Shown: positions 1-64,000 of the stretch, piece by piece | Layout: each line of letters starts with the position of its first letter | How positions within the stretch are numbered: the stretch's first letter is position 1 | DNA from: Euprymna scolopes | Lineage: Eukaryota | Assembly (NCBI GenBank): GCA_053919585.1 | Contig: CM132815.1 | Reading direction: 5' to 3' (one strand) | Length of the DNA: 64,000 nucleotides | Made by a program: the position numbers and the translations under genes | Notes under the pieces: model-generated | Told to the model about the DNA's origin: nothing | The model's database searches: none | What the model saw: only the letters and a program-made list of their open reading frames with translations

Positions 1-386
1 GCCATGTCGAGCTTTCAGAAATAGTGTTTTTAGCAGAATGCTTCCTATTTTTTTAAATTTCTTCCGAATGGATCAGATGGGATTGCAGACTGCATTGGTA
101 CGATAAGTGAATTTATGTATCTATAACCTGAAAGTTACATCTATCTGTTGCAGTTGTTGACGGTGTGAGACTCTAAGAAAAAAAAACTCTGCCATCAACG
201 TGCATCAGAAGCAGATACTTCATTAAATTCCAGACAAAAGTACATTAAAAATGGCGGTGACTATGTAGAAAAATTAAATCTTGAGCACAAAAGTGCCCCA
301 TTTTAATGGTATTAAACTAATCTTTGTAGCTCTTCAACGTTTGAGTTAAAAAAATAGGAGGCTTTACTTTTGGAACGACATTCGTA
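1..386 (+). mobile_element. Degenerate mariner-type DNA transposon, 3' remnant (left boundary uncertain)
   Basis: 241-273 translates YIKNGGDYVEK, a typical mariner transposase C-terminus. 359-386 (aggctttacttttggaacgacattcg-ta) resembles a mariner right TIR followed by TA. Confidence 0.6.
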
Positions 387-622
387 ATCTGTAGATATAA
401 CGTAAACAAGTTCTTATGAAGCCGTCCTCTTAAATAATCTAAATTTTACCCAATCTACATTATTAACGATAGCAAACTTACATTCATTAACCCTTATCCT
501 TGAGTGGCCTTCGGGTCTTGATAAGTGGTTATGCCCTTGTAAAAAGTATGTTTTTATCATTTATTGTAGTTTATTTATAATTATATAAAAATCAAAGATA
601 TCTATGAATATATACACAAGTT

Positions 623-698
623 AATATATACATATATATATATGTATATATACATATATATATGTGTGTGTGTGTGTATATATATACACATATATATA
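623..698. repeat. (TA)n/(TG)n microsatellite
   Basis: Dinucleotide runs seen directly. Confidence 0.9.
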
Positions 699-1012
699 AA
701 AAATCATTGAGAATTTTATATCTATATCATTAATTGCTAGATGAAAGATAATGTTTTTAAATTGCAACAAAATGTACACTACATAAAATAAATCCAAGGT
801 AATTTTTTGATTCAATTTAAATTAAATTTTTATACCTTACTTTATAAAATTTATAAAAGTGCACTTTGAACATAAATAAATTTCAAATTAAATCTTGTAC
901 CTTCATTTTTAAAGCCTATAGTAAAAACATTTTGTTTAAGACTTTTCATGCCTTAGATTTAATGATTTTCTAACTTGTATCTTATCTTTTTAAGATTATA
1001 TTTTAAAACTCT

Positions 1013-1257
1013 CCTCTCTCTGTTTCGGTTTGTACTTTTCCTCACGCCACAACTCGTTTTTACAATCCCCTCTTTGTATTATTACAGGTCTGAATATTCT
1101 CTATGTTTAAGTTTGTATTTCTCCTCACACCACAACTCATTTTTTGCAACCCTCCTCTTTGTATTATTACAGGTCTGAATATTCTCTCTGTTTCAGTTTG
1201 TATTTCTCCTCACACCACAACTTATCTTTGCAAGTCCCTCTTTGTAATACAGGTCTG
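1013..1257. repeat. ~85-bp minisatellite, ~3 diverged copies
   Basis: The motif ctcac(a/g)ccacaact...cctctttgta...acaggtctg recurs three times. Confidence 0.85.
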
Positions 1258-1532
1258 CATAATGAGAAAATCTGATTTTTTTCAACAAAAACTTTAAAAT
1301 AACTATTTTAGATTAATTTTTTTAACTTCTTTCAGAATAGAAAATTTAATAAGGAACATATTTCATATAGGTTTCATTAACAAATATTAAGTACATAACG
1401 AGAAAAATAGAGATGAAAATTTCAAAAGGACTGTATAACTGGTTACGGTCAATAGTAGTCCTCGCCAGCGAAAGTCTTTGTTATTGTTATTCTATTATTA
1501 GTAGTATTATTTAAAACATTTTGTGCCCTGCT

Positions 1533-1868
1533 NNNNNNNNNNNNNNNNNNNNNNNNNNNNNNNNNNNNNNNNNNNNNNNNNNNNNNNNNNNNNNNNNNNN
1601 NNNNNNNNNNNNNNNNNNNNNNNNNNNNNNNNNNNNNNNNNNNNNNNNNNNNNNNNNNNNNNNNNNNNNNNNNNNNNNNNNNNNNNNNNNNNNNNNNNNN
1701 NNNNNNNNNNNNNNNNNNNNNNNNNNNNNNNNNNNNNNNNNNNNNNNNNNNNNNNNNNNNNNNNNNNNNNNNNNNNNNNNNNNNNNNNNNNNNNNNNNNN
1801 NNNNNNNNNNNNNNNNNNNNNNNNNNNNNNNNNNNNNNNNNNNNNNNNNNNNNNNNNNNNNNNNNNNN
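1533..1868. other. Assembly gap
   Basis: Run of N. Confidence 1.
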
Positions 1869-2396
1869 AAGAGAAAGAGAGTAAAAGATAGAGAGGGAAA
1901 TAACACAGCACAATTAAAGCGGATACGTCTAATACATAATATTTTACTATTTTTGATAATAAATAAAAAATACACATTATCTGATATTACGTTTTGTCTG
2001 TTCAGCGAAGCGCGCGAAACTGAATGCTGTCTAAAAAAAAAAATGAAGAACGCGCAATATTGCTGCCTGGAACCAATTTATTCACACCCAAATACATTCT
2101 CTCTATCTCTCACACCTTTCTCCTCATAGTTCAAATTAAAACTCATTTTTCTTCTTGCTAATATAATAATATGTTCGCTTAGAATATTCGTCTAAATTAG
2201 CAACAATAACACTCGAGTGCTTTCTACTTTTATTTATTTATTCATTTATATTTTTTTTTTTGAAAAATGAACGGTTTACTAAACTGATTCGAGGTAATTT
2301 TTGTTGAATTAAAAATATAATTTTGTCGGAAGGGGGAGGTCGGTTTCATTTTTATTCGAACAAAATATTCGAATCTTTTGTCGAGGATTTGCGAAA

Positions 2397-5300
2397 GAAA
2401 ATTTCTCTATGTGTGTATAATATGGAGTTAAATGGTAATTGGAGTAATCCTGAAAATTTCTCTATGTGTGTATAATATGGAGTTAAATGGTAATTGGAGT
2501 AATCCTGAGAATTTCTCTATGTGTGTATAATATGGAGTTAAATGGTAATTGGAGTAATCCTGAAAATTTCTCTATGTGTGTATAATATGGAGTTAAATGG
2601 TAATTGGAGCAATCCTGAAAATTTCTCTATGTGTGTATAATATGGAGTTAAATGGTAATTGGAGCAATCCTGAAAATTTCTCTATGTGTGTATAATATGG
2701 AGTTAAATGGTAATTGGAGCAATCCTAAAAATTTCTCTATGTGTGTATAATATGGAGTTAAATGGTAATTGGAGCAATCCTGAAAATTTCTCTATGTGTG
2801 TATAATATGGAGTTAAATGGTAATTGGAGCAATCCTGAAAATTTCTCTATGTGTGTATAATATGGAGTTAAATGGTAATTGGAGCAATCCTGAAAATTTC
2901 TCTATGTGTGTATAATATGGAGTTAAATGGTAATTGGAGTAATCCTGCAAATTTCTCTATGTGTGTATAATATGGAGTTAAATGGTAATTGGAGCAATCC
3001 TGAAAATTTCTCTATGTGTGTATAATATGGAGTTAAATGGTAATTGGAGTAATCCTGAAAATTTCTCTATGTGTGTATAATATGGAGTTAAATGGTAATT
3101 GGAGTAATCCTGAATATTTCTCTATGTGTGTATAATATGGAGTTAAATGGTAATTGGAGTAATCCTGAAAAATCTCTATGTGTGTATAATATGGAGTTAA
3201 ATGGTAATTGGAGTAATCCTGAAAATTTCTCTATGTGTGTATAATATGGAGTTAAATGGTAATTGGAGTAATCCTGAAAATTTCTCTATGTGTGTATAAT
3301 ATGGAGTTAAATGGTAATTGGAGTAATCCTGCAAATTTCTCTATGTGTGTATAATATGGAGTTAAATGGTAATTGGAGTAATCCTGAAAATTTCTCTATG
3401 TGTGTATAATATGGAGTTAAATGGTAATTGGAGTAATCCTGAAAATTTCTCTATGTGTGTATAATATGGAGTTAAATGGTAATTGGAGTAATCCTGAAAA
3501 TTTCTCTATGTGTGTATAATATGGAGTTAAATGGTAATTGGAGTAATCCTGAAAATTTCTCTATGTGTGTATAATATGGAGTTAAATGGTAATTGGAGTA
3601 ATCCTGAAAATTTCTCTATGTGTGTATAATATGGAGTTAAATGGTAATTGGAGCAATCCTGAAACTTTCTCTATGTGTGTATAATATGGAGTTAAATGGT
3701 AATTGGAGTAATCCTGAAAATTTCTCTATGTGTGTATAATATGGAGTTAAATGGTAATTGGAGTAATCCTGAAAATTTCTCTATGTGTGTATAATATGGA
3801 GTTAAATGGTAATTGGAGTAATCCTGAAAATTTCTCTATGTGTGTATAATATGGAGTTAAATGGTAATAGGAGCAATCCTGAAAATTTCTCTATGTGTGT
3901 ATAATATGGAGTTAAATGGTAATTGGAGCAATCCTGAAAATTTCTCTATGTGTGTATAATATGGAGTTAAATGGTAATTGGAGACATCCTTAAAATTTCT
4001 CTATGTGTGTATAATATGGAGTTAAATGGTAATTGGAGCAATCCTGAAAATTTCTCTATGTGTGTATAATATGGAGTTAAATGGTAATTGGAGTAATCCT
4101 GAAAATTTCTCTATGTGTGTATAATATGGAGTTAAATGGTAATTGGAGTAATCCTGAAAATTTCTCTATGTGTGTATAATATGGAGTTAAATGGTAATTG
4201 GAGTAATCCTGAAAATTTCTCTATGTGTGTATAATATGGAGTTAAATGGTAATTGGAGTAATCCTGAATATTTCTCTATGTGTGTATAATATGGAGTTAA
4301 ATGGTAATTGGAGTAATCCTGAAAAATCTCTATGTGTGTATAATATGGAGTTAAATGGTAATTGGAGTAATCCTGAAAATTTCTCTATGTGTGTATAATA
4401 TGGAGTTAAATGGTAATTGGAGTAATCCTGAAAATTTCTCTATGTGTGTATAATATGGAGTTAAATGGTATTTGGAGTAATCCTGAAAATTTCTCTATGT
4501 GTGTATAATATGGAGTTAAATGGTAATAGGAGCAATCCTGAAAATTTCTCTATGTGTGTATAATATGGAGTTAAATGGTAATTGGAGCAATCCTGAAAAT
4601 TTCTCTATGTGTGTATAATATGGAGTTAAATCGTAATTGGAGCAATCCTGAAAATTTCTCTATGTGTGTATAATATGGAGTTAAATGGTAATTGGAGAAA
4701 TCTTGAAAATTTCTCTATGTGTGTATAATATGGAGTTAAATGGTAATTGGAGTAATCCTGAAAATTTCTCTATGTGTGTATAATATGGAGTATAAATGGT
4801 AATTGGAGTAATCCTGAAAATTTCTCTATGTGTGTATAATATGGAGTTAAATGGTAATTGGAGTAATCCTGAAAATTTCTCTATGTGTGTATAATATGGA
4901 GTTAAATGGTAATTGGAGTAATCCTGAATATTTCTCTATGTGTGTATAATATGGAGTTAAATGGCAATTGGAGTAATCCTGAATATTTCTCTATGTGTGT
5001 ATAATATGGAGTTAAATGGTAATTGGAGTAATCCTGAAAATTTCTCTATGTGTGTATAATATGGAGTTAAATGGTAATTGGAGTAATCCTGAAAATTTCT
5101 CTATGTGTGTATAATATGGAGTTAAATGGTAATTGGAGTAATCCTGAAAATTTCTCTATGTGTGTATAATATGGAGTTAAATGGTAATTGGAGTAATCCT
5201 GAAAATTTCTCTATGTGTGTATAATATGGAGTTAATGGTAATTGGAGTAATCCTGAAAATTTCTCTATGTGTGTATAATATGGAGTTAAATGGTAATTGG

Positions 5301-8300
5301 AGTAATCCTGAAAATTTCTCTATGTGTATATAATATGGAGTAAAATGGTAATTGGAGTAATCCTGAAAATTTCTCTATGTGTGTATAATATGGAGTTAAA
5401 TGGTAATTGGAGTAATAGTGAAAATTTCTCTATGTGTGTATAATATGGAGTTAAATGGTAATTGGAGTAATCCTGAAAATTTCTCTATGTGTGTACAATA
5501 TGGAGTTAAATGGTAATTGGAGTAATCCTGAAAATTTCTCTATGTGTGTATAATATTGAGTTAAATGGTAATTGGAGTAATCCTGAAAATTTCTCTATGT
5601 GTGTATAATATGGAGTTAATTGGTAATTGGAGCAATCCTGAAAATTTCTCTATGTGTGTATAATATGGAGTTAAATGGTAATTGGAGTAATCCTGAAAAT
5701 TTCTCTATGTGTGTATAATATGGAGTTAAATGGTAATTGGAGCAATCCTGAAAATTTCTCTATGTGTGTATAATATGGAGTTAAATGGTAATTGGAGCAA
5801 TCCTGAAAATTTCTCTATGTGTGTATAATATGGAGTTAAATGGTAATTTGAGTAATCCTGAAAATTTCTCTATGTGTGTATAATATGGAGTTAAATGGTA
5901 ATTGGAGCAATCCTGAAAATTTCTCTATGTGTGTATAATATGGAGTTAAATGGTAATTGGAGCAATCCTGAAAATTTCTCTATGTGTGTATAATATGGAG
6001 TTAAATGGTAATTGGAGTAATCCTTAAAATTTCTCTATGTGTGTATAATATGGAGTTAAATGGTCATTGGAGTAATCCTGAAAATTTCTCTATGTGTGTA
6101 TAATATGGAGTTAAATGGTAATTGGAGCAATCCTGAAAATTTCTCTATGTGTGTAAAATATGGAGTTAAATGGTAATTGGAGTAATCCTGAAAATTTCTC
6201 TATGTGTGTATAATATGGAGTTAAATGGTAATTGGAGTAATCCTGGAAATTTCTCTATGTGTGTATAATATGGAGTTAAATGGTAATTGGAATAATCCTG
6301 AAAATTTCTCTATGTGTGTATAATATGGAGTTAAATGGTAATTGGAATAATCCTGAAAATTTCTATATGTGTGTATAATATGGAGTTTAATGGTAATTGG
6401 AGTAATCCTGAAAATTTCTCTATGTGTGTATAATATGGAGTTAAATGGTAATTGGAGTAATCCTGAAAATAGCACTATGTGTGTATAATATGGAGTTAAA
6501 TGGTAATTGGAGTAATCCTGAAAATTTCTCTATGTGTGTATAATATGGAGTTAAATAGTAATTGGAGTAATCCTGAAAATTTCTCTATGTGTGTATAATA
6601 TGGAGTTAAATGGTAATTGGAGTCATCCTGAAAATTTCTCTATGTGTGTATAATATGGAGTTAAATGGTAATTTGAGTAATCCTGAAAATTTCTCTATGT
6701 GTGTATAATATGGAGTTAAATGGTAATTGGAGTAATCCTGAAAATAGCTCTATGTGTGTATAATATGGAGTTAAATGGTAATTGGAGTAATCCTGAAAAT
6801 TTCTCTATGTGTGTATAATATGGAGTTAAATGGTAATTGGAGTAATCCTGAAAATTTCTCTATGTGTGTATAATATGGAGTTAAATGGTAATTGGAGTAA
6901 TCCTGAAAATTTCTCTATGTGTGTATAATATGGAGTTTAATGGTAATTTGAGTAATCCTGAAAATTTCTCTATGTGTGTATAATATGGAGTTAAATGGTA
7001 ATTGGAGTAATCCTGAAAATTTCTCTATGTGTGTATAATATGGAGTTAAATGGTAATTGGAGTAATCCTGAAAATTTCTCTATGTGTGTATAATATGGAG
7101 TAAAATGGTAATTGGAGTAATCCTGAAAATTTCTCTATGTGTGTATAATATGGAGTTAAATGGTAATTGGAGCAATCCTGAAAATTTCTCTATGTGTGTA
7201 TAATATGGAGTTAAATGGTAATTGGAGTAATCCTGAAAATTTCTCTATGTGTGTATAATATGGAGTTAAATGGTAATTGGAGTAATCCTGAAAATTTCTC
7301 TATGTGTGTATAATATGGAGTTAAATGGTAATTGGAGTAATCCTGAAAATTTCTCTATGTGTGTATAATATGGAGTTAAATGGTAATTGGAGCAATCCTG
7401 AAAATTTCTCTATGTGTGTATAATATGGAGTTAAATGGTAATTGGAGTAATCCTGAAAATTTCTCTATGTGTGTATAATATGGAGTTAAATGGTAATTTG
7501 AGTAATCCTGAAAATTTCTCTATGTGTGTATAATATTGAGTAAAATGGTAATTGGAGTAATCCTGAAAATTTCTCTATGTGTGTATAATATGGAGTTAAA
7601 TGGTAATTGGAGTAATCCTGAAAATGTCTCTATGTGTGTATAATATGGAGTTAAATGGTAATTGGAGTAATCCTGAAAATTTCTCTATGTGTGTACAATA
7701 TGGAGTTAAATGGTAATTGGAGTAATCCTGAAAATTTCTCTATGTGTGTATAATATTGAGTTAAATGGTAATTGGAGTAATCCTGAAAATTTCTCTATGT
7801 GTGTATAATATGGAGTTAAATGGTAATTGGAGCAATCCTGAAAATTTCTCTATGTGTGTATAATATGGAGTTAAATGGTAATTGGAGTAATCCTGAAAAT
7901 TTCTCTATGTGTGTATAATATGGAGTTAAATGGTAATTGGAGCAATCCTGAAAATTTCTCTATGTGTGTATAATATGGAGTTAAATGGTAATTGGAGCAA
8001 TCCTGAAAATTTCTCTATGTGTGTATAATATGGAGTTAAATGGTAATTTGAGTAATCCTGAAAATTTCTCTATGTGTGTATAATATGGAGTTAAATGGTA
8101 ATTGGAGCAATCCTGAAAATTTCTCTATGTGTGTATAATATGGTGTTAAATGGTAATTGGAGCAATCCTGAAAATTTCTCTATGTGTGTATAATATGGAG
8201 TTAAATGGTAATTGGAGTAATCCTGAAAATTTCTCTATGTGTGTATAATATTGAGTTAAATGGTAATTGGAGTAATCCTGAAAATTTCTCTATGTGTGTA

Positions 8301-11300
8301 TAATATGGAGTTAAATGGTAATTGGAATAATCCTGAAAATTTCTCTATGTGTGTATAATATGGAGTTAAATGGTAATTGGAGTAATCCTGAAAATTTCTC
8401 TATGTGTGTATAATATGGAGTTAAATGGTAATTGGAGTAATCCTGAAAATAGCTCTATGTGTGTATAATATGGAGTTAAATGGTAATTGGAGCAATCCTG
8501 AAAATTTCTCCATGTGTGTATAATATGGAGTTAAATGGTAATTGGAGTAATCCTGAAAATTTCTCTATGTGTGTATAATATGGAGTTAAATGGTAATTGG
8601 AGTAATCCTGAAAATTTCTCTATGTGTGTATAATATGGAGTTAAATGGTAATTGGAGTAATCCTGAAAATTTCTCTATGTGTGTATAATATGGAGTTAAA
8701 TGGTAATTGGAGCAATCCTGAAAATTTCTCTATGTGTGTATAATATGGAGTTAAATGGTAATTGGAGTAATCCTGAAAATTTCTCTATGTGTGTATAATA
8801 TGGAGTTAAATGGTAATTGGAGTAATCCTGAAAATTTCTCTATGTGTGTATAATATGGAGTTAAATGGTAATTTGAGTAATCCTGAAAATTTCTCTATGT
8901 GTGTATAATATGGAGTTAAATGGTAATTGGAGTAATCCTGAAAATGTCTCTATGTGTGTATAATATGGAGTTAAATGGTAATTGGAGTAATCCTGAAAAT
9001 TTCTCTATGTGTGTATAATAAGGAGTTAAATGGTAATTGGAGTAATCCTGAAAATTTCTCTATATGTGTATAATATGGAGTTAAATGGTAATTGGAGTAA
9101 TCCTGAAAATTTCTCTATGTGTGTATAATATGGAGTAAAATGGTAATTGGAGTAATCCTTAAAATTTCTCTATGTGTGTATAATATGGAGTTAAATGGTA
9201 ATTGGAGCAATCCTGAAAATTTCTCCATGTGTGTATAATATGGAGTTAAATGGTAATTGGAGTAATCCTGAAAATTTCTCTATGTGTGTATAATATGGAG
9301 TTAAATGGTAATTGGAGTAATCCTGAAAATTTCTCTATGTGTGTATAATATGGAGTTAAATGGTAATTGGAGTAATCCTGAAAATTTCTCTATGTGTGTA
9401 TAATATGGAGTTAAATGGTAATTGGAGCAATCCTGAAAATTTCTCTATGTGTGTATAATATTGAGTTAAATGGTAATTGGAGTAATCCTGAAAATTTCTC
9501 TATGTGTGTATAATATGGAGTTAAATGGTAATTGGAGTAATCCTGAAAATTTCTCTATGTGTGTATAATATGGAGTTAAATGGTAATTGGAGTAATCCTG
9601 AAAATTTCTCTATGTGTGTATAATATGGAGTTAAATGGTAATTGGAGTAATCCTGAAAATGTCTCTATGTGTGTATAATATGGAGTTAAATGGTAATTGG
9701 AGTAATCCTGAAAATTTCTCTATGTGTGTATAATATGGAGTTAAATGGTAATTGGAGTAATCCTGAAAATTTCTCTATGTGTGTATAATATGGAGTTAAA
9801 TGGTAATTTAAGTAATCCTGAAAATTTCTCTATGTGTGTATAATATGGAGTTAAATGGTAATTGGAGTAATCCTGAAAATTTCTCTATGTGTGTATAATA
9901 TGGAGTTAAATGGTAATTGGAGTAATCCTGAAAATTTCTCTATGTGTGTATAATATGGAGTTAAATGGTAATCGGAGTAATCCTGAAAATTTCTCTATGT
10001 GTGTATAATATGGAGTTAAATGGTAATTTGAGTAATCCTGAAAATTTCTCTATGTGTGTATAATATGGAGTTAAATGGTAATTGGAGTAATCCTGAAAAT
10101 TTCTCTATGTGTGTATAATATGGAGTTAAATGGTAATTGGAGTAATCCTGAAAATTTCTCTATGTGTGTATAATATGGAGTAAAATGGTAATTGGAGTAA
10201 TCCTGAAAATTTCTCTATGTGTGTATAATATGGAGTTAAATGGTAATTGGAGCAATCCTGAAAATGTCTCTATGTGTGTATAATATGGAGTTAAATGGTA
10301 ATTGGAGTAATCCTGAAAATTTCTCTATGTGTGTATAATATGGAGTTAAATGGTAATTGGAGTAATCCTGAAAATTTCTCTATGTGTGTATAATATGGAG
10401 TTAAATGGTAATTGGAGTAATCCTGAAAATTTCTCTATGTGTGTATAATATGGAGTTAAATGGTAATTGGAGTAATCCTGAAAATTTCTCTATGTGTGTA
10501 TAATATGGAGTTAAATGGTAATTGGAATAATCCTGAAAATTTCTCTATGTGTGTATAATATGGAGTTAAATGGTAATTGGAATAATCCTGAAAATTTCTC
10601 TATGTGTGTATAATATGGAGTTAAATGGTAATTGGAGTAATCCTGAAAATTTCTCTATGTGTGTATAATATGGAGTTAAATGGTAATTGGAGTAATCCTG
10701 AAAATAGCTCTATGTGTGTATAATATGGAGTTAAATGGTAATTGGAGTAATCCTGAAAATTTCTCTATGTGTGTATAATATGGAGTTAAATGGTAATTGG
10801 AGTAATCCTGAAAATTTCTCTATGTGTGTATAATATGGAGTTAAATGGTAATTGGAGTCATCCTGAAAATTTCTCTATGTGTGTATAATATGGAGTTAAA
10901 TGGTAATTTGAGTAATCCTGAAAATTTCTCTATGTGTGTATAATATGGAGTTAAATGGTAATTGGAGTAATCCTGAAAATAGCTCTATGTGTGTATAATA
11001 TGGAGTTAAATGGTAATTGGAGTAATCCTGAAAATTTCTCTATGTGTGTATAATATGGAGTTAAATGGTAATTGGAGTAATCCTGAAAATTTCTCTATGT
11101 GTGTATAATATGGAGTTAAATGGTAATTGGAGTAATCCTGAAAATTTCTCTATGTGTGTATAATATGGAGTTTAATGGTAATTTGAGTAATCCTGAAAAT
11201 TTCTCTATGTGTGTATAATATGGAGTTAAATGGTAATTGGAGTAATCCTGAAAATTTCTCTATGTGTGTATAATATGGAGTTAAATGGTAATTGGAGTAA

Positions 11301-14300
11301 TCCTGAAAATTTCTCTATGTGTGTATAATATGGAGTTAAATGGTAATTGGAGTAATCCTGAAAATTTCTCTATGTGTGTATAATATGGAGTTAAATGGTA
11401 ATTGGAGCAATCCTGAAAATTTCTCTATGTGTGTATAATATGGAGTTAAATGGTAATTGGAGTAATCCTGAAAATTTCTCTATGTGTGTATAATATTGAG
11501 TTAAATGGTAATTGGAGTAATCCTGAAAATTTCTCTATGTGTGTATAATATGGAGTTAAATGGTAATTGGAGTAATCCTGAAAATTTCTCTATGTGTGTA
11601 TAATATGGAGTTAAATGGTAATTGGAGCAATCCTGAAAATTTCTCTATGTGTGTATAATATGGAGTTAAATGGTAATTGGAGTAATCCTGAAAATTTCTC
11701 TATGTGTGTATAATATGGAGTTAAATGGTAATTTGAGTAATCCTGAAAATTTCTCTATGTGTGTATAATATGGAGTAAAATGGTAATTGGAGTAATCCTG
11801 AAAATTTCTCTATGTGTGTATAATATGGAGTTAAATGGTAATTGGAGTAATCCTGAAAATGTCTCTATGTGTGTATAATATGGAGTTAAATGGTAATTGG
11901 AGTAATCCTGAAAATTTCTCTATGTGTGTACAATATGGAGTTAAATGGTAATTGGAGTAATCCTGAAAATTTCTCTATGTGTGTATAATATTGAGTTAAA
12001 TGGTAATTGGAGTAATCCTGAAAATTTCTCTATGTGTGTATAATATGGAGTTAAATGGTAATTGGAGCAATCCTGAAAATTTCTCTATGTGTGTATAATA
12101 TGGAGTTAAATGGTAATTGGAGTAATCCTGAAAATTTCTCTATGTGTGTATAATATGGAGTTAAATGGTAATTGGAGCAATCCTGAAAATTTCTCTATGT
12201 GTGTATAATATGGAGTTAAATGGTAATTGGAGCAATCCTGAAAATTTCTCTATGTGTGTATAATATGGAGTTAAATGGTAATTTGAGTAATCCTGAAAAT
12301 TTCTCTATGTGTGTATAATATGGAGTTAAATGGTAATTGGAGTAATCCTGAAAATTTCTCTATGTGTGTATAATATGGAGTTAAATGGTAATTGGAGCAA
12401 TCCTGAAAATTTCTCTATGTGTGTATAATATGGAGTTAAATGGTAATTGGAGTAATCCTGAAAATTTCTCTATGTGTGCATAATATTGAGTTAAATGGTA
12501 ATTGGAGTAATCCTGAAAATTTCTCTATGTGTGTATAATATGGAGTTAAATGGTAATTGGAGCAATCCTGAAAATTTCTCCATGTGTGTATAATATGGAG
12601 TTAAATGGTAATTGGAGTAATCCTGAAAATTTCTCTATGTGTGTATAATATGGAGTTAAATGGTAATTGGAGTAATCCTGAAAATTTCTCTATGTGTGTA
12701 TAATATGGAGTTAAATGGTAATTGGAGTCATCCTGAAAATTTCTCTATGTGTGTATAATATGGAGTTAAATGGTAATTTGAGTAATCCTGAAAATTTCTC
12801 TATGTGTGTATAATATGGAGTTAAATGGTAATTGGAGTAATCCTGAAAATAGCTCTATGTGTGTATAATATGGAGTTAAATTGTAATTGGAGTAATCCTG
12901 AAAATTTCTCTATGTGTGTATAATATGGAGTTAAATGGTAATTGGAGTAATCCTGAAAATTTCTCTATGTGTGTATAATATGGAGTTAAATGGTAATTGG
13001 AGTAATCCTGACAATTTCTCTATGTGTGTATAATATGGAGTTAAATGGTAATTGGAGTAATCCTGAAAATTTCTCTATGTGTGTATAATATGGAGTTGAA
13101 TGGTAATTGGAGTAATCCTGAAAATTTCTCTATGTGTGTATAATATGGAGTTAAATGGTAATTGGAGCAATCCTGAAAATTTCTCTATGTGTGTATAATA
13201 TGGAGTTAAATGGTAATTGGAGTAATCCTGAAAATTTCTCTATGTGTGTATAATATGGAGTTAAATGGTAATTTGAGTAATCCTGAAAATTTCTCTATGT
13301 GTGTATAATATTGAGTAAAATGGTAATTGGAGTAATCCTGAAAATTTCTCTATGTGTGTATAATATGAAGTTAAATGGTAATTGGAGTAATGCTGAAAAT
13401 GTCTCTATGTGTGTATAATATGGAGTTAAATGGTAATTGGAGTAATCCTGAAAATTTCTCTATGTGTGTACAATATGGAGTTAAATGGTAATTGGAGTAA
13501 TCCTGAAAATTTCTCTATGTGTGTATAATATGGAGTTAAATGGTAATTGGAGTAATCCTGAAAATTTCTCTATGTGTGTATAATATGGAGTTAAATGGTA
13601 ATTGGAGCAATCCTGAAAATTTCTCTATGTGTGTATAATATGGAGTTAAATGGTAATTGGAGTAATCCTGAAAATTGCTCTATGTGTGTATAATATGGAG
13701 TTAAATGGTAATTGGAGCAATCCTGAAAATTTCTCTATGTGTGTATAATATGGAGTTAAATGGTAATTGGAGCAATCCTGAAAATTTCTCTATGTGTGTA
13801 TAATATGGAGTTAAATGGTAATTTGAGTAATCCTGAAAATTTCTCTATGTGTGTATAATATGGAGTTAAATGGTAATTGGAGCAATCCTGAAAATTTCTC
13901 TATGTGTGTATAATATGGAGTTAAATGGTAATTGGAGCAATCCTGAAAATTTCTCTATGTGTGTATAATATGGAGTTAAATGGTAATTGGAGTAATCCTG
14001 AAAATTTCTCTATGTGTGTATAATATTGAGTTAAATGGTAATTGGAGTAATCCTGAAAATTTCTCTATGTGTGTATAATATGGAGTTAAATGGTAATTGG
14101 AATAATCCTGAAAATTTCTCTATGTGTGTATAATATGGAGTTAAATGGTAATTGGAGTAATCCTGAAAATTTCTCTATGTGTGTATAATATGGAGTTAAA
14201 TGGTAATTGGAGTAATCCTGAAAATTTCTCTATGTGTGTATAATATGGAGTTAAATGGTAATTGGAGTAATCCTGAAAATTTCTCTATGTGTGTATAATA

Positions 14301-17300
14301 TGGAGTTAAATGGTAATTGGAGTAATCCTGAAAATTTCTCTATGTGTGTATAATATGGAGTTAAATGGTAATTGGAGTAATCCTGAAAATTTCTCTATGT
14401 GTGTATAATATGGAGTTAAATGGTAATTGGAGTAATCCTGAAAATTTCTCTATGTGTGTATAATATGGAGTTAAATGGTAATTGGAGTAATCCTGAAAAT
14501 TTCTCTATGTGTGTATAATATGGAGTTAAATGGTAATTGGAGTAATCCTGAAAATTTCTCTATGTGTGTATAATATGGAGTTAAATGGTAATTGGAGTAA
14601 TCCTGAAAATTTCTCTATGTGTGTATAATAGTGAGTTAAATGGTAATTGGAGTAATCCTGAAAATTTCTCTATGTGTGTATAATATGGAGTTAAATGGTA
14701 ATTGGAGTAATCCTGAAAATGTCTCTATGTGTGTATAATATGGAGTTAAATGGTAATTGGAGTAATCCTGAAAATTTCTCTATGTGTGTATAATATGGAG
14801 TTAAATGGTAATTGGAGTAATCCTGAAAATTTCTCTAGGTGTGTATAATATGGAGTTAAATGGTAATTGGAGTAATCCTGAAAATTTCTCTATGTGTGTA
14901 TAATATGGAGTTAAATGGTAATTTGAGTAATCCTGAAAATTTCTCTATGTGTGTATAATATGGAGTTAAATGGTAATTGGAGTAATCCTGAAAATTTCTC
15001 TATGTGTGTATAATATGGAGTTAAATGGTAATTGGAGCAATCCTGAAAATTTCTCTATGTGTGTATAATATGGAGTAAAATGGTAATTGGAGTAATCCTG
15101 AAAAGTTCTCTATGTGTGTATAATATGGAGTTAAATGGTAATTGGAGTAATATTGAAAATTTCTCTATGTGTGTATAATATGGAGTTAAATGGTAATTGG
15201 AGTAATCCTGAAAATTTCTCTATGTGTGTACAATATGGAGTTAAATGGTAATTGGAGTAATCCTGAAAATTTCTCTATGTGTGTATAATATTGAGTTAAA
15301 TGGTAATTGGAGTAATCCTGAAAATTTCTCTATGTGTGTATAATATGGAGTTAAATGGTAATTGGAGCAATCCTGAAAATTTCTCTATGTGTGTATAATA
15401 TGGAGTTAAATGGTAATTGGAGTAATCCTGAAAATTTCTCTATGTGTGTATAATATGGAGTTAAATGGTTATTGGAGTAATCCTGAAAATTTCTCTATGT
15501 GTGTATAATATGGAGTTAAATGGTAATTGGAGTAATCCTGAAAATTTCTCTATGTGTGTATAATAGTGAGTTAAATGGTAATTGGAGTAATCCTGAAAAT
15601 TTCTCTATGTGTGTATAATATGGAGTTAAATGGTAATTGGAGTAATCCTGAAAATGTCTCTATGTGTGTATAATATGGAGTTAAATGGTAATTGGAGTAA
15701 TCCTGAAAATTTCTCTATGTGTGTATAATATGGAGTTAAATGGTAATTGGAGTAGTCCTGAAAATTTCTCTATGTGTGTATAATATGGAGTTAAATGGTA
15801 ATTTAAGTAATCCTGAAAATTTCTCTATGTGTGTATAATATGGAGTTAAATGGTAATTGGAGTAATCCTGAAAATTTCTCTATGTGTGTATAATATGGAG
15901 TTAAATGGTAATTGGAGTAATCCTGAAAATTTCTCTATGTGTGTATAATATGGAGTTAAATGGTAATTGGAGTAATCCTGAAAATTTCTCTATGTGTGTA
16001 TAATATGGAGTTAAATGGTAATTTGAGTAATCCTGAAAATTTCTCTATGTGTGTATAATATGGAGTTAAATGGTAATTGGAGTAATCCTGAAAATTTCTC
16101 TATGTGTGTATAATATGGAGTTAAATGGTAATTGGAGTAATCCTGAAAATTTCTCTATGTGTGTATAATATGGAGTTAAATGGTAATTGGAGCAATCCTG
16201 AAAATTTCTCTATGTGTGTAAAATATGGAGTTAAATGGTAATTGGAGTAATCCTGAAAATTTCTCTATGTGTGAATAATATGGAGTTAAATGGTAATTGG
16301 AGTAATCCTGAAAATTTCTCTATGTGTGTATAATATGGAGTAAAATGGTAATTGGAGTAATCCTGAAAATAGCTCTATGTGTGTATAATATGGAGTTAAA
16401 TGGTAATTGGAGTAATATTGAAAATTTCTCTATGTGTGTATAATATGGAGTTAAATGGTAATTGGAGTAATCCTGAAAATTTCTCTATGTGTGTACAATA
16501 TGGAGTTAAATGGTAATTGGAGTAATCCTGAAAATTTCTCTATGTGTGTATAATATGGAGTTAAATGGTAATTGGAGTAATCCTGAAAATTTCTCTATGT
16601 GTGTATAATATGGAGTTAAATGGTTATTGGAGTAATCCTGAAAATTTCTCTATGTGTGTATAATATGGAGTTAAATGGTAATTGGAGTAATCCTGAAAAT
16701 TTCTCTATGTGTGTATAATAGTGAGTTAAATGGTAATTGGAGTAATCCTGAAAATTTCTCTATGTGTGTATAATATGGAGTTAAATGGTAATTGGAGTAA
16801 TCCTGAAAATGTCTCTATGTGTGTATAATATGGAGTTAAATGGTAATTGGAGTAATCCTGAAAATTTCTCTATGTGTGTATAATATGGAGTTAAATGGTA
16901 ATTGGAGTAATCCTGAAAATTTCTCTATGTGTGTATAATATGGAGTTAACTGGTAATTGAAGTAATCCTGAAAATTTCTCTATGTGTGTATAATATGGAG
17001 TTAAATGGTAATTGGAGTAATCCTGAAAATTTCTCTATGTGTGTATAATATGGAGTTAAATGGTAATTGGAGTAATCCTGAAAATTTCTCTATGTGTGTA
17101 TAATATGGAGTTAAATGGTAATTGGAGTAATCCTGAAAATTTCTCTATGTGTGTATAATATGGAGTTAAATGGTAATTTGAGTAATCCTGAAAATTTCTC
17201 TATGTGTGTATAATATGGAGTTAAATGGTAATTGGAGTAATCCTGAAAATTTCTCTATGTGTGTATAATATGGAGTTAAATGGTAATTGGAGTAATCCTG

Positions 17301-20300
17301 AAAATTTCTCTATGTGTGTATAATATGGAGTTAAATGGTAATTGGAGCAATCCTGAAAATTTCTCTATGTGTGTAAAATATGGAGTTAAATGGTAATTGG
17401 AGTAATCCTGAAAATTTCTCTATGTGTGAATAATATGGAGTTAAATGGTAATTGGAGTAATCCTGAAAATTTCTCTATGTGTGTATAATATGGAGTTAAA
17501 TGGTAATTGGAGCAATCCTGAAAATTTCTCTATGTGTGTATAATATGGAGTAAAATAGTAATTGGAGTAATCCTGAAAATTTCTCTATGTGTGTATAATA
17601 TGGAGTTAAATGGTAATTGGAGTAATATTGAAAATTTCTCTATGTGTGTATAATATGGAGTTAAATGGTAATTGGAGTAATCCTGAAAATTTCTCTATGT
17701 GTGTACAATATGGAGTTAAATGGTAATTGGAGTAATCCTGAAAATTTCTCTATGTGTGTATAATATTGAGTTAAATGGTAATTGGAGTAATCCTGAAAAT
17801 TTCTCTATGTGTGTATAATATGGAGTTAAATGGTAATTGGAGCAATCCTGAAAATTTCTCTATGTGTGTATAATATGGAGTTAAATGGTAATTGGAGTAA
17901 TCCTGAAAATTTCTCTATGTGTGTATAATATGGAGTTAAATGGTAATTGGAGCAATCCTGAAAATTTCTCTATGTGTGTATAATATGGAGTTAAATGGTA
18001 ATTGGAGCAATCCTGAAAATTTCTCTATGTGTGTATAATATGGAGTTAAATGGTAATTTGAGTAATCCTGAAAATTTCTCTATGTGTGTATAATATGGAG
18101 TTAAATGGTAATTGGAGCAATCCTGAAAATTTCTCTATGTGTGTATAATATGGAGTTAAATGGTAATTGGAGCAATCCTGAAAATTTCTCTATGTGTGTA
18201 TAATATGGAGTTAAATGGTAATTGGAGTAATCCTGAAAATTTCTCTATGTGTGTATAATATTGAGTTAAATGGTAATTGGAGTAATCCTGAAAATTTCTC
18301 TATGTGTGTATAATATGGAGTTAAATGGTAATTGGAATAATCCTGAAAATTTCTCTATGTGTGTATAATATGGAGTTAAATGGTAATTGGAGTAATCCTG
18401 AAAATTTCTCTATGTGTGTATAATATGGAGTTAAATGGTAATTGGAGTAATCCTGAAAATAGCTCTATGTGTGTATAATATGGAGTTAAATGGTAATTGG
18501 AGTAATCCTGAAAATTTCTCTATGTGTGTATAATATGGAGTTAAATGGTAATTTGAGTAATCCTGAAAATTTCTCTATGTGTGTATAATATGGAGTTAAA
18601 TGGTAATTGGAGTAATCCTTAAAATTTCTCTATGTGTGTATAATATGGAGTTAAATGGTAATTTGAGTAATCCTGAAAATTTCTCTATGTGTGTATAATA
18701 TGGAGTTAAATGGTAATTGGAGTAATCCTGAAAATTTCTCTATGTGTGTATAATATGGAGTTAAATGGTAATTGGAGTAATCCTGAAAATTTCTCTATGT
18801 GTGTATAATATGGAGTTAAATGGTAATTGGAGTAAGCCTGAAAATTTCTCTATGTGTGTATAATATGGAGTTAAATGGTAATTGGAGCAATCCTGAAAAT
18901 TTCTCTATGTGTGTATAATATGGAGTTAAATGGTAATTGGAGTAATCCTTAAAATTTCTCTATGTGTGTATAATATGGAGTTAAATAGTAATTGGAGTAA
19001 TCCTGAAAATTTCTCTATGTGTGTATAATATGGAGTTAAATGGTAATTGGAGTAATCCTGAAAATTTCTCTATGTGTATATAATATGGAGTTAAATGGTA
19101 ATTGGAGCAATCCTGAAAATTTCTCTATGTGTGTATAATATGGAGTTAAATGGTAATTGGAGTAATCCTGCAAATTTCTCTATGTGTGTATAATATGGAG
19201 TTAAATGGTAATTGGAGCAATCCTGAAAATTTCTCTATGTGTGTATAATATGGAGTTAAATGGTAATTGGAGTAATCCTGAAAATTTCTCTATGTGTGTA
19301 TAATAGTGAGTTAAATGGTAATTGGAGTAATCCTGAAAATTTCTCTATGTGTGTATAATATGGAGTTAAATGGTAATTGGAGTAATCCTGAAAATGTCTC
19401 TATGTGTGTATAATATGGAGTTAAATGGTAATTGGAGTAATCCTGAAAATTTCTCTATGTGTGTATAATATGGAGTTAAATGGTAATTGGAGTAATCCTG
19501 AAAATTTCTCTATGTGTGTATAATATGGAGTTAACTGGTAATTGAAGTAATCCTGAAAATTTCTCTATGTGTGTATAATATGGAGTTAAATGGTAATTGG
19601 AGTAATCCTGAAAATTTCTCTATGTGTGTATAATATGGAGTTAAATGGTAATTGGAGTAATCCTGAAAATTTCTCTATGTGTGTATAATATGGAGTTAAA
19701 TGGTAATTGGAGTAATCCTGAAAATTTCTCTATGTGTGTATAATATGGAGTTAAATGGTAATTGGAGTAATCCTGAAAATTTCTCTATGTGTGTATAATA
19801 TGGAGTTAAATGGTAATTGGAGTAATCCTGAAAATTTCTCTATGTGTGTATAATATGGAGTTAAATGGTAATTGGAGTAATCCTGAAAATTTCTCTATGT
19901 GTGTATAATATGGAGTTAAATGGTAATTGGAGCAATCCTGAAAATTTCTCTATGTGTGTAAAATATGGAGTTAAATGGTAATTGGAGTAATCCTGAAAAT
20001 TTCTCTATGTGTGAATAATATGGAGTTAAATGGTAATTGGAGTAATCCTGAAAATTTCTCTATGTGTGTATAATATGGAGTTAAATGGTAATTGGAGCAA
20101 TCCTGAAAATTTCTCTATGTGTGTATAATATGGAGTAAAATAGTAATTGGAGTAATCCTGAAAATTTCTCTATGTGTGTATAATATGGAGTTAAATGGTA
20201 ATTGGAGTAATATTGAAAATTTCTCTATGTGTGTATAATATGGAGTTAAATGGTAATTGGAGTAATCCTGAAAATTTCTCTATGTGTGTACAATATGGAG

Positions 20301-23300
20301 TTAAATGGTAATTGGAGTAATCCTGAAAATTTCTCTATGTGTGTATAATATGGAGTTAAATGGTAATTGGAGTAATCCTGAAAATTTCTCTATGTGTGTA
20401 TAATATTGAGTTAAATGGTAATTGGAGTAATCCTGAAAATTTCTCTATGTGTGTATAATATGGAGTTAAATGGTAATTGGAATAATCCTGAAAATTTCTC
20501 TATGTGTGTATAATATGGAGTTAAATGGTAATTGGAGTAATCCTGAAAATTTCTCTATGTGTGTATAATATGGAGTTAAATGGTAATTGGAGTAATCCTG
20601 AAAATAGCTCTATGTGTGTATAATATGGAGTTAAATGGTAATTGGAGTAATCCTGAAAATTTCTCTATGTGTGTATAATATGGAGTTAAATGGTAATTTG
20701 AGTAATCCTGAAAATTTCTCTATGTGTGTATAATATGGAGTTAAATGGTAATTGGAGTAATCCTTAAAATTTCTCTATGTGTGTATAATATGGAGTTAAA
20801 TGGTAATTTGAGTAATCCTGAAAATTTCTCTATGTGTGTATAATATGGAGTTAAATGGTAATTGGAGTAATCCTGAAAATTTCTCTATGTGTGTATAATA
20901 TGGAGTTAAATGGTAATTGGAGTAATCCTGAAAATTTCTCTATGTGTGTATAATATGGAGTTAAATGGTAATTGGAGTAATCCTGAAAATTTCTCTATGT
21001 GTGTATAATATGGAGTTAAATGGTAATTGGAGCAATCCTGAAAATTTCTCTATGTGTGTATAATATGGAGTTAAATGGTAATTGGAGTAATCCTTAAAAT
21101 TTCTCTATGTGTGTATAATATGGAGTTAAATAGTAATTGGAGTAATCCTGAAAATTTCTCTATGTGTGTATAATATGGAGTTAAATGGTAATTGGAGTAA
21201 TCCTGAAAATTTCTCTATGTGTATATAATATGGAGTTAAATGGTAATTGGAGCAATCCTGAAAATTTCTCTATGTGTGTATAATATGGAGTTAAATGGTA
21301 ATTGGAGTAATCCTGCAAATTTCTCTATGTGTGTATAATATGGAGTTAAATGGTAATTGGAGCAATCCTGAAAATTTCTCTATGTGTGTATAATATGGAG
21401 TTAAATGGTAATTGGAGCAATCCTTAAAATTTCTCTATGTGTGTATAATATGGAGTTAAATGGTAATTGGAGTAATCCTGAAAATTGCTCTATGTGTGTA
21501 TAATATGGAGTTAAATGGTAATTGGAGTAATCCTGAAAATTTCTCTATGTGTGTATAATATGGAGTTAAATGGTTATTGGAGTAATCCTTAAAATTTCTC
21601 TATGTGTATATAATATGGAGTTAAATGGTAATTGGAGCAGTCCTGAAAATTTCTCTATGTGTGTATAATATGGAGTTAAATGGTAATTGGAGCAATCCTG
21701 AAAATTTCTCTATGTGTGTATAATATGGAGTTAAATGGTAATTGGAGCAATCCTTAAAATTTCTCTATGTGTGTATAATATGGAGTTAAATGGTAATTGG
21801 AGTAATCCTGAAAATTGCTCTATGTGTGTATAATATGGAGTTAAATGGTAATTGGAGTAATCCTGAAAATTTCTCTATGTGTGTATAATATGGAGTTAAA
21901 TGGTTATTGGAGTAATCCTTAAAATTTCTCTATGTGTATATAATATGGAGTTAAATGGTAATTGGAGCAGTCCTGAAAATTTCTCTATGTGTGTATAATA
22001 TGGAGTTAAATGGTAATTGGAGCAATCCTGAAAATTTCTCTATGTGTGTATAATATGGAGTTAAATGGTAATTGGAGCAATCCTGAAAATTTCTCTATGT
22101 GTGTATAATATGGAGTTAAATGGTAATTGGAGCAATCCTGAAAATTTCTCTATGTGTGTATAATATGGAGTTAAATGGTAATTGGAGCAATCCTGAAAAT
22201 TTCTCTATGTGTATATAATATGGAGTTAAATGGTAATTGGAGCAATCCTGAAAATTTCTCTATGTGTGTATAATATGGAGTTAAATGGTAATTGGAGTAA
22301 TCCTGAAAATTTCTCTATGTGTGTATAATATGGAGTTAAATGGTAATTGGAGTAATCCTGAAAATTTCTCTATGTGTGTATAATATGGAGTTAAATGGTA
22401 ATTGGAGTAATCCTGAAAATTTCTCTATGTGTGTATAATATGGAGTTAAATGGTAATTTGAGTAATCCTGAAAATTTCTCTATGTGTGTATAATATGGAG
22501 TTAAATGGTAATTGGAGTAATCCTGAAAATTTCTCTATGTGTGTATAATATGGAGTTAAATGGTAATTGGAGTAATCCTGAAAATTTCTCTATGTGTGTA
22601 TAATATGGAGTTAAATGGTAATTGGAGCAATCCTGAAAATTTCTCTATGTGTGTAAAATATGGAGTTAAATGGTAATTGGAGTAATCCTGAAAATTTCTC
22701 TATGTGTGAATAATATGGAGTTAAATGGTAATTGGAGTAATCCTGAAAATTTCTCTATGTGTGTATAATATGGAGTTAAATGGTAATTGGAGCAATCCTG
22801 AAAATTTCTCTATGTGTGTATAATATGGAGTAAAATAGTAATTGGAGTAATCCTGAAAATTTCTCTATGTGTGTATAATATGGAGTTAAATGGTAATTGG
22901 AGTAATATTGAAAATTTCTCTATGTGTGTATAATATGGAGTTAAATGGTAATTGGAGTAATCCTGAAAATTTCTCTATGTGTGTACAATATGGAGTTAAA
23001 TGGTAATTGGAGTAATCCTGAAAATTTCTCTATGTGTGTATAATATTGAGTTAAATGGTAATTGGAGTAATCCTGAAAATTTCTCTATGTGTGTATAATA
23101 TGGAGTTAAATGGTAATTGGAGCAATCCTGAAAATTTCTCTATGTGTGTATAATATGGAGTTAAATGGTAATTGGAGTAATCCTGAAAATTTCTCTATGT
23201 GTGTATAATATGGAGTTAAATGGTAATTGGAGCAATCCTGAAAATTTCTCTATGTGTGTATAATATGGAGTTAAATGGTAATTGGAGCAATCCTGAAAAT

Positions 23301-26300
23301 TTCTCTATGTGTGTATAATATGGAGTTAAATGGTAATTTGAGTAATCCTGAAAATTTCTCTATGTGTGTATAATATGGAGTTAAATGGTAATTGGAGCAA
23401 TCCTGAAAATTTCTCTATGTGTGTATAATATGGAGTTAAATGGTAATTGGAGCAATCCTGAAAATTTCTCTATGTGTGTATAATATGGAGTTAAATGGTA
23501 ATTGGAGTAATCCTGAAAATTTCTCTATGTGTGTATAATATTGAGTTAAATGGTAATTGGAGTAATCCTGAAAATTTCTCTATGTGTGTATAATATGGAG
23601 TTAAATGGTAATTGGAATAATCCTGAAAATTTCTCTATGTGTGTATAATATGGAGTTAAATGGTAATTGGAGTAATCCTGAAAATTTCTCTATGTGTGTA
23701 TAATATGGAGTTAAATGGTAATTGGAGTAATCCTGAAAATAGCTCTATGTGTGTATAATATGGAGTTAAATGGTAATTGGAGTAATCCTGAAAATTTCTC
23801 TATGTGTGTATAATATGGAGTTAAATGGTAATTTGAGTAATCCTGAAAATTTCTCTATGTGTGTATAATATGGAGTTAAATGGTAATTGGAGTAATCCTT
23901 AAAATTTCTCTATGTGTGTATAATATGGAGTTAAATGGTAATTTGAGTAATCCTGAAAATTTCTCTATGTGTGTATAATATGGAGTTAAATGGTAATTGG
24001 AGTAATCCTGAAAATTTCTCTATGTGTGTATAATATGGAGTTAAATGGTAATTGGAGTAATCCTGAAAATTTCTCTATGTGTGTATAATATGGAGTTAAA
24101 TGGTAATTGGAGTAATCCTGAAAATTTCTCTATGTGTGTATAATATGGAGTTAAATGGTAATTGGAGCAATCCTGAAAATTTCTCTATGTGTGTATAATA
24201 TGGAGTTAAATGGTAATTGGAGTAATCCTTAAAATTTCTCTATGTGTGTATAATATGGAGTTAAATAGTAATTGGAGTAATCCTGAAAATTTCTCTATGT
24301 GTGTATAATATGGAGTTAAATGGTAATTGGAGTAATCCTGAAAATTTCTCTATGTGTATATAATATGGAGTTAAATGGTAATTGGAGCAATCCTGAAAAT
24401 TTCTCTATGTGTGTATAATATGGAGTTAAATGGTAATTGGAGTAATCCTGCAAATTTCTCTATGTGTGTATAATATGGAGTTAAATGGTAATTGGAGCAA
24501 TCCTGAAAATTTCTCTATGTGTGTATAATATGGAGTTAAATGGTAATTGGAGCAATCCTTAAAATTTCTCTATGTGTGTATAATATGGAGTTAAATGGTA
24601 ATTGGAGTAATCCTGAAAATTGCTCTATGTGTGTATAATATGGAGTTAAATGGTAATTGGAGTAATCCTGAAAATTTCTCTATGTGTGTATAATATGGAG
24701 TTAAATGGTTATTGGAGTAATCCTTAAAATTTCTCTATGTGTATATAATATGGAGTTAAATGGTAATTGGAGCAGTCCTGAAAATTTCTCTATGTGTGTA
24801 TAATATGGAGTTAAATGGTAATTGGAGCAATCCTGAAAATTTCTCTATGTGTGTATAATATGGAGTTAAATGGTAATTGGAGCAATCCTGAAAATTTCTC
24901 TATGTGTGTATAATATGGAGTTAAATGGTAATTGGAGCAATCCTGAAAATTTCTCTATGTGTGTATAATATGGAGTTAAATGGTAATTGGAGCAATCCTG
25001 AAAATTTCTCTATGTGTATATAATATGGAGTTAAATGGTAATTGGAGCAATCCTGAAAATTTCTCTATGTGTGTATAATATGGAGTTAAATGGTAATTGG
25101 AGTAATCCTGAAAATTTCTCTGTGTGTATAATATGGAGTTAAATGGTAATTGGAGCAATCCTGAAAATTTCTCTATGTGTATATAATATTGAGTTAAATG
25201 GTAATTGGAGCAATCCTGAAAATTTCTCTATGTGTGTATAATATGGAGTTAAATGGTAATTGGAGCAATCCTGAAAATTTCTCTATGTGTGTATAATATG
25301 GAGTAAAATAGTAATTGGAGTAATCCTGAAAATTTCTCTATGTGTGTATAATATGGAGTTAAATGGTAATTGGAGTAATATTGAAAATTTCTCTATGTGT
25401 GTATAATATGGAGTTAAATGGTAATTGGAGTAATCCTGAAAATTTCTCTATGTGTGTACAATATGGAGTTAAATGGTAATTGGAGTAATCCTGAAAATTT
25501 CTCTATGTGTGTATAATATTGAGTTAAATGGTAATTGGAGTAATCCTGAAAATTTCTCTATGTGTGTATAATGTGGAGTTAAATGGTAATTGGAGCAATC
25601 CTGAAAATTTCTCTATGTGTGTATAATATGGAGTTAAATGGTAATTGGAGTAATCCTGAAAATTTCTCTATGTGTGTATAATATGGAGTTAAATGGTAAT
25701 TGGAGCAATCCTGAAAATTTCTCTATGTGTGTATAATATGGAGTTAAATGGTAATTGGAGCAATCCTGAAAATTTCTCTATGTGTGTATAATATGGAGTT
25801 AAATGGTAATTTGAGTAATCCTGAAAATTTCTCTATGTGTGTATAATATGGAGTTAAATGGTAATTGGAGCAATCCTGAAAATTTCTCTATGTGTGTATA
25901 ATATGGAGTTAAATGGTAATTGGAGCAATCCTGAAAATTTCTCTATGTGTGTATAATATGGAGTTAAATGGTAATTGGAGTAATCCTGAAAATTTCTCTA
26001 TGTGTGTATAATATTGAGTTAAATGGTAATTGGAGTAATCCTGAAAATTTCTCTATGTGTGTATAATATGGAGTTAAATGGTAATTGGAATAATCCTGAA
26101 AATTTCTCTATGTGTGTATAATATGGAGTTAAATGGTAATTGGAGTAATCCTGAAAATTTCTCTATGTGTGTATAATATGGAGTTAAATGGTAATTGGAG
26201 TAATCCTGAAAATAGCTCTATGTGTGTATAATATGGAGTTAAATGGTAATTGGAGTAATCCTGAAAATTTCTCTATGTGTGTATAATATGGAGTTAAATG

Positions 26301-29300
26301 GTAATTTGAGTAATCCTGAAAATTTCTCTATGTGTGTATAATATGGAGTTAAATGGTAATTGGAGTAATCCTTAAAATTTCTCTATGTGTGTATAATATG
26401 GAGTTAAATGGTAATTTGAGTAATCCTGAAAATTTCTCTATGTGTGTATAATATGGAGTTAAATGGTAATTGGAGTAATCCTGAAAATTTCTCTATGTGT
26501 GTATAATATGGAGTTAAATGGTAATTGGAGTAATCCTGAAAATTTCTCTATGTGTGTATAATATGGAGTTAAATGGTAATTGGAGTAATCCTGAAAATTT
26601 CTCTATGTGTGTATAATATGGAGTTAAATGGTAATTGGAGCAATCCTGAAAATTTCTCTATGTGTGTATAATATGGAGTTAAATGGTAATTGGAGTAATC
26701 CTTAAAATTTCTCTATGTGTGTATAATATGGAGTTAAATAGTAATTGGAGTAATCCTGAAAATTTCTCTATGTGTGTATAATATGGAGTTAAATGGTAAT
26801 TGGAGTAATCCTGAAAATTTCTCTATGTGTATATAATATGGAGTTAAATGGTAATTGGAGCAATCCTGAAAATTTCTCTATGTGTGTATAATATGGAGTT
26901 AAATGGTAATTGGAGTAATCCTGCAAATTTCTCTATGTGTGTATAATATGGAGTTAAATGGTAATTGGAGCAATCCTGAAAATTTCTCTATGTGTGTATA
27001 ATATGGAGTTAAATGGTAATTGGAGCAATCCTTAAAATTTCTCTATGTGTGTATAATATGGAGTTAAATGGTAATTGGAGTAATCCTGAAAATTGCTCTA
27101 TGTGTGTATAATATGGAGTTAAATGGTAATTGGAGTAATCCTGAAAATTTCTCTATGTGTGTATAATATGGAGTTAAATGGTTATTGGAGTAATCCTTAA
27201 AATTTCTCTATGTGTATATAATATGGAGTTAAATGGTAATTGGAGCAGTCCTGAAAATTTCTCTATGTGTGTATAATATGGAGTTAAATGGTAATTGGAG
27301 CAATCCTGAAAATTTCTCTATGTGTGTATAATATGGAGTTAAATGGTAATTGGAGCAATCCTGAAAATTTCTCTATGTGTGTATAATATGGAGTTAAATG
27401 GTAATTGGAGCAATCCTGAAAATTTCTCTATGTGTGTATAATATGGAGTTAAATGGTAATTGGAGCAATCCTGAAAATTTCTCTATGTGTATATAATATG
27501 GAGTTAAATGGTAATTGGAGCAATCCTGAAAATTTCTCTATGTGTGTATAATATGGAGTTAAATGGTAATTGGAGTAATCCTGAAAATTTCTCTGTGTGT
27601 ATAATATGGAGTTAAATGGTAATTGGAGCAATCCTGAAAATTTCTCTATGTGTATATAATATTGAGTTAAATGGTAATTGGAGCAATCCTGAAAATTTCT
27701 CTATGTGTGTATAATATGGAGTTAAATGGTAATTGGAGCAATCCTGAAAATTTCTCTATGTGTGTATAATATGGAGTTAAATGGTAATTGGAGCAGTCCT
27801 GAAAATTTCTCTATGTGTGTATAATATGGAGTTAAATGGTAATTGGAGCAATCCTGAAAATTTCTCTATGTGTATATAATATGGAGTTAAATGGTAATTG
27901 GAGCAATCCTGAAAATTTCTCTATGTGTGTATAATATGGAGTTAAATGGTAATTGGAGCAATCCTGAAAATTTCTCTATGTGTATATAATATGGAGTTTA
28001 ATGGTAATTGGAGTAATCCTGAAAATTTCTCTATGTGTGTATAATATGGAGTTAAATGGTAATTGGAGCAATCCTGAAAATTTCTCTATGTGTATATAAT
28101 ATGGAGTAAAATGGTAATTGGAGTAATCCTGAAAATTTCTCTATGTGTGTATAATATGGAGTTAAATGGTAATTGGAGCAATCCTGAAAACTTCTCTATG
28201 TGTATATAATATGGAGTTAAATGGTAATTGGAGCAATCCTGAAAATTTCTCTATGTGTGTATAATATGGAGTTAAATGGTAATTGGAGTAATCCTGAAAA
28301 TTTCTCTATGTGTGTATAATATGGAGTTAAATGGTAATTGGAGTAATCCTGAAAATTTCTCTATGTGTGTATAATATTGAGTTAAATGGTAATTGGAGTA
28401 ATCCTGAAAATTTCTCTATGTGTGTATAATATGGAGTTAAATGGTAATTGGAATAATCCTGAAAATTTCTCTATGTGTGTATAATATGGAGTTAAATGGT
28501 AATTGGAGTAATCCTGAAAATTTCTCTATGTGTGTATAATATGGAGTTAAATGGTAATTGGAGTAATCCTGAAAATTTCTCTATGTGTGTATAATATGGA
28601 GTTAAATGGTAATTGGAGTAATCCTGAAAATTTCTCTATGTGTGTATAATATGGAGTTAAATGGTAATTGGAGTAATCCTGAAAATTTCTCTATGTGTGT
28701 ATAATATGGAGTTAAATGGTAATTGGAGTAATCCTGAAAATTTCTCTATGTGTGTATAATATGGAGTTAAATGGTAATTGGAGTAATCCTGAAAATTTCT
28801 CTATGTGTGTATAATATGGAGTTAAATGGTAATTGGAGTAATCCTGAAAATTTCTCTATGTGTGTATAATATGGAGTTAAATGGTAATTGGAGTAATCCT
28901 GAAAATTTCTCTATGTGTGTATAATATGGAGTTAAATGGTAATTGGAGTAATCCTGAAAATTTCTCTATGTGTGTATAATAGTGAGTTAAATGGTAATTG
29001 GAGTAATCCTGAAAATTTCTCTATGTGTGTATAATATGGAGTTAAATGGTAATTGGAGTAATCCTGAAAATGTCTCTATGTGTGTATAATATGGAGTTAA
29101 ATGGTAATTGGAGTAATCCTGAAAATTTCTCTATGTGTGTATAATATGGAGTTAAATGGTAATTGGAGTAATCCTGAAAATTTCTCTAGGTGTGTATAAT
29201 ATGGAGTTAAATGGTAATTGGAGTAATCCTGAAAATTTCTCTATGTGTGTATAATATGGAGTTAAATGGTAATTTGAGTAATCCTGAAAATTTCTCTATG

Positions 29301-32300
29301 TGTGTATAATATGGAGTTAAATGGTAATTGGAGTAATCCTGAAAATTTCTCTATGTGTGTATAATATGGAGTTAAATGGTAATTGGAGCAATCCTGAAAA
29401 TTTCTCTATGTGTGTATAATATGGAGTAAAATGGTAATTGGAGTAATCCTGAAAAGTTCTCTATGTGTGTATAATATGGAGTTAAATGGTAATTGGAGTA
29501 ATCCTGAAAATTTCTCTATGTGTGTATAATATGGAGTTAAATGGTAATTGGAGTAATCCTGAAAATTTCTCTATGTGTGTACAATATGGAGTTAAATGGT
29601 AATTAGAGTAATCCTGAAAATTTCTCTATGTGTGTATAATATTGAGTTAAATGGTAATTGGAGTAATCCTGAAAATTTCTCTATGTGTGTATAATATGGA
29701 GTTAAATGGTAATTGGAGCAATCCTGAAAATTTCTCTATGTGTGTATAATATGGAGTTAAATGGTAATTGGAGTAATCCTGAAAATTTCTCTATGTGTGT
29801 ATAATATGGAGTTAAATGGTTATTGGATAATCCTGAAAATTTCTCTATGTGTGTATAATATAGAGTTAAATGGTAATTGGAGTAATCCTGAAAATTTCTC
29901 TATGTGTGTATAATAGTGAGTTAAATGGTAATTGGAGTAATCCTGAAAATTTCTCTATGTGTGTATAATATGGAGTTAAATGGTAATTGGAGTAATCCTG
30001 AAAATGTCTCTATGTGTGTATAATATGGAGTTAAATGGTAATTGGAGTAATCCTGAAAATTTCTCTATGTGTGTATAATATGGAGTTAAATGGTAATTGG
30101 AGTAGTCCTGAAAATTTCTCTATGTGTGTATAATATGGAGTTAAATGGTAATTTAAGTAATCCTGAAAATTTCTCTATGTGTGTATAATATGGAGTTAAA
30201 TAGTAATTGGAGTAATCCTGAAAATTTCTCTATGTGTGTATAATATGGAGTTAAATGGTAATTGGAGTAATCCTGAAAATTTCTCGATGTGTGTATAATA
30301 TGGAGTTAAATGGTAATTGGAGTAATCCTGAAAATTTCTCTATGTGTGTATAATATGGAGTTAAATGGTAATTTGAGTAATCCTGAAAATTTCTCTATGT
30401 GTGTATAATATGGAGTTAAATGGTAATTGGAGTAATCCTGAAAATTTCTCTATGTGTGTATAATATGGAGTTAAATGGTAATTGGAGTAATCCTGAAAAT
30501 TTCTCTATGTGTGTATAATATGGAGTTAAATGGTAATTGGAGCAATCCTGAAAATTTCTCTATGTGTGTAAAATATGGAGTTAAATGGTAATTGGAGTAA
30601 TCCTGAAAATTTCTCTATGTGTGAATAATATGGAGTTAAATGGTAATTGGAGTAATCCTGAAAATTTCTCTATGTGTGTATAATATGGAGTAAAATGGTA
30701 ATTGGAGTAATCCTGAAAATTTCTCTATGTGTGTATAATATGGAGTTAAATGGTAATTGGAGTAATATTGAAAATTTCTCTATGTGTGTATAATATGGAG
30801 TTAAATGGTAATTGGAGTAATCCTGAAAATTTCTCTATGTGTGTACAATATGGAGTTAAATGGTAATTGGAGTAATCCTGAAAATTTCTCTATGTGTGTA
30901 TAATATGGAGTTAAATGGTAATTGGAGTAATCCTGAAAATTTCTCTATGTGTGTATAATATGGAGTTAAATGGTTATTGGAGTAATCCTGAAAATTTCTC
31001 TATGTGTGTATAATATGGAGTTAAATGGTAATTGGAGTAATCCTGAAAATTTCTCTATGTGTGTATAATAGTGAGTTAAATGGTAATTGGAGTAATCCTG
31101 AAAATTTCTCTATGTGTGTATAATATGGAGTTAAATGGTAATTGGAGTAATCCTGAAAATGTCTCTATGTGTGTATAATATGGAGTTAAATGGTAATTGG
31201 AGTAATCCTGAAAATTTCTCTATGTGTGTATAATATGGAGTTAAATGGTAATTGGAGTAATCCTGAAAATTTCTCTATGTGTGTATAATATGGAGTTAAC
31301 TGGTAATTGAAGTAATCCTGAAAATTTCTCTATGTGTGTATAATATGGAGTTAAATGGTAATTGGAGTAATCCTGAAAATTTCTCTATGTGTGTATAATA
31401 TGGAGTTAAATGGTAATTGGAGTAATCCTGAAAATTTCTCTATGTGTGTATAATATGGAGTTAAATGGTAATTGGAGTAATCCTGAAAATTTCTCTATGT
31501 GTGTATAATATGGAGTTAAATGGTAATTTGAGTAATCCTGAAAATTTCTCTATGTGTGTATAATATGGAGTTAAATGGTAATTGGAGTAATCCTGAAAAT
31601 TTCTCTATGTGTGTATAATATGGAGTTAAATGGTAATTGGAGTAATCCTGAAAATTTCTCTATGTGTGTATAATATGGAGTTAAATGGTAATTGGAGCAA
31701 TCCTGAAAATTTCTCTATGTGTGTAAAATATGGAGTTAAATGGTAATTGGAGTAATCCTGAAAATTTCTCTATGTGTGAATAATATGGAGTTAAATGGTA
31801 ATTGGAGTAATCCTGAAAATTTTTCTATGTGTGTATAATATGGAGTTAAATGGTAATTGGAGCAATCCTGAAAATTTCTCTATGTGTGTATAATATGGAG
31901 TAAAATAGTAATTGGAGTAATCCTGAAAATTTCTCTATGTGTGTATAATATGGAGTTAAATGGTAATTGGAGTAATATTGAAAATTTCTCTATGTGTGTA
32001 TAATATGGAGTTAAATGGTAATTGGAGTAATCCTGAAAATTTCTCTATGTGTGTACAATATGGAGTTAAATGGTAATTGGAGTAATCCTGAAAATTTCTC
32101 TATGTGTGTATAATATTGAGTTAAATGGTAATTGGAGTAATCCTGAAAATTTCTCTATGTGTGTATAATATGGAGTTAAATGGTAATTGGAGCAATCCTG
32201 AAAATTTCTCTATGTGTGTATAATATGGAGTTAAATGGTAATTGGAGTAATCCTGAAAATTTCTCTATGTGTGTATAATATGGAGTTAAATGGTAATTGG

Positions 32301-34993
32301 AGCAATCCTGAAAATTTCTCTATGTGTGTATAATATGGAGTTAAATGGTAATTGGAGCAATCCTGAAAATTTCTCTATGTGTGTATAATATGGAGTTAAA
32401 TGGTAATTTGAGTAATCCTGAAAATTTCTCTATGTGTGTATAATATGGAGTTAAATGGTAATTGGAGCAATCCTGAAAATTTCTCTATGTGTGTATAATA
32501 TGGAGTTAAATGGTAATTGGAGCAATCCTGAAAATTTCTCTATGTGTGTATAATATGGAGTTAAATGGTAATTGGAGTAATCCTGAAAATTTCTCTATGT
32601 GTGTATAATATTGAGTTAAATGGTAATTGGAGTAATCCTGAAAATTTCTCTATGTGTGTATAATATGGAGTTAAATGGTAATTGGAATAATCCTGAAAAT
32701 TTCTCTATGTGTGTATAATATGGAGTTAAATGGTAATTGGAGTAATCCTGAAAATTTCTCTATGTGTGTATAATATGGAGTTAAATGGTAATTGGAGTAA
32801 TCCTGAAAATAGCTCTATGTGTGTATAATATGGAGTTAAATGGTAATTGGAGTAATCCTGAAAATTTCTCTATGTGTGTATAATATGGAGTTAAATGGTA
32901 ATTTGAGTAATCCTGAAAATTTCTCTATGTGTGTATAATATGGAGTTAAATGGTAATTAGAGTAATCCTTAAAATTTCTCTATGTGTGTATAATATGGAG
33001 TTAAATGGTAATTTGAGTAATCCTGAAAATTTCTCTATGTGTGTATAATATGGAGTTAAATGGTAATTGGAGTAATCCTGAAAATTTCTCTATGTGTGTA
33101 TAATATGGAGTTAAATGGTAATTGGAGTAATCCTGAAAATTTCTCTATGTGTGTATAATATGGAGTTAAATGGTAATTGGAGTAATCCTGAAAATTTCTC
33201 TATGTGTGTATAATATGGAGTTAAATGGTAATTGGAGCAATCCTGAAAATTTCTCTATGTGTGTATAATATGGAGTTAAATGGTAATTGGAGTAATCCTT
33301 AAAATTTCTCTATGTGTGTATAATATGGAGTTAAATAGTAATTGGAGTAATCCTGAAAATTTCTCTATGTGTGTATAATATGGAGTTAAATGGTAATTGG
33401 AGTAATCCTGAAAATTTCTCTATGTGTATATAATATGGAGTTAAATGGTAATTGGAGCAATCCTGAAAATTTCTCTATGTGTGTATAATATGGAGTTAAA
33501 TGGTAATTGGAGTAATCCTGCAAATTTCTCTATGTGTGTATAATATGGAGTTAAATGGTAATTGGAGCAATCCTGAAAATTTCTCTATGTGTGTATAATA
33601 TGGAGTTAAATGGTAATTGGAGCAATCCTTAAAATTTCTCTATGTGTGTATAATATGGAGTTAAATGGTAATTGGAGTAATCCTGAAAATTGCTCTATGT
33701 GTGTATAATATGGAGTTAAATGGTAATTGGAGTAATCCTGAAAATTTCTCTATGTGTGTATAATATGGAGTTAAATGGTTATTGGAGTAATCCTTAAAAT
33801 TTCTCTATGTGTATATAATATGGAGTTAAATGGTAATTGGAGCAGTCCTGAAAATTTCTCTATGTGTGTATAATATGGAGTTAAATGGTAATTGGAGCAA
33901 TCCTGAAAATTTCTCTATGTGTGTATAATATGGAGTTAAATGGTAATTGGAGCAATCCTGAAAATTTCTCTATGTGTGTATAATATGGAGTTAAATGGTA
34001 ATTGGAGCAATCCTGAAAATTTCTCTATGTGTGTATAATATGGAGTTAAATGGTAATTGGAGCAATCCTGAAAATTTCTCTATGTGTATATAATATGGAG
34101 TTAAATGGTAATTGGAGCAATCCTGAAAATTTCTCTATGTGTGTATAATATGGAGTTAAATGGTAATTGGAGTAATCCTGAAAATTTCTCTGTGTGTATA
34201 ATATGGAGTTAAATGGTAATTGGAGCAATCCTGAAAATTTCTCTATGTGTATATAATATTGAGTTAAATGGTAATTGGAGCAATCCTGAAAATTTCTCTA
34301 TGTGTGTATAATATGGAGTTAAATGGTAATTGGAGCAATCCTGAAAATTTCTCTATGTGTGTATAATATGGAGTTAAATGGTAATTGGAGCAGTCCTGAA
34401 AATTTCTCTATGTGTGTATAATATGGAGTTAAATGGTAATTGGAGCAATCCTGAAAATTTCTCTATGTGTATATAATATGGAGTTAAATGGTAATTGGAG
34501 CAATCCTGAAAATTTCTCTATGTGTGTATAATATGGAGTTAAATGGTAATTGGAGCAATCCTGAAAATTTCTCTATGTGTATATAATATGGAGTTTAATG
34601 GTAATTGGAGTAATCCTGAAAATTTCTCTATGTGTGTATAATATGGAGTTAAATGGTAATTGGAGCAATCCTGAAAATTTCTCTATGTGTATATAATATG
34701 GAGTAAAATGGTAATTGGAGTAATCCTGAAAATTTCTCTATGTGTGTATAATATGGAGTTAAATGGTAATTGGAGCAATCCTGAAAACTTCTCTATGTGT
34801 ATATAATATGGAGTTAAATGGTAATTGGAGCAATCCTGAAAATTTCTCTATGTGTGTATAATATGGAGTTAAATGGTAATTGGAGTAATCCTGAAAATTT
34901 CTCTATGTGTGTATAATATGGAGTTAAATGGTAATTGGAGTAATCCTTAAAATTTCTCTATGTGTATATAATATGGAGTTTAATCCTGAAAAT
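2397..34993. repeat. 55-bp satellite DNA array, ~590 monomers (gaaaatttctctatgtgtgtataatatggagttaaatggtaattggagtaatcct)
   Basis: Period 55 (atttctc at 2401, 2456, 2511, 2566...). Monomers are near identical, uninterrupted and in one orientation. The last monomer is internally deleted. Confidence 0.99.
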
Positions 34994-35462
34994 GGAGAAT
35001 TGTTAAACTTTAATAGATATCGTTGCCTTAGCAACTTAGCTACTGTTGATCTACATGGTATTGATTTTTATAATTAATTCAACTTAATTAATTAAACTTC
35101 CACCAGCAAATTCATTATCGTGTCAAAACGACAGACCAACAGTCTTAGCCTGTTATAATAATAATTTGAGTCATTATATGTTATGGCTAGCTATGGAATA
35201 GTTAGTATACAGAATTGATGTATAAAAGTGCAAATGAGTATACAGAAGTAGTGTATAAACGCGAAATAATTGAATGCACGCACTAAAACAAACGTGGCGA
35301 TCTGTGAAAACCATTCGCAATTTCGCGCGCGCAAAAATTGAATGCACGCGCGCACGAAAACAAACAATGCGACCAGCAAAAACAATACAGACTACATTGG
35401 ATAATAAAGGTCTTAACACCATTGCCCTTAGATTAAATTTAAAATCCTGTATATAAGAGTAT

Positions 35463-35651
35463 GTATTTATTTGCTTCCCCACTGAGCAAATTAGGCACAA
35501 GGCCGTTTTTTAATGTGGAGAGCGAAGGTGAAATGGGGACCAGCTATCCGGGGAGTAGGGGAGCTGGATAGTGATAATTGGTATGAAGGGTTGACCCTAC
35601 ATTGACCAATAACTTATATGCGGGGGCAACCCCACATATGGTCTTTGCTTG
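35463..35651 (-). mobile_element. Dispersed single copy of the 210-bp structured element (subtype A) arrayed at 51111-53195
   Basis: The reverse complement reads caagcaaagaccatatgtgggg...cggccttgtgcctaatttgctcagtggggaagcaaataaatac, collinear with the array unit. It lacks the 5' U2 fold-back hairpin. Confidence 0.9.
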
Positions 35652-35879
35652 ACACTTGTTGCCCAGGCCCCGAGGGGTGTAATCCGTTGAAAAGAATTAA
35701 AAAGAAAAACCGAAAAGAAAAAAAATACACCCTGTGTGTTTGTTTCTTTGTTTGTTTATGTATGTGTGCGTGTTAACAGACTTAACAATATTAGGAAATA
35801 ATAATTAACTGATTAAGTAATATTTAACGGTGAGACCTTTTAAAAGCAAATCGAAAAAAAAAAATGAAAAGTACCCCAC

Positions 35880-35925
35880 AGATTGATAGATAGTTGAATA
35901 GATAGATAGATAGATAGATAGATTG
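35880..35925. repeat. (GATA)n microsatellite
   Basis: gata repeats seen directly. Confidence 0.85.
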
Positions 35926-36582
35926 TATATTTATATCTAAACCAGTTTTTCTTTTAACTAAACGAGATTAAATTACATATATTTTTAAGTAAAACACATA
36001 AAATAAGTTAAAACACAACAATTTTGTTGACCCTGTGTATGCTTTGAATAGCAGCAGTGGCTTTTAATGTTGGACTTAAGAGAGGGCGGCCATGAAATCG
36101 GTAAACAGATGAATTTTTTGAAACAGGAAGTCACAAACCGGATGAACGATGTAAACGCCCAAGCAAGCAAGCTGACCTGAGTTTTATAATTATATAGATT
36201 TAGATGCACCTAAAATGAAATGCATGCTTTTAAATTACGCGTAGACGTATGCAAATTGCTATTTCTAACTTCAGTTTTACAGATCGCCGAATATATGATT
36301 TCAAATTTAAGCGAGTTAGACCATGGTATTCGTAAAAGTAAAGTAAGACCTGTTCACTGTTAAATTGACGTCATGCTTTCGATAGAAGCAAGAGTTGTCG
36401 AACAGTCACTGTCTATAATGAAAAAGGTTCTTTAAAAAAAAAGAAAACTTTAAAATTTGGATTTATAAAAAGAAGAGAACATGATCCGATTCATACTGAA
36501 CTGAAGATTATTCAATATAAATTAAAATAAGAATTTAAGTTTGAAATAATATATTTCAAAAAAAGAAAACGAAATAAAAAAC

Positions 36583-37417
36583 ATTTATGATGATGACCCA
36601 TCCTCTATTCTAGTATTGCTTCTAACCCATCCTCTTCAGATCAGTGGAAATATGCAGTTGACCTAGAAGTTGATTTGGGTTCTATTGTGGATTGGGATAA
36701 TAAATGGCTTGTTTCGATTTATCGTGTAAAGACTCAACTATTGTGCTACAATAGCAGATGTGTCCCTTTTCTTCTTGAGATTCTTATGGGTGGCTCAGCT
36801 TTTGATGAGAAATAGACTCTAAAGCTTTTTGTGTTTTTTTTTTTTATTCTCATCAAATCTTTCTTGAAGTCCATATATGAAATCCATTGCTCTTTTTGCT
36901 TCTCGTAAAGTCGGTTCTTTCTATCGCTCCAAACACTTTCTCACACCTGATCTACTACAAACCATGTATGGGGTATTGTTGTCATATTTGAGAAAAATAC
37001 CTTTAATTTGATTCACCCCACACTTTCATCTTCACTGCAACCTATCTCTCACAGACGTGATGTTGCTAGTCTCAGTCTTTTCTTCAAATACTATAATGAC
37101 AAGTGTTCCTCAGAATTGTCTGATCTATTCCCTGCTTTCTTTGCTCCATCTAGTTTAACTCGTTGATCAAGAGGTCTCCATTAATTCGTTGTTTTAATAC
37201 CTCATTGTAATACAGTAATTCCAGTAGCTTCTTTCCAAGAACTGCAAGGTTGTGGAATTCTCTTCTTCCTAAATTTTTCTCCTTCTAATTACAGTCTTGG
37301 TCATTTCAAGACTAAATTCAATAAGCATCTCCTGTCTTTGCAATAATCAGCTTCCGTTGTTGTTAGCTCCTTTACATCAAATGGCTTCATGCTTTGTTTT
37401 CAGCGATTTCCTTAAAA
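36583..37417 (+). mobile_element. 5'-truncated, decayed CR1/L2-group LINE (RT C-terminal part and 3' UTR)
   Basis: Frameshifted peptides RKVGSFYRSKHFLTP, PCMGYCCHI, LQPISHRRDVASLSLFFKYY and SSFFPRTARLWNSL; homologous to 55728-56564. Confidence 0.8.
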
Positions 37418-38117
37418 TATAGTTAATTCTGTGTTATTGTTTCGTTACAATAAGGGTCACGTTGTTTCTTAGAATTTTAAAGATTAACATTCTTTTGTGA
37501 TTTTGATGTTGAACAATGCTCAAACTATTTGCCTTACAGAATAAAAGCATAAAGTTACAATGATATCAATTTTGTTTCTGAATTTTTGAGACGATTGATA
37601 ATTTGGATTAGTTGGATTATTCAGACTACCGTTTTCATCTTGAGTGCTATTTTCACAGCGTTTCCTTCGCTTATACCACAATCTATGACGTCATCAAATA
37701 AACCAGTGATCAAGCCCTGCATTTACGTTTTACGAAGGTTACAGTTAAACTGACTAGCGGAAGTAGCTTCTTAGAGAATTAATCGAGTGCATCTAGAAAA
37801 ACATATGCTTATTCACTCTGGTTTACAATCAAGATGATACTCCAAGTATATATGACATACATATATGACGGACAGAGGCTCTTATTTAGATCCAATACCT
37901 ACACTAAACAAAAAATTAAAATAAAGAAAATGACAAAAAATTTGCATACACCAAAACAAACTTTCAAGATTAAAAACATTTTCTCTAAAAATGGTGTAGT
38001 TATTAGATATAACCCTTTCACATGCAGCCATTTTTCTTGTTATGATAAGTTGTTTTTATACAGAAAAACATATATTTTTGTCAAAGCCAGAGCAACATAC
38101 TTTAAACAAATATAATT

Positions 38118-38118
38118 T

Positions 38119-38179
<61 letters not shown>

Positions 38180-38919
38180 CTGAATGTGTGTGTGTGTTTG
38201 TGGTCACGAATAGGCTCCTATATGGTTGACTATTTTAAAAAACTGATTACATATAATGATAGAAGATGTATCGAGGCACAGGAATGGGTATGTTTGATCT
38301 GGAAGAACGGTGGTCCATTAAAATTGTGGGGTCTGCGTTCGCACCTGGTCCACGAAGTATAGAAAGAAATTTAAAAATTAAAATACAAACCTTTACAAGT
38401 GTTTTTGATATAGATGTATATAAAAATACTCTGATAAGTATGTTTTAACTTAAATAGGGATAATATAATAAAATTGTGGGGTCTGCGTTCGCGCCTGGCC
38501 TCCATAGAATGGAAATAGGCACAAACTTTAATAAAGATTTTTCATATCTATCTGCATAAGTATACTTTGATAATAATGTTTCAGTTTGAAGAAATATGGT
38601 ATAATAAAATTATGGGGTGTTCGTTCGCGCCTGACCTCCATAGAATGGAAATAGGCACAAAGTTTAACAAGGTTTTTAATATAGATGCACAGAATATTGT
38701 GATAAGTGTTTCAGTGTGAACAGGTATGGTATAATAAATTATGGGGTTTATCTATTTTATTTTTACTTTCATCATATTTTGCTTTGGTTTTGATACCCCC
38801 AAATTCGAAACTATCTCTTTACAACCCTTCCTTTTCATAACCTATCATACTTTCATAAATCAGAGTCCATTTTCTGTAGGCTGTTTTTGAACCCAGTCAA
38901 CGACGGGTACTTTTGCTAA
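38118..38919 (+). mobile_element. Non-autonomous Helitron-like element with internal ~120-150 bp subrepeats
   Basis: The 5' part is (TA)n-tataaagctgaa-(TG)n. A 3' hairpin accc-agtc-aac-gac-gggt (38891-38908) is followed 7 nt later by ctaa-t, a degenerate CTAG|T. The motif taaaatt(g/a)tggggt recurs at ~38319, 38469, 38604 and 38735. Confidence 0.6.
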
Positions 38920-38934
38920 TATATGTATATATGT

Positions 38935-39178
38935 NNNNNNNNNNNNNNNNNNNNNNNNNNNNNNNNNNNNNNNNNNNNNNNNNNNNNNNNNNNNNNNNNN
39001 NNNNNNNNNNNNNNNNNNNNNNNNNNNNNNNNNNNNNNNNNNNNNNNNNNNNNNNNNNNNNNNNNNNNNNNNNNNNNNNNNNNNNNNNNNNNNNNNNNNN
39101 NNNNNNNNNNNNNNNNNNNNNNNNNNNNNNNNNNNNNNNNNNNNNNNNNNNNNNNNNNNNNNNNNNNNNNNNNNNNNN
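38935..39178. other. Assembly gap
   Basis: Run of N. Confidence 1.
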
Positions 39179-39522
39179 GGAAAAAGTAAATTCGCACGAG
39201 TCAGCATACTACGCCTTCTTTGACTGACTTGAATATATTTGCATAAGTTTCCCCAATTCTCTTTAAAATCGGATTTGAAAGTTGCCAACCTCCAAAGTGC
39301 TTGTATGCTTAACAACCAAAGAAAACCCCGGGATTCATTGTCCGCGCAGCCTTGAGCCCAACTTGATAAAAGATAATACCATTATTTTCTAAACTTCAAA
39401 TATTGACAGATTGCTAAAGGAAAAGAAAACATTATTAAAACTCGTGCGAGCATGAACAATGTCCATTTGTTATATACTGGGTGTTATTAGAACGTATATT
39501 CTGTATTATTGTTGTTCGTCTT

Positions 39523-39971
39523 AGTATTATAAAGTCTTAGTGGGAGATTAGAGTCTTAGGAATGTTCATGTCTGGAGTGTTCATATGTCTTAAGATGTTC
39601 ATGTTGTAAGAGATAGCATATTGGAGACATAAACAGGGTATATATAAAGAGACAGACAGTTCTGAATATATGAGAGACAGGATACATATAAAGTGAGAGA
39701 GACAGTTCTTATATATAACGAGACAAACAGGTACATACTACAAGAGAGATTTATGAATATCTTGATAGATAGACTGAGTATTATAAAGTCTAGGTGGGAG
39801 ATTAGAGTCTTAGGAGTGTTCATGTGTTGAGTGTTCATATGTCTTAAGATGTTCATGTTGTAAAAGATAGCATATTGGAGACATAAACAAGGTATAAATA
39901 AAGAGACAGATAGTTCTGTATATATGAGAGACAGGATACATATAAAGTGAGAGAGACAGTTCTTATATATA
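39523..39971. repeat. 254-bp tandem duplication (~1.8 copies)
   Basis: agtattataaagtct..gtgggagattagagtcttagg occurs at 39523 and 39777. The motif tgaatatcttgatagatagac recurs near 40699. Confidence 0.9.
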
Positions 39972-39984
39972 GACAGTGTACATG

Positions 39985-40590
39985 TTACTTTTTCTCTGCT
40001 GGGAGGTTTGATGTTTTTATAGCCTCGGTTAGTATCTTTCCTGAGCTGCGTCCCCATTTCTCAAACCTTGAGTAGTGGTAGCAGTGCAGAGGGATCTTCT
40101 TTTGCTCGACAGACCATGACTGGGTTTTAATCCCCCTTCTATTTCTTTTGGGATCTGTCAAGCGGGCTGAAGGAAGGACGCTTGATCCGTCTAGGTCATG
40201 GACAAGGTTGCTGTCCTTGTGTGACCTCTTAGGTGATTGGGTTACCACCTTTTGAGGAAAGAAGATTCACACCATTTCTTTCCTCTTCCTGCCTGGTGCG
40301 TAAACAGGTTGAGGGGCCCTTTTTATCCTGGTCGGCGGCCGTTCAGTTTGAATTCCTTTTGTTTGGCATTTTTCATGGTTGTTCCTCATTATCCACGGCT
40401 TCTTATTGGTTATTCGAAGCTTCCCTCTACCTACTTTACATAAGTAGAGGGGTGCCCCCATCCGCAACCCGGGGGACGCACTGGATGGCCGGAGGAAGAC
40501 GGCACACCAGCTGGCCAGAGGAAGACGGCACACCAGGATGGCCGGAGGAAGACGGCACATACATTACGACAATAGTCAACGGCATGTAAT
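39985..40590 (-). mobile_element. Probable 5' fragment of a non-LTR retrotransposon (structured 5' UTR plus start of an ORF)
   Basis: GC-richer island. The minus strand reads gcgtcccccgggttgcggatggggg, ccctctac...gtagaggg and gcttc...gaagc, a multi-hairpin motif I recognise from LINE 5' UTRs. The downstream peptide SWSVEQKKIPLHCYHYSRFEKWGR resembles N-terminal Myb-like motifs of some LINE ORFs. Confidence 0.4.
40486..40559. repeat. Three copies of a 26-27 bp GC-rich repeat
   Basis: tggcc(g/a)gaggaagacggcaca at 40486, 40512 and 40539. Confidence 0.9.
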
Positions 40591-41460
40591 ACATAATGAG
40601 AGGAGATTTGATATATAGATAGATAGACCGAGAGTGTGTTTGACATTTACGTTGACAGTTGTACATTTTTATTAACAGAAAGTTCATATTAATATTTGTG
40701 AATATCTTGATAGATAGACCGAGAGTGCATTTGACATTTACGTTTTGACAGTTGTACATATAATATAAACACGTTACCTTTCTCGTTGTAATGATGAACA
40801 CAGAAGACGCAGATACAAAACTACATGATGATACATTTATTTCTTCTTCGACCGGTCGGACATGATTTTGTATTTCAGGGATTCAAAGTTGTTACATGGT
40901 TATTCTCTAAACCCCCCTCGCTTCCAGAGAGTGCCGAGAATCGGTCTGACCCTCTCTGATCTGACTGATCTAACTCTCCCTAACTAACTTCGAACTCTTT
41001 CCTATATTGAGAAATCACATGTATGTCTGGTCAACGTGCCTATAACTCACGTATTATCAACATGCGCGATTTGCACGTTATTGAAACCATTTCTGACAAC
41101 CAGGAAATTTCCCATTCTCTTTGTTGTTTTACAAAGGAATTTAATCTACTTCTCTAATTCTGTAACCCATATTTTATTATGCATTCTTTCTAAGAATGTG
41201 AATAGTTTCCAGCCAAAATTGTATTTATTAAATATTTTAACAGAATCAACAATTTACTGGACACTCCATTTATAATAACATTCTGTGTTTATTTTAACTT
41301 ATGATTGGAATTCTCAATTCCAAACCTAGCTTCGCAAGTTCGAATCCTTGACTATCCTAATTCATATTTGCATTTAACTAATTCCCTATTTTTTTACTTA
41401 CATGAAAAGGGGACAGCTCTTATCATGTAACACATTGACAGTTTTTTTTATTGCTGTCAG

Positions 41461-42210
41461 AGAAGCTTTGAATTGTAAAGAATTTCAGCAATATTAGTAT
41501 CAATCCACTCAGGGCCACGAATAGTCCTCCTCTCGTATCATTATATTTTTACAGGGATTCGGGTACTTGATTGGTTTGTTCGTATCACTCCTGACAATAA
41601 ATATAATCGTGCAAAACTTTGTGACTATACCCAATACAAGGATACAAAAAAAAATGTTGCACCAGCGCATATAGACGAAATCTGGGAATCGGTATTGCAG
41701 TTGCGGATGTTTTGTTTTCAGAAATATCATATTAACTGAATCGCATTGTGACTGTGAGAAAAGCATCTGGCTAAGCAATTAGAAGGGTCTACAAATATAA
41801 TCCATCTACAAATATATTTCTGTCTCCAAATATATTCTTGTCTACATATATAAACCATCAGTTGGCTAACCAATTAGAGAGATCCAGTCTGAGAAGTTCA
41901 GAATTGTAAAGAATTCCAGATAAAGATTGGTAACATTTATCCAATCAGAGTTAACAGTGCTCCTCCTCTAGTACCATTATATTTTTACAGCGGTTCTAAT
42001 ACCTGGTTGTTTAGTTCATATCACCCCTGGCTATAAATATAATCGTCCAAAACTTTGTGATCATACCCAATAGAACCACAGAAAAATATTGCAACAGAGC
42101 ACATAGGCAAAATTCCGAGATATGCTTTGCAGTTATGGATGCTTGGGTTTCAGAAATTGTACCACATTGTCTCTGGGAAAAAAAGCAGCTGACTAGCCAA
42201 TTAGAGATCA
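41461..42210. repeat. Old ~430-bp tandem duplication (2 diverged copies)
   Basis: agaag....gaattgtaaagaatt at 41461 and 41892. Both copies share aaaactttgtga, tacccaata and caattaga. Confidence 0.8.
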
Positions 42211-42389
42211 TCTTCCATTAACTCTCTGTTGTTTTTAATCTCTATAAATTTCTATAATTTTTAAGTAATGCATAAAGTAAAAGGTCGCATTTAATGTTTA
42301 TATATACCAAGCGTAAATGCAGACCCAAATATAATGTTGTTAGCTCTTTGATCACATCGAAATATACTTATTCAAGAACCACAAGAACC

Positions 42390-42480
42390 TACAAGGGTTG
42401 GACAAAATAATGGAAACGCCTTTTGAATTTTGTATCAATTAATAGATGCATTAGACCTTTAAAAATTGAACAATTACCAA
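42390..42480 (+). mobile_element. Solo Tc1-like terminal fragment
   Basis: ta-caagggttggacaaaataatggaaacgcc resembles a Tc1-type TIR. No partner end was found. Confidence 0.45.
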
Positions 42481-42644
42481 GAGAAAAATTATATGTAGTT
42501 CGCTTGAAGAAATGTATGGGATAGGTATGTGTAAGAGATTTAGAAGGCTATCACAATGCGAGGAATGGGATGTAGTCGGTGTTGGTGAGGAAAGACGAAA
42601 GCAAGTGACAATTTACAATGAGTATATACATATATGCCTATATA

Positions 42645-43150
42645 TACATGTATTTATTCAATTGTATGAAGCATAAATGTCTTACTTGTGTGGTCTGTGA
42701 CCATATCCATTATATTTCGGGAAAAGTTTCCCTTTTCAAACGGATCTATTCAAAGCATGCTGGATGCTTTGCATAGATACCCTCGAGGATAAGGATAAAT
42801 AAATGAAAGGTGGTAGTGTAGTAATCGTTAATGGTTTAAATTGGGTAGAATTTTATTATTTGTTGGGACGACTCAACAAAAACTTGTTTACATTGGATTT
42901 GAAGGCTACCATGTTGTATTTAACCGAGAAGCAGACCAGCGGAACAGTGTTCCACAGGCGGGAAATTCTAGGAAAGAAGTTTTGTTCGTGGAATATACGT
43001 TTAGATTTAGACACAGATAGAAAGTGGGGGAAGTCGTTTATAGTGGTTGTAGCTAGTCGAGTATGTTTTGTGAAAGTTTGGCAATATGGAACTATAGTTT
43101 GGAGCTCAGTCGAGCACTATTTATCAATATGTTGAGAATGAATTGTCGTG
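42645..43150 (-). mobile_element. 3' fragment of a CR1/L2-group LINE
   Basis: The minus strand translates CSTELQTIVP...FHEQNFFPRISRLWNTVP...FKSNVNKFL; aataaa lies near 42653-42658 on the minus strand. Confidence 0.7.
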
Positions 43151-43652
43151 CTATAAGTAAATATACGCATCTCAGGCTCGATTACACAAGGAAAAGCCAT
43201 TTATGTATTTCTTCTAATGTCTGTTTATTTACTTTTGTTACGTCTCTGTTAATTTCTTGTAGTCAGATGAAACTCGCATAGTCAGACGGCTTACTTTGAT
43301 ACTAAAAGAATCTTCGTTTTTCAAGCAATTTTTTTTTACCTCCCAAAAACTTTAATGTTTTTGATGACTGAATCGTGGAAAAATGTCTTTAAAAAAACAT
43401 TCTCTCAACGAAACGATTTTTTTTTCTGAATGCTTTCTTTTTGCATTTTTAGAGACCATTATTATCATCTATAATCTACATGAGTAGGTTCGCATGCTTA
43501 TTTTTGATGCTGTCAGATTACTTCACGTGATGACGCGTCATAAAAAGTAAGTATTTACTATTGTACTAGTAAAATATACGTCATTGCCTGTATAGCATGT
43601 TCGTATATCAATACTACAATCAAACTTTTTTTTAAAATTTTTTTTTCTTCAG

Positions 43653-43729
43653 ATCCCTTCACAGAACTTGGCCTTCGGGACAAGATCAAAGTGCAATTCG
43701 GGACAAGATCAAAGTGTAGTATCTGTTCT
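43653..43729 (+). pseudogene. U2 snRNA 5' fragment / U2-derived target sequence with an internal 20-bp duplication
   Basis: aagatcaaagtgtagtatctgttct (43705-43729) matches invertebrate U2, including the GUAGUA branch-point recognition sequence. atcccttc and cttggcc-ttcg-ggacaag resemble the U2 5' end and stem-loop I. ttcgggacaagatcaaagtg is present twice (43674, 43697). No U2 3' half is seen. Confidence 0.85.
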
Positions 43730-44078
43730 CTGATACATACACAGCGATAGGCAGTGTTGTTCTGGCGACACATTCTCGTGCCCGGCGAGCTTGTTGGGTA
43801 GCGTTCTGTCCGCACCCCCACTTGGTCTGTCTTTCTCTGCTCTCCCCCCTCACGGGGGGATCCGAGCTGATAATTTACGACCTTCCCGCGAGGGAGGGTC
43901 GGAAACACTTTCTCTCTTCCCTCCACTAACTTCCCACTCCCTCTCTCAGTTCTATCTCCCCTCTTGCCGCCTTTGGCGCCACTTCTTTTTGGCGCCAAAG
44001 TCGGCTCCCACTTTGGACGCCGACTCCACGTCACTCATTTTGGTGAATTATACAGGGAAGAGAGAGCTTTTTTCAAAA

Positions 44079-47009
44079 ATGGACACCCCCAACCCGGGGA
44101 CCACCAATAGCGATACCCCCAGCCAGGGGGCTACCACAAGAAAAACTGCTCCCCAAGAGGACGACTCCCCAACAGGGGAAGCAAAAAGCAACGGGGCATA
44201 CCGCCCGGACACTAAACCGAAGGACGCCCCCCAGAAGGGAGAAAACTCACCAGCAGCTCCCCAAGAGGGCGACTCCCCACAAAGGGGAGAAAAAACAATG
44301 TTGGACGGGGCATCCCGTTCCGACAATAAAAATCAAGAGGCAGTAGCCCCAAAGGACGATAAGGGAGACAGTGCTCCCCAAGAGGGCGACTCCCCACAAA
44401 GGGGAGAAAAAACAATGTTGGACAGGGCATCCCGCTCTGACAACAAAAATCAAGAGGCAGTTGCCCCAAAGGACGATAAGAGAGACAGTGCTCCCCAGGA
44501 GGGCTACTGCCCCAAAAGGGGAGTAAATCAAGAAAACGAGGGAGCATACAGCCTAGACCCCCCCCAAAAAAAAACAAAAGGGGCAAAAGCTCCCAAGGAC
44601 AATAAAGAGGACAATGCTCCCCAGGAGGCCGACTCCCCAAAAAGGGAAATATTTCCTGGAAGAAGTATAGAGCAGGGAGAGTCGGTCCCAAAGGAAAGCG
44701 GAAAGGGAAATGCCCCTCAAAATAGCAACCCTTCCGCCAAGGAACAGCAAAAACAGTCCAACCTCACCAAAGATCCAACACCAACAAGAGGGTCGGCATG
44801 GGGGAAGACTGTAGAGAAGCAACTGTCCCCTCAAGAGTATAGAGACTTGTACTTGACCAAGTACAGACAATACATAGAGGGGGCAGAAATTAAACCAGTG
44901 CCAGGCGCTTGGGAGGCAATCGAAGACATAGTGCTCTCCCTCATCATCTCGGATATGCCGGAAAACCGCCTCCTAGGGATGAAAAAGGAAGACATGGCAG
45001 GGCTCCTACACAAGCTAAACATCCCGGTATTATACCTGTACCAGAGGAGCTACGCCATGTGGGACATCCTCCTACCCACCAAGGAAGATGCGGAGAGACT
45101 CTCCCTACAGGAAATTAAGTATGGGAGAATAAAACTAAAGCCCGAATACCAGGGCAGGACAAGGACCCGGGTGCAGGTATTCAATGTACCTATGCAAATA
45201 TCAGCAGAAATCCTGGGATCCTTCTTCACACAGTTCGGCGAGGTGGAAAAAATAACCCCAGTGCGGTCGAAAACCGGCATGCACTTGGGCAGCTACACTG
45301 TGGTCATGAGGCTTAAGAAAGAAGGCTTCCAGGCGATACCAGCACAGCTGACATTTAAGGAGGCAACTATGACAGTAGTAGTGGAGGGGCGTCGTCCGCA
45401 CTGCTGGTTCTGCCAAAAACAGGGTCACATGGCCAAGAGCTGCCCTCAAAGGTCAACTCCTACTCAAGTGACACTAAAGGCGGTCCCAACCTCTGAGACA
45501 GCACCAGTGTCCAAACAGGCTGTCACAACTCCTGCAACCGGAGCACCAACCCCAGCACCGAGGAAACCCAAAACTGTGCAGGAGGCCAAAGGGGAGGAAT
45601 GGATCACGGTAATGAGGCGGAAATGGAAGCCCACAATCCCATCTGCCACCGTCCCACAACCAACCCAACAACTGAGGCAGCAACAACAACAGCAGCCTCC
45701 ACAACAGCCGCAGCAACAGCCATGGCAGCAGACACAGCAGCAGCAGCCAAACCAGCCGTTGAACCAGCCGCAGCAACAACATCAGCTGCCGCGGCCAATG
45801 CCACAACCAATGCCACGAAAACAGCGGCAACAACAAAAACAGCAGCAGCAGCAACAGCCAGAACAGCAGCAGCAGCAACAAAAACGGCTGCAGCAACCAG
45901 AAAAGCAACAGCACCAACCGGAGAAACAACATCTAGAGGAGCAGCAACAACCAACGGTCCCCACACCAATTGAGACGGGGATCAAGCGAAGAAAACACTG
46001 CTCCTCTGAGGATGAATCTGCTAGTGAGAGGGAGAGGAACTCAACCTCACCACTCCCCGGTTCATTCAAAAGAATAAAAAAGAAAAGGAAAGGGGAAGAA
46101 AAGGCAGCCCCCACTCCCTGTGAGCATACACCACCTCTAACAACAACACAACCCACTTCCACCCCCATACCACATACTGCACCAACACTAGACACCGCAC
46201 TAACACCAACACCAACATCAGACACCGCACCAACACCAGACACTGCACCAACACCAGAAACTGCACCAACACCAACACCAGACACCGCACCAACACCAAC
46301 ACCAGACACCACACCAACACCAGACACCGCACCAACACCAACACCAACACCAGACACCACACCAACACCAGACACCGCACCAACACCAACACCAGACACC
46401 ACACAGACACTCGTCCCCACACCAATGCAAATTGAGCCGCCATCCCAGAAAGAAAAGAATGAACCCGGGAGGGGGAGAGACCCTTCAGATTCTCCCACTT
46501 ACGGACTCACTCCAACAGGGACTCTCGCCCTCGAAACGAGAGAGGAACTTTGTTTTGTAGACCCCCTGTCTGTGGCAATGGGCTTACCACACCGGCAGAG
46601 AAAAAATTTAAAACCTCTGCTGGACTTCCAACAGATAGGGGGAAAAGACGTTAATGTCCCCTCTAATTTCCCGGACGCCCCACGGCTAACAACTTTCGTC
46701 AGGCTTCCTGAGGCCTGCAAAACCAACGTGTGGACAATGCTGGAAGCCGCTGAAGGGGCTGGTCCGGGAATTGAACTGATTAGGAAAAATGACCCTTCCC
46801 TTGAGGAACTCGCAAAACAATGCAAGGGAAGGGTCCCAGTGTTGGTCCATCCGTCACTCTATAGGGCCCTTAAATTGACTTACCCTTTGAATGTCGGCGG
46901 CATTGTGAGAGAAGGTCAGGACATGAAAAACCTGACCACCTTGAGCATTGCACACAACGTCGGTGTCCTTTCCCCGGCTGACTTCGGAGCTGAGTGTAAC
47001 ACACCTTAA
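44079..47009 (+). CDS. LINE ORF1 nucleic-acid-binding protein, 976 aa from first ATG
   Basis: Intact frame with an RRM-like segment RVQVFNVPMQISAEILGSFFTQFGEV and zinc knuckle CWFCQKQGHMAKSC (45402-45443). It also has 39-aa N-terminal repeats, a polyQ tract, basic KRIKKKRK and DTAPTP repeats. Confidence 0.88.
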   Translation: MDTPNPGTTNSDTPSQGATTRKTAPQEDDSPTGEAKSNGAYRPDTKPKDAPQKGENSPAAPQEGDSPQRGEKTMLDGASRSDNKNQEAVAPKDDKGDSAPQEGDSPQRGEKTMLDRASRSDNKNQEAVAPKDDKRDSAPQEGYCPKRGVNQENEGAYSLDPPQKKTKGAKAPKDNKEDNAPQEADSPKREIFPGRSIEQGESVPKESGKGNAPQNSNPSAKEQQKQSNLTKDPTPTRGSAWGKTVEKQLSPQEYRDLYLTKYRQYIEGAEIKPVPGAWEAIEDIVLSLIISDMPENRLLGMKKEDMAGLLHKLNIPVLYLYQRSYAMWDILLPTKEDAERLSLQEIKYGRIKLKPEYQGRTRTRVQVFNVPMQISAEILGSFFTQFGEVEKITPVRSKTGMHLGSYTVVMRLKKEGFQAIPAQLTFKEATMTVVVEGRRPHCWFCQKQGHMAKSCPQRSTPTQVTLKAVPTSETAPVSKQAVTTPATGAPTPAPRKPKTVQEAKGEEWITVMRRKWKPTIPSATVPQPTQQLRQQQQQQPPQQPQQQPWQQTQQQQPNQPLNQPQQQHQLPRPMPQPMPRKQRQQQKQQQQQQPEQQQQQQKRLQQPEKQQHQPEKQHLEEQQQPTVPTPIETGIKRRKHCSSEDESASERERNSTSPLPGSFKRIKKKRKGEEKAAPTPCEHTPPLTTTQPTSTPIPHTAPTLDTALTPTPTSDTAPTPDTAPTPETAPTPTPDTAPTPTPDTTPTPDTAPTPTPTPDTTPTPDTAPTPTPDTTQTLVPTPMQIEPPSQKEKNEPGRGRDPSDSPTYGLTPTGTLALETREELCFVDPLSVAMGLPHRQRKNLKPLLDFQQIGGKDVNVPSNFPDAPRLTTFVRLPEACKTNVWTMLEAAEGAGPGIELIRKNDPSLEELAKQCKGRVPVLVHPSLYRALKLTYPLNVGGIVREGQDMKNLTTLSIAHNVGVLSPADFGAECNTP

Positions 47010-47019
47010 GGTAGGTACC

Positions 47020-50000
47020 ATGGCTTTGAATTTGGCTAGTCTGAATGCGAGGGGCTTGAGATCATCGGGCCGGGCGGCTCGCGACCGGCACGACCTCTTG
47101 TCCCTGGGAGTGGATGTTGCTGCGATTCAGGAGACGCATTTCGTTTCCTCTGTGGACTGTCAGGTGCTGGCCCGAGACTTTGAGGTTTTCTCAGCATATG
47201 GCAGCCCGCGGGGGAAGGGAGTTTCCGTGTTGGTTAAACGTACCCTGTCGGCGACGGTCGACGTTGTCCATAGAGATGCGGTGGGTAGGCTGGTTGTGGC
47301 CGATGTTGCCGTAAAAGATTCTGTGTTTCGGGTGATTGCGGTTCATGCGCCCAGCACCGCTCGTGAGAGGGTCTCATTCTTCAGTCAGCTTGACGCGTTT
47401 GTAGATTGTCGGAAGCGGGTAGTGCTAATGGGGGATTGGAATTCCATCTTAGACCCCGACATAGATAAGGTAGGAGGCGGAGCTAGAGGATCGGAGAGGT
47501 GCGAGTCCAGCCTGGCTGATCTGATGGCTAGATGCGGTCTGGTCGACAGGTTTCGGTTTGAGCATCCAGGGCGGGAGATGTGGACGTGGACCAATAGTGT
47601 TTCCTCCTATCCAAATACTTATTTGGACAGGATGTTAGTTAGGAAAGGCGAAGTAGACTTCTTATCTTGTCCCACGTTCACTTGGCTAGGCCAGACGGAC
47701 CATAAATTAGTTATGGCCCGGCTGAAGCTAGGAAATAGGCCTAAGTTAGCAGGGTACTGGAAGTTAAACACCTCCCTTCTGGAGATACAAGACTTCCAAG
47801 ATCAGTTAAGAGAATTGATTAAAAAGGCACTAGTGGGGGCGGTTACCGGGAGTAAGTGGTGGTTAGGTCTCAAAGCCAAGATCAGAAGCTTCTCCGTCAA
47901 GTATGCGCAGCGCCTCGCACTAGATAAGGCCAAGACGAAGAAGAAGCTAGAGCAGAAACTAGCCCAGGCTACGGGGGAGGGTGATAGGGTTAGTCAGGAA
48001 CTAGCTAAGCAGGACCTTCTACGCGAGACTAGCGAGCGTTACGAAGGCCAAGTAGTTAGAGCTAGGCTTAGAAAGATAGGCAACGAAGCAGTCAATTCTG
48101 ATGCAGACGTGCGCCGTGAGGTTTCTAGGCGTGGCTCGGACAAATACATTGCAAAAATCAAACATCCGAATGGACGCACCCTGGAATCGACTCGAGAGAT
48201 CTGCGAGGGGTTTCGAGAACATTTCGAGGAGCGTTTTACGCAGCAGCCCGATCTTCCGGTCCTTGAGTTTAGCGACTATTTGGCCGACTCTCCCCGCCTC
48301 GAGGCGGCTAGAGCGGCTGGTTGCGAGGGCCGGGTGACGGAGCAGGCGGTCTTTACTGCGCTGAAGCAGGTCAGCTGTGACAGATCGCCAGGACTTGATG
48401 GTCTGCCATACGAACTGTACTTGAGGCTGTCGCCCATGTTTCTGCCTCTTCTGACGGATATGTTCAACCATTGGTTTGCTCAGGGATCCATCCCAGGTGA
48501 CCAAGGGAGTGATCACATTGCTGAAGAAAGGTGACGGGCATGGAGGGGAAGAGTTAGACGACTACAGGCCCATAACTCTGCTAAACACAGTTGAAGATTT
48601 TGGCCAAGGTCCTGTCGAATCGGCTGCAGGTTGTTATCGACGAGTTGGTTGAACCGGAACAGAACTACGCTGTGAAGGGGAGATCGATTCAGAACAACTT
48701 GCACCTGATCCGCATGATCCTAGAGGGGGAATAGATGACGACACGGAAGCCGCGCTGATAAACTTAGATCAGTCCAAAGCTTTCGATAGGGTCGACCATC
48801 GTTTCCTGGCATCTGTCTTAGAGGCCGCCGGTTTTAAACCGGACTTTTGCAAGTGGATCTCCATAATGTATCGACAGCCCATGGCTGTCGTGCAAGTCAA
48901 CGGGAAGCGCTCGAAACCCTTTGTTATCTCTCGGTCGGTTCGTCAGGGTTGTCCGCTGTCGCCCCTGCTTTATGTCCTGGCTTTGGAGCCTCTTCTCCGC
49001 AAGCTGAGACATGGGGAGGCAAATTCGGCCCTGCGCGGAATGGCTCTGCCTGGCGGCTCAGCTGCCAAGGTATCCGCGTTCGCCGATGATGTCACGATCT
49101 TCGTGTCGGGCTTCAGAGACATTGAGGTCGTGTCGGAGGCACTCACACAGTACGAAAGAATTACAGGGGCCAAGATAAACAAGTCGGTAGGACTGCGGTT
49201 GGGCGCATGGAGTGGCAACGCAAACCTCCCTGCGCCTTTCAGCTGGACAGATGGCCCGGTCCGGATCCTCGGCGTGTGGTTCGGACCGGGTCTCCAGCTT
49301 GACAAGAATTGGTTGGAGGTACGGTCAAAGGTGGAGGCTGCAGTCAATTCGTGGCTTCCTAGGAAACTTTCCTTAAAGGGTAGAGCTGAGGCGTGCGCCA
49401 CTTACGTCTTTCCTCTCATCCTTTACCGACTGGCCGTACTTCCCCTGCCTGCACAACACCTAAAAGCTCTTGTCGAACTCTTGTCCTCGCTCCTTTGGGA
49501 CAGAGGAAGACACTGGGTGAGCAGACAGGTCTGTATTCAACGTCCGTGTGAGGGAGGCTTGGGAATGCCGGACTTGAAGTGTCATCGAGATGCTGAGAGG
49601 CTGGCCTTCCTGAGCCACTATATGCAGGAGGACCAACCGTGGCACCCCGTGGTTACTGCCGCCTTCCCCGACCTCGTTCTCGACCCTTCCATCGAGAGCC
49701 GTCGCAGGCCGCGGGGAGAATCTGCCTACATGAAAGAGTGCCGAGCCGCGCTAAAACGACTACCAAGGTCCAGTGACCTTGTGACTGCTACCCGTAGGGA
49801 ACTCCACAGGGATCTAGTGAAGGGGGCCGCTGACGACCCGCTATGCGCGCGTTTGAGGTGGCAGCAGAGTGAGATCCGCTCCGCGTGGAGCTGGGCGCCA
49901 GGTTCGAGTCATCTGAACAATTCGGAGTTCTCTCTGACCTGGCGATTGGCCCTAAATGCACTTCCACTCAACAACATACAATGCAGTTCTGGGTTTCTGG

Positions 50001-50443
50001 AGTCGCCTGATTGTCCCCGTTGTGGGACAACGGCTGTGGAAACTACGGATCACGCTTTCTTCGATTGCCGCGAACTCCGCCAGTACTGGTCGTATGTCAG
50101 TGGGGTGACGGCTCGCATCGATCCTGAGCATCCTCGCCCAATTACTGTATCCAATGTTGTGGACAACGTGAGGCCGCCGTGGGACCGGGAAAGACAAATG
50201 GTCTACGTTACGATTCTGGCCGTGGCGAGAATGGTGATTTGGACGTCGCGTCTGCAAGGTTGCCGGGGGGTGTTGTCTTTTTCTGATCAAGATCTGATCG
50301 CGTTCTTTAAACACCAACTACGGGTGAAGATCAGATGTGATAGAAGAAGGCTGCATCGCGCGGCATTTGACAGAAGATGGATACATGTGGCAAGTCTGTG
50401 TGTACGAAGAGGAGCCAAATTTGAATACGTGTTCCCCGCCTAG
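47020..50443 (+). pseudogene. LINE ORF2 (AP-endonuclease, reverse transcriptase, CCHC) with three frameshifts near 48497, 48590 and 48730
   Basis: APE motifs SLNARGL, IQETH, MGDWN, YLDRML and TDH. RT motifs SPGLDGLP, YRPITLLN, LDQSKAFDRVDH, RQGCPLSPLLY and FADD. C-terminal CPRC...ETTDHAFFDC. The ATG follows the ORF1 stop after a 10-nt spacer. Confidence 0.93.
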
Positions 50444-51110
50444 GTGTGGAACGCGTAGTTCTGTAAAGTTAAATTAAACAAGTAGTCTCTCAGCTAGCTG
50501 AGTGTGTGTTCCATCCCTCCCCGATTAGGAAGCCTCCAAGATCCCCATCCCCTCTTACCTGCAATTTTTGTTTTCACCCCTTCCTCTAAATTTTACCCAT
50601 CTTGGAGAAAAAGAAATACAAACTAACCTCCATCCCTTACCCACAAAATTTTCTTTTCTCCATTCACCCCCATCTAGAGGGCATCCCCACCTAGAGACTG
50701 ACCCGCAGAAGCGAGGTTCCTTTTACAAACCTAGTGGAACGGGCAGTCTATCAACTAGACGGGGTTGGGAGGGTCCTACTAATCACCTTTTGTTTTTTCT
50801 TCCCCCTCCCTCGACACAAATGAATTATTGTTACCATTTTATTGTTATCTTTTTTGTTTTTACACGTCAATAAAAAATGTTTTAAAAATTGGGAGTTACT
50901 AGGACGTCCCCCAATATGAAAGGGTGAATGCGGTATTATGGTGAAAGAAGATACTAGCTGGGAGAAACTTTTGACTTTGTTTAGTTCTGGAGTGACAAGG
51001 ATGACCAACGACCCCCAAAATCCCCCTTTTGAGTTGGCCATGTGCCTAAGTTTTTTGTTCACCGTTGATTTTTTTCTGTATTTTTTTAACATGAATAAAA
51101 GATTTAATAT

Positions 51111-53195
51111 ATCAAAGTGTAGTATCTGTTCCGGCAGATACTGCAAGCAAAGACCATATGTGGGGGCAACCCCACATATAAGACCTTGGTCAATGTAGGG
51201 GCAACCCTTCATACCAATTGTCACTATCCAGCTCCCCTACTCCCCGGGGAGTTGGTCCCCAGTTCCCCTTCACTCCTCACTTTAAAAATCGGCCTTGTGC
51301 CTAATTTGCTCGGTGGGGGAGCAAATAAATACCATCTGTTCCGGCAGATACTGCAAGCTATGACTAGCTATGACTAGCTATGACTAGAAAAGACCAGATG
51401 TGGGGGCAACCCCACATGCCTGACCTTTAACCAGCTCCCATTTCCCACCTCTCGGGAGCTGGTCCCCTTTTTCCCTTCCCCCTCCCTTCACTCCTCACAT
51501 TAAAAATTGGCCTTGTGCCTAATTTGCTCGGTGGGGGAGCAAATAAATACCATCTGTTCCGGCAGATACTGCAAGCAAGGACCATATGTGGGGGCGTCCC
51601 CACATATAAGACCTTGGTCAATGTAGGGGCAACCCTTCATACCAATTGTCACTATCCAGCTCCCCTGCTCCCCGGGGAGTTGGTCCCCATTTCCCCTTCA
51701 CTCCTCACATTAAAAATCGGCCTTGTGCCTAATTTGCTCGGTGGGGTAGCAAATAAATACCATCTGTTCCGGCAGATACTGCAAGCAAAGACCATATGCG
51801 GGGGCGACCCCACATATAAGACCTTGATCAATGTAGGGGCAACCCTTCATACCAATTGTCACTATCCATCTCCCCTACTCCCCGGGGAGTTGGTTCCCAT
51901 TTCCCCTTCACTCCTCACATTAAAAATCGGCCTTGTGCCTTATTTGCTCGGTGGGGTAGCAAATAAATACCATCTGTTCCGGCAGATACTGCAAGCAAAG
52001 ACCATATGTGGGGGCGACCCCACATATAAGACCTTGGTCAATGTAGGGGCAACCCTTCAGACCAATTGTCACTATCCAGCTCCCCTACTCCCCGGGGAGC
52101 TGGTCCCCATTTCCCCTTCACTCCTCACATTAAAAATCGGCCTTGTGCCTAATTTGCTCGGTGGTGTAGCAAATAAATACCATCTGTTCCGGCAGACACT
52201 GCAAGCAAAGACCCTATGTGGGGGCGACCCCAGAGATAAGACCTTGGTCAATGGAGGGGCAACCCTTCATACCAATTGTCAATATCCAGCTCCCCTACTC
52301 CCCCGGGGAGCTGGTCCCCATTTCCCCTTCACTCCTCACATTAAAAATCGGCCTTGTGCCTAATTTGCTCGGTGGGGGAGCAAATAAATACCGTATCTGT
52401 TCCGGCAGATACTGCAAGCAAAGACCCTATGTGGGGGCAACCCCACAGATAAGACCTTGGTCAATGGAGGGGCAACCCTTCATACCAATTGTCACTATCC
52501 AGCTCCCCTACTCCCTGGGGAGTTGGTCCCCATTTCCCTTTCACTCCTCACATTAAAAATCGGCCTTGTGCCTAATTTGCTCAGTGGGGCGAGCAAATAA
52601 ATACCTCAAAGTGTAGTATCTGTTCCGGCAGATGCTGCAAGCTATGACTAGCTATGACTAACAAAGACCAGATGTGGGGGCAACCCCACATGCCTGACCA
52701 TTAACCAGCTCCCATTTCCCACCTCTCGGGAGCTGGTCCCCTTTTTCCCTTCCCCCTCCCTTCACTCCTCACATTAAAAATCGGCCTTGTGCCTAATTTG
52801 CTCGGTGGGGGAGCAAATAAATACCATCTGTTCCGGCAGATACTGCAAGCAAAGACCATATGTGGGGGCGACACCATATATAAGACCTTGGTCAATGTAG
52901 GGGCAACCCTTCATACCAATTGTCACTACCCTACTCCCCGGGGAGTTGGTCCCCATTTCCCCTTCACTCCTCACTTTAAAAATCGGCCTTGTGCCTAATT
53001 TGCTCAATGGGGGAGCAAATAAATACCTCAAAGTGTAGTATCTGTACTTCAGATGCTGCACTTCTATTTCTTGTTCACTTTCGGTGGAGGAGAAATCCTT
53101 CACGACTGAGACAATTTTTATTTTTGTACCTTTTCTCCACGTTAAAAAACGACCCTGGTGTCTAACTCTGTCCCGTGGGGAGGCATAGTAAATAG
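51111..53195 (+). mobile_element. Tandem array of 10 short structured non-coding elements (order A B A A A A A B A C), probable non-autonomous partners of the Tx1 LINE
   Basis: Unit starts at 51111/51124, 51334(B), 51552, 51762, 51972, 52182, 52393, 52606(B), 52826 and 53028(C). The A period is 210 bp. Each unit begins with U2-derived (tcaaagtgtagt)atctgt and ends in ggccttgtgcctaa-hairpin-taaata (degenerate in C). Confidence 0.8.
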
Positions 53196-53540
53196 GTACA
53201 TTAATTGCCTCTGTTAAACTATTATGATAAAAAATTACATTCCTTGTGTTCTGAAATAGTTCCTTCTGATTGGACAAGAGATTTCTCTCTGAGTAATCAA
53301 CAAGCAATTATTATTTATTTTTTATGGCGGATGGAATAAAAAGGTTTTGTTTGTTTTCGTTTTTATGTGGTATCTGGCCAGTCAACACAACAAGGGACCT
53401 ACTCCTCATTTTTAATCGGTGTTTATTAGAGTGAAACGTATTCCTAGATTTGTCTTGTTCAATGAACAATTATATCAAGAGCTGGTATTTTATTAATTAG
53501 TTTAGCAACAAGTATTTCTTCTCTTACAGTTTCAGTTAAC

Positions 53541-53756
53541 TACACGGGCGGTAAAAAGAAAGTACGCACTTGTAATTTTTTTCAAAAACTGCAAATGTAA
53601 GCCAAATTTAATGTAACTGTTTAAACAAACTATACCTCATTTGATTGGACTTATAGAGAAATAAAAGACGAATCAAATGAGGTATAGGTTGTTTAAACAG
53701 TTACATAAAATTTTGAAAAAATTACAAGTGAGGACTTTCTTTTTGCCGGCACTGTA
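53541..53756. mobile_element. Tc1/mariner-type MITE, almost fully palindromic
   Basis: Left end ta-cacgggcggtaaaaagaaagtacgcacttgtaattttt versus right-end reverse complement ta-cagtgccggcaaaaagaaagtcctcacttgtaattttt. Inner arms atgtaactgtttaaacaa.ctatacctcatttgatt are also inverted. TA at both ends. Confidence 0.9.
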
Positions 53757-53924
53757 TATTACAGCATTTTAAAACGTTTAGAAAACAAACGAACCTTATG
53801 CAATTTATCTAAGGCTATTGTGTTCCTCTTCGATGATATTCTTAAAACATTTCTGCTGAGGTAACTTGCGGTCTTCCTCAGATGAATTTCGTTGGACTAT
53901 CTGGAAGTCTCACATTAACAGCGT

Positions 53925-56900
53925 AAATTAGAAACCTCACAAGAAAAAAAGGATAGTTGTCGTACCTGAACAATGTGTGATCAATACAAATTTTTACATA
54001 TCCAAATTATGAATGTACAAGGTGAGTTCAATTAAAAACTTAACACCAGCAAAGTATGGATCGACTGGTAGGCGTACCTGAAAACTGTAAGATCAATTCA
54101 AAATCTTACTTATCCAAAGTATATATCAACAGTTAAGCTAACCGAGAAAATGTAAAATCAACTGAAAACCTTTACGTGAACAAAGTAGGGATCAACTGGT
54201 ACGCATACATGGACAATGCAAGGTAAATTAAAATCTTGAATAGTTAAAATATAGAACAACTCGTAGGCATACCTGTACAAAGAAAGATCAATTAAAAACA
54301 TCATATAAGCAAAGTATGAATGAACTGGTAGGCGTACCTGAAAACGTAAGAAAAATTAAAAACAAAACATAAACAAATTATAGATCGACTAGTAGGCGTA
54401 CTTGAACAATATAAGTAAAATTAAAGACATCAACTGAACAAAGTATACATTAACAAATAGGCTCACTTGACCAATGTAAGATCAATTAAAAACATCACAT
54501 CAAGAAAGTATAGATCGATAGGTAGGCGTACCTGAATAATATGAGATAAATTACAAAGATAGCACGAACAAAGTATTTATAAATTGGTAGGTGTATCTGA
54601 ATAACGTAAAATAAATTAATAACACCACATAACCAAAGTATGAACACTTGTATAAGTATGGATCAACGAGTAGGCGTAACTTAATACTATAAGATAAATT
54701 GACAAAATCACGTGCACAAAAAATAGATTAACTGAGAGGCGTACTTGAACACTATCACATTAATTAAAAACATCACGTGAACACAGCATTGATCAACTGG
54801 TAGGCAACGAAAACAACGAAAGATAATTTAAGAACCTCACATGAACGAAGTATTGATCAACTGATAGGTATATCTAGTCACCGTAAGATAAATTTAAAAA
54901 AGAATACATGAATAAAGTATGGATCAACTGGTAGGCGTACCTGAATAGTGTAAGATCAATTGAAAATTTTAAATTTCCAAACTATAAATCAACTTGTAGT
55001 TATACCTGAACAACGTAAGGTAAATAAAAAAAACATCAAATGAACCCCGTATGGTTTGCCTGATAGGCGTACCTCAACAATGATAATTAATGTGGATAAA
55101 CCGGTAGGCGTATCTAAACAATGTAAGGTGAATTAAAAACATCACATGCCTTAATAACGAAGGAAAAATTAAAAACATCACACGAACAATGTACACATCG
55201 ACTAGTAGGCGACCCTGAACACTGTAAGATAAATTAAAAACATCACTTGAACAAAATATGGATCAACTGGTATGTGTACCTGAACAATGCAACATCAATA
55301 AAAAGATTTAACATATAAAAAGTATGAATCGACTTGTAGGCATACTTGAACAACGTAAGATAAATTAAAAACCTCACACGAACGAAGTATGGACCAACAG
55401 GAAGTCGTACTTGAACACTGCCAGACAAATTTATGAGAGCACATGGACAAAGTAAGGAAAACTGGGTGGCATACTTGAAAAACGTAGAATCAATAAACAA
55501 AATTTAACATATTAAAAGTATAAATTAACTGGTATGTGTACTTGAAAACGTATAATAAATTAAAAACATCACACGAACAATGTATAAATCGACTGATAGG
55601 CGTATCTGAACACGTAATATAAATAAAATACATCACATGAACAAAGTATTGCTCAATTGGTAGGCGTATCTGAACATAGTAAGATAAATTTAAATGATTA
55701 CACAAACAAAGAATTGATCAACTGATAAATGGCAGAAACATTAGTGGATGACCGCCAATCTGTAGTGGAATGGAGACAAAAATGGATGGTCACATTCAAT
55801 GCTGCCAGGACTAAACTTGTTTCCTTCAATGACTACAAGAAACCTTCTCTACCACCAATAGCAATGGCCGAAGACTTTATCTGAAAGTATATATTTTAAA
55901 CTTCTCGGCCTAACGTTCACAGGACACATGAGTCGGAACAACTACATTGAGAGCATTGCCAGGACTGTTGCGAAAAAGGTAGGTTCTCTCTACCGTGCAA
56001 GAAAGCTACAAACGCCCGAAAGTGTCCTGTACCTCTATAAGGCCACCATTCACTCATGTATGGAGTATTGTTGTCATTTTTGGGCTGGTGCGTCTGCCAC
56101 TAGTCTCTCGCTCCTAGACAAGGTTCAAAAGAGAGTCGCAAACCTGATAGGTCCTGAACTGTCATTTAAGCTTCAGTTTCTGTCCCATCGACGATATGTA
56201 GCATCCCTCTGTCTGTTCTACAAGTACTTTAACGGTAAATGCTCCGACGAACTGCAAGCACTTGTACCCCCTTGACGTAAATACCCCCGACAAATCCGAC
56301 AAGCAGCAAAATCCCACCACTTCACAGTTGAGATCCCTAGATGTAAGAGAGCCTTCTACTTCAGTAGTTTCTTCCCCAGAACGGCTAGACTTTGGAATTC
56401 TCCTCCGGGTTTTTGCTTCCCCAACTGTACTGCCATGCAGAAGTTCAAGTGTAACGTGAACCGACATCTTGCTGCCCAACTCCCCACATAGTACCCCTGA
56501 TAGTAGCTCCCTGCATCAACGTGGCAATGTGCCTTGTTTGGGGTGAAAATGTAATAATAAAAAAGCGTACCTTAACACTATATGATAAATTATTAACATC
56601 AACTAAAGAAAAATAGACAAAATGGTATACGTAATTGAACAACGTTAGATAAATTATAAACCTCACAAGAACGAAGTATGATTCAACTGGTAGGCGTACC
56701 TGAACAGTGTAAGCTCAATTAAAAAGTTTTCATATAAAAAATATGGATAAAATGGTGGACATTCTGGAACAATGTAAGATAAATTAAAAAGACATCGCAC
56801 GAACAAAGTATTGATCAACTGATAGGCGTACCTGAAGAGTGTCAGATAAATGAAAAACATACCATATACAAAAGATAGATCGATAGGTAGGCTCACCTGA

Positions 56901-57170
56901 ACACTGTAAGATAAATAAAAACATCACACGAACAAAAGTTAGATCGACTGAGAGGCGTATCTGAACACTGTAAGATAGATTAAGAACATCACATAAACGA
57001 AGTATGGATCAACTGGTAGGCGTGCCTGAACAACGTAGAATAATATAAAAACATCTCATGAACGAAATAAGGATCATCTGGTAGGTGTACGTGAAGAACG
57101 TAAGATAAATTAATTACATCACATAAACAAAGCATGAATAATCTGGTAGGCGAATAAGTACACTGTAAAA
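53925..57170. repeat. Diverged ~64-65 bp tandem repeat (old part of second satellite), interrupted by a LINE fragment
   Basis: Recurring gatcaactggtaggcgtacctgaac..tgtaagataaattaaaaacatcac; agg core at 56824, 56889, 56953 and 57018. Confidence 0.9.
55728..56564 (+). mobile_element. 5'-truncated CR1/L2-group LINE inserted in a satellite monomer
   Basis: Peptides KWMVTFNAARTKL, KKVGSLYRARK, CMEYCCHFWAG, LSHRRYVASLCLFYKY and SSFFPRTARLWNS. It ends in taataataaaaaa. The flanks rejoin as gatcaactgata|gcgtacc. Confidence 0.88.
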
Positions 57171-60100
57171 TACATTTAAAAGATCACATAAACGAATATG
57201 GATCAACTAGTAGGCGTACCTAAACAGTATAAAAACATTTCAAAGATCATATGAACGAATATGGATCAACTGGTAGGTGTACCTAAACAGTATAAAAACA
57301 TTTAAAAGATCATATGAACGAATATGGATCAACTAGTAGGTGTATCTAAACAGTATAAAACATTTAAAAGATCATATGAACGAATATGGATCAACTAGTA
57401 GGCTTAACTAAACAGTATAAAAACATTTAAAAGATCATATGAACGAATATGGATAAACTAGTAGGTGTACCTAAACAGTATAAAAACATTTAAAAGATCA
57501 CATGAACGAATATGGATCAACTGGTAGGTGTACCTAAACAGTATAAAAACATTTAAAAGATCATATGAACGAATATGGATCAAATAGTAGGTGTACCTAA
57601 ACAGTATACAAATATTTAAAAGATCATATGAACGAATATGGATCAACTAGTAGGCTCACCTAAACAGTATAAAAACATTTAAAAGATCATATGAACGAAT
57701 ATGGATCAACTAGTAGGCGTATCTAAACAGTATAAAAACATTTAAAAGATCATATGAACGAATATGGATCAACTAGTAGGTGTATCTAAACAATATAAAA
57801 ACATTTAAAAGATCATATGAACGAATATGAATCAACTAGTAGGTGTATCTAAACAGTATAAAAACATTTAAAAGATCATATGAACAAATACGGATCAACT
57901 AGTAGGTGTATCTAAACAGTATAAAGACATTTAAAAGATCATATGAACGAATATGGATCAACTGGTAGGCGTACCTAAACTATATAAAAACATTTAAAAG
58001 ATCATATGAACGAATATGGATCAAATAGTAGGCGTACCTAAACAGTATAAAAACATTTAAAAGATCATATGAACGAATATGGATCAACTAGTAGGCGTAC
58101 CTAAACAGTATAAAACATTTAAAAGATTATATGAACGAATATGAATCAAATAGTAGGCTCACCTAAACAGTATAAAAACATTTAAAAGATCATATGAACG
58201 AATATGGATCAACTAGTAGGTGTATCTGAACAGTATAAAAACATTTAAAAGATCATATGAACTAATACGGATCAACTAGTAGGTGTATCTAAACAGTATA
58301 AAGATATTTAAAAGATCATATAAACGAATATGGATCAACTGGTAGGCGTACCTAAACAGTATAAAAACATTTAAAAGATCATATGAACGAATATGAATCA
58401 ACTAGTAGGCGTATCTAAAAAGTATAAAAACATTTAAAAGATCATATGAACGAATATAGATCAACTAGTAGGTGTATCTAAACAATATAAAAACATTTAA
58501 AAGATCATATGAACGAATATGAATCAACTAGTAGGTGTATCTAAACAGTATAAAAACATTTAAAAGATAATATGAACGAATATGGATCAACTAGTAGGTG
58601 TATCTAAACAGTATAAAACATTTAAAAGATCATATGAACGAATATGGATCAACTAGTAGGCGTACCTAAACAGTATAAAAACATTTAAAAGATCACATGA
58701 ACGAATATGGATCAACTAGTGGGCTAATCTAAATAGTATAAAAACATTTAAAAGATTATATGAACGAATATGAATCAACTAGCAGGTGTATCTTAACAGT
58801 ATAAAACATTTAAAAGATCATATGAACGAATATGGATCAACTAGTAGGCGTATCTAAACAATATAAAAACATTTAAAAGATCACATGAACGAATATGGAT
58901 CAACTAGTAGGCTAACCTAAACAGTATAAAAACATTTAAAAGATTATATGAACGAATATGAATCAACTAGTAGGCGTATCTAAACAGTATAAAAACATTT
59001 AAAAGATCATATGAACGAATATGGATCAACTGGTAGGCGTACCTAAACAGTATAAAAACATTTAAAAGATCATACGAACGAATATGAATCAACTAGTAAG
59101 CGTATCTAAATAGTATAAAAACATTTCAAAGATCATATGAACGAATATGGATCAACTAGTAGGCGTATCTAAATAGTATAAAACATTTAAAAGATCATAT
59201 GAACGAATATGAATCAACTAGTAGGCGTATCTAAACAATATAAAAACATTTAAAAGATCATATGAACGAATATGAATCAACTAGTAGGCTTACCTAAACA
59301 GTATAAAAACATTTAAAAGATCATATGAACGAATATGAATCAACTAGTAGGTGTATCTAATCATTATAAAAACATTTAAAAGATCATATGAACGAATATG
59401 GATCAACTAGTAGGCGTATCTAAACAGTATAAAAACATTTAAAAGATCATTTGAACGAATATGAATCAACTAGTAGGCGTATCTAAATAGTATAAAACAT
59501 TTAAAAGATCATATGAACGAATATGGATCAACTAGTAGGCGTACCTAAACAGTATAAAAACATTTAAAAGATCATTTGAACGAATATGAATCAACTAGTA
59601 GGTGTATCTAATCAGTATAAAAACATTTAAAAGATCATATGAACGAATATGAATCAACTAGTAGGCTTACCTAAACAGTATAAAAACATTTAAAAGATCA
59701 TATGAACGAATATGGATCAACTAGTAGGCGTACCTAAACAGTATAAAAACATTTAAAAGATCATATGAACGAATATGGATCAACTAGTAGGCGTACCTAA
59801 ACAGTATAAAAACATTTAAAAGATCATATGAACGAATATGGATCAACTAGTAGGCGTACCTAAACAGTATAAAAATATTTAAAAGATCATATGAACGAAT
59901 ATGGATCAACTAGTAGGCGTACCTAAACAGTATAAAAACATTTAAAAGATCATATGAACGAATATGGATCAACTAGCAGGTGTATCTAAACAGTATAAAA
60001 ACATTTAAAAGATCATATGAACGAATATTGATCAACTAGTAGGCGTACCTAATCAGTATAAAAACATTTAAAAGATCATATGAACGAATATGGATCAACT

Positions 60101-60400
60101 AGTAGGCGTACCTAATTAGTATAAAAACATTTAAAAGATCATATGAACTAATATGGATCAACTAGTAGGCGTACCTAATTAGTATAAAAACATTTAAAAG
60201 ATCATATGAACGAATATGGATCAACTAGTAGGCGTATCTAAACAATATAAAAACATTTAAAAGATCATATGAACGAATATGGATCAACTAGTAGGCTTAC
60301 CTAAACAGTATAAAAACATTTAAAAGATCATATGAACTAATATGGATCAACTAGTAGGCGTACCTAAACAGTATAAAAACATTTAAAAGATCATTTGAAC
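57170..60400. repeat. Homogeneous 63-bp satellite, ~51 copies (aaacatttaaaagatcatatgaacgaatatggatcaactagtaggcgtacctaaacagtataa)
   Basis: Period 63 (tatgaac at 59701 and 59764). Confidence 0.97.
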
Positions 60401-60914
60401 AAATATGTATATGCATATACATATGTGTATATATAGTATATATAGCTACTTGTAGGTAAATATATTGACATAAAATGGAATAAGATATTAAATCTACAAA
60501 GACAAAAATAGTTGGTAAAAATAAAATAAATAAATAAAAAACTTGAACCAAAGAGCTCGATAAATAAATATCATTTTCCAAAATTAATAAATAAAATCTT
60601 CAACTAAACAGCTAGATAAATAAATTCCATTGCCAAAATAATTAGAAGAAAGCACTTTAGAATTTCAGTATCGTAAAAAAATAATAGATAAACAGCATCA
60701 TGTGTGTGCGCCATATATTGTCTAACTGATTCTGTTTTAAGCTGTTTGTCTATTTTCCTCTATGTATATTTCACTGTCTAACAGTCTGATTTGGCGCTAT
60801 CAGATCAGGCTCTATAAAGATATTGGTTGCCTGACCTAAAATGCACTAACCATTGATGTTATTGTTTTTCCCTTTGTAAAATTAAAAATAAGAACAACAA
60901 TTTTCCTCACAGAA

Positions 60915-61680
60915 AACTACCAAACCAAACCAAACGAAACGCCATGAATAAATTTTTTTAAAAATAAAGAAATTGAATCATAACATCTTCCCCTACTCCC
61001 ACAAAAAACCCTACTAGATTCGAGATTAAATAACACGAAAAGAGCTGATATTTCGTAAAAAACAACCATATCAAAATCCATAAATATATATTTGGGGATC
61101 TAAAAAGAAAACTGAAAACATAAATATATTTTTTTAAACAATTACTGGGGTCGACATTAAATAACCAGAAAAGATGATAAACAAACAAAAACACAAACAA
61201 TAAATGGAAAACAAAACAACCAAACCAGAATCCATGAACGAATAGTTGATAATATAAAAAACTTAAAGTGTACACGTTTTCAAAATTACTGAATTCGGGA
61301 TTAAGTTACCCGAAAAGGGTTGATATGTCGTAAAATAAAAGGATCAAATAAAACTCCATGAATATTTTTTTTTTAAATAAAAAGAACTTGAAGCATAATT
61401 TTGTTTTTATTATTTACTAAATCCCGCATTAAATAACCCGAAAAGTGTTGCTATACTACAATAGGAAACAATCCAACCAAACACCACGAAATTAGAAAGA
61501 ACTTGAAACATATGTTTTCTTTTTCAAATTTACGAGATTTAACATAAAATAACCCAAAAAAAGATTTGATATTACGTAAAAAATCAACAACAATTAAACA
61601 ATGCAACCAAACTCCATGAATAAATATTTTGAAGGCATAAAACGTTTTTTTTTTTTAATTACTGGATTAGACAACACTCG
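60915..61680. repeat. Degenerate ~120-145 bp tandem repeat, ~5-6 copies
   Basis: attaaataacc..aaaag..ttgatat...gtaaaa...aaccaaac..ccatgaata recurs near 61025, 61156, 61300, 61428 and 61543. Confidence 0.7.
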
Positions 61681-62208
61681 ATAGAGAATAGATCCGATTC
61701 TAATAAATACGTAATCTGCATAAATTAAAATATAGGAGATACAAGTTTTCACAGTTAAACAACGTCGCAGCTTACACAAGCCATGAACGTGCCAGTGAAT
61801 CCACTTATTACATCCATCACACTTACTGAACTTCAAACCAACATTGTCAGAAACCGTAGCTTTTTTCTTTTTTTGCGAGTGCTGTAATATGTATTCTGGT
61901 TTCGCTAAAATCAACTGACAAATTTCAAAAGAGAATCCCGAAACGCAAGCGACCTCTTCAACTAAGACTAAGTCAATCACATTGAAAGTATCATCGAGTG
62001 CAAAGCCCGCGGAATAAAAGGAATTGTCCGCCTTAACTTTCTAAGGATATGAAACTCCGAGTAAGAAAAGAGAATATTAATTTTCATGTTGAACTCTTCG
62101 AGGATATTCATAGAGTACGGAAATTATGTTAGCCAAGCAGGAATAAAACATATTGTATGAAAATAATATATAATGCTGTTTCTCTTATATACGTATTTTT
62201 ATGGTTAA

Positions 62209-62209
<1 letters not shown>

Positions 62210-62253
<44 letters not shown>
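62210..62253. repeat. (TA)n microsatellite
   Basis: Direct observation. Confidence 0.95.
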
Positions 62254-62257
<4 letters not shown>

Positions 62258-62280
62258 TTTTTTATTATAATGATTAAATA

Positions 62281-62325
62281 CCTACTGACGCTAGTGTTTC
62301 ATCCTTACGGATATCTTCAGCGCCG
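62281..62325 (-). ncRNA. Candidate minimal type I hammerhead ribozyme (probably degenerate)
   Basis: Minus strand: CTGAAGA-t-atcc-gtaa-ggat-GAAAC-actagc-GTC. Stem II has a GNRA loop and loop III is near palindromic. Stem I pairs poorly. Confidence 0.55.
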
Positions 62326-62332
62326 GGTGTCA

Positions 62333-62422
62333 CGATTAACACCAGTCGACAGATCGAACTCGGTAACACGACCATCCCTGGTTCGATTAGCAATAGCCGT
62401 ATCCATTCGGCTACCATTAACC
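62333..62422 (-). mobile_element. tRNA-derived SINE-like head
   Basis: Minus strand has box A tagccgaatgg and box B gagttcgatc, a hairpin tagccg/cggcta, and terminal pairing ggttaat/gttaatc. It is not a canonical cloverleaf. Confidence 0.6.
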
Positions 62423-62529
62423 GCGTGAAATAACGTTGAATTTAAACATTTTAATTTTAAGTGTTCTTTACATCAGTCAGACAGTGATCTAATCGTTATA
62501 CGATGTTCTATGCAGAAGAGCTAAATTGA

Positions 62530-62815
62530 CCGACTTAATTCAACTGAATGTGCTCATATATATAAGCAACGTTGAGCCTGGCCAATACCAGATGGGTAAC
62601 CATTTGGTAAGGCTAGGCGCTGTATCTACTGCGCCGAATCGTAGAAATTTCCAAGTTGGTATCTGGAGGCGCCTTAATTCACTGGAAGCGATGCACCCCA
62701 AGTCTTAGTTAAGACACGCCTCTAGGGGAAGGAAACTCTGATGTAAAAACCTGCGTTGTACTGTGTTCTTTGTCTTGTGGCAGTCGTCTGCACCGACAAG
62801 GATTAGCAGTAATAG
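62530..62815 (+). mobile_element. 5S rRNA-derived SINE-like element (SINE3 type) with RTE-like body
   Basis: 62564-62624 (aagcaacgttgagcctggccaataccagatgggtaaccatttggtaaggctaggcgctgta) aligns to the 3' half of 5S rRNA. 62718-62752 (tctaggggaaggaaactctga...aaacc) resembles an RTE LINE 5' motif. The tail is tagcagtaatag. Confidence 0.6.
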
Positions 62816-62911
62816 CAAAAAGTGTGGTTGGTTCTACACAAAGTCCTCACCACTATAAACAAATCATTTGTGTGGATTTCCAAACAACTTAGTTGTTGTG
62901 GCGGAACCTCA

Positions 62912-63580
62912 TAGTCGTTACCCGGGTGTTTGGAGGAGCTTGTTGAGCAAAAATAAAAGTAGTAGAAGGCAAAGGAGGAAAAGAACGTGAAAAAAGTGAC
63001 GTCTTTGCTGTTGCGCCCATAGCCAAACCGGAAGGGACGAATGACTAAATTAAGGTTAGTCATTATAAAAGAGGGGATGACTTTCGAAAATATCGGCGAA
63101 AACAACGACTCCTCTCCGCAGAAAAGTGCCTAGTTGCGAGTGAAGGAATTAATGTTTTTGGCCAATTTTTTTATATTTGTCGTCCGAAGGGTCGAGTTTC
63201 AAAACGATATCGATTGCGTGAAAATTCGTCGCCTCTGTCGAAACCTTTAGGCAGACCTAAATACATTTAAACAGACAGGTGAGATGTATAGTAGCCTGGG
63301 TGCCCGGCGTTGCCCGGGTGTTTCGAGGTGTGTGTTAGTAAAAATAAATGAAATAAAATAAATGAAGCTGTAGTAGGCAGGCAGGCTTGAACCGTACCAC
63401 GAAGGAGGAAAAGAACGTGACGTCTTTGCTGTTGCCTCCATTGCCAAACTGAAAGTGACGGATTTTTAAATTAAGGTTAGTCAACCGAAAAGAGCGGGTG
63501 ACTTCCGAAAATATCGGCGTAAAAAGCGACTCCTCCCCGTAGAAAAGTGCCCAGTTGAGGGTGAAGGAATTACTTTTTTC
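62912..63580 (-). mobile_element. Two adjacent diverged copies of a Helitron-like non-autonomous element
   Basis: 62914-63155 and 63306-63575 are homologous (aaggaggaaaagaacgtga, gacgtctttgctgttgc, cgaaaatatcggcg, agaaaagtgcc). The hairpin gcccgg-cgttgc-ccgggt at 63302-63319 lies near a CTAG-like end on the minus strand. Confidence 0.5.
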
Positions 63581-63839
63581 TTTTTAAATCGCAACATAAT
63601 AGTATATAAAATTCGATAGAACATTAACCTTCTTATAATATATACGAAAGCTGCAAGTGTTAAAATATCATATTTAAGCGTATTTTACGACCGGGCTTTG
63701 TCGGGCGTTTGTGCAAGCTTAAATAAATACTTTTGCAGTTTTGACAAGAAAGCTACAATAATATCAGAGCGCCTCCATTTACACTAAACATCTACAGAAT
63801 GCCAACATTAATATATTTCATATGAATGAGTTCCTTGAG

Positions 63840-63841
<2 letters not shown>

Positions 63842-63872
<31 letters not shown>
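63842..63872. repeat. (TA)n microsatellite
   Basis: Direct observation. Confidence 0.95.
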
Positions 63873-63874
<2 letters not shown>

Positions 63875-64000
63875 GTTTTTTTTAAATATAATTAATTATA
63901 TTTTAAAAATAATATATATATGCTGCTCCCCATTAAAAGGGGGTACCAGATTGGTCAATGGGAAAATTATTCCCAACAAGCATTTAGGTAAAAATGCACT

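What the first reader, a model, noticed from the sequence alone, without database searches (positions are those of the whole stretch)
43653..53195. Candidate U2 snRNA-targeting LINE plus non-autonomous partner system forming an 11-element head-to-tail array
Seen: a U2 5' fragment, then a Tx1 LINE, then 10 short units in the same orientation. Every junction carries U2 branch-point-recognition-region sequence. The full tcaaagtgtagtatctgt occurs at 43709, 51112, 52606 and 53028; gtatctgt at 52393; atctgt at the others. A further copy of the short unit lies 16 kb away in reverse orientation, so it disperses. Known: Keno (Tx1 clade) and Utopia elements target U2; snRNA-headed SINEU elements and R2-derived SIDEs exist. 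Inference: the short units parasitise this LINE, and repeated site-specific insertion built the array. I know of no description of a multi-subtype U2-targeted array of this kind, but cannot search.
Basis: partly seen in the sequence, partly recalled or inferred. Interest (0 to 1): 0.9.

Follow-up and report, generated by a model that had tools for sequence, protein, structure and literature searches.

The report
Stack of U2-headed jumping elements
This is a real pile of one defective LINE and ten short non-coding retroposons from a very abundant mollusc repeat family. Each member carries a copied piece of U2 spliceosomal RNA at its front, and new copies apparently tend to land inside that piece, so they stack head to tail.

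Summary
A U2-like leader is followed by a 7.4-kb LINE and ten short units (7 A, 2 B, 1 C), all on the + strand. All 11 junctions carry U2-derived bases: 18 nt at four, 8 nt at one, 6 nt at six.

The array is not in a U2 gene, because no U2 3' half exists in the window.

Genomic reads show tens of thousands of copies of each unit type. Their usual 5' end is a roughly 40-nt U2-derived head after AT-rich unrelated flank, and the 3' flank of C is AT-rich and unconserved. The U2 sequence is therefore the elements' own head, as in SINEU, and most copies are dispersed.

Stacked junctions recur genome-wide. The commonest junction lies at U2 nt 38/39, the published Keno/Utopia site. The best reading is a Keno-like L1/Tx1-type LINE family and its non-autonomous partners, which carry their landing site and insert into each other's heads.

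Template jumping and unequal crossover are not excluded. Tx1/Keno membership is only weakly tested. This LINE's tail shares only a 14-nt motif with the units.

This scan has already reported the same family several times on other DNA of this genome. I find no published description outside crocodilian SINEU.

The parts
43653..43693 (+). Left-most U2-like leader fragment. It reads ATCCCTTC, then a 6-nt insert, then CTTGGCCTTCGGGACAAGATCAAAGTG, and ends at about U2 nt 33. Its last 8 nt, TCAAAGTG, repeat at the LINE's 3' junction.
   Evidence: Rfam U2 alignment. Head motif CTTGGCCTTCGGGACAAGA at 43667-43685. It equals the genome-wide head consensus seen as loose ends.
43694..43696 (+). CAA filler between the retained target head and the LINE's own leader.
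   Evidence: Read directly from the sequence.
43697..43729 (+). The LINE's own 5'-truncated U2 leader: TTCGGGACAAGATCAAAGTGTAGTATCTGTTCT, about U2 nt 16-46.
   Evidence: The 20-nt duplication 43674-43693 / 43697-43716 is read.
43727..51111 (+). L1/Tx1-type non-LTR retrotransposon, a defective copy. Its parts are 5'UTR 43727-44078, ORF1 44079-47009 (976 aa, intact, weak CCHC knuckle), ORF2 47020-50443 (APE, RT, zf-RVT) and 3'UTR 50444-51111. ORF2 has frameshifts near 48.50, 48.59 and 48.73 kb. The 3'UTR carries the motif GGCCATGTGCCTAA at 51036-51049, and there is no poly(A).
   Evidence: Read depth is even across 49900-51109.
51112..51333 (+). 18-nt U2 remnant (51112-51129) plus unit A1.
51334..51551 (+). 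ATCTGT plus unit B1. It has the A-like ends, a different middle, and GCTATGACTA repeated three times.
51552..52392 (+). Units A2, A3, A4 and A5, each preceded by ATCTGT.
52393..52605 (+). GTATCTGT plus unit A6.
   Evidence: This junction type recurs elsewhere in the genome (joint 52392>52618, 157 reads).
52606..52825 (+). 18-nt U2 remnant plus unit B2.
52826..53027 (+). ATCTGT plus unit A7, which has an 8-bp internal deletion.
53028..53200 (+). 18-nt U2 remnant plus unit C, the distal end of the array. It is followed by unique DNA.
   Evidence: Reads lose likeness after 53199/53200, and flank depth is 0.
35463..35651 (-). Dispersed, older, 5'-truncated A-type copy without U2 bases at its flanks.

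Best explanation
The locus is a stack of independently retroposed members of one LINE/SINE system of a mollusc genome. The autonomous members are L1/Tx1-type LINEs (APE endonuclease, RT, zinc finger). The non-autonomous members (A, B, C, about 150-210 nt) are SINEU-like.

All of them start with a roughly 40-47-nt leader copied from the 5' end of U2 snRNA. The sequence just after the leader folds back on U2 nt ~31-43. All end in a tail with the motif GGCC(T/A)TGTGCCTAA, an A-rich signal, and no poly(A).

I infer that the leader was acquired when a Keno-type, U2-gene-specific ancestor was co-transcribed with its target. The family's endonuclease and priming step still prefer that U2 site, but also accept AT-rich DNA.

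Most copies are therefore dispersed. A sizeable minority land in the leader of a resident copy, mainly between U2 nt 37/38 (ATCTGT junction), and less often at nt 27/28 (18-mer junction) or 35/36. The incoming element ends up between the front part of the resident leader and the rest of the resident element, so the stack grows at the leader-proximal side.

On this reading C is the founder and the LINE is the last arrival. The LINE was inserted at nt 27/28 of A1's leader, with an 8-bp target duplication (TCAAAGTG) and a 3-nt filler.

Shown: the anatomy, abundance, head structure, dispersed flanks and recurrence of the junction types. Inferred: trans-mobilisation, endonuclease specificity, the order of insertion and the origin of the leader.
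For: 1. Fixed, in-register junctions. There are 6 x ACC|ATCTGT, 1 x ACC|GTATCTGT and 3 x (ACC or ATA)|TCAAAGTGTAGTATCTGT.

2. Site match. ATCTGTTC begins at U2 nt 38. Keno and Utopia 3' flanks begin at nt 39 (PMC4640811). The offset is 0-1 nt, because the A could be the element's last base. At C's 3' end, 2,922 of the listed loose-end reads extend through a terminal A at 53200 and 1,198 stop at 53199.

3. Genome-wide reads (run X42, 1.93 Gb read):
- The unique flank has depth 0, the LINE 3' part about 900-1,200, and unit bins up to about 9,400.
- Loose ends before each 18-mer give the consensus CTTGGCCTTCGGG(C/A)CAAGA after non-conserved T/A-rich bases (2,369-3,159 reads each). Full heads are therefore the norm.
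- Unit-3'-end|TCAAAG junctions recur. C is read instead of A at 51111 in 576 reads, and the go-back joints 51333>51111 and 52825>51111 have 164 reads.
- ACC-ATCTGT-T|C-body joints have about 236 reads.
- One bond in a head is about 1e-5 of the genome's positions, so this is a very large enrichment.

4. Neighbouring units are not local duplicates:
- Adjacent junction types differ (A4|A5 is 6 nt, A5|A6 is 8 nt, A6|B2 is 18 nt).
- B1 and B2 have different upstream junctions.
- The variants that neighbours share (T at alignment column 227 in A2-A4; three variants in A5-A6) are also carried by tens to hundreds of reads at about 0.3x coverage. They are therefore subfamily markers.

5. The LINE shares the system's features:
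- It has the leader.
- It has the 5' hairpin. Fold z-scores are -3.9 for A and -6.6 for C, and the LINE forms an analogous stem.
- It has the 14-nt tail motif, matching 13 of 14 bases.

6. The TSD-like TCAAAGTG lies at both sides of the LINE, at 43686-43693 and 51112-51119.

7. ORF2 has APE, RT and zf-RVT domains. Its best solved relative is human L1 ORF2p. Its best reviewed-protein match is Xenopus Tx1 ORF2, E 6e-11, ahead of L1 at 4e-8.
Against: - No empty or shorter allele was seen, and no insertion order was demonstrated. Private-mutation counts (A1 has 1; A2-A7 have 2-5; A7 also has a deletion) give only a weak gradient.
- No target duplication flanks the whole array.
- The LINE's own 3' junction is at nt 27/28, not at the Keno site.
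- The 23-nt repeat at the LINE's 5' side could be a slippage duplication with two later substitutions rather than a TSD plus filler.
- The terminal 60 nt or so of this LINE differ from the A/B/C tails. This LINE family may therefore not be their driver.
- Poly(A) RNA reads cover the units on both strands with upstream flank attached. No discrete element transcript was seen.
- Copy numbers rest on a genome size taken from an earlier, untested note, and on a 'GENOMIC OTHER' library.
- The fraction of copies that are stacked could not be measured properly.
Confidence: 0.6

Rival explanations
1. The array was built in one or a few retroposition events by template jumping. The reverse transcriptase reaches the 5' end of one element RNA and continues on the 3' end of another, joining RNAs head to tail. 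On this reading the junction bases (ATCTGT, GTATCTGT, TCAAAG...) mark the 5' ends of processed or truncated RNAs, not endonuclease cuts.
For: - Template switching is the explanation Kojima favoured for recurrent U1/U2 additions to SINEU 5' ends, with 3'-truncated snRNA pieces and occasional microhomology (PMC4494074).
- The left end here looks like such a 5' extension: a U2-like piece ending at nt 33, then CAA, then the LINE leader.
- The stable hairpin on the leader could define RNA processing sites.
- No clear age gradient exists along the array.
Against: - Six identical junctions carry no extra bases, whereas jumps usually add untemplated nucleotides.
- The main junction coincides with the independently known Keno/Utopia cleavage site.
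- The units in the array belong to several subfamilies and differ from each other by 3-9%.
- An RT meeting the hairpin would stall before the 3' arm, not inside the 5' arm.
Confidence: 0.17
2. A single stacked pair or trio was amplified locally by unequal crossover or replication slippage, as in a SINE-derived satellite. The U2 bases are carried along passively.
For: - TRF sees a 210-bp period with 9 copies at 82% match.
- A2-A4 share one variant and the same 6-nt junction, and A5-A6 share three variants.
- SINE-derived satellites are known in molluscs (PMC11121367, listed, not read).
Against: - Three junction lengths and three unit types are interleaved without a higher-order period.
- A5 and A6, the most similar pair, have different upstream junctions.
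- The shared variants are present in many other genomic copies.
- A 7.4-kb LINE sits in the same register.
- The same junction types recur in hundreds of reads from elsewhere in the genome.
Confidence: 0.13
3. The array sits in a decayed genuine U2 gene or pseudogene, and strictly U2-specific elements were inserted repeatedly into it.
For: - The left end aligns to U2 from nt 1.
- Keno and Utopia are known to stack in U2 genes, for example Utopia-1_NVit in tandem.
- An earlier scan note says a related LINE lies in the real U2 cluster. I did not test this.
Against: - No U2 3' half lies downstream or anywhere in the window.
- The leader equals the family's own diverged head (extra A, TTCGGG), not a canonical U2.
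- Thousands to tens of thousands of copies exist, with AT-rich non-U2 flanks.
Confidence: 0.05

Closest known systems
SINEU (U1/U2 snRNA-headed SINEs of crocodilians; Kojima 2015, PMC4494074)
   Same: - Short non-coding retroposons with a 5' head copied from U2 snRNA.
- No pol III promoter is evident.
- Frequent 5' truncation and 5' extensions.
- A Tx1-group LINE partner that shares the target preference.
- Copies are often flanked by other SINEU or Tx1 copies.
   Different: - The host is a mollusc, not a crocodilian.
- The preferred landing site is the elements' own U2 head rather than a Mariner transposon, so regular head-to-tail stacks form.
- The partner-type LINE carries the same U2 leader.
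- Copy number is far higher.
- The tail and body are unrelated to SINEU as far as could be judged, because no Repbase comparison was possible.
Keno (Tx1-clade, U2 snRNA gene-specific LINEs; Kojima & Fujiwara 2004, as cited in PMC4640811 and PMC4494074)
   Same: - APE-type endonuclease LINE associated with U2 sequence.
- The dominant stacked junction lies at U2 nt 38/39, which is Keno's published 3' junction.
   Different: - It is not confined to U2 genes. There are about 3,000 copies of the LINE 3' part.
- This copy lies outside any U2 gene and carries U2 only as a 5' leader.
- This copy's own 3' junction is at nt 27/28.
- Phylogenetic placement with Keno was not testable.
Utopia (RLE-type U2-targeting LINEs; PMC4640811)
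   Same: - It uses the same U2 site.
- Crocodilian Utopia families have relaxed specificity, with U2-like bases at junctions outside U2 genes.
- Tandem insertions occur in U2 genes.
   Different: Utopia encodes a restriction-like endonuclease and a single ORF. The element here has an APE endonuclease and two ORFs.
Target-regenerating site-specific LINEs (my own knowledge, not tested here: Kibi/Koshi in microsatellites, TRAS/SART and HeT-A/TART at telomeres, Zepp of Chlorella)
   Same: Head-to-tail arrays arise because each insertion recreates or carries a new target.
   Different: In those elements the target is a simple repeat or the element's 3' tail. Here it is an snRNA-derived 5' leader shared by the LINE and its SINEs.
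R2 SIDEs (short internally deleted elements)
   Same: Non-autonomous partners of a site-specific LINE that stack at the same site.
   Different: The bodies of A, B and C show no similarity to the LINE apart from the leader and a 14-nt tail motif.

Membership tests
Keno / Tx1-clade U2-specific LINE | ORF2 with an N-terminal APE-type endonuclease and an RT (no RLE) | tested here: met
   Pfam Exo_endo_phos at E 1e-12, RVT_1 at 4.9e-10, zf-RVT at 8.6e-7. The best PDB relative is L1 ORF2p.
Keno / Tx1-clade U2-specific LINE | RT groups inside the Tx1 clade, next to Keno | tested here: inconclusive
   The best reviewed-protein match is Xenopus Tx1 149-kDa protein (E 6e-11, 20% identity), ahead of human L1 ORF2 (3.9e-8). 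The model is poor, with pLDDT 60. No Keno or Repbase reference was available for a tree.
Keno / Tx1-clade U2-specific LINE | 3' junction at U2 nt 39 (TCTGTTCTT...) | tested here: inconclusive
   Six of ten short-unit junctions start at A38/T39. This LINE copy's own 3' junction is at nt 27/28.
Keno / Tx1-clade U2-specific LINE | Copies reside in U2 snRNA genes (U2 on both sides) | tested here: not met
   There is no U2 3' half in the window. The LINE 3' part has roughly 3,000 copies.
SINEU-type (snRNA-headed) SINE | 5' head derived from U1 or U2 snRNA | tested here: met
   The genome-wide 5' consensus is CTTGGCCTTCGGG(C/A)CAAGATCAAAGTGTAGTATCTGTTC(TT). The Rfam U2 alignment covers these positions.
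SINEU-type (snRNA-headed) SINE | Short, non-coding, dispersed in many copies with variable flanks and 5' truncation | tested here: met
   Units are 150-215 nt. Depth reaches about 9,400 against 0 for the flank. The flanks are AT-rich and non-conserved. A truncated dispersed copy lies at 35463-35651.
SINEU-type (snRNA-headed) SINE | Mobilised by a Tx1-group LINE that shares its target preference or tail | tested here: inconclusive
   The leader, the 5' hairpin, the 14-nt tail motif and the stacking site are shared with the LINE. The terminal 60 nt or so differ.
SIDE (internally deleted derivative of the LINE) | 5' and 3' parts collinear with the parent LINE | tested here: not met
   BLASTN of the LINE against the window finds no unit similarity at E<=1e-3. 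Only the 14-nt motif aligns.
Satellite made by unequal crossover | Uniform junctions, and neighbour-specific variants not found elsewhere | tested here: not met
   There are three junction lengths and three unit types. The variants shared by neighbours occur in many other genomic reads.

The most novel reading that the evidence does not exclude
A formerly U2-gene-specific (Keno-type) LINE lineage escaped its low-copy target by retroposing together with a co-transcribed U2 leader. Every copy, and every SINE that borrowed the leader, then becomes a new landing pad. This self-propagating target would explain three things: the origin of snRNA-headed SINEs, the growth to about 1e5 copies, and arrays that record insertions in order with the newest next to the intact leader. 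The conserved hairpin over the target bases would be a functional RNA element of this cycle.
Probability: 0.4. Interest if true: 0.7.

Novelty: new variant of a known kind. Interest (0 to 1): 0.55.

Why it matters
snRNA-headed SINEs are described only from crocodilians. Their origin and transcription were left open there (PMC4494074).

Here the same kind of head sits on both a coding LINE and its short partners, and the stacking point is the Keno/Utopia site. This supports a concrete route to such heads: co-transcription with a U2 target, followed by retroposition of the leader.

It also shows how a site-specific element can multiply far beyond its target's copy number by carrying the target with it. 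If the arrays are ordered in time, they would be natural records of subfamily succession.

For annotation, these stacks should be masked as interspersed repeats. They should not be read as U2 pseudogene clusters or satellites.

Tried and rejected
- **Rfam at gathering threshold.** No U2 or other family was found in the whole window. Only a sub-threshold U2 hit appeared at the left end.
- **U2 stem-loop IIa sequence.** It is absent from the window even with 3 mismatches allowed, so the 'inside a U2 gene' reading is rejected.
- **Flanks of related LINEs in other assemblies.** The best protein relatives are only about 61% identical.
- **Metagenome scans.** Two exact-pattern scans, one for the unit 5' end and one for the tail, found nothing.
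- **Target-site duplication around the whole array.** None was found beyond a chance 6-mer.
- **ESM Atlas search.** It gave only generic endonuclease/RT clusters.
- **AlphaFold model of the RT C-terminal piece.** It was poor, with pLDDT 60. I use the Swiss-Prot ranking only as a weak hint.
- **Terminal 220 nt of the LINE (50890-51111) as a separate short unit.** I rejected this because DNA depth is continuous with the LINE body.
- **3' motif as a U2 stem-loop I mimic that regenerates the target.** I considered it and could not test it.
- **Literature search 'SINEU'.** It was swamped by SINEUP papers. The whole-word search and the mollusc and cephalopod searches gave no description of this family.
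Full report
**What is there**

The stretch 43653-53200 reads, on the + strand, as follows:
- a U2-like leader fragment;
- a 7,385-nt LINE;
- ten short units, in the order A1 B1 A2 A3 A4 A5 A6 B2 A7 C.

The 18-mer TCAAAGTGTAGTATCTGT occurs four times against a chance expectation of 0.02. Unit boundaries follow from the repeated end GCAAATAAATACC and the start TCCGGCAGAT. Tandem Repeats Finder sees a 210-bp period.

The bases between successive elements are the 18-mer (four junctions), GTATCTGT (one) or ATCTGT (six). In the alignment these are nested truncations of one sequence.

The left end (43653-43774) aligns to Rfam U2 positions 1-9 and about 25-46. The score is only 19.5 bits, and no U2 reaches the gathering threshold anywhere in the window. 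The U2 stem-loop IIa sequence is absent from the window. The array is therefore not inside a U2 gene.

**The LINE**

ORF1 (44079-47009, 976 aa) is open. It is rich in internal repeats and has a weak CCHC knuckle.

ORF2 (47020-50443) carries an APE-type endonuclease, an RT and a zf-RVT finger. It changes frame three times, near 48.50, 48.59 and 48.73 kb, so this copy cannot be autonomous.

The best solved relatives are human L1 ORF2p structures. A low-confidence model of the C-terminal piece (pLDDT 60) matches the Xenopus Tx1 149-kDa protein first (E 6e-11), ahead of L1 ORF2 proteins (about 4e-8). 'L1/Tx1 group' is safe. 'Tx1 clade, Keno-like' is only hinted at.

The closest proteins in the large database are about 61% identical. 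Their contigs gave no usable flanks.

**The short units**

A (about 204 nt) and B (about 212 nt) share the first 25 nt or so and the last 110 nt or so. C (about 155 nt) shares the 5' hairpin design and the last 75 nt or so.

None of them resembles the LINE, apart from the leader and the motif GGCC(T/A)TGTGCCTAA, which sits 45-75 nt from the 3' end and matches 13 of 14 bases. They are not internally deleted LINEs. This LINE family may not be their closest driver.

In A/B, C and the LINE, the sequence just after the leader is complementary to U2 nt ~31-43. The 3' arms differ between the three types. The hairpins are strong, with z of -3.9 for A and -6.6 for C. Several arm differences are A-to-G changes that keep G-U pairs. 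This hints at selection on the RNA, but the sample is small.

**Genome-wide evidence**

I laid 1.93 Gb of raw genomic reads of the same species on 49900-53500.
- The unique 3' flank got no reads.
- The LINE 3' part had depth of about 900-1,200.
- Unit bins reached about 9,400.

An earlier scan note gives a 5.9-Gb genome, which I did not test. On that figure the depths mean roughly 3,000 LINE 3' ends and tens of thousands of copies each of A, B and C. The library is labelled 'GENOMIC OTHER', so the numbers are rough.

Reads that match from an 18-mer onward, but not the window upstream of it, give a consensus of CTTGGCCTTCGGG(C/A)CAAGA. That consensus follows unconserved T/A-rich bases (2,369-3,159 reads at each of the three sites). 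Reads leaving the 3' end of C run into unconserved AT-rich sequence (about 4,100 reads). Of all laid reads, 83% continue into sequence unlike the array.

The typical copy is therefore a dispersed element with its own roughly 40-nt U2-derived head. This is the SINEU architecture (Kojima 2015, PMC4494074). It is not an element inside a U2 gene.

Stacked junctions are nevertheless common:
- 576 reads show a unit end followed by TCAAAG at the A1 site.
- 164 reads show explicit go-back joints.
- About 236 reads join ACC-ATCTGT-T to a C body.
- 157 reads show the ACC|GTATCTGT junction.

A given bond in a head makes up about 1e-5 of genomic positions. These frequencies therefore mean a very strong preference.

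Contigs of two other species labels show the same units and heads. In all, seven species labels hold the family's 31-mers.

**Why separate insertions rather than local duplication**

- Neighbours differ in junction type, including the most similar pair, A5/A6.
- B1 and B2 have different upstream junctions.
- The variants that neighbours share are carried by tens to hundreds of other reads at about 0.3x coverage, so they mark subfamilies.

Units differ pairwise by 3-9%. Private changes are fewest in A1 and most in A7, which fits growth at the leader side. The trend is weak.

**Why an endonuclease site**

ATCTGTTC starts at U2 nt 38. Kojima and Jurka report that U2 sequence downstream of Utopia starts at nt 39, and that Keno has the identical 3' flank (PMC4640811). 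The one-base difference disappears if the elements end in A, as most C copies seem to do.

The LINE itself is flanked by TCAAAGTG on both sides (43686-43693 and 51112-51119). A CAA filler and a 5'-truncated copy of its own leader sit at the 5' side. This is what an insertion at nt 27/28 of A1's leader, with an 8-bp duplication, would leave. A 23-bp slippage duplication followed by two substitutions is a less likely alternative.

**Model**

A Keno-like lineage acquired a U2 leader by co-transcription with its target (inferred). Kojima discussed this route for SINEU. The short partners carry the same leader and tail motif.

Insertion is promiscuous in AT-rich DNA but strongly favoured at two or three points of the leader. 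An incoming copy splits a resident leader and restores a complete one in front of itself. The stack therefore grows at the leader side: C would be the first arrival and the LINE the last.

**Rivals**

- Template jumping between element RNAs could produce the array in one event. It fits the 5' extension at the left end and Kojima's own reading of SINEU heads. It does not explain six clean identical junctions at the Keno site.
- Unequal crossover may have contributed, but it does not fit the junction pattern.
- A decayed U2 gene as host is rejected.

**Literature and earlier scan notes**

Full-text searches found SINEU only in crocodilians. They found no U2-headed SINE or self-stacking array in molluscs. 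This is absence from a partial library, not proof.

This scan has already reported the same family on other pieces of this genome, with the same reading. Those notes gave me the genome size and the claim of a LINE in the real U2 cluster. I could not test either. My conclusions rest.

**Verdict**

This is a new variant of known kinds: a SINEU-type SINE plus a Keno-like LINE, with the twist that the elements carry their own target. It is of moderate to good interest to transposon specialists. The finding is not unique to this window.

Noticed in passing
window 51117-51145; 53031-53062; 43714-43742: In A/B, C and the LINE, the bases after the U2 leader pair with U2 nt ~31-43 (the branch-point box and its 3' side). 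Each element type uses a different 3' arm. The stems are 12-14 bp, with z of -3.9 and -6.6. Several arm differences are A-to-G changes that keep G-U pairs.
   Followed up: partly
window 51047-51106: The LINE 3'UTR ends in a long A/U-rich hairpin (z -3.5) between the shared 14-nt motif and the terminal AATAAAAGATTTAATATA. The unit tails have a short GC hairpin there instead.
   Followed up: partly
window 44256-44527; 45676-45918; 46179-46425: ORF1 contains a 117-bp repeat (2.3 copies, 92% match), a CAG/CAA (Gln-rich) tract and an 18-bp Thr/Pro-rich repeat (about 14 copies). ORF1 is still open.
   Followed up: no
window 51363-51392 vs 52647-52666: B units carry a 10-bp microrepeat, GCTATGACTA, with three copies in B1 and two in B2.
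   Followed up: no
window 53046-53200: In a poly(A) RNA-seq run, unit C is covered about 6 times more deeply than A and about 60 times more than the LINE. Coverage is equal on both strands and includes unrelated upstream flank. The RNA looks like read-through host transcripts rather than element transcripts.
   Followed up: partly
window 51100-53400: Near-identical 31-mers of the units occur in DNA runs of at least seven organism labels. They also occur in two 'microbial mat metagenome' runs (24-34% of the sampled words), probably from animal DNA in those samples.
   Followed up: no
window 43727-43742: The LINE's first bases after the leader, TCTGATAC, equal U2 nt ~59-66. The LINE leader may therefore be a U2 5' region with an internal deletion, rather than U2 nt 1-45 only.
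   Followed up: no
window 1533-1868 and 38935-39178: Two runs of N (336 and 244 bases). I left them untouched.
   Followed up: no
window 51515-52363: A 282-codon open frame runs through units B1 to A5. It arises from the repeat's periodicity (210 = 3 x 70) and is not evidence of a gene.
   Followed up: no

What the first reader, a model, noticed from the sequence alone, without database searches (positions are those of the whole stretch)
51034..51110. LINE 3' end and all short units share one 3' architecture: 16-nt motif, hairpin, A-rich signal, no poly(A)
LINE: ttggccatgtgcctaa (51034-51049), then a hairpin ttttgttca.../...tgaataaaa. Unit B: ttggccttgtgcctaa (51507-51522, 15/16 identical); A units read tcggccttgtgcctaa; both continue atttgctc-loop-gagcaaat-aaata. 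Unit C: acgaccctggtgtctaa, a hairpin, then taaata. The stem sequences differ but the fold is kept. Shared 3' ends are the established hallmark of stringent LINE-SINE pairs, so this is the likely ORF2 recognition element (inference).
Basis: partly seen in the sequence, partly recalled or inferred. Interest (0 to 1): 0.8.

Follow-up and report, generated by a model that had tools for sequence, protein, structure and literature searches.

The report
Conserved LINE–SINE 3' RNA tail
A young U2-snRNA-targeting retrotransposon and the short parasitic elements beside it end in the same small RNA module (a fixed 11-14-base motif, a variable hairpin and an AAAUA end, with no poly(A)). The module is kept in distant relatives in other species, so it is very probably the handle by which the element's reverse transcriptase picks its template.

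Summary
GGCC(N)TGTGCCTAA lies at 51036-51049 in the LINE and in all nine A/B units; there are 11 hits where 0.06 are expected by chance. Unit C carries the variant GAC…GTC.

At least nine LINE tail families in this genome carry the same motif. Two of them sit in genuine U2 genes. Three LINE relatives from other assemblies (RT 43-45% identical) carry it too, and at least one has a non-U2 target. In a 12-family 3'UTR alignment it is the best-kept block.

In 16 of 19 tails the lowest-energy fold is the same. A 3-bp mini-hairpin forms inside the motif, a long stem starts 1-5 nt after it, and 4-9 unpaired nt (AAAUA…) remain at the end. Stems differ between families but match their own partner arm (permutation p<5e-5), with compensatory changes. 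None of 83 SINE tails ends in an A-run.

- The A/B/D SINE tail derives from a different LINE family ("c") than the window LINE.
- The conserved module also includes upstream blocks.
- The short units are dispersed U2-headed SINEs.

This is a new member of a known kind. Function is untested.

The parts
43653..43728 (+). U2-snRNA-like head upstream of the LINE. It ends in the target tcaaagtgtagtatctgttc (43709-43728) and contains an internal 23-nt duplication.
   Evidence: the last 19 nt are identical to nt 28-46 of this genome's real U2.
43729..51110 (+). Keno-like (Tx1/L1-type) APE LINE, about 7.38 kb. ORF1 is 43791-47009. ORF2 is in two frames in this copy: 46948-48534 (APE) and 48866-50443 (RT plus zf-RVT).
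   Evidence: ORFs. (Exo_endo_phos 1e-12, RVT_1 5e-10, zf-RVT 9e-7). (at least 40 copies with 99% identical 3' ends, 1256 candidates).
50929..50944 (+). Conserved 3'UTR block 1, TGnGGTATTnTGGTnA
   Evidence: alignment A4 of 12 LINE families, including 3 from other assemblies.
50997..51027 (+). Conserved block 2 (GATGACC) followed by a C-rich tract
   Evidence: A similar C-rich tract precedes the motif in the SINEs.
51034..51049 (+). 16-nt motif. The core is GGCCATGTGCC (51036-51046), which forms a 3-bp mini-hairpin GGC/GCC, followed by TAA.
51047..51106 (+). LINE tail hairpin: a U-rich 5' arm, a 3' arm holding AAUAAA, and a large loop
   Evidence: z -3.4; 0 of 300 shuffles reach it.
51107..51110 (+). 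Unpaired 3' terminal nucleotides of the LINE. No poly(A) follows.
51112..51131 (+). Downstream copy of the U2-like target (target-site duplication)
51124..53027 (+). Head-to-tail array of nine A/B SINE units (210 and 218 bp). Each ends in GGCCTTGTGCCTAA + ATTTGCTC/GAGCAAAT hairpin + AAATACC. Motifs start at 51291, 51509, 51719, 51929, 52139, 52350, 52562, 52783 and 52985.
   Evidence: (tandem repeat finder).
53028..53196 (+). Unit C, the last unit of the array. Its tail (53150-53196) has GAC…GUC in the mini-hairpin, an imperfect stem and a UAAAUAGG end.
   Evidence: C-type units are always distal and are followed by unique DNA.
35470..35690 (-). Solitary A-type SINE with the same tail, lying in non-U2 DNA

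Best explanation
The last 45-110 nt of these elements form a cis-acting RNA module. The module is inherited within a lineage of Tx1/L1-type, APE-encoding LINEs and has been copied by their non-autonomous SINEs.

It has three parts:
- an almost invariant GGCCUUGUGCC that folds into a 3-bp mini-hairpin;
- immediately after it, a stem whose sequence is free but whose pairing is kept;
- 4-9 unpaired nucleotides containing AAAUA at the very 3' end.

Inferred mechanism: the LINE's ORF2 protein binds this module on its own RNA. It then starts target-primed reverse transcription exactly at the unpaired end, without needing a poly(A) tail. SINEs that carry the module are mobilised in trans to the same targets.

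Shown here: the anatomy, conservation, covariation, absence of poly(A) and shared targets. Inferred: protein binding and priming.
For: (1) The motif is a conserved island.
- TGTGCCTAA is the only 9-nt invariant block in the last 400 nt of four LINE families.
- GGCCTTGTGCC is nearly invariant in 12 families, including three from other assemblies with RT 43-45% identical.

(2) It does not depend on the target.
- In L083 a LINE and an adjacent SINE both carry the module, and both are followed by ACCCCTCAAAATC, which is not U2.
- In this genome, SINE F carries it and sits in CCCCACATAT inside an A/B SINE.

(3) The fold is the same in 16 of 19 tail families. The stem starts 1-5 nt after the mini-hairpin and ends 4-9 nt from the 3' end. 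Shuffles that keep local composition reach this with P 0-0.13 per family.

(4) There is covariation.
- Cognate arms pair at -8.1 against -4.3 kcal/mol for non-cognate arms, p<5e-5.
- The mini-hairpin changes from G-C to A-U in unit C and in L084.
- A stem pair flips from A-U to U-A between SINE F and its counterpart in L083.
- On the covariance-model alignment, 91% of cells pair against 82% in shuffles and 14-45% with slid partners. Nine of 11 pairs change on both sides.

(5) A model trained on four SINE tails finds untrained LINE tails of other species at the right place (E 7e-5, 0.004, 0.006).

(6) SINE families A, B and D keep the tail (93-96% identical) while their bodies differ (61-69%).

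(7) 3' junctions are precise and lack poly(A).

(8) By established knowledge, stringent-type LINEs recognise a 3' stem-loop that their SINEs share (Kajikawa and Okada 2002, as cited in PMC4494074; PMC3472496).
Against: - No functional test was possible.
- Folding energy alone is not significant for the short tails (z -1.0 to +0.9).
- Three of 19 tails do not give the fold as their lowest-energy structure: two single old family-c copies and the L083 SINE.
- The window LINE shares only about 17 nt with the A/B units, so this particular LINE-SINE pairing is not shown.
- The pair counts come from an alignment fitted to the model.
- LINE families in one genome could exchange tails, which would inflate apparent conservation. 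The three other-assembly cases argue against this, but their organisms are unknown and at least one is probably a fairly close relative.
- RNA reads gave no information on transcript 3' ends.
Confidence: 0.68

Rival explanations
1. The module acts in RNA 3'-end formation, stability or ORF1-protein packaging rather than in recognition by the reverse transcriptase. For example, AAUAAA in the 3' arm might direct cleavage and polyadenylation just downstream in the target, or the hairpin might protect a tail-less RNA.
For: AAUAAA or a near copy lies in or just after the 3' arm in most LINE families. The elements have no poly(A) of their own, so something else must define or protect the RNA end.
Against: - Three tails have only (U)AAAUA and no AAUAAA: U2b, unit C and the L083 SINE.
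- The hexamer lies only 3-8 nt from the element end.
- No poly(A) loose ends appeared among the best-supported read ends, though this is weak evidence.
- This reading does not explain why SINEs with unrelated bodies keep exactly this tail and share the LINE's targets.
Confidence: 0.14
2. The motif is a mimic of U2 stem-loop I. The tail plus the downstream target would rebuild a U2-like 5' region, either in DNA (regenerating the endonuclease's recognition site and so driving tandem arrays) or in RNA.
For: - The A-unit version TCGGCCTTGTGCCTAA matches U2 nt 9-24 at 14 of 16 positions. By my own estimate, the chance of that anywhere in the 193-nt U2 is about 5e-5.
- The hairpin would bring the motif next to the target-derived sequence.
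- Arrays are common.
Against: - The core motif is kept in relatives with non-U2 targets, where the U2-like CTAA becomes CAAA or CACA.
- The core alone matches U2 at 9 of 11 positions, which is near chance level.
- Motif-to-junction spacing varies from 29 to 99 nt, which argues against a fixed DNA recognition site.
- The target-site duplication alone explains arrays.
Confidence: 0.1
3. The shared tail is passive shared ancestry: SINE tails were copied from a LINE tail and the similarity has no present function.
For: The SINE tail is clearly LINE-derived (34-35 nt match to family c). A, B and D share one tail by descent.
Against: The sequence flanking the motif is unalignable between LINE families, while the motif is invariant at 43-45% RT protein identity. 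Compensatory changes keep both helices.
Confidence: 0.06

Closest known systems
Keno, the U2 snRNA gene-targeting LINEs of the Tx1 clade (Kojima and Fujiwara 2004, as described in PMC4494074 and PMC4640811)
   Same: APE endonuclease plus RT. Insertion at a fixed place in the 5' part of U2 with precise 3' junctions. Two related families here sit in genuine U2 genes of the 764-bp array.
   Different: - Keno is reported from vertebrates, lancelet and Hydra. This genome appears to be a mollusc's: runs filed as mollusc metagenome hold the stretch.
- Most copies here lie in U2-derived SINE heads rather than in U2 genes. The 19-mer target occurs 57,549 times.
- No conserved 3' module is described in the papers I could read.
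- Clade membership by RT phylogeny was not tested.
SINEU with Tx1-Mar in crocodilians (Kojima 2015, PMC4494074)
   Same: SINEs with U2-derived heads. Keno-related LINEs share the target preference. The LINEs also sit behind snRNA-derived 5' sequence.
   Different: SINEU elements have poly(A) tails, and no LINE sharing the SINEU-1 3' terminus was found (PMC4494074). Here the SINEs have no poly(A) and carry a LINE-derived structured tail.
Stringent-type LINE/SINE pairs such as UnaL2/UnaSINE1, and the monocot L1 lineage with ZmSINE2/3 (PMC3472496)
   Same: A short conserved 3' end shared by LINE and SINE. A stem-loop with variable stem, compensatory changes and a few conserved nucleotides beside it.
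   Different: - A different LINE lineage.
- The conserved part here is a separate mini-hairpin 5' of the variable stem.
- No terminal repeat or poly(A).
- The elements are target-specific.
3'UTR recognition in target-specific R1-clade LINEs SART1 and R1Bm (Osanai et al. 2004, cited in PMC3472496; remaining details from my own knowledge)
   Same: Target-specific APE LINEs whose precise start of reverse transcription depends on 3'UTR structure.
   Different: A different clade and different motifs. SART1 ends in poly(A).

Membership tests
Stringent-type LINE-SINE 3' tail pair | The SINE 3' end is similar in sequence to the 3' end of a LINE in the same genome | tested here: met
   About 17 nt are shared with the window LINE and 34-35 nt with LINE family c. 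The same holds for the LINE and SINE in L083.
Stringent-type LINE-SINE 3' tail pair | A conserved stem-loop at the 3' end with compensatory changes | tested here: met
   Energies of the short tails alone are not significant.
Stringent-type LINE-SINE 3' tail pair | The tail is required for retrotransposition or RT binding | not testable with these tools
   This needs a cell-based or in vitro assay.
Keno / Tx1 clade | APE-type endonuclease N-terminal to the RT | tested here: met
   Pfam Exo_endo_phos 1.1e-12, RVT_1 4.9e-10, zf-RVT 8.6e-7.
Keno / Tx1 clade | Site-specific insertion in U2 snRNA genes | tested here: met
   - 29 of 30 LINE copies are followed by the U2 target at one offset.
- Related families U2a and U2b interrupt real U2 genes after nt 46-47, with duplications of nt 22-47 and nt 1-47.
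- Real U2 scores 161 bits against Rfam.
Keno / Tx1 clade | The RT groups with Tx1/Keno in a phylogeny | not tested
SINEU | A head derived from U1 or U2 snRNA | tested here: met
   Heads such as CTTGGCCTTTTGGCCAAGATCAAAGTGTAGTATCTGTTC correspond to U2 nt 6-46. The Rfam U2 model scores 28-31 bits on whole SINEs, below the gathering score of 46.
SINEU | A 3' poly(A) tail | tested here: not met
   None of 83 tails is followed by an A-run.

The most novel reading that the evidence does not exclude
The 3' motif is a functional mimic of U2 stem-loop I. With the variable hairpin looping out, the element's 3' end plus the adjoining target reads like the first 46 nt of U2. The same protein surface that recognises the U2 target would then also recognise the template RNA, or each insertion would rebuild a preferred target. 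That would explain the head-to-tail arrays and the 57,549 copies of the target.
Probability: 0.1. Interest if true: 0.75.

Novelty: new member of a known kind. Interest (0 to 1): 0.5.

Why it matters
How Tx1/Keno-type LINEs choose their RNA template is not known. SINEU, the only snRNA-headed SINEs described so far, were linked to Tx1 LINEs through shared targets alone.

This locus supplies a compact candidate recognition element of about 45 nt. Natural variation already marks what matters: an invariant mini-hairpin, a stem free in sequence but fixed in position, and an AAAUA end. The element occurs in at least nine LINE tail families, at least five SINE tail types and three other assemblies.

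That makes binding, target-primed reverse transcription and trans-mobilisation experiments easy to design. It also gives a search model for annotating such elements in large mollusc genomes, where they are very abundant.

Tried and rejected
- Searching the genome with Rfam U2 failed twice. A U2 35-mer pattern was used instead.
Thirty target-centred loci were used instead.
Families d, e and f seen were therefore not analysed.
- MAFFT misaligns the hairpin arms. The covariance model also truncates long-loop LINE tails. Arm complementarity was therefore tested by script.
- Similarity of the motif to U2 stem-loop IV (7 of 8 positions) is at chance level and was dropped.
- Unit C is not a whole U2 derivative. 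Only the head matches U2.
- An RNA-read joint suggested a "mini" SINE made of the LINE's last 230 nt. It turned out to be a single 5'-truncated copy at C22:78262167.
- RNA reads show SINEs on both strands and no informative 3' ends.
- Most close protein hits lie in one very large ENA assembly whose DNA could not be fetched.

Full report
WHAT IS THERE

The window holds a 7.38-kb LINE at 43729-51110 on the + strand. It has an ORF1 and an ORF2 with an APE endonuclease, an RT and a zf-RVT domain. In this copy ORF2 lies in two frames.

The LINE is flanked on both sides by tcaaagtgtagtatctgttc, at 43709-43728 and 51112-51131. The last 19 nt of that sequence are identical to nt 28-46 of this genome's own U2 snRNA. 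The real U2 genes form a 764-bp tandem array on contig C9 and score 161 bits against Rfam U2.

THE LINE AND ITS TARGET

The LINE is young and abundant. Forty scored 3' ends are 99% identical, out of 1256 candidates. In 29 of 30 fetched copies the same U2-like sequence follows at the same offset.

What lies beyond that target varies between copies:
- another LINE (tandem arrays with a 7.39-kb period);
- A, B or D units;
- a related LINE;
- a C unit, which is always last and is followed by unique DNA.

The 19-mer target occurs 57,549 times in the 5.9-Gb genome, far more often than U2 genes (about 2,130 hits). In an unconditioned sample of 31 occurrences, about 19 are the U2-like heads of solitary SINEs sitting in unique DNA. 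A/B/C/D are therefore dispersed SINEs with U2-derived heads that also pile up in arrays. The window holds a solitary one at 35470-35690 on the minus strand. The Rfam U2 model scores these SINEs at only 28-31 bits, so only the head is U2-derived.

IS THE MOTIF MORE THAN CHANCE, AND IS IT IN RELATIVES?

In the window the motif occurs 11 times against 0.06 expected. Genome-wide, TGCCTAA followed 32-61 nt later by the target occurs 10,477 times, and 0 times for the reversed control.

A, B and D share one homologous tail, so they count as a single observation. The informative comparison is between LINE families.

- Two LINEs that interrupt genuine U2 genes carry the motif 72-76 nt before their 3' ends. 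U2a has no blastn match to the window LINE. U2b is 73% identical to it in the ORF.
- Families E, E2, E3, X1, L057 and the diverse family c also carry it.
- In a MAFFT alignment of the last 400 nt of four families, TGTGCCTAA is the only invariant 9-mer.
- Among the 12 element-to-element junctions in the unconditioned sample, six have the motif intact, five have it with one or two copy-specific mutations or a small deletion, and one lacks it.

OTHER SPECIES

Protein search with the RT half found only relatives at 61% identity or less. DNA could be fetched for three of them, at 43-45% identity.

- L082 is a tandem LINE in ENA assembly ERZ26052130. It ends in GGCCTTGTGCC-ACA, a TTTGTAC/GTACAA stem and AAATAAT.
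- L083 comes from ERZ26051807 and holds a LINE followed by a SINE of about 400 nt. Both end in GGCCTTGTGCC-AAA, a stem (ATTTTTC/GAAAAT in the LINE, ATTGCTG/CAGCAAT in the SINE) and AAATAT(T/C)T. Both are followed by ACCCCTCAAAATC, a non-U2 target. This is an independent LINE-SINE pair with the same architecture.
- L084 is a Tara Oceans metagenome contig. It has GACCTTGTGTC, a stem, and AAATACT.

A 12-family alignment shows four conserved blocks: TGnGGTATTnTGGTnA, GATGACC plus a C-rich tract, the motif, and a terminal AATAAA-like sequence. No Rfam family matches the LINE 3'UTR.

STRUCTURE

RNAfold gives one architecture in 16 of 19 tail families. The motif forms a GGC-N5/6-GCC mini-hairpin. A stem begins 1-5 nt after it, and 4-9 nt stay unpaired at the 3' end.

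Shuffles that keep the U-rich and A-rich halves reach the observed helix with P 0-0.13 per family.

Energy z-scores are strong for the long LINE tails (-3.4, -6.5, -2.8) but not for the short tails (-1.3 to +0.9). Stability alone therefore proves nothing for the SINEs.

The covariation evidence carries more weight.
- Each family's 5' arm pairs best with its own 3' arm: mean -8.1 against -4.3 kcal/mol, and none of 20,000 permutations is as good.
- Stem pair 2 is U-A in the SINEs but G-C in X1, L057 and U2b.
- Pair 10 is A-U in E, U-G in E2 and U-A in U2a.
- The mini-hairpin's middle pair is G-C in most families but A-U in unit C and L084.
- SINE F of this genome and its counterpart in L083 differ by an A-U to U-A flip.

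A covariance model built from four SINE tails found the untrained tails of L082, L083 and L084 at E 7e-5, 0.004 and 0.006. On the resulting alignment 91% of cells pair, against 82% in shuffles (0 of 500 as high) and 14-45% with slid partners. Nine of 11 pairs change on both sides. That alignment is fitted to the model and contains many decayed SINE copies, so I treat it as supporting evidence only.

WHICH LINE DRIVES THE SINEs?

The A/B/D tail aligns with LINE family c over 34-35 nt (…cctcacttt…ggccttgtgcctaatttg). It aligns with the window LINE over only about 17 nt.

SINE copies are 92-96% identical pairwise, whereas LINE1 3' ends are 99% identical to the window copy. The tail was therefore most likely copied from a family-c-like LINE.

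Whether the window LINE can also use these tails depends on whether the shared features are enough: the mini-hairpin, the position of the stem and the AAAUA end. That question is open.

MECHANISM

I read the module as the template-recognition and priming element of this LINE lineage. ORF2 protein binds it and starts reverse transcription at the unpaired end. This explains three things:
- the precise 3' junctions without poly(A) (0 of 83 tails followed by an A-run);
- the retention of the tail by SINEs whose bodies are unrelated;
- the shared targets.

The principle matches that of stringent-type LINEs (PMC3472496; Kajikawa and Okada 2002, as cited in PMC4494074).

The place of the 3' junction within U2 differs by family: nt 1 for U2b, about nt 22 for U2a and E, and about nt 27-28 for LINE1 and family c. 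A/B/D SINE tails abut the target at nt 27-28, or at nt 39 in the tandem units. The 5' junction is always after nt 46-47. I did not resolve why.

THE U2-MIMIC IDEA

The A-unit motif matches U2 nt 9-24 at 14 of 16 positions, and the hairpin would bring it next to the target. However, relatives with non-U2 targets keep the core and change the U2-like CTAA. The core alone matches U2 at 9 of 11 positions. Spacing to the junction varies from 29 to 99 nt. I give this reading about 0.1.

COMPARISON AND NOVELTY

The LINE behaves like Keno, the U2-targeting Tx1-clade family (PMC4494074, PMC4640811). Its clade membership by RT phylogeny was not tested.

The SINEs resemble SINEU in having U2 heads and a Keno-related partner. 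SINEU elements, however, have poly(A) tails, and no LINE-derived tail was found for them (PMC4494074).

LINE-SINE tail sharing with a covarying stem-loop is a well-known principle. This is a new instance of it in a new lineage, and it comes with unusually rich natural variation.

Other notes from this scan on the same window (s1-254967, s1-254991, s1-255006) describe the same array. I checked their points as listed under earlier findings.

Noticed in passing
G000:C9:168.87-168.97 Mb (loci L034-L042): The real U2 genes form a 764-bp tandem array. It is interrupted by at least two different LINE families at the same site. U2a duplicates U2 nt 22-47 (26 bp). U2b duplicates nt 1-47, or ends exactly at U2 nt 1. 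Two further gaps of about 7.9 kb probably hold the same kind of insertion.
   Followed up: partly
L025 (own genome) and L083:5460-5865: A further SINE family (F, about 400 nt) has the same tail but a different target. It sits in CCCCACATAT inside the palindromic part of an A/B SINE body. Its counterpart in another assembly sits at ACCCCTCAAAATC beside its LINE.
   Followed up: partly
window 51124-53027: Spacing between units is of three kinds: 8 nt (ATCTGTTC), 20 nt (TCAAAGTGTAGTATCTGTTC), or a full U2-like head of 40-57 nt. Stem-loop I of the head varies in a compensatory way (GGCC-TTTT-GGCC, GGCC-TTCG-GGCC, and others). How the 8-nt form arises is unexplained.
   Followed up: no
window about 2000-34984: A 55-bp satellite, 96% matches in the part scanned, with flat composition (GC 0.29, GC skew +0.47) across about 33 kb.
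   Followed up: no
window 54030-60407: A satellite of 63-65 bp, in part with a 130-bp higher-order period.
   Followed up: no
window 53607-53710: A near-perfect 100-nt inverted repeat that gives sub-threshold hits to several microRNA precursor models on both strands. It is probably a foldback or MITE-like repeat rather than a microRNA.
   Followed up: no
window 43680-43716: The U2-like head upstream of the LINE contains a 23-nt internal duplication (gggacaagatcaaagtg … gggacaagatcaaagtg).
   Followed up: no
window 44256-46425: ORF1 of the LINE is full of short tandem repeats (periods of 117, 48, 24, 21 and 18 bp). Its only Pfam match is a weak zinc knuckle.
   Followed up: no
G000:C7:96046603-96069094: At least four LINE copies lie in a head-to-tail array with a 7.39-kb period, separated only by the 21-nt target.
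   Followed up: no
G000:C22:78262167: A single 5'-truncated LINE copy (the last 230 nt or so), joined directly to the target, is well represented in a poly(A) RNA run, with reads in one orientation only.
   Followed up: partly

What the first reader, a model, noticed from the sequence alone, without database searches (positions are those of the whole stretch)
51119..51144. 5' ends of LINE, A/B and C elements each fold back on the U2 branch-point recognition sequence
A/B: gtagtatctgt-tccg-gcagatactgc (11 bp including G-U pairs). C: aagtgtagtatctg-tactt-cagatgctgcactt (14 bp, 53031-53063). LINE: gtgta-gtatc-tgttctct-gatac-a-tacac (43714-43743). Three different sequences produce a similar hairpin that would sequester GUAGUA in a read-through transcript. 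Possible roles (inference) are neutralising a splicing-interfering U2 chimera, marking a processing site, or aiding 5' junction formation. For the LINE, tctgatac could also be U2 sequence with an internal deletion.
Basis: partly seen in the sequence, partly recalled or inferred. Interest (0 to 1): 0.72.

Follow-up and report, generated by a model that had tools for sequence, protein, structure and literature searches.

The report
Fold-back hairpin on U2 leader
A jumping gene that homes into U2 spliceosomal RNA genes, and the short elements that ride on it, start with a copied piece of U2 followed by a backwards copy of that piece, so their RNA folds into a hairpin; the hairpin is real and inherited, but no function was shown.

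Summary
Random tails rarely give this (about 1e-4 for A/B, 2e-3 for the LINE). They are family features, not one-off junctions. A second LINE copy and a sister species carry the same LINE hairpin. RNA reads show four short-element subfamilies with the same 3' arm behind a leader present about 30,000 times.

The three sequences are not independent inventions. Each 3' arm is a diverged antisense copy of the U2 leader, starting at the same CAG after a loop derived from U2 43-47. In the dominant C-type family the inverted copy runs 25 nt and gives a 23-bp hairpin of about -30 kcal/mol.

My reading is a fold-back junction aberration at a U2 insertion, propagated because the template RNA includes the leader. 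It then persisted as the first stem of a hairpin-rich 5' RNA.

Evidence that the RNA stem is maintained is only suggestive: all changes among the short elements are G.U, and the plus strand folds better. Nothing supports a ribozyme, a processing site or an effect on splicing.

A marine U2-linked LINE family and a limpet LINE inside U5 genes show similar hairpins across the element-host junction. The scan noted this hairpin before on other DNA of this genome.

The parts
43653..43730 (+). U2-derived leader of the LINE. It starts at U2 nt 1 and contains an internal duplication (43674-43693 and 43697-43716). It includes the branch-point recognition sequence GUAGUA at 43716-43721.
   Evidence: The Rfam U2 model aligns from model position 1, well below the gathering score. 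Sequence. Read depth is about 30,000 times single copy over 43678-43718.
43714..43742 (+). LINE fold-back hairpin: 5' arm 43714-43723 (U2), loop 43724-43731, 3' arm 43732-43742 with A43737 bulged.
   Evidence: Fold. Identical in L005 and in the organism B RNA contig. A variant contig changes only the bulge and turns one G-C into G.U (table 3).
43743..51109 (+). Body of the Tx1/Keno-like LINE. It has a structured 5' UTR, ORF1 (43791-47009, CCHC knuckle), an APE endonuclease ORF (46948-48534) and an RT plus zf-RVT ORF (48866-50443). ORF2 is broken between the last two. The 3' tail ends ...gatttaatata.
   Evidence: Pfam hits, ORFs, sequence.
51110..53028 (+). Head-to-tail array of nine A/B short units of about 210 bp. 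Each ends ...gcaaataaatacc and is followed by U2 sequence from nt 38/39 (atctgttc) or from nt 27/28 (tcaaagtg).
   Evidence: alignment A1.
51118..51145 (+). A-type fold-back hairpin, the finding's own coordinates widened by one pair: 12 bp with a UCCG loop.
   Evidence: It persists in the fold of the whole unit.
52612..52639 (+). B-type fold-back hairpin. It is the same stem with A>G at 52634, which turns an A-U pair into G.U.
53029..53195 (+). C-type short unit. Its hairpin is 53031-53063. The sequence after the arm continues as a diverged antisense copy of U2.
   Evidence: (25-nt inverted alignment, p 0.0015).
35460..35690 (-). Dispersed A-type copy in which the top of the hairpin (23 nt) is missing. 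The deletion end points are almost symmetric in the stem.

Best explanation
The hairpin is the stem of a palindromic leader. These elements insert at fixed bases of U2 sequence, and their template RNA carries the upstream U2 piece as a leader. Directly behind the leader sits an inverted (antisense) copy of U2 nt about 42 back to 29, and back to about 19 in the dominant C-type family. Leader and body therefore pair, burying GUAGUA.

I infer that the inverted copy arose as a fold-back (snap-back) synthesis error at an insertion junction, seeded by the small natural U2 hairpin CUG(40-42)/CAG(50-52). It became heritable because junction sequence that lies inside the template RNA is copied into every daughter. 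The LINE and the A/B and C short elements then inherited or exchanged it.

In RNA it is the first of a row of stable hairpins in the 5' region. It seems to be at least tolerated and probably mildly maintained, since only G.U-type changes are seen among the short-element families.

Shown here: the structure, its family-level inheritance, its antisense-U2 nature, and its presence in RNA. Inferred: the fold-back origin, propagation through a co-transcript, and any maintenance by selection. No function was shown.
For: 1. Family-level inheritance. The LINE hairpin is identical in a second copy (L005) and in a sister species' RNA contig. Loose ends behind the leader in raw RNA reads give four subfamilies with the arm CAGATRCTRCA(CTT), in 333, 45, 31 and 14 reads. 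Their loops differ: UUCUU, UCCG, UUCUC, UUUUU.

2. Antisense-U2 nature.
- The C-type tails align as reverse complement to 23 nt of the leader, p <= 0.0015.
- With a full leader they fold into a 23-bp interrupted hairpin of -30 to -32 kcal/mol.
- L002, a LINE 65% identical in the endonuclease, has 14 of 21 post-loop bases equal to perfect antisense U2, by my own count from the sequence. A local alignment gives a 12-of-15 segment, p 0.03.
- All arms start at CAG or CTG after a 4-6-nt loop that matches U2 43-47.

3. Same pivot in an unrelated lineage. A marine Tx1-like LINE family (L128, L130, L131; three samples) has U2 nt 40-84 (Rfam E 1.5e-5). It is preceded directly by a perfect antisense copy of U2 53-66. 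Together they form a 17-bp hairpin whose loop is U2 43-49, z -7.5. This is the mirror image of the window's case around the same CUG/CAG micro-hairpin.

4. Leader in the template. The LINE leader begins at U2 nt 1 next to single-copy flank. In R2, junction aberrations are propagated when the RNA keeps upstream target sequence (PMC3774820, Discussion).

5. RNA level.
- All differences among the short-element arms are A<->G opposite U.
- The plus strand folds much better than the minus strand: -30.4 vs -18.5, -16.3 vs -5.4, -20.2 vs -11.4.
- The A/B loop is UNCG-like.
- The hairpin survives in the whole-unit fold among other hairpins.
- 16-18 polyA RNA reads cover the LINE arm unchanged.
Against: - The loops are 2-3 nt shorter than U2 43-49, so a simple fold-back from nt 52 needs a later deletion.
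- No individual one-off snap-back junction was seen, which the mechanism predicts should exist.
- The genuine U2 gene of this species and a LINE copy inside it were not available. The top-strand nick position is therefore unknown.
- L002 has three pair-breaking changes in the core stem, so maintenance is not strict.
- The limpet U5 case fits snap-back poorly (it needs two deletions). It looks more like selected pairing.
- The count of pair-preserving events is small: at least 3, p about 0.05 under a 2:1 transition bias (my calculation).
Confidence: 0.5

Rival explanations
1. Selected RNA module. The element's 5' end has been shaped by selection to pair with the host-gene leader. The pairing would mask the U2 leader (GUAGUA and the U6-pairing bases) in chimeric transcripts, or provide a 5' handle that marks correctly inserted, co-transcribed copies. 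The origin of the arm would then be secondary.
For: - G.U-only variation among the SINE subfamilies, and plus-strand asymmetry.
- The LINE variant contig changes the bulge and one G-C to G.U, then has 4 changes in the next 6 nt outside the arm.
- The A/B loop is UNCG-type and the neighbouring loops are GNRA-type.
- L002 keeps an interrupted 15-bp fold-back.
- In the limpet U5-homing LINE, the first 16 nt pair with U5 nt 4-19. Two copies are identical; z -2.6, null P about 0.02.
- R2 elements likewise pair their 5' sequence with upstream 28S (PMC3774820).
Against: - No functional readout of any kind.
- L002 carries three disruptive changes.
- The statistics are marginal.
- A 6-nt GUAGUA in a long RNA without an Sm site is an unlikely threat to splicing (my knowledge).
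- The marine family solves the supposed problem differently, and its hairpin lies at another junction.
Confidence: 0.27
2. The hairpin marks or forms part of a self-cleaving ribozyme or another RNA processing site. This would free the element from the U2 co-transcript, as the HDV-like ribozyme does for R2.
For: - Analogy with R2, where P1 pairs upstream 28S with R2 sequence (PMC3774820).
- Several units in the array begin exactly at tcaaagtg, just 5' of the stem.
Against: - No ribozyme family matched at E<=10 over 43000-54000 or at gathering score.
- The loop is 4-8 nt, whereas HDV-like P1 and P1' are at least 23 nt apart and enclose P2 and P3 (PMC3774820).
- No pile of read starts or ends in raw RNA reads (table 6).
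- tcaaagtg always follows an element 3' end, so it reads as a second insertion site at U2 27/28.
Confidence: 0.05
3. There is no special event. The arm is left-over U2 stem-loop IIa sequence after an internal deletion, plus chance complementarity.
For: - The LINE's tctgatac equals U2 60-67, and the CAG of the short elements equals U2 50-52 (Rfam consensus).
- U2 GUAUC(36-40) happens to be complementary to GAUAC(63-67).
Against: - U2 supplies at most 5-7 of the paired bases.
- The arms continue 5-11 nt further as antisense of U2 29-35, which does not occur in sense U2.
- The C-type inverted alignment spans 23 nt of the leader.
- Null tests gave 1e-4 to 2e-3.
Confidence: 0.07
4. DNA-level role. 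The palindrome places a mirror image of the nick site (AGA|TAC) on the other strand. This would serve second-strand nicking or inverted insertions. Alternatively, the A>G changes were selected to destroy that mirror site.
For: - The 3' arm GCAGA|TACTGC nearly equals the bottom-strand target ACAGA|TACTAC (sequence).
- The two variable A/G positions lie just 3' of the mirrored nick.
Against: - No 14-bp target duplication and no inverted unit is seen in the array.
- No strand-changing joints were listed.
- G.U asymmetry points to RNA.
Confidence: 0.05

Closest known systems
Keno (Tx1-clade, APE-type, U2 snRNA gene-specific LINE) and Utopia (RLE-type, same site)
   Same: The 3' junction lies at U2 nt 38/39, followed by (A)TCTGTTC, exactly the site given for Utopia and Keno (PMC4640811 section 6 and S3 Fig). 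The LINE has APE, RT and zinc-finger domains. Tandem insertions into U2 sequence are also seen.
   Different: A second site at nt 27/28 is also used. The elements carry the U2 piece as their own leader and so re-create the target. A fold-back arm behind the leader is not mentioned in PMC4640811: a search of its main text found no 'hairpin'.
SINEU (snRNA-headed SINEs of crocodilians, mobilised by Tx1-Mar)
   Same: Short non-coding retroposons with a U2-derived head and a Tx1-type partner. They have no internal promoter, and transcription from the flank has been proposed (PMC4494074).
   Different: Here the host is a mollusc, and the head is the partner LINE's own landing site, so arrays build up. 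The head is followed by an inverted copy of itself. PMC4494074 contains no mention of hairpin, inverted or complementary.
R2 5' HDV-like ribozyme with P1 formed by upstream 28S rRNA sequence
   Same: An element's 5' sequence pairs with host-gene sequence retained on the co-transcript. The retained host sequence gives uniform 5' junctions and lets junction aberrations be inherited (PMC3774820).
   Different: R2's pairing is a 7-bp P1 inside a double pseudoknot, with at least 23 nt between the strands. Here it is a plain 10-23-bp hairpin with a 4-8-nt loop and no ribozyme signature.
U2 branchpoint-interacting stem-loop (BSL) of genuine U2 snRNA (Perriman and Ares 2010; my knowledge, not checked here)
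   Same: An intramolecular stem around the GUAGUA region of U2.
   Different: The BSL uses U2's own flanking bases and presents GUAGUA in the loop. Here a foreign antisense strand pairs with GUAGUA itself.
Fold-back (snap-back) templated insertions in end joining, and self-primed snRNA retropseudogenes (Bernstein, Mount and Weiner 1983; polymerase theta literature; my knowledge, not checked here)
   Same: A 3' end folds back on a few bases of microhomology and copies its own strand. This leaves an inverted repeat with a short loop at a junction.
   Different: Those are single events. Here the product is a heritable part of a mobile element present in tens of thousands of copies.

Membership tests
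Keno / Tx1-clade U2-specific LINE | Apurinic-type endonuclease plus reverse transcriptase in ORF2, and ORF1 with a zinc knuckle | tested here: met
   Pfam Exo_endo_phos 1.1e-12, RVT_1 4.9e-10 and zf-RVT 8.6e-7. The zf-CCHC hit is weak, below the cutoff. ORF2 is interrupted between 48534 and 48866.
Keno / Tx1-clade U2-specific LINE | 3' junction at U2 nt 38/39 (flank TCTGTTC...) | tested here: met
   Six of the nine A/B units are followed by atctgttc, one more (before 52393) by gtatctgttc, and two by tcaaagtg. The site is as in PMC4640811. The LINE copy itself is followed by tcaaagtg (nt 27/28), both here and in organism B.
Keno / Tx1-clade U2-specific LINE | Phylogenetic placement of the RT inside the Tx1 clade next to named Keno families | not tested
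   No named reference sequences were at hand. The nearest full-length relatives are unnamed.
SINEU-like snRNA-headed SINE | Short, non-coding, 5' head derived from U1 or U2 snRNA | tested here: met
   The units are about 210 bp, and the head equals U2 up to nt 46-47.
SINEU-like snRNA-headed SINE | 3' tail shared with a partner LINE | tested here: met
   The motif ggcc(a/t)tgtgcctaa occurs in the LINE 3' end (51040-51056) and in every unit. The extreme ends differ.
HDV-like self-cleaving ribozyme (as in R2) | Nested double pseudoknot, with P1 and P1' separated by P2, P3 and L3 (at least about 23 nt) | tested here: not met
   The arms are 4-8 nt apart. No HDV, CPEB3 or drz model matched at E<=10. 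A dedicated descriptor search was not run.
Genuine U2 snRNA gene | Full-length match to the U2 covariance model (stem-loops IIa to IV, Sm site) | tested here: not met
   No match at the gathering score in the window. The best score was 19.5 bits against 46. The sequence downstream of nt 47 is not U2.

The most novel reading that the evidence does not exclude
Hairpins that span the element-host junction are a general, functional trait of snRNA-homing Tx1-like LINEs. Each element would encode an antisense copy of the host-gene flank it lands in: the U2 leader here, U2 stem-loop IIa in a marine relative, the U5 5' strand in a limpet. Only co-transcripts from correctly inserted copies would then fold into the structure the machinery uses for template choice, RNA stability or completion of the 5' end. 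This would be a ribozyme-free counterpart of R2's P1 pairing. The recurrent A>G changes at two UAC sites of the stem could be ADAR footprints showing that the stem forms in vivo.
Probability: 0.17. Interest if true: 0.75.

Novelty: new variant of a known kind. Interest (0 to 1): 0.5.

Why it matters
U2-homing LINEs and snRNA-headed SINEs are known, but how snRNA heads arise and what they do is open. PMC4494074 leaves their transcription unexplained.

This case shows that the head is the LINE's own landing site carried as a leader, and that it comes with an inverted copy of itself. If the fold-back origin is right, it is a clear example of a junction error turned into a heritable part of a very successful element family. 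It would also report on what the integration machinery does at nicked DNA ends.

If the stem is functional, it would extend the R2 principle, in which the element pairs with its host-gene flank, to Pol II snRNA genes and to APE-type LINEs. For genome annotation, it explains thousands of U2-like hits with a 'masked' branch-point sequence as retroposon heads rather than U2 variants.

Tried and rejected
- Rfam at gathering score on the whole window, and at E<=10 on 43000-54000. No ribozyme or other family covers the hairpins.
- HDV-like P1 reading. Rejected on topology, because the loop is too short.
- Metagenome scan for the U2 14-mer followed by non-U2 sequence. It returned genuine U2 genes of fungi and protists plus random bacterial matches, useful only as an empirical null. 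No LINE protein was found in any of these contigs by tblastn. Two contigs labelled human-gut metagenome (L012, L042) were left out of my scripts and not examined.
- ORF1-based searches for more LINE 5' ends. There were few hits. L004 has no U2 head, and L125 and L126 do not reach the 5' end.
- L001 and L003 (closest ORF2 relatives) lack the 5' end.
- L129 carries an 11-mer like the U1 5' end. This is chance level (0.07 expected) with no U1 flank at the 3' side, so I dropped it.
- Read-start mapping. No pile of molecule starts or ends. The library chemistry is unknown, so the transcript strand is undecided.
- I could not decide whether the 470 nt upstream of the marine family's U2 piece is a tandem copy's 3' end or 5' UTR (no overlap of contig ends).
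- A snap-back prediction for the limpet U5 junction fits only with two deletions. I did not count it as support for the mechanism.

Full report
**What is in the window**

Positions 43653-51109 hold a LINE with an apurinic-type endonuclease, a reverse transcriptase and a zinc-finger tail (Pfam; ORFs). It is followed by a head-to-tail array of nine short A/B units of about 210 bp and one C unit, 51110-53195.

Six of the nine A/B units, each ending ...aaataaatacc, are followed by atctgttc, that is, U2 snRNA from nt 38/39. One more is followed by gtatctgttc. This is the insertion site reported for the U2-specific LINEs Utopia and Keno (PMC4640811, section 6 and S3 Fig). Three junctions, including the LINE's own 3' end, are followed instead by tcaaagtg (U2 nt 27/28).

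The LINE begins with a U2-like leader that starts at U2 nt 1 (Rfam alignment) and abuts single-copy DNA (records 1-2). Runs labelled as mollusc hold the stretch.

**Check of the observation**

All three hairpins are present at the stated places and are the minimum-energy folds:
- A/B: 12 bp, UCCG loop, -16.3 kcal/mol, z -4.9.
- C: 14 bp, -20.2 kcal/mol, z -5.8.
- LINE: 10 bp plus a bulged A, -11.8 kcal/mol, z -2.2.

I joined the U2 head to 19,811 random 24-nt tails from the window. Only 2 reached -16 kcal/mol with GUAGUA fully paired, and 33 reached -11.8. In an empirical control of about 115 metagenome matches to the same U2 14-mer, genuine U2 genes left GUAGUA unpaired and one unrelated match reached the LINE's level.

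So the hairpins are more than chance. One caveat: seven of the nine A/B units start at the insertion site and lack most of the 5' arm.

**Is it conserved elsewhere?**

Yes.
- A second copy of the LINE 5' end (L005, 97% ORF1 identity) has the identical hairpin.
- A sister species' RNA contig shows no difference across it (X19).
- Laying reads on the LINE 5' end shows the leader at about 30,000 times single-copy depth.
- The loose ends behind the leader in raw polyA RNA reads sort into four families:
  - TCAGATGCTGCACTTCAATTTC... (333 reads, C-type)
  - CGGCAGATACTGCAAGC... (45 reads, A/B)
  - CAGATGCTACACTT... (31 reads)
  - TTTCAGATGCTGCACTT... (14 reads)
- The loops differ (UUCUU, UCCG, UUCUC, UUUUU, and UACUU in the window's C unit), while the arm is kept.
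- A variant LINE contig changes the bulged A and turns the closing G-C into G.U. It then shows four changes in the next six bases outside the arm (table 3).

The scan had noted this hairpin before at other places in this genome.

**What the arms are**

They are not three unrelated sequences. Written against the perfect antisense of U2 nt 42-29 (CAGATACTACACTT):

| Family | 3' arm |
|---|---|
| C and major read families | CAGATGCTGCACTT |
| One read family | CAGATGCTACACTT |
| A | CAGATACTGCA |
| B | CAGATGCTGCA |
| LINE | CTGATAC(A)TACAC |
| L002 (related LINE, 65% identical in the endonuclease) | CAGTTACGAAACTT |

The C-type tails align as reverse complement to 23 nt of the leader, p <= 0.0015. 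With a full leader they fold into a 23-bp interrupted hairpin of -30 to -32 kcal/mol.

All arms begin at CAG or CTG right after a short loop that matches U2 nt 43-47. In U2, CAG is nt 50-52 and pairs with CUG 40-42 (Rfam consensus). The module is therefore U2 leader, turn, then U2 read backwards.

**Origin**

The simplest way to get this is fold-back synthesis at an insertion junction: a 3' end at the U2 CUG/CAG micro-hairpin copies its own strand.

Independent support comes from a marine Tx1-like LINE family seen in three samples (L128, L130, L131). Upstream of ORF1 lies U2 nt 40-84 (Rfam E 1.5e-5). It is preceded directly by a perfect antisense copy of U2 53-66. Together they form a 17-bp hairpin whose loop is exactly U2 43-49, z -7.5. 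That is the mirror image of the window's arrangement around the same pivot.

Such an aberration can be inherited if the template RNA contains the leader and the junction. This is argued for R2 elements whose RNA keeps upstream 28S sequence (PMC3774820).

The weak points are three. The loops are 2-3 nt shorter than U2 43-49. No single-copy snap-back junction was seen. I had neither the species' real U2 gene nor a LINE copy inside it.

**Is the RNA stem maintained?**

The evidence is suggestive, not strong.
- Among the short-element families only two arm positions vary. Both are A<->G opposite U and both sit in a UAC context. All four combinations occur.
- These changes keep the plus-strand RNA stem but break the minus strand: -30.4 vs -18.5, -16.3 vs -5.4, -20.2 vs -11.4 kcal/mol.
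- At least three pair-keeping events and no pair-breaking one gives p of about 0.05 under a 2:1 transition bias (my calculation).
- The A/B loop is UNCG-like, neighbouring hairpins carry GCAA loops, and the stem survives in the fold of the whole unit.
- Against this, L002 has three pair-breaking changes and keeps only an interrupted fold-back (-10.2 kcal/mol, z -1.9).
- The A>G pattern could also be a footprint of A-to-I editing of the RNA intermediate. That is my inference and was not tested.

**A possible wider pattern**

The nearest named relative of the LINE's ORF2 comes from the limpet Patella caerulea. There the element sits inside genuine U5 snRNA genes of a 3.4-kb tandem cluster:
- Rfam finds intact U5 at 17624-17738 and 21023-21138.
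- Interrupted U5 genes lie at 2725 and 22009 of L127.
- In both copies the first 16 nt of the element are an antisense copy of U5 nt 4-19, 13 of 16 identical. Two of the three changes give G.U.
- The junction folds at -18.2 kcal/mol, z -2.6. The null probability is about 0.02.

This is only suggestive. It does not fit a simple snap-back, and it hints that pairing between element and host-gene flank may be favoured in snRNA-homing LINEs.

**The proposed functions**

Nothing supports self-cleavage or a processing site.
- No ribozyme model matches.
- The loop is far too short for an HDV-like P1/P1' (PMC3774820 gives 23 nt as the smallest separation).
- Raw RNA reads show no pile of starts or ends (table 6).

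The idea that the stem neutralises a U2-like chimera could not be tested. I rate it unlikely as the main reason, because the leader lacks the Sm site and the rest of U2. Help with the 5' junction is plausibly a role of the leader itself, as in R2, not of the antisense arm.

**Verdict**

The hairpin is real, inherited and not previously described in the papers I could read. It is best seen as a palindromic U2 leader of a Keno-like LINE and its SINEU-like partners. The origin by fold-back is my favoured inference. A maintained RNA role is possible.

Noticed in passing
L127 (Patella caerulea, GCA_036850965.1) 2725-14295, 17624-17738, 21023-21138, 22009-: A Tx1-like LINE (27% identical to the window's endonuclease region) is inserted in loop I of genuine U5 snRNA genes in a 3.4-kb tandem cluster. 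The 5' junction is ...cgccttttac|gagtag and the 3' junction is ...gttaaag|ttactaaag. The source annotation lists eleven copies with neighbouring locus tags. I know of no described U5-specific LINE, but I did not search the literature for one.
   Followed up: partly
L128 465-522, L130 306-363, L131 211-268: A marine metagenome Tx1-like LINE family carries U2 nt 40-84 upstream of ORF1. It is preceded by a perfect antisense copy of U2 53-66, giving a 17-bp hairpin. The bases before it may be a U2 nt 1-20-like stretch, so the whole may be a rearranged U2 leader without the branch-point sequence.
   Followed up: partly
window 51109/51110, 52605/52606, 53028/53029: A second insertion site exists. 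Three element 3' ends, including the LINE's (and the LINE's in the sister species), are followed by tcaaagtg (U2 nt 27/28) rather than atctgttc (nt 38/39). Both sites read A|TC.
   Followed up: partly
window 35460-35690, minus strand: A dispersed A-type unit has a different, shortened U2-like head. The top 23 nt of the hairpin are missing, with nearly symmetric end points, as if a polymerase had jumped across the stem.
   Followed up: no
window 43674-43716: The LINE leader contains a direct duplication of ttcgggacaagatcaaagtg separated by caa. About 30% of the depth at 43703 (DNA contigs; less in the RNA runs) reads C instead of A, giving two leader variants.
   Followed up: no
window 2397-34984: A 55-bp satellite of 593 copies, 97% alike, with strong GC skew, fills half of the window.
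   Followed up: no
window 53607-53710: A near-perfect long hairpin of about 40 bp. It scores against plant and animal microRNA precursor models only below their thresholds and is probably an inverted-repeat element.
   Followed up: no
L115 5415-5450 and L081 760-800 (metagenome contigs): U2-like leaders (ggctatga..aagtgtagtatctgt) are followed at once by actaca or ctgcact, the antisense of the branch-point recognition sequence (7-bp stems). They are not U2 genes by Rfam, and no LINE protein was found nearby. Their nature is unknown.
   Followed up: partly
window 43760-44050: In the raw polyA RNA run, first mates lie about 5-10 times more often on the plus strand over the LINE 5' UTR. The library chemistry is unknown, so sense or antisense transcription is undecided. 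Parts of the 5' UTR (43800-43960) are themselves repeated thousands of times in DNA contigs, so short elements seem to share them.
   Followed up: no
window 48534-48866: ORF2 of this LINE copy is interrupted between the endonuclease/N-terminal part and the RT part, so this copy is probably dead. Related transcripts are nevertheless present in several RNA runs.
   Followed up: no
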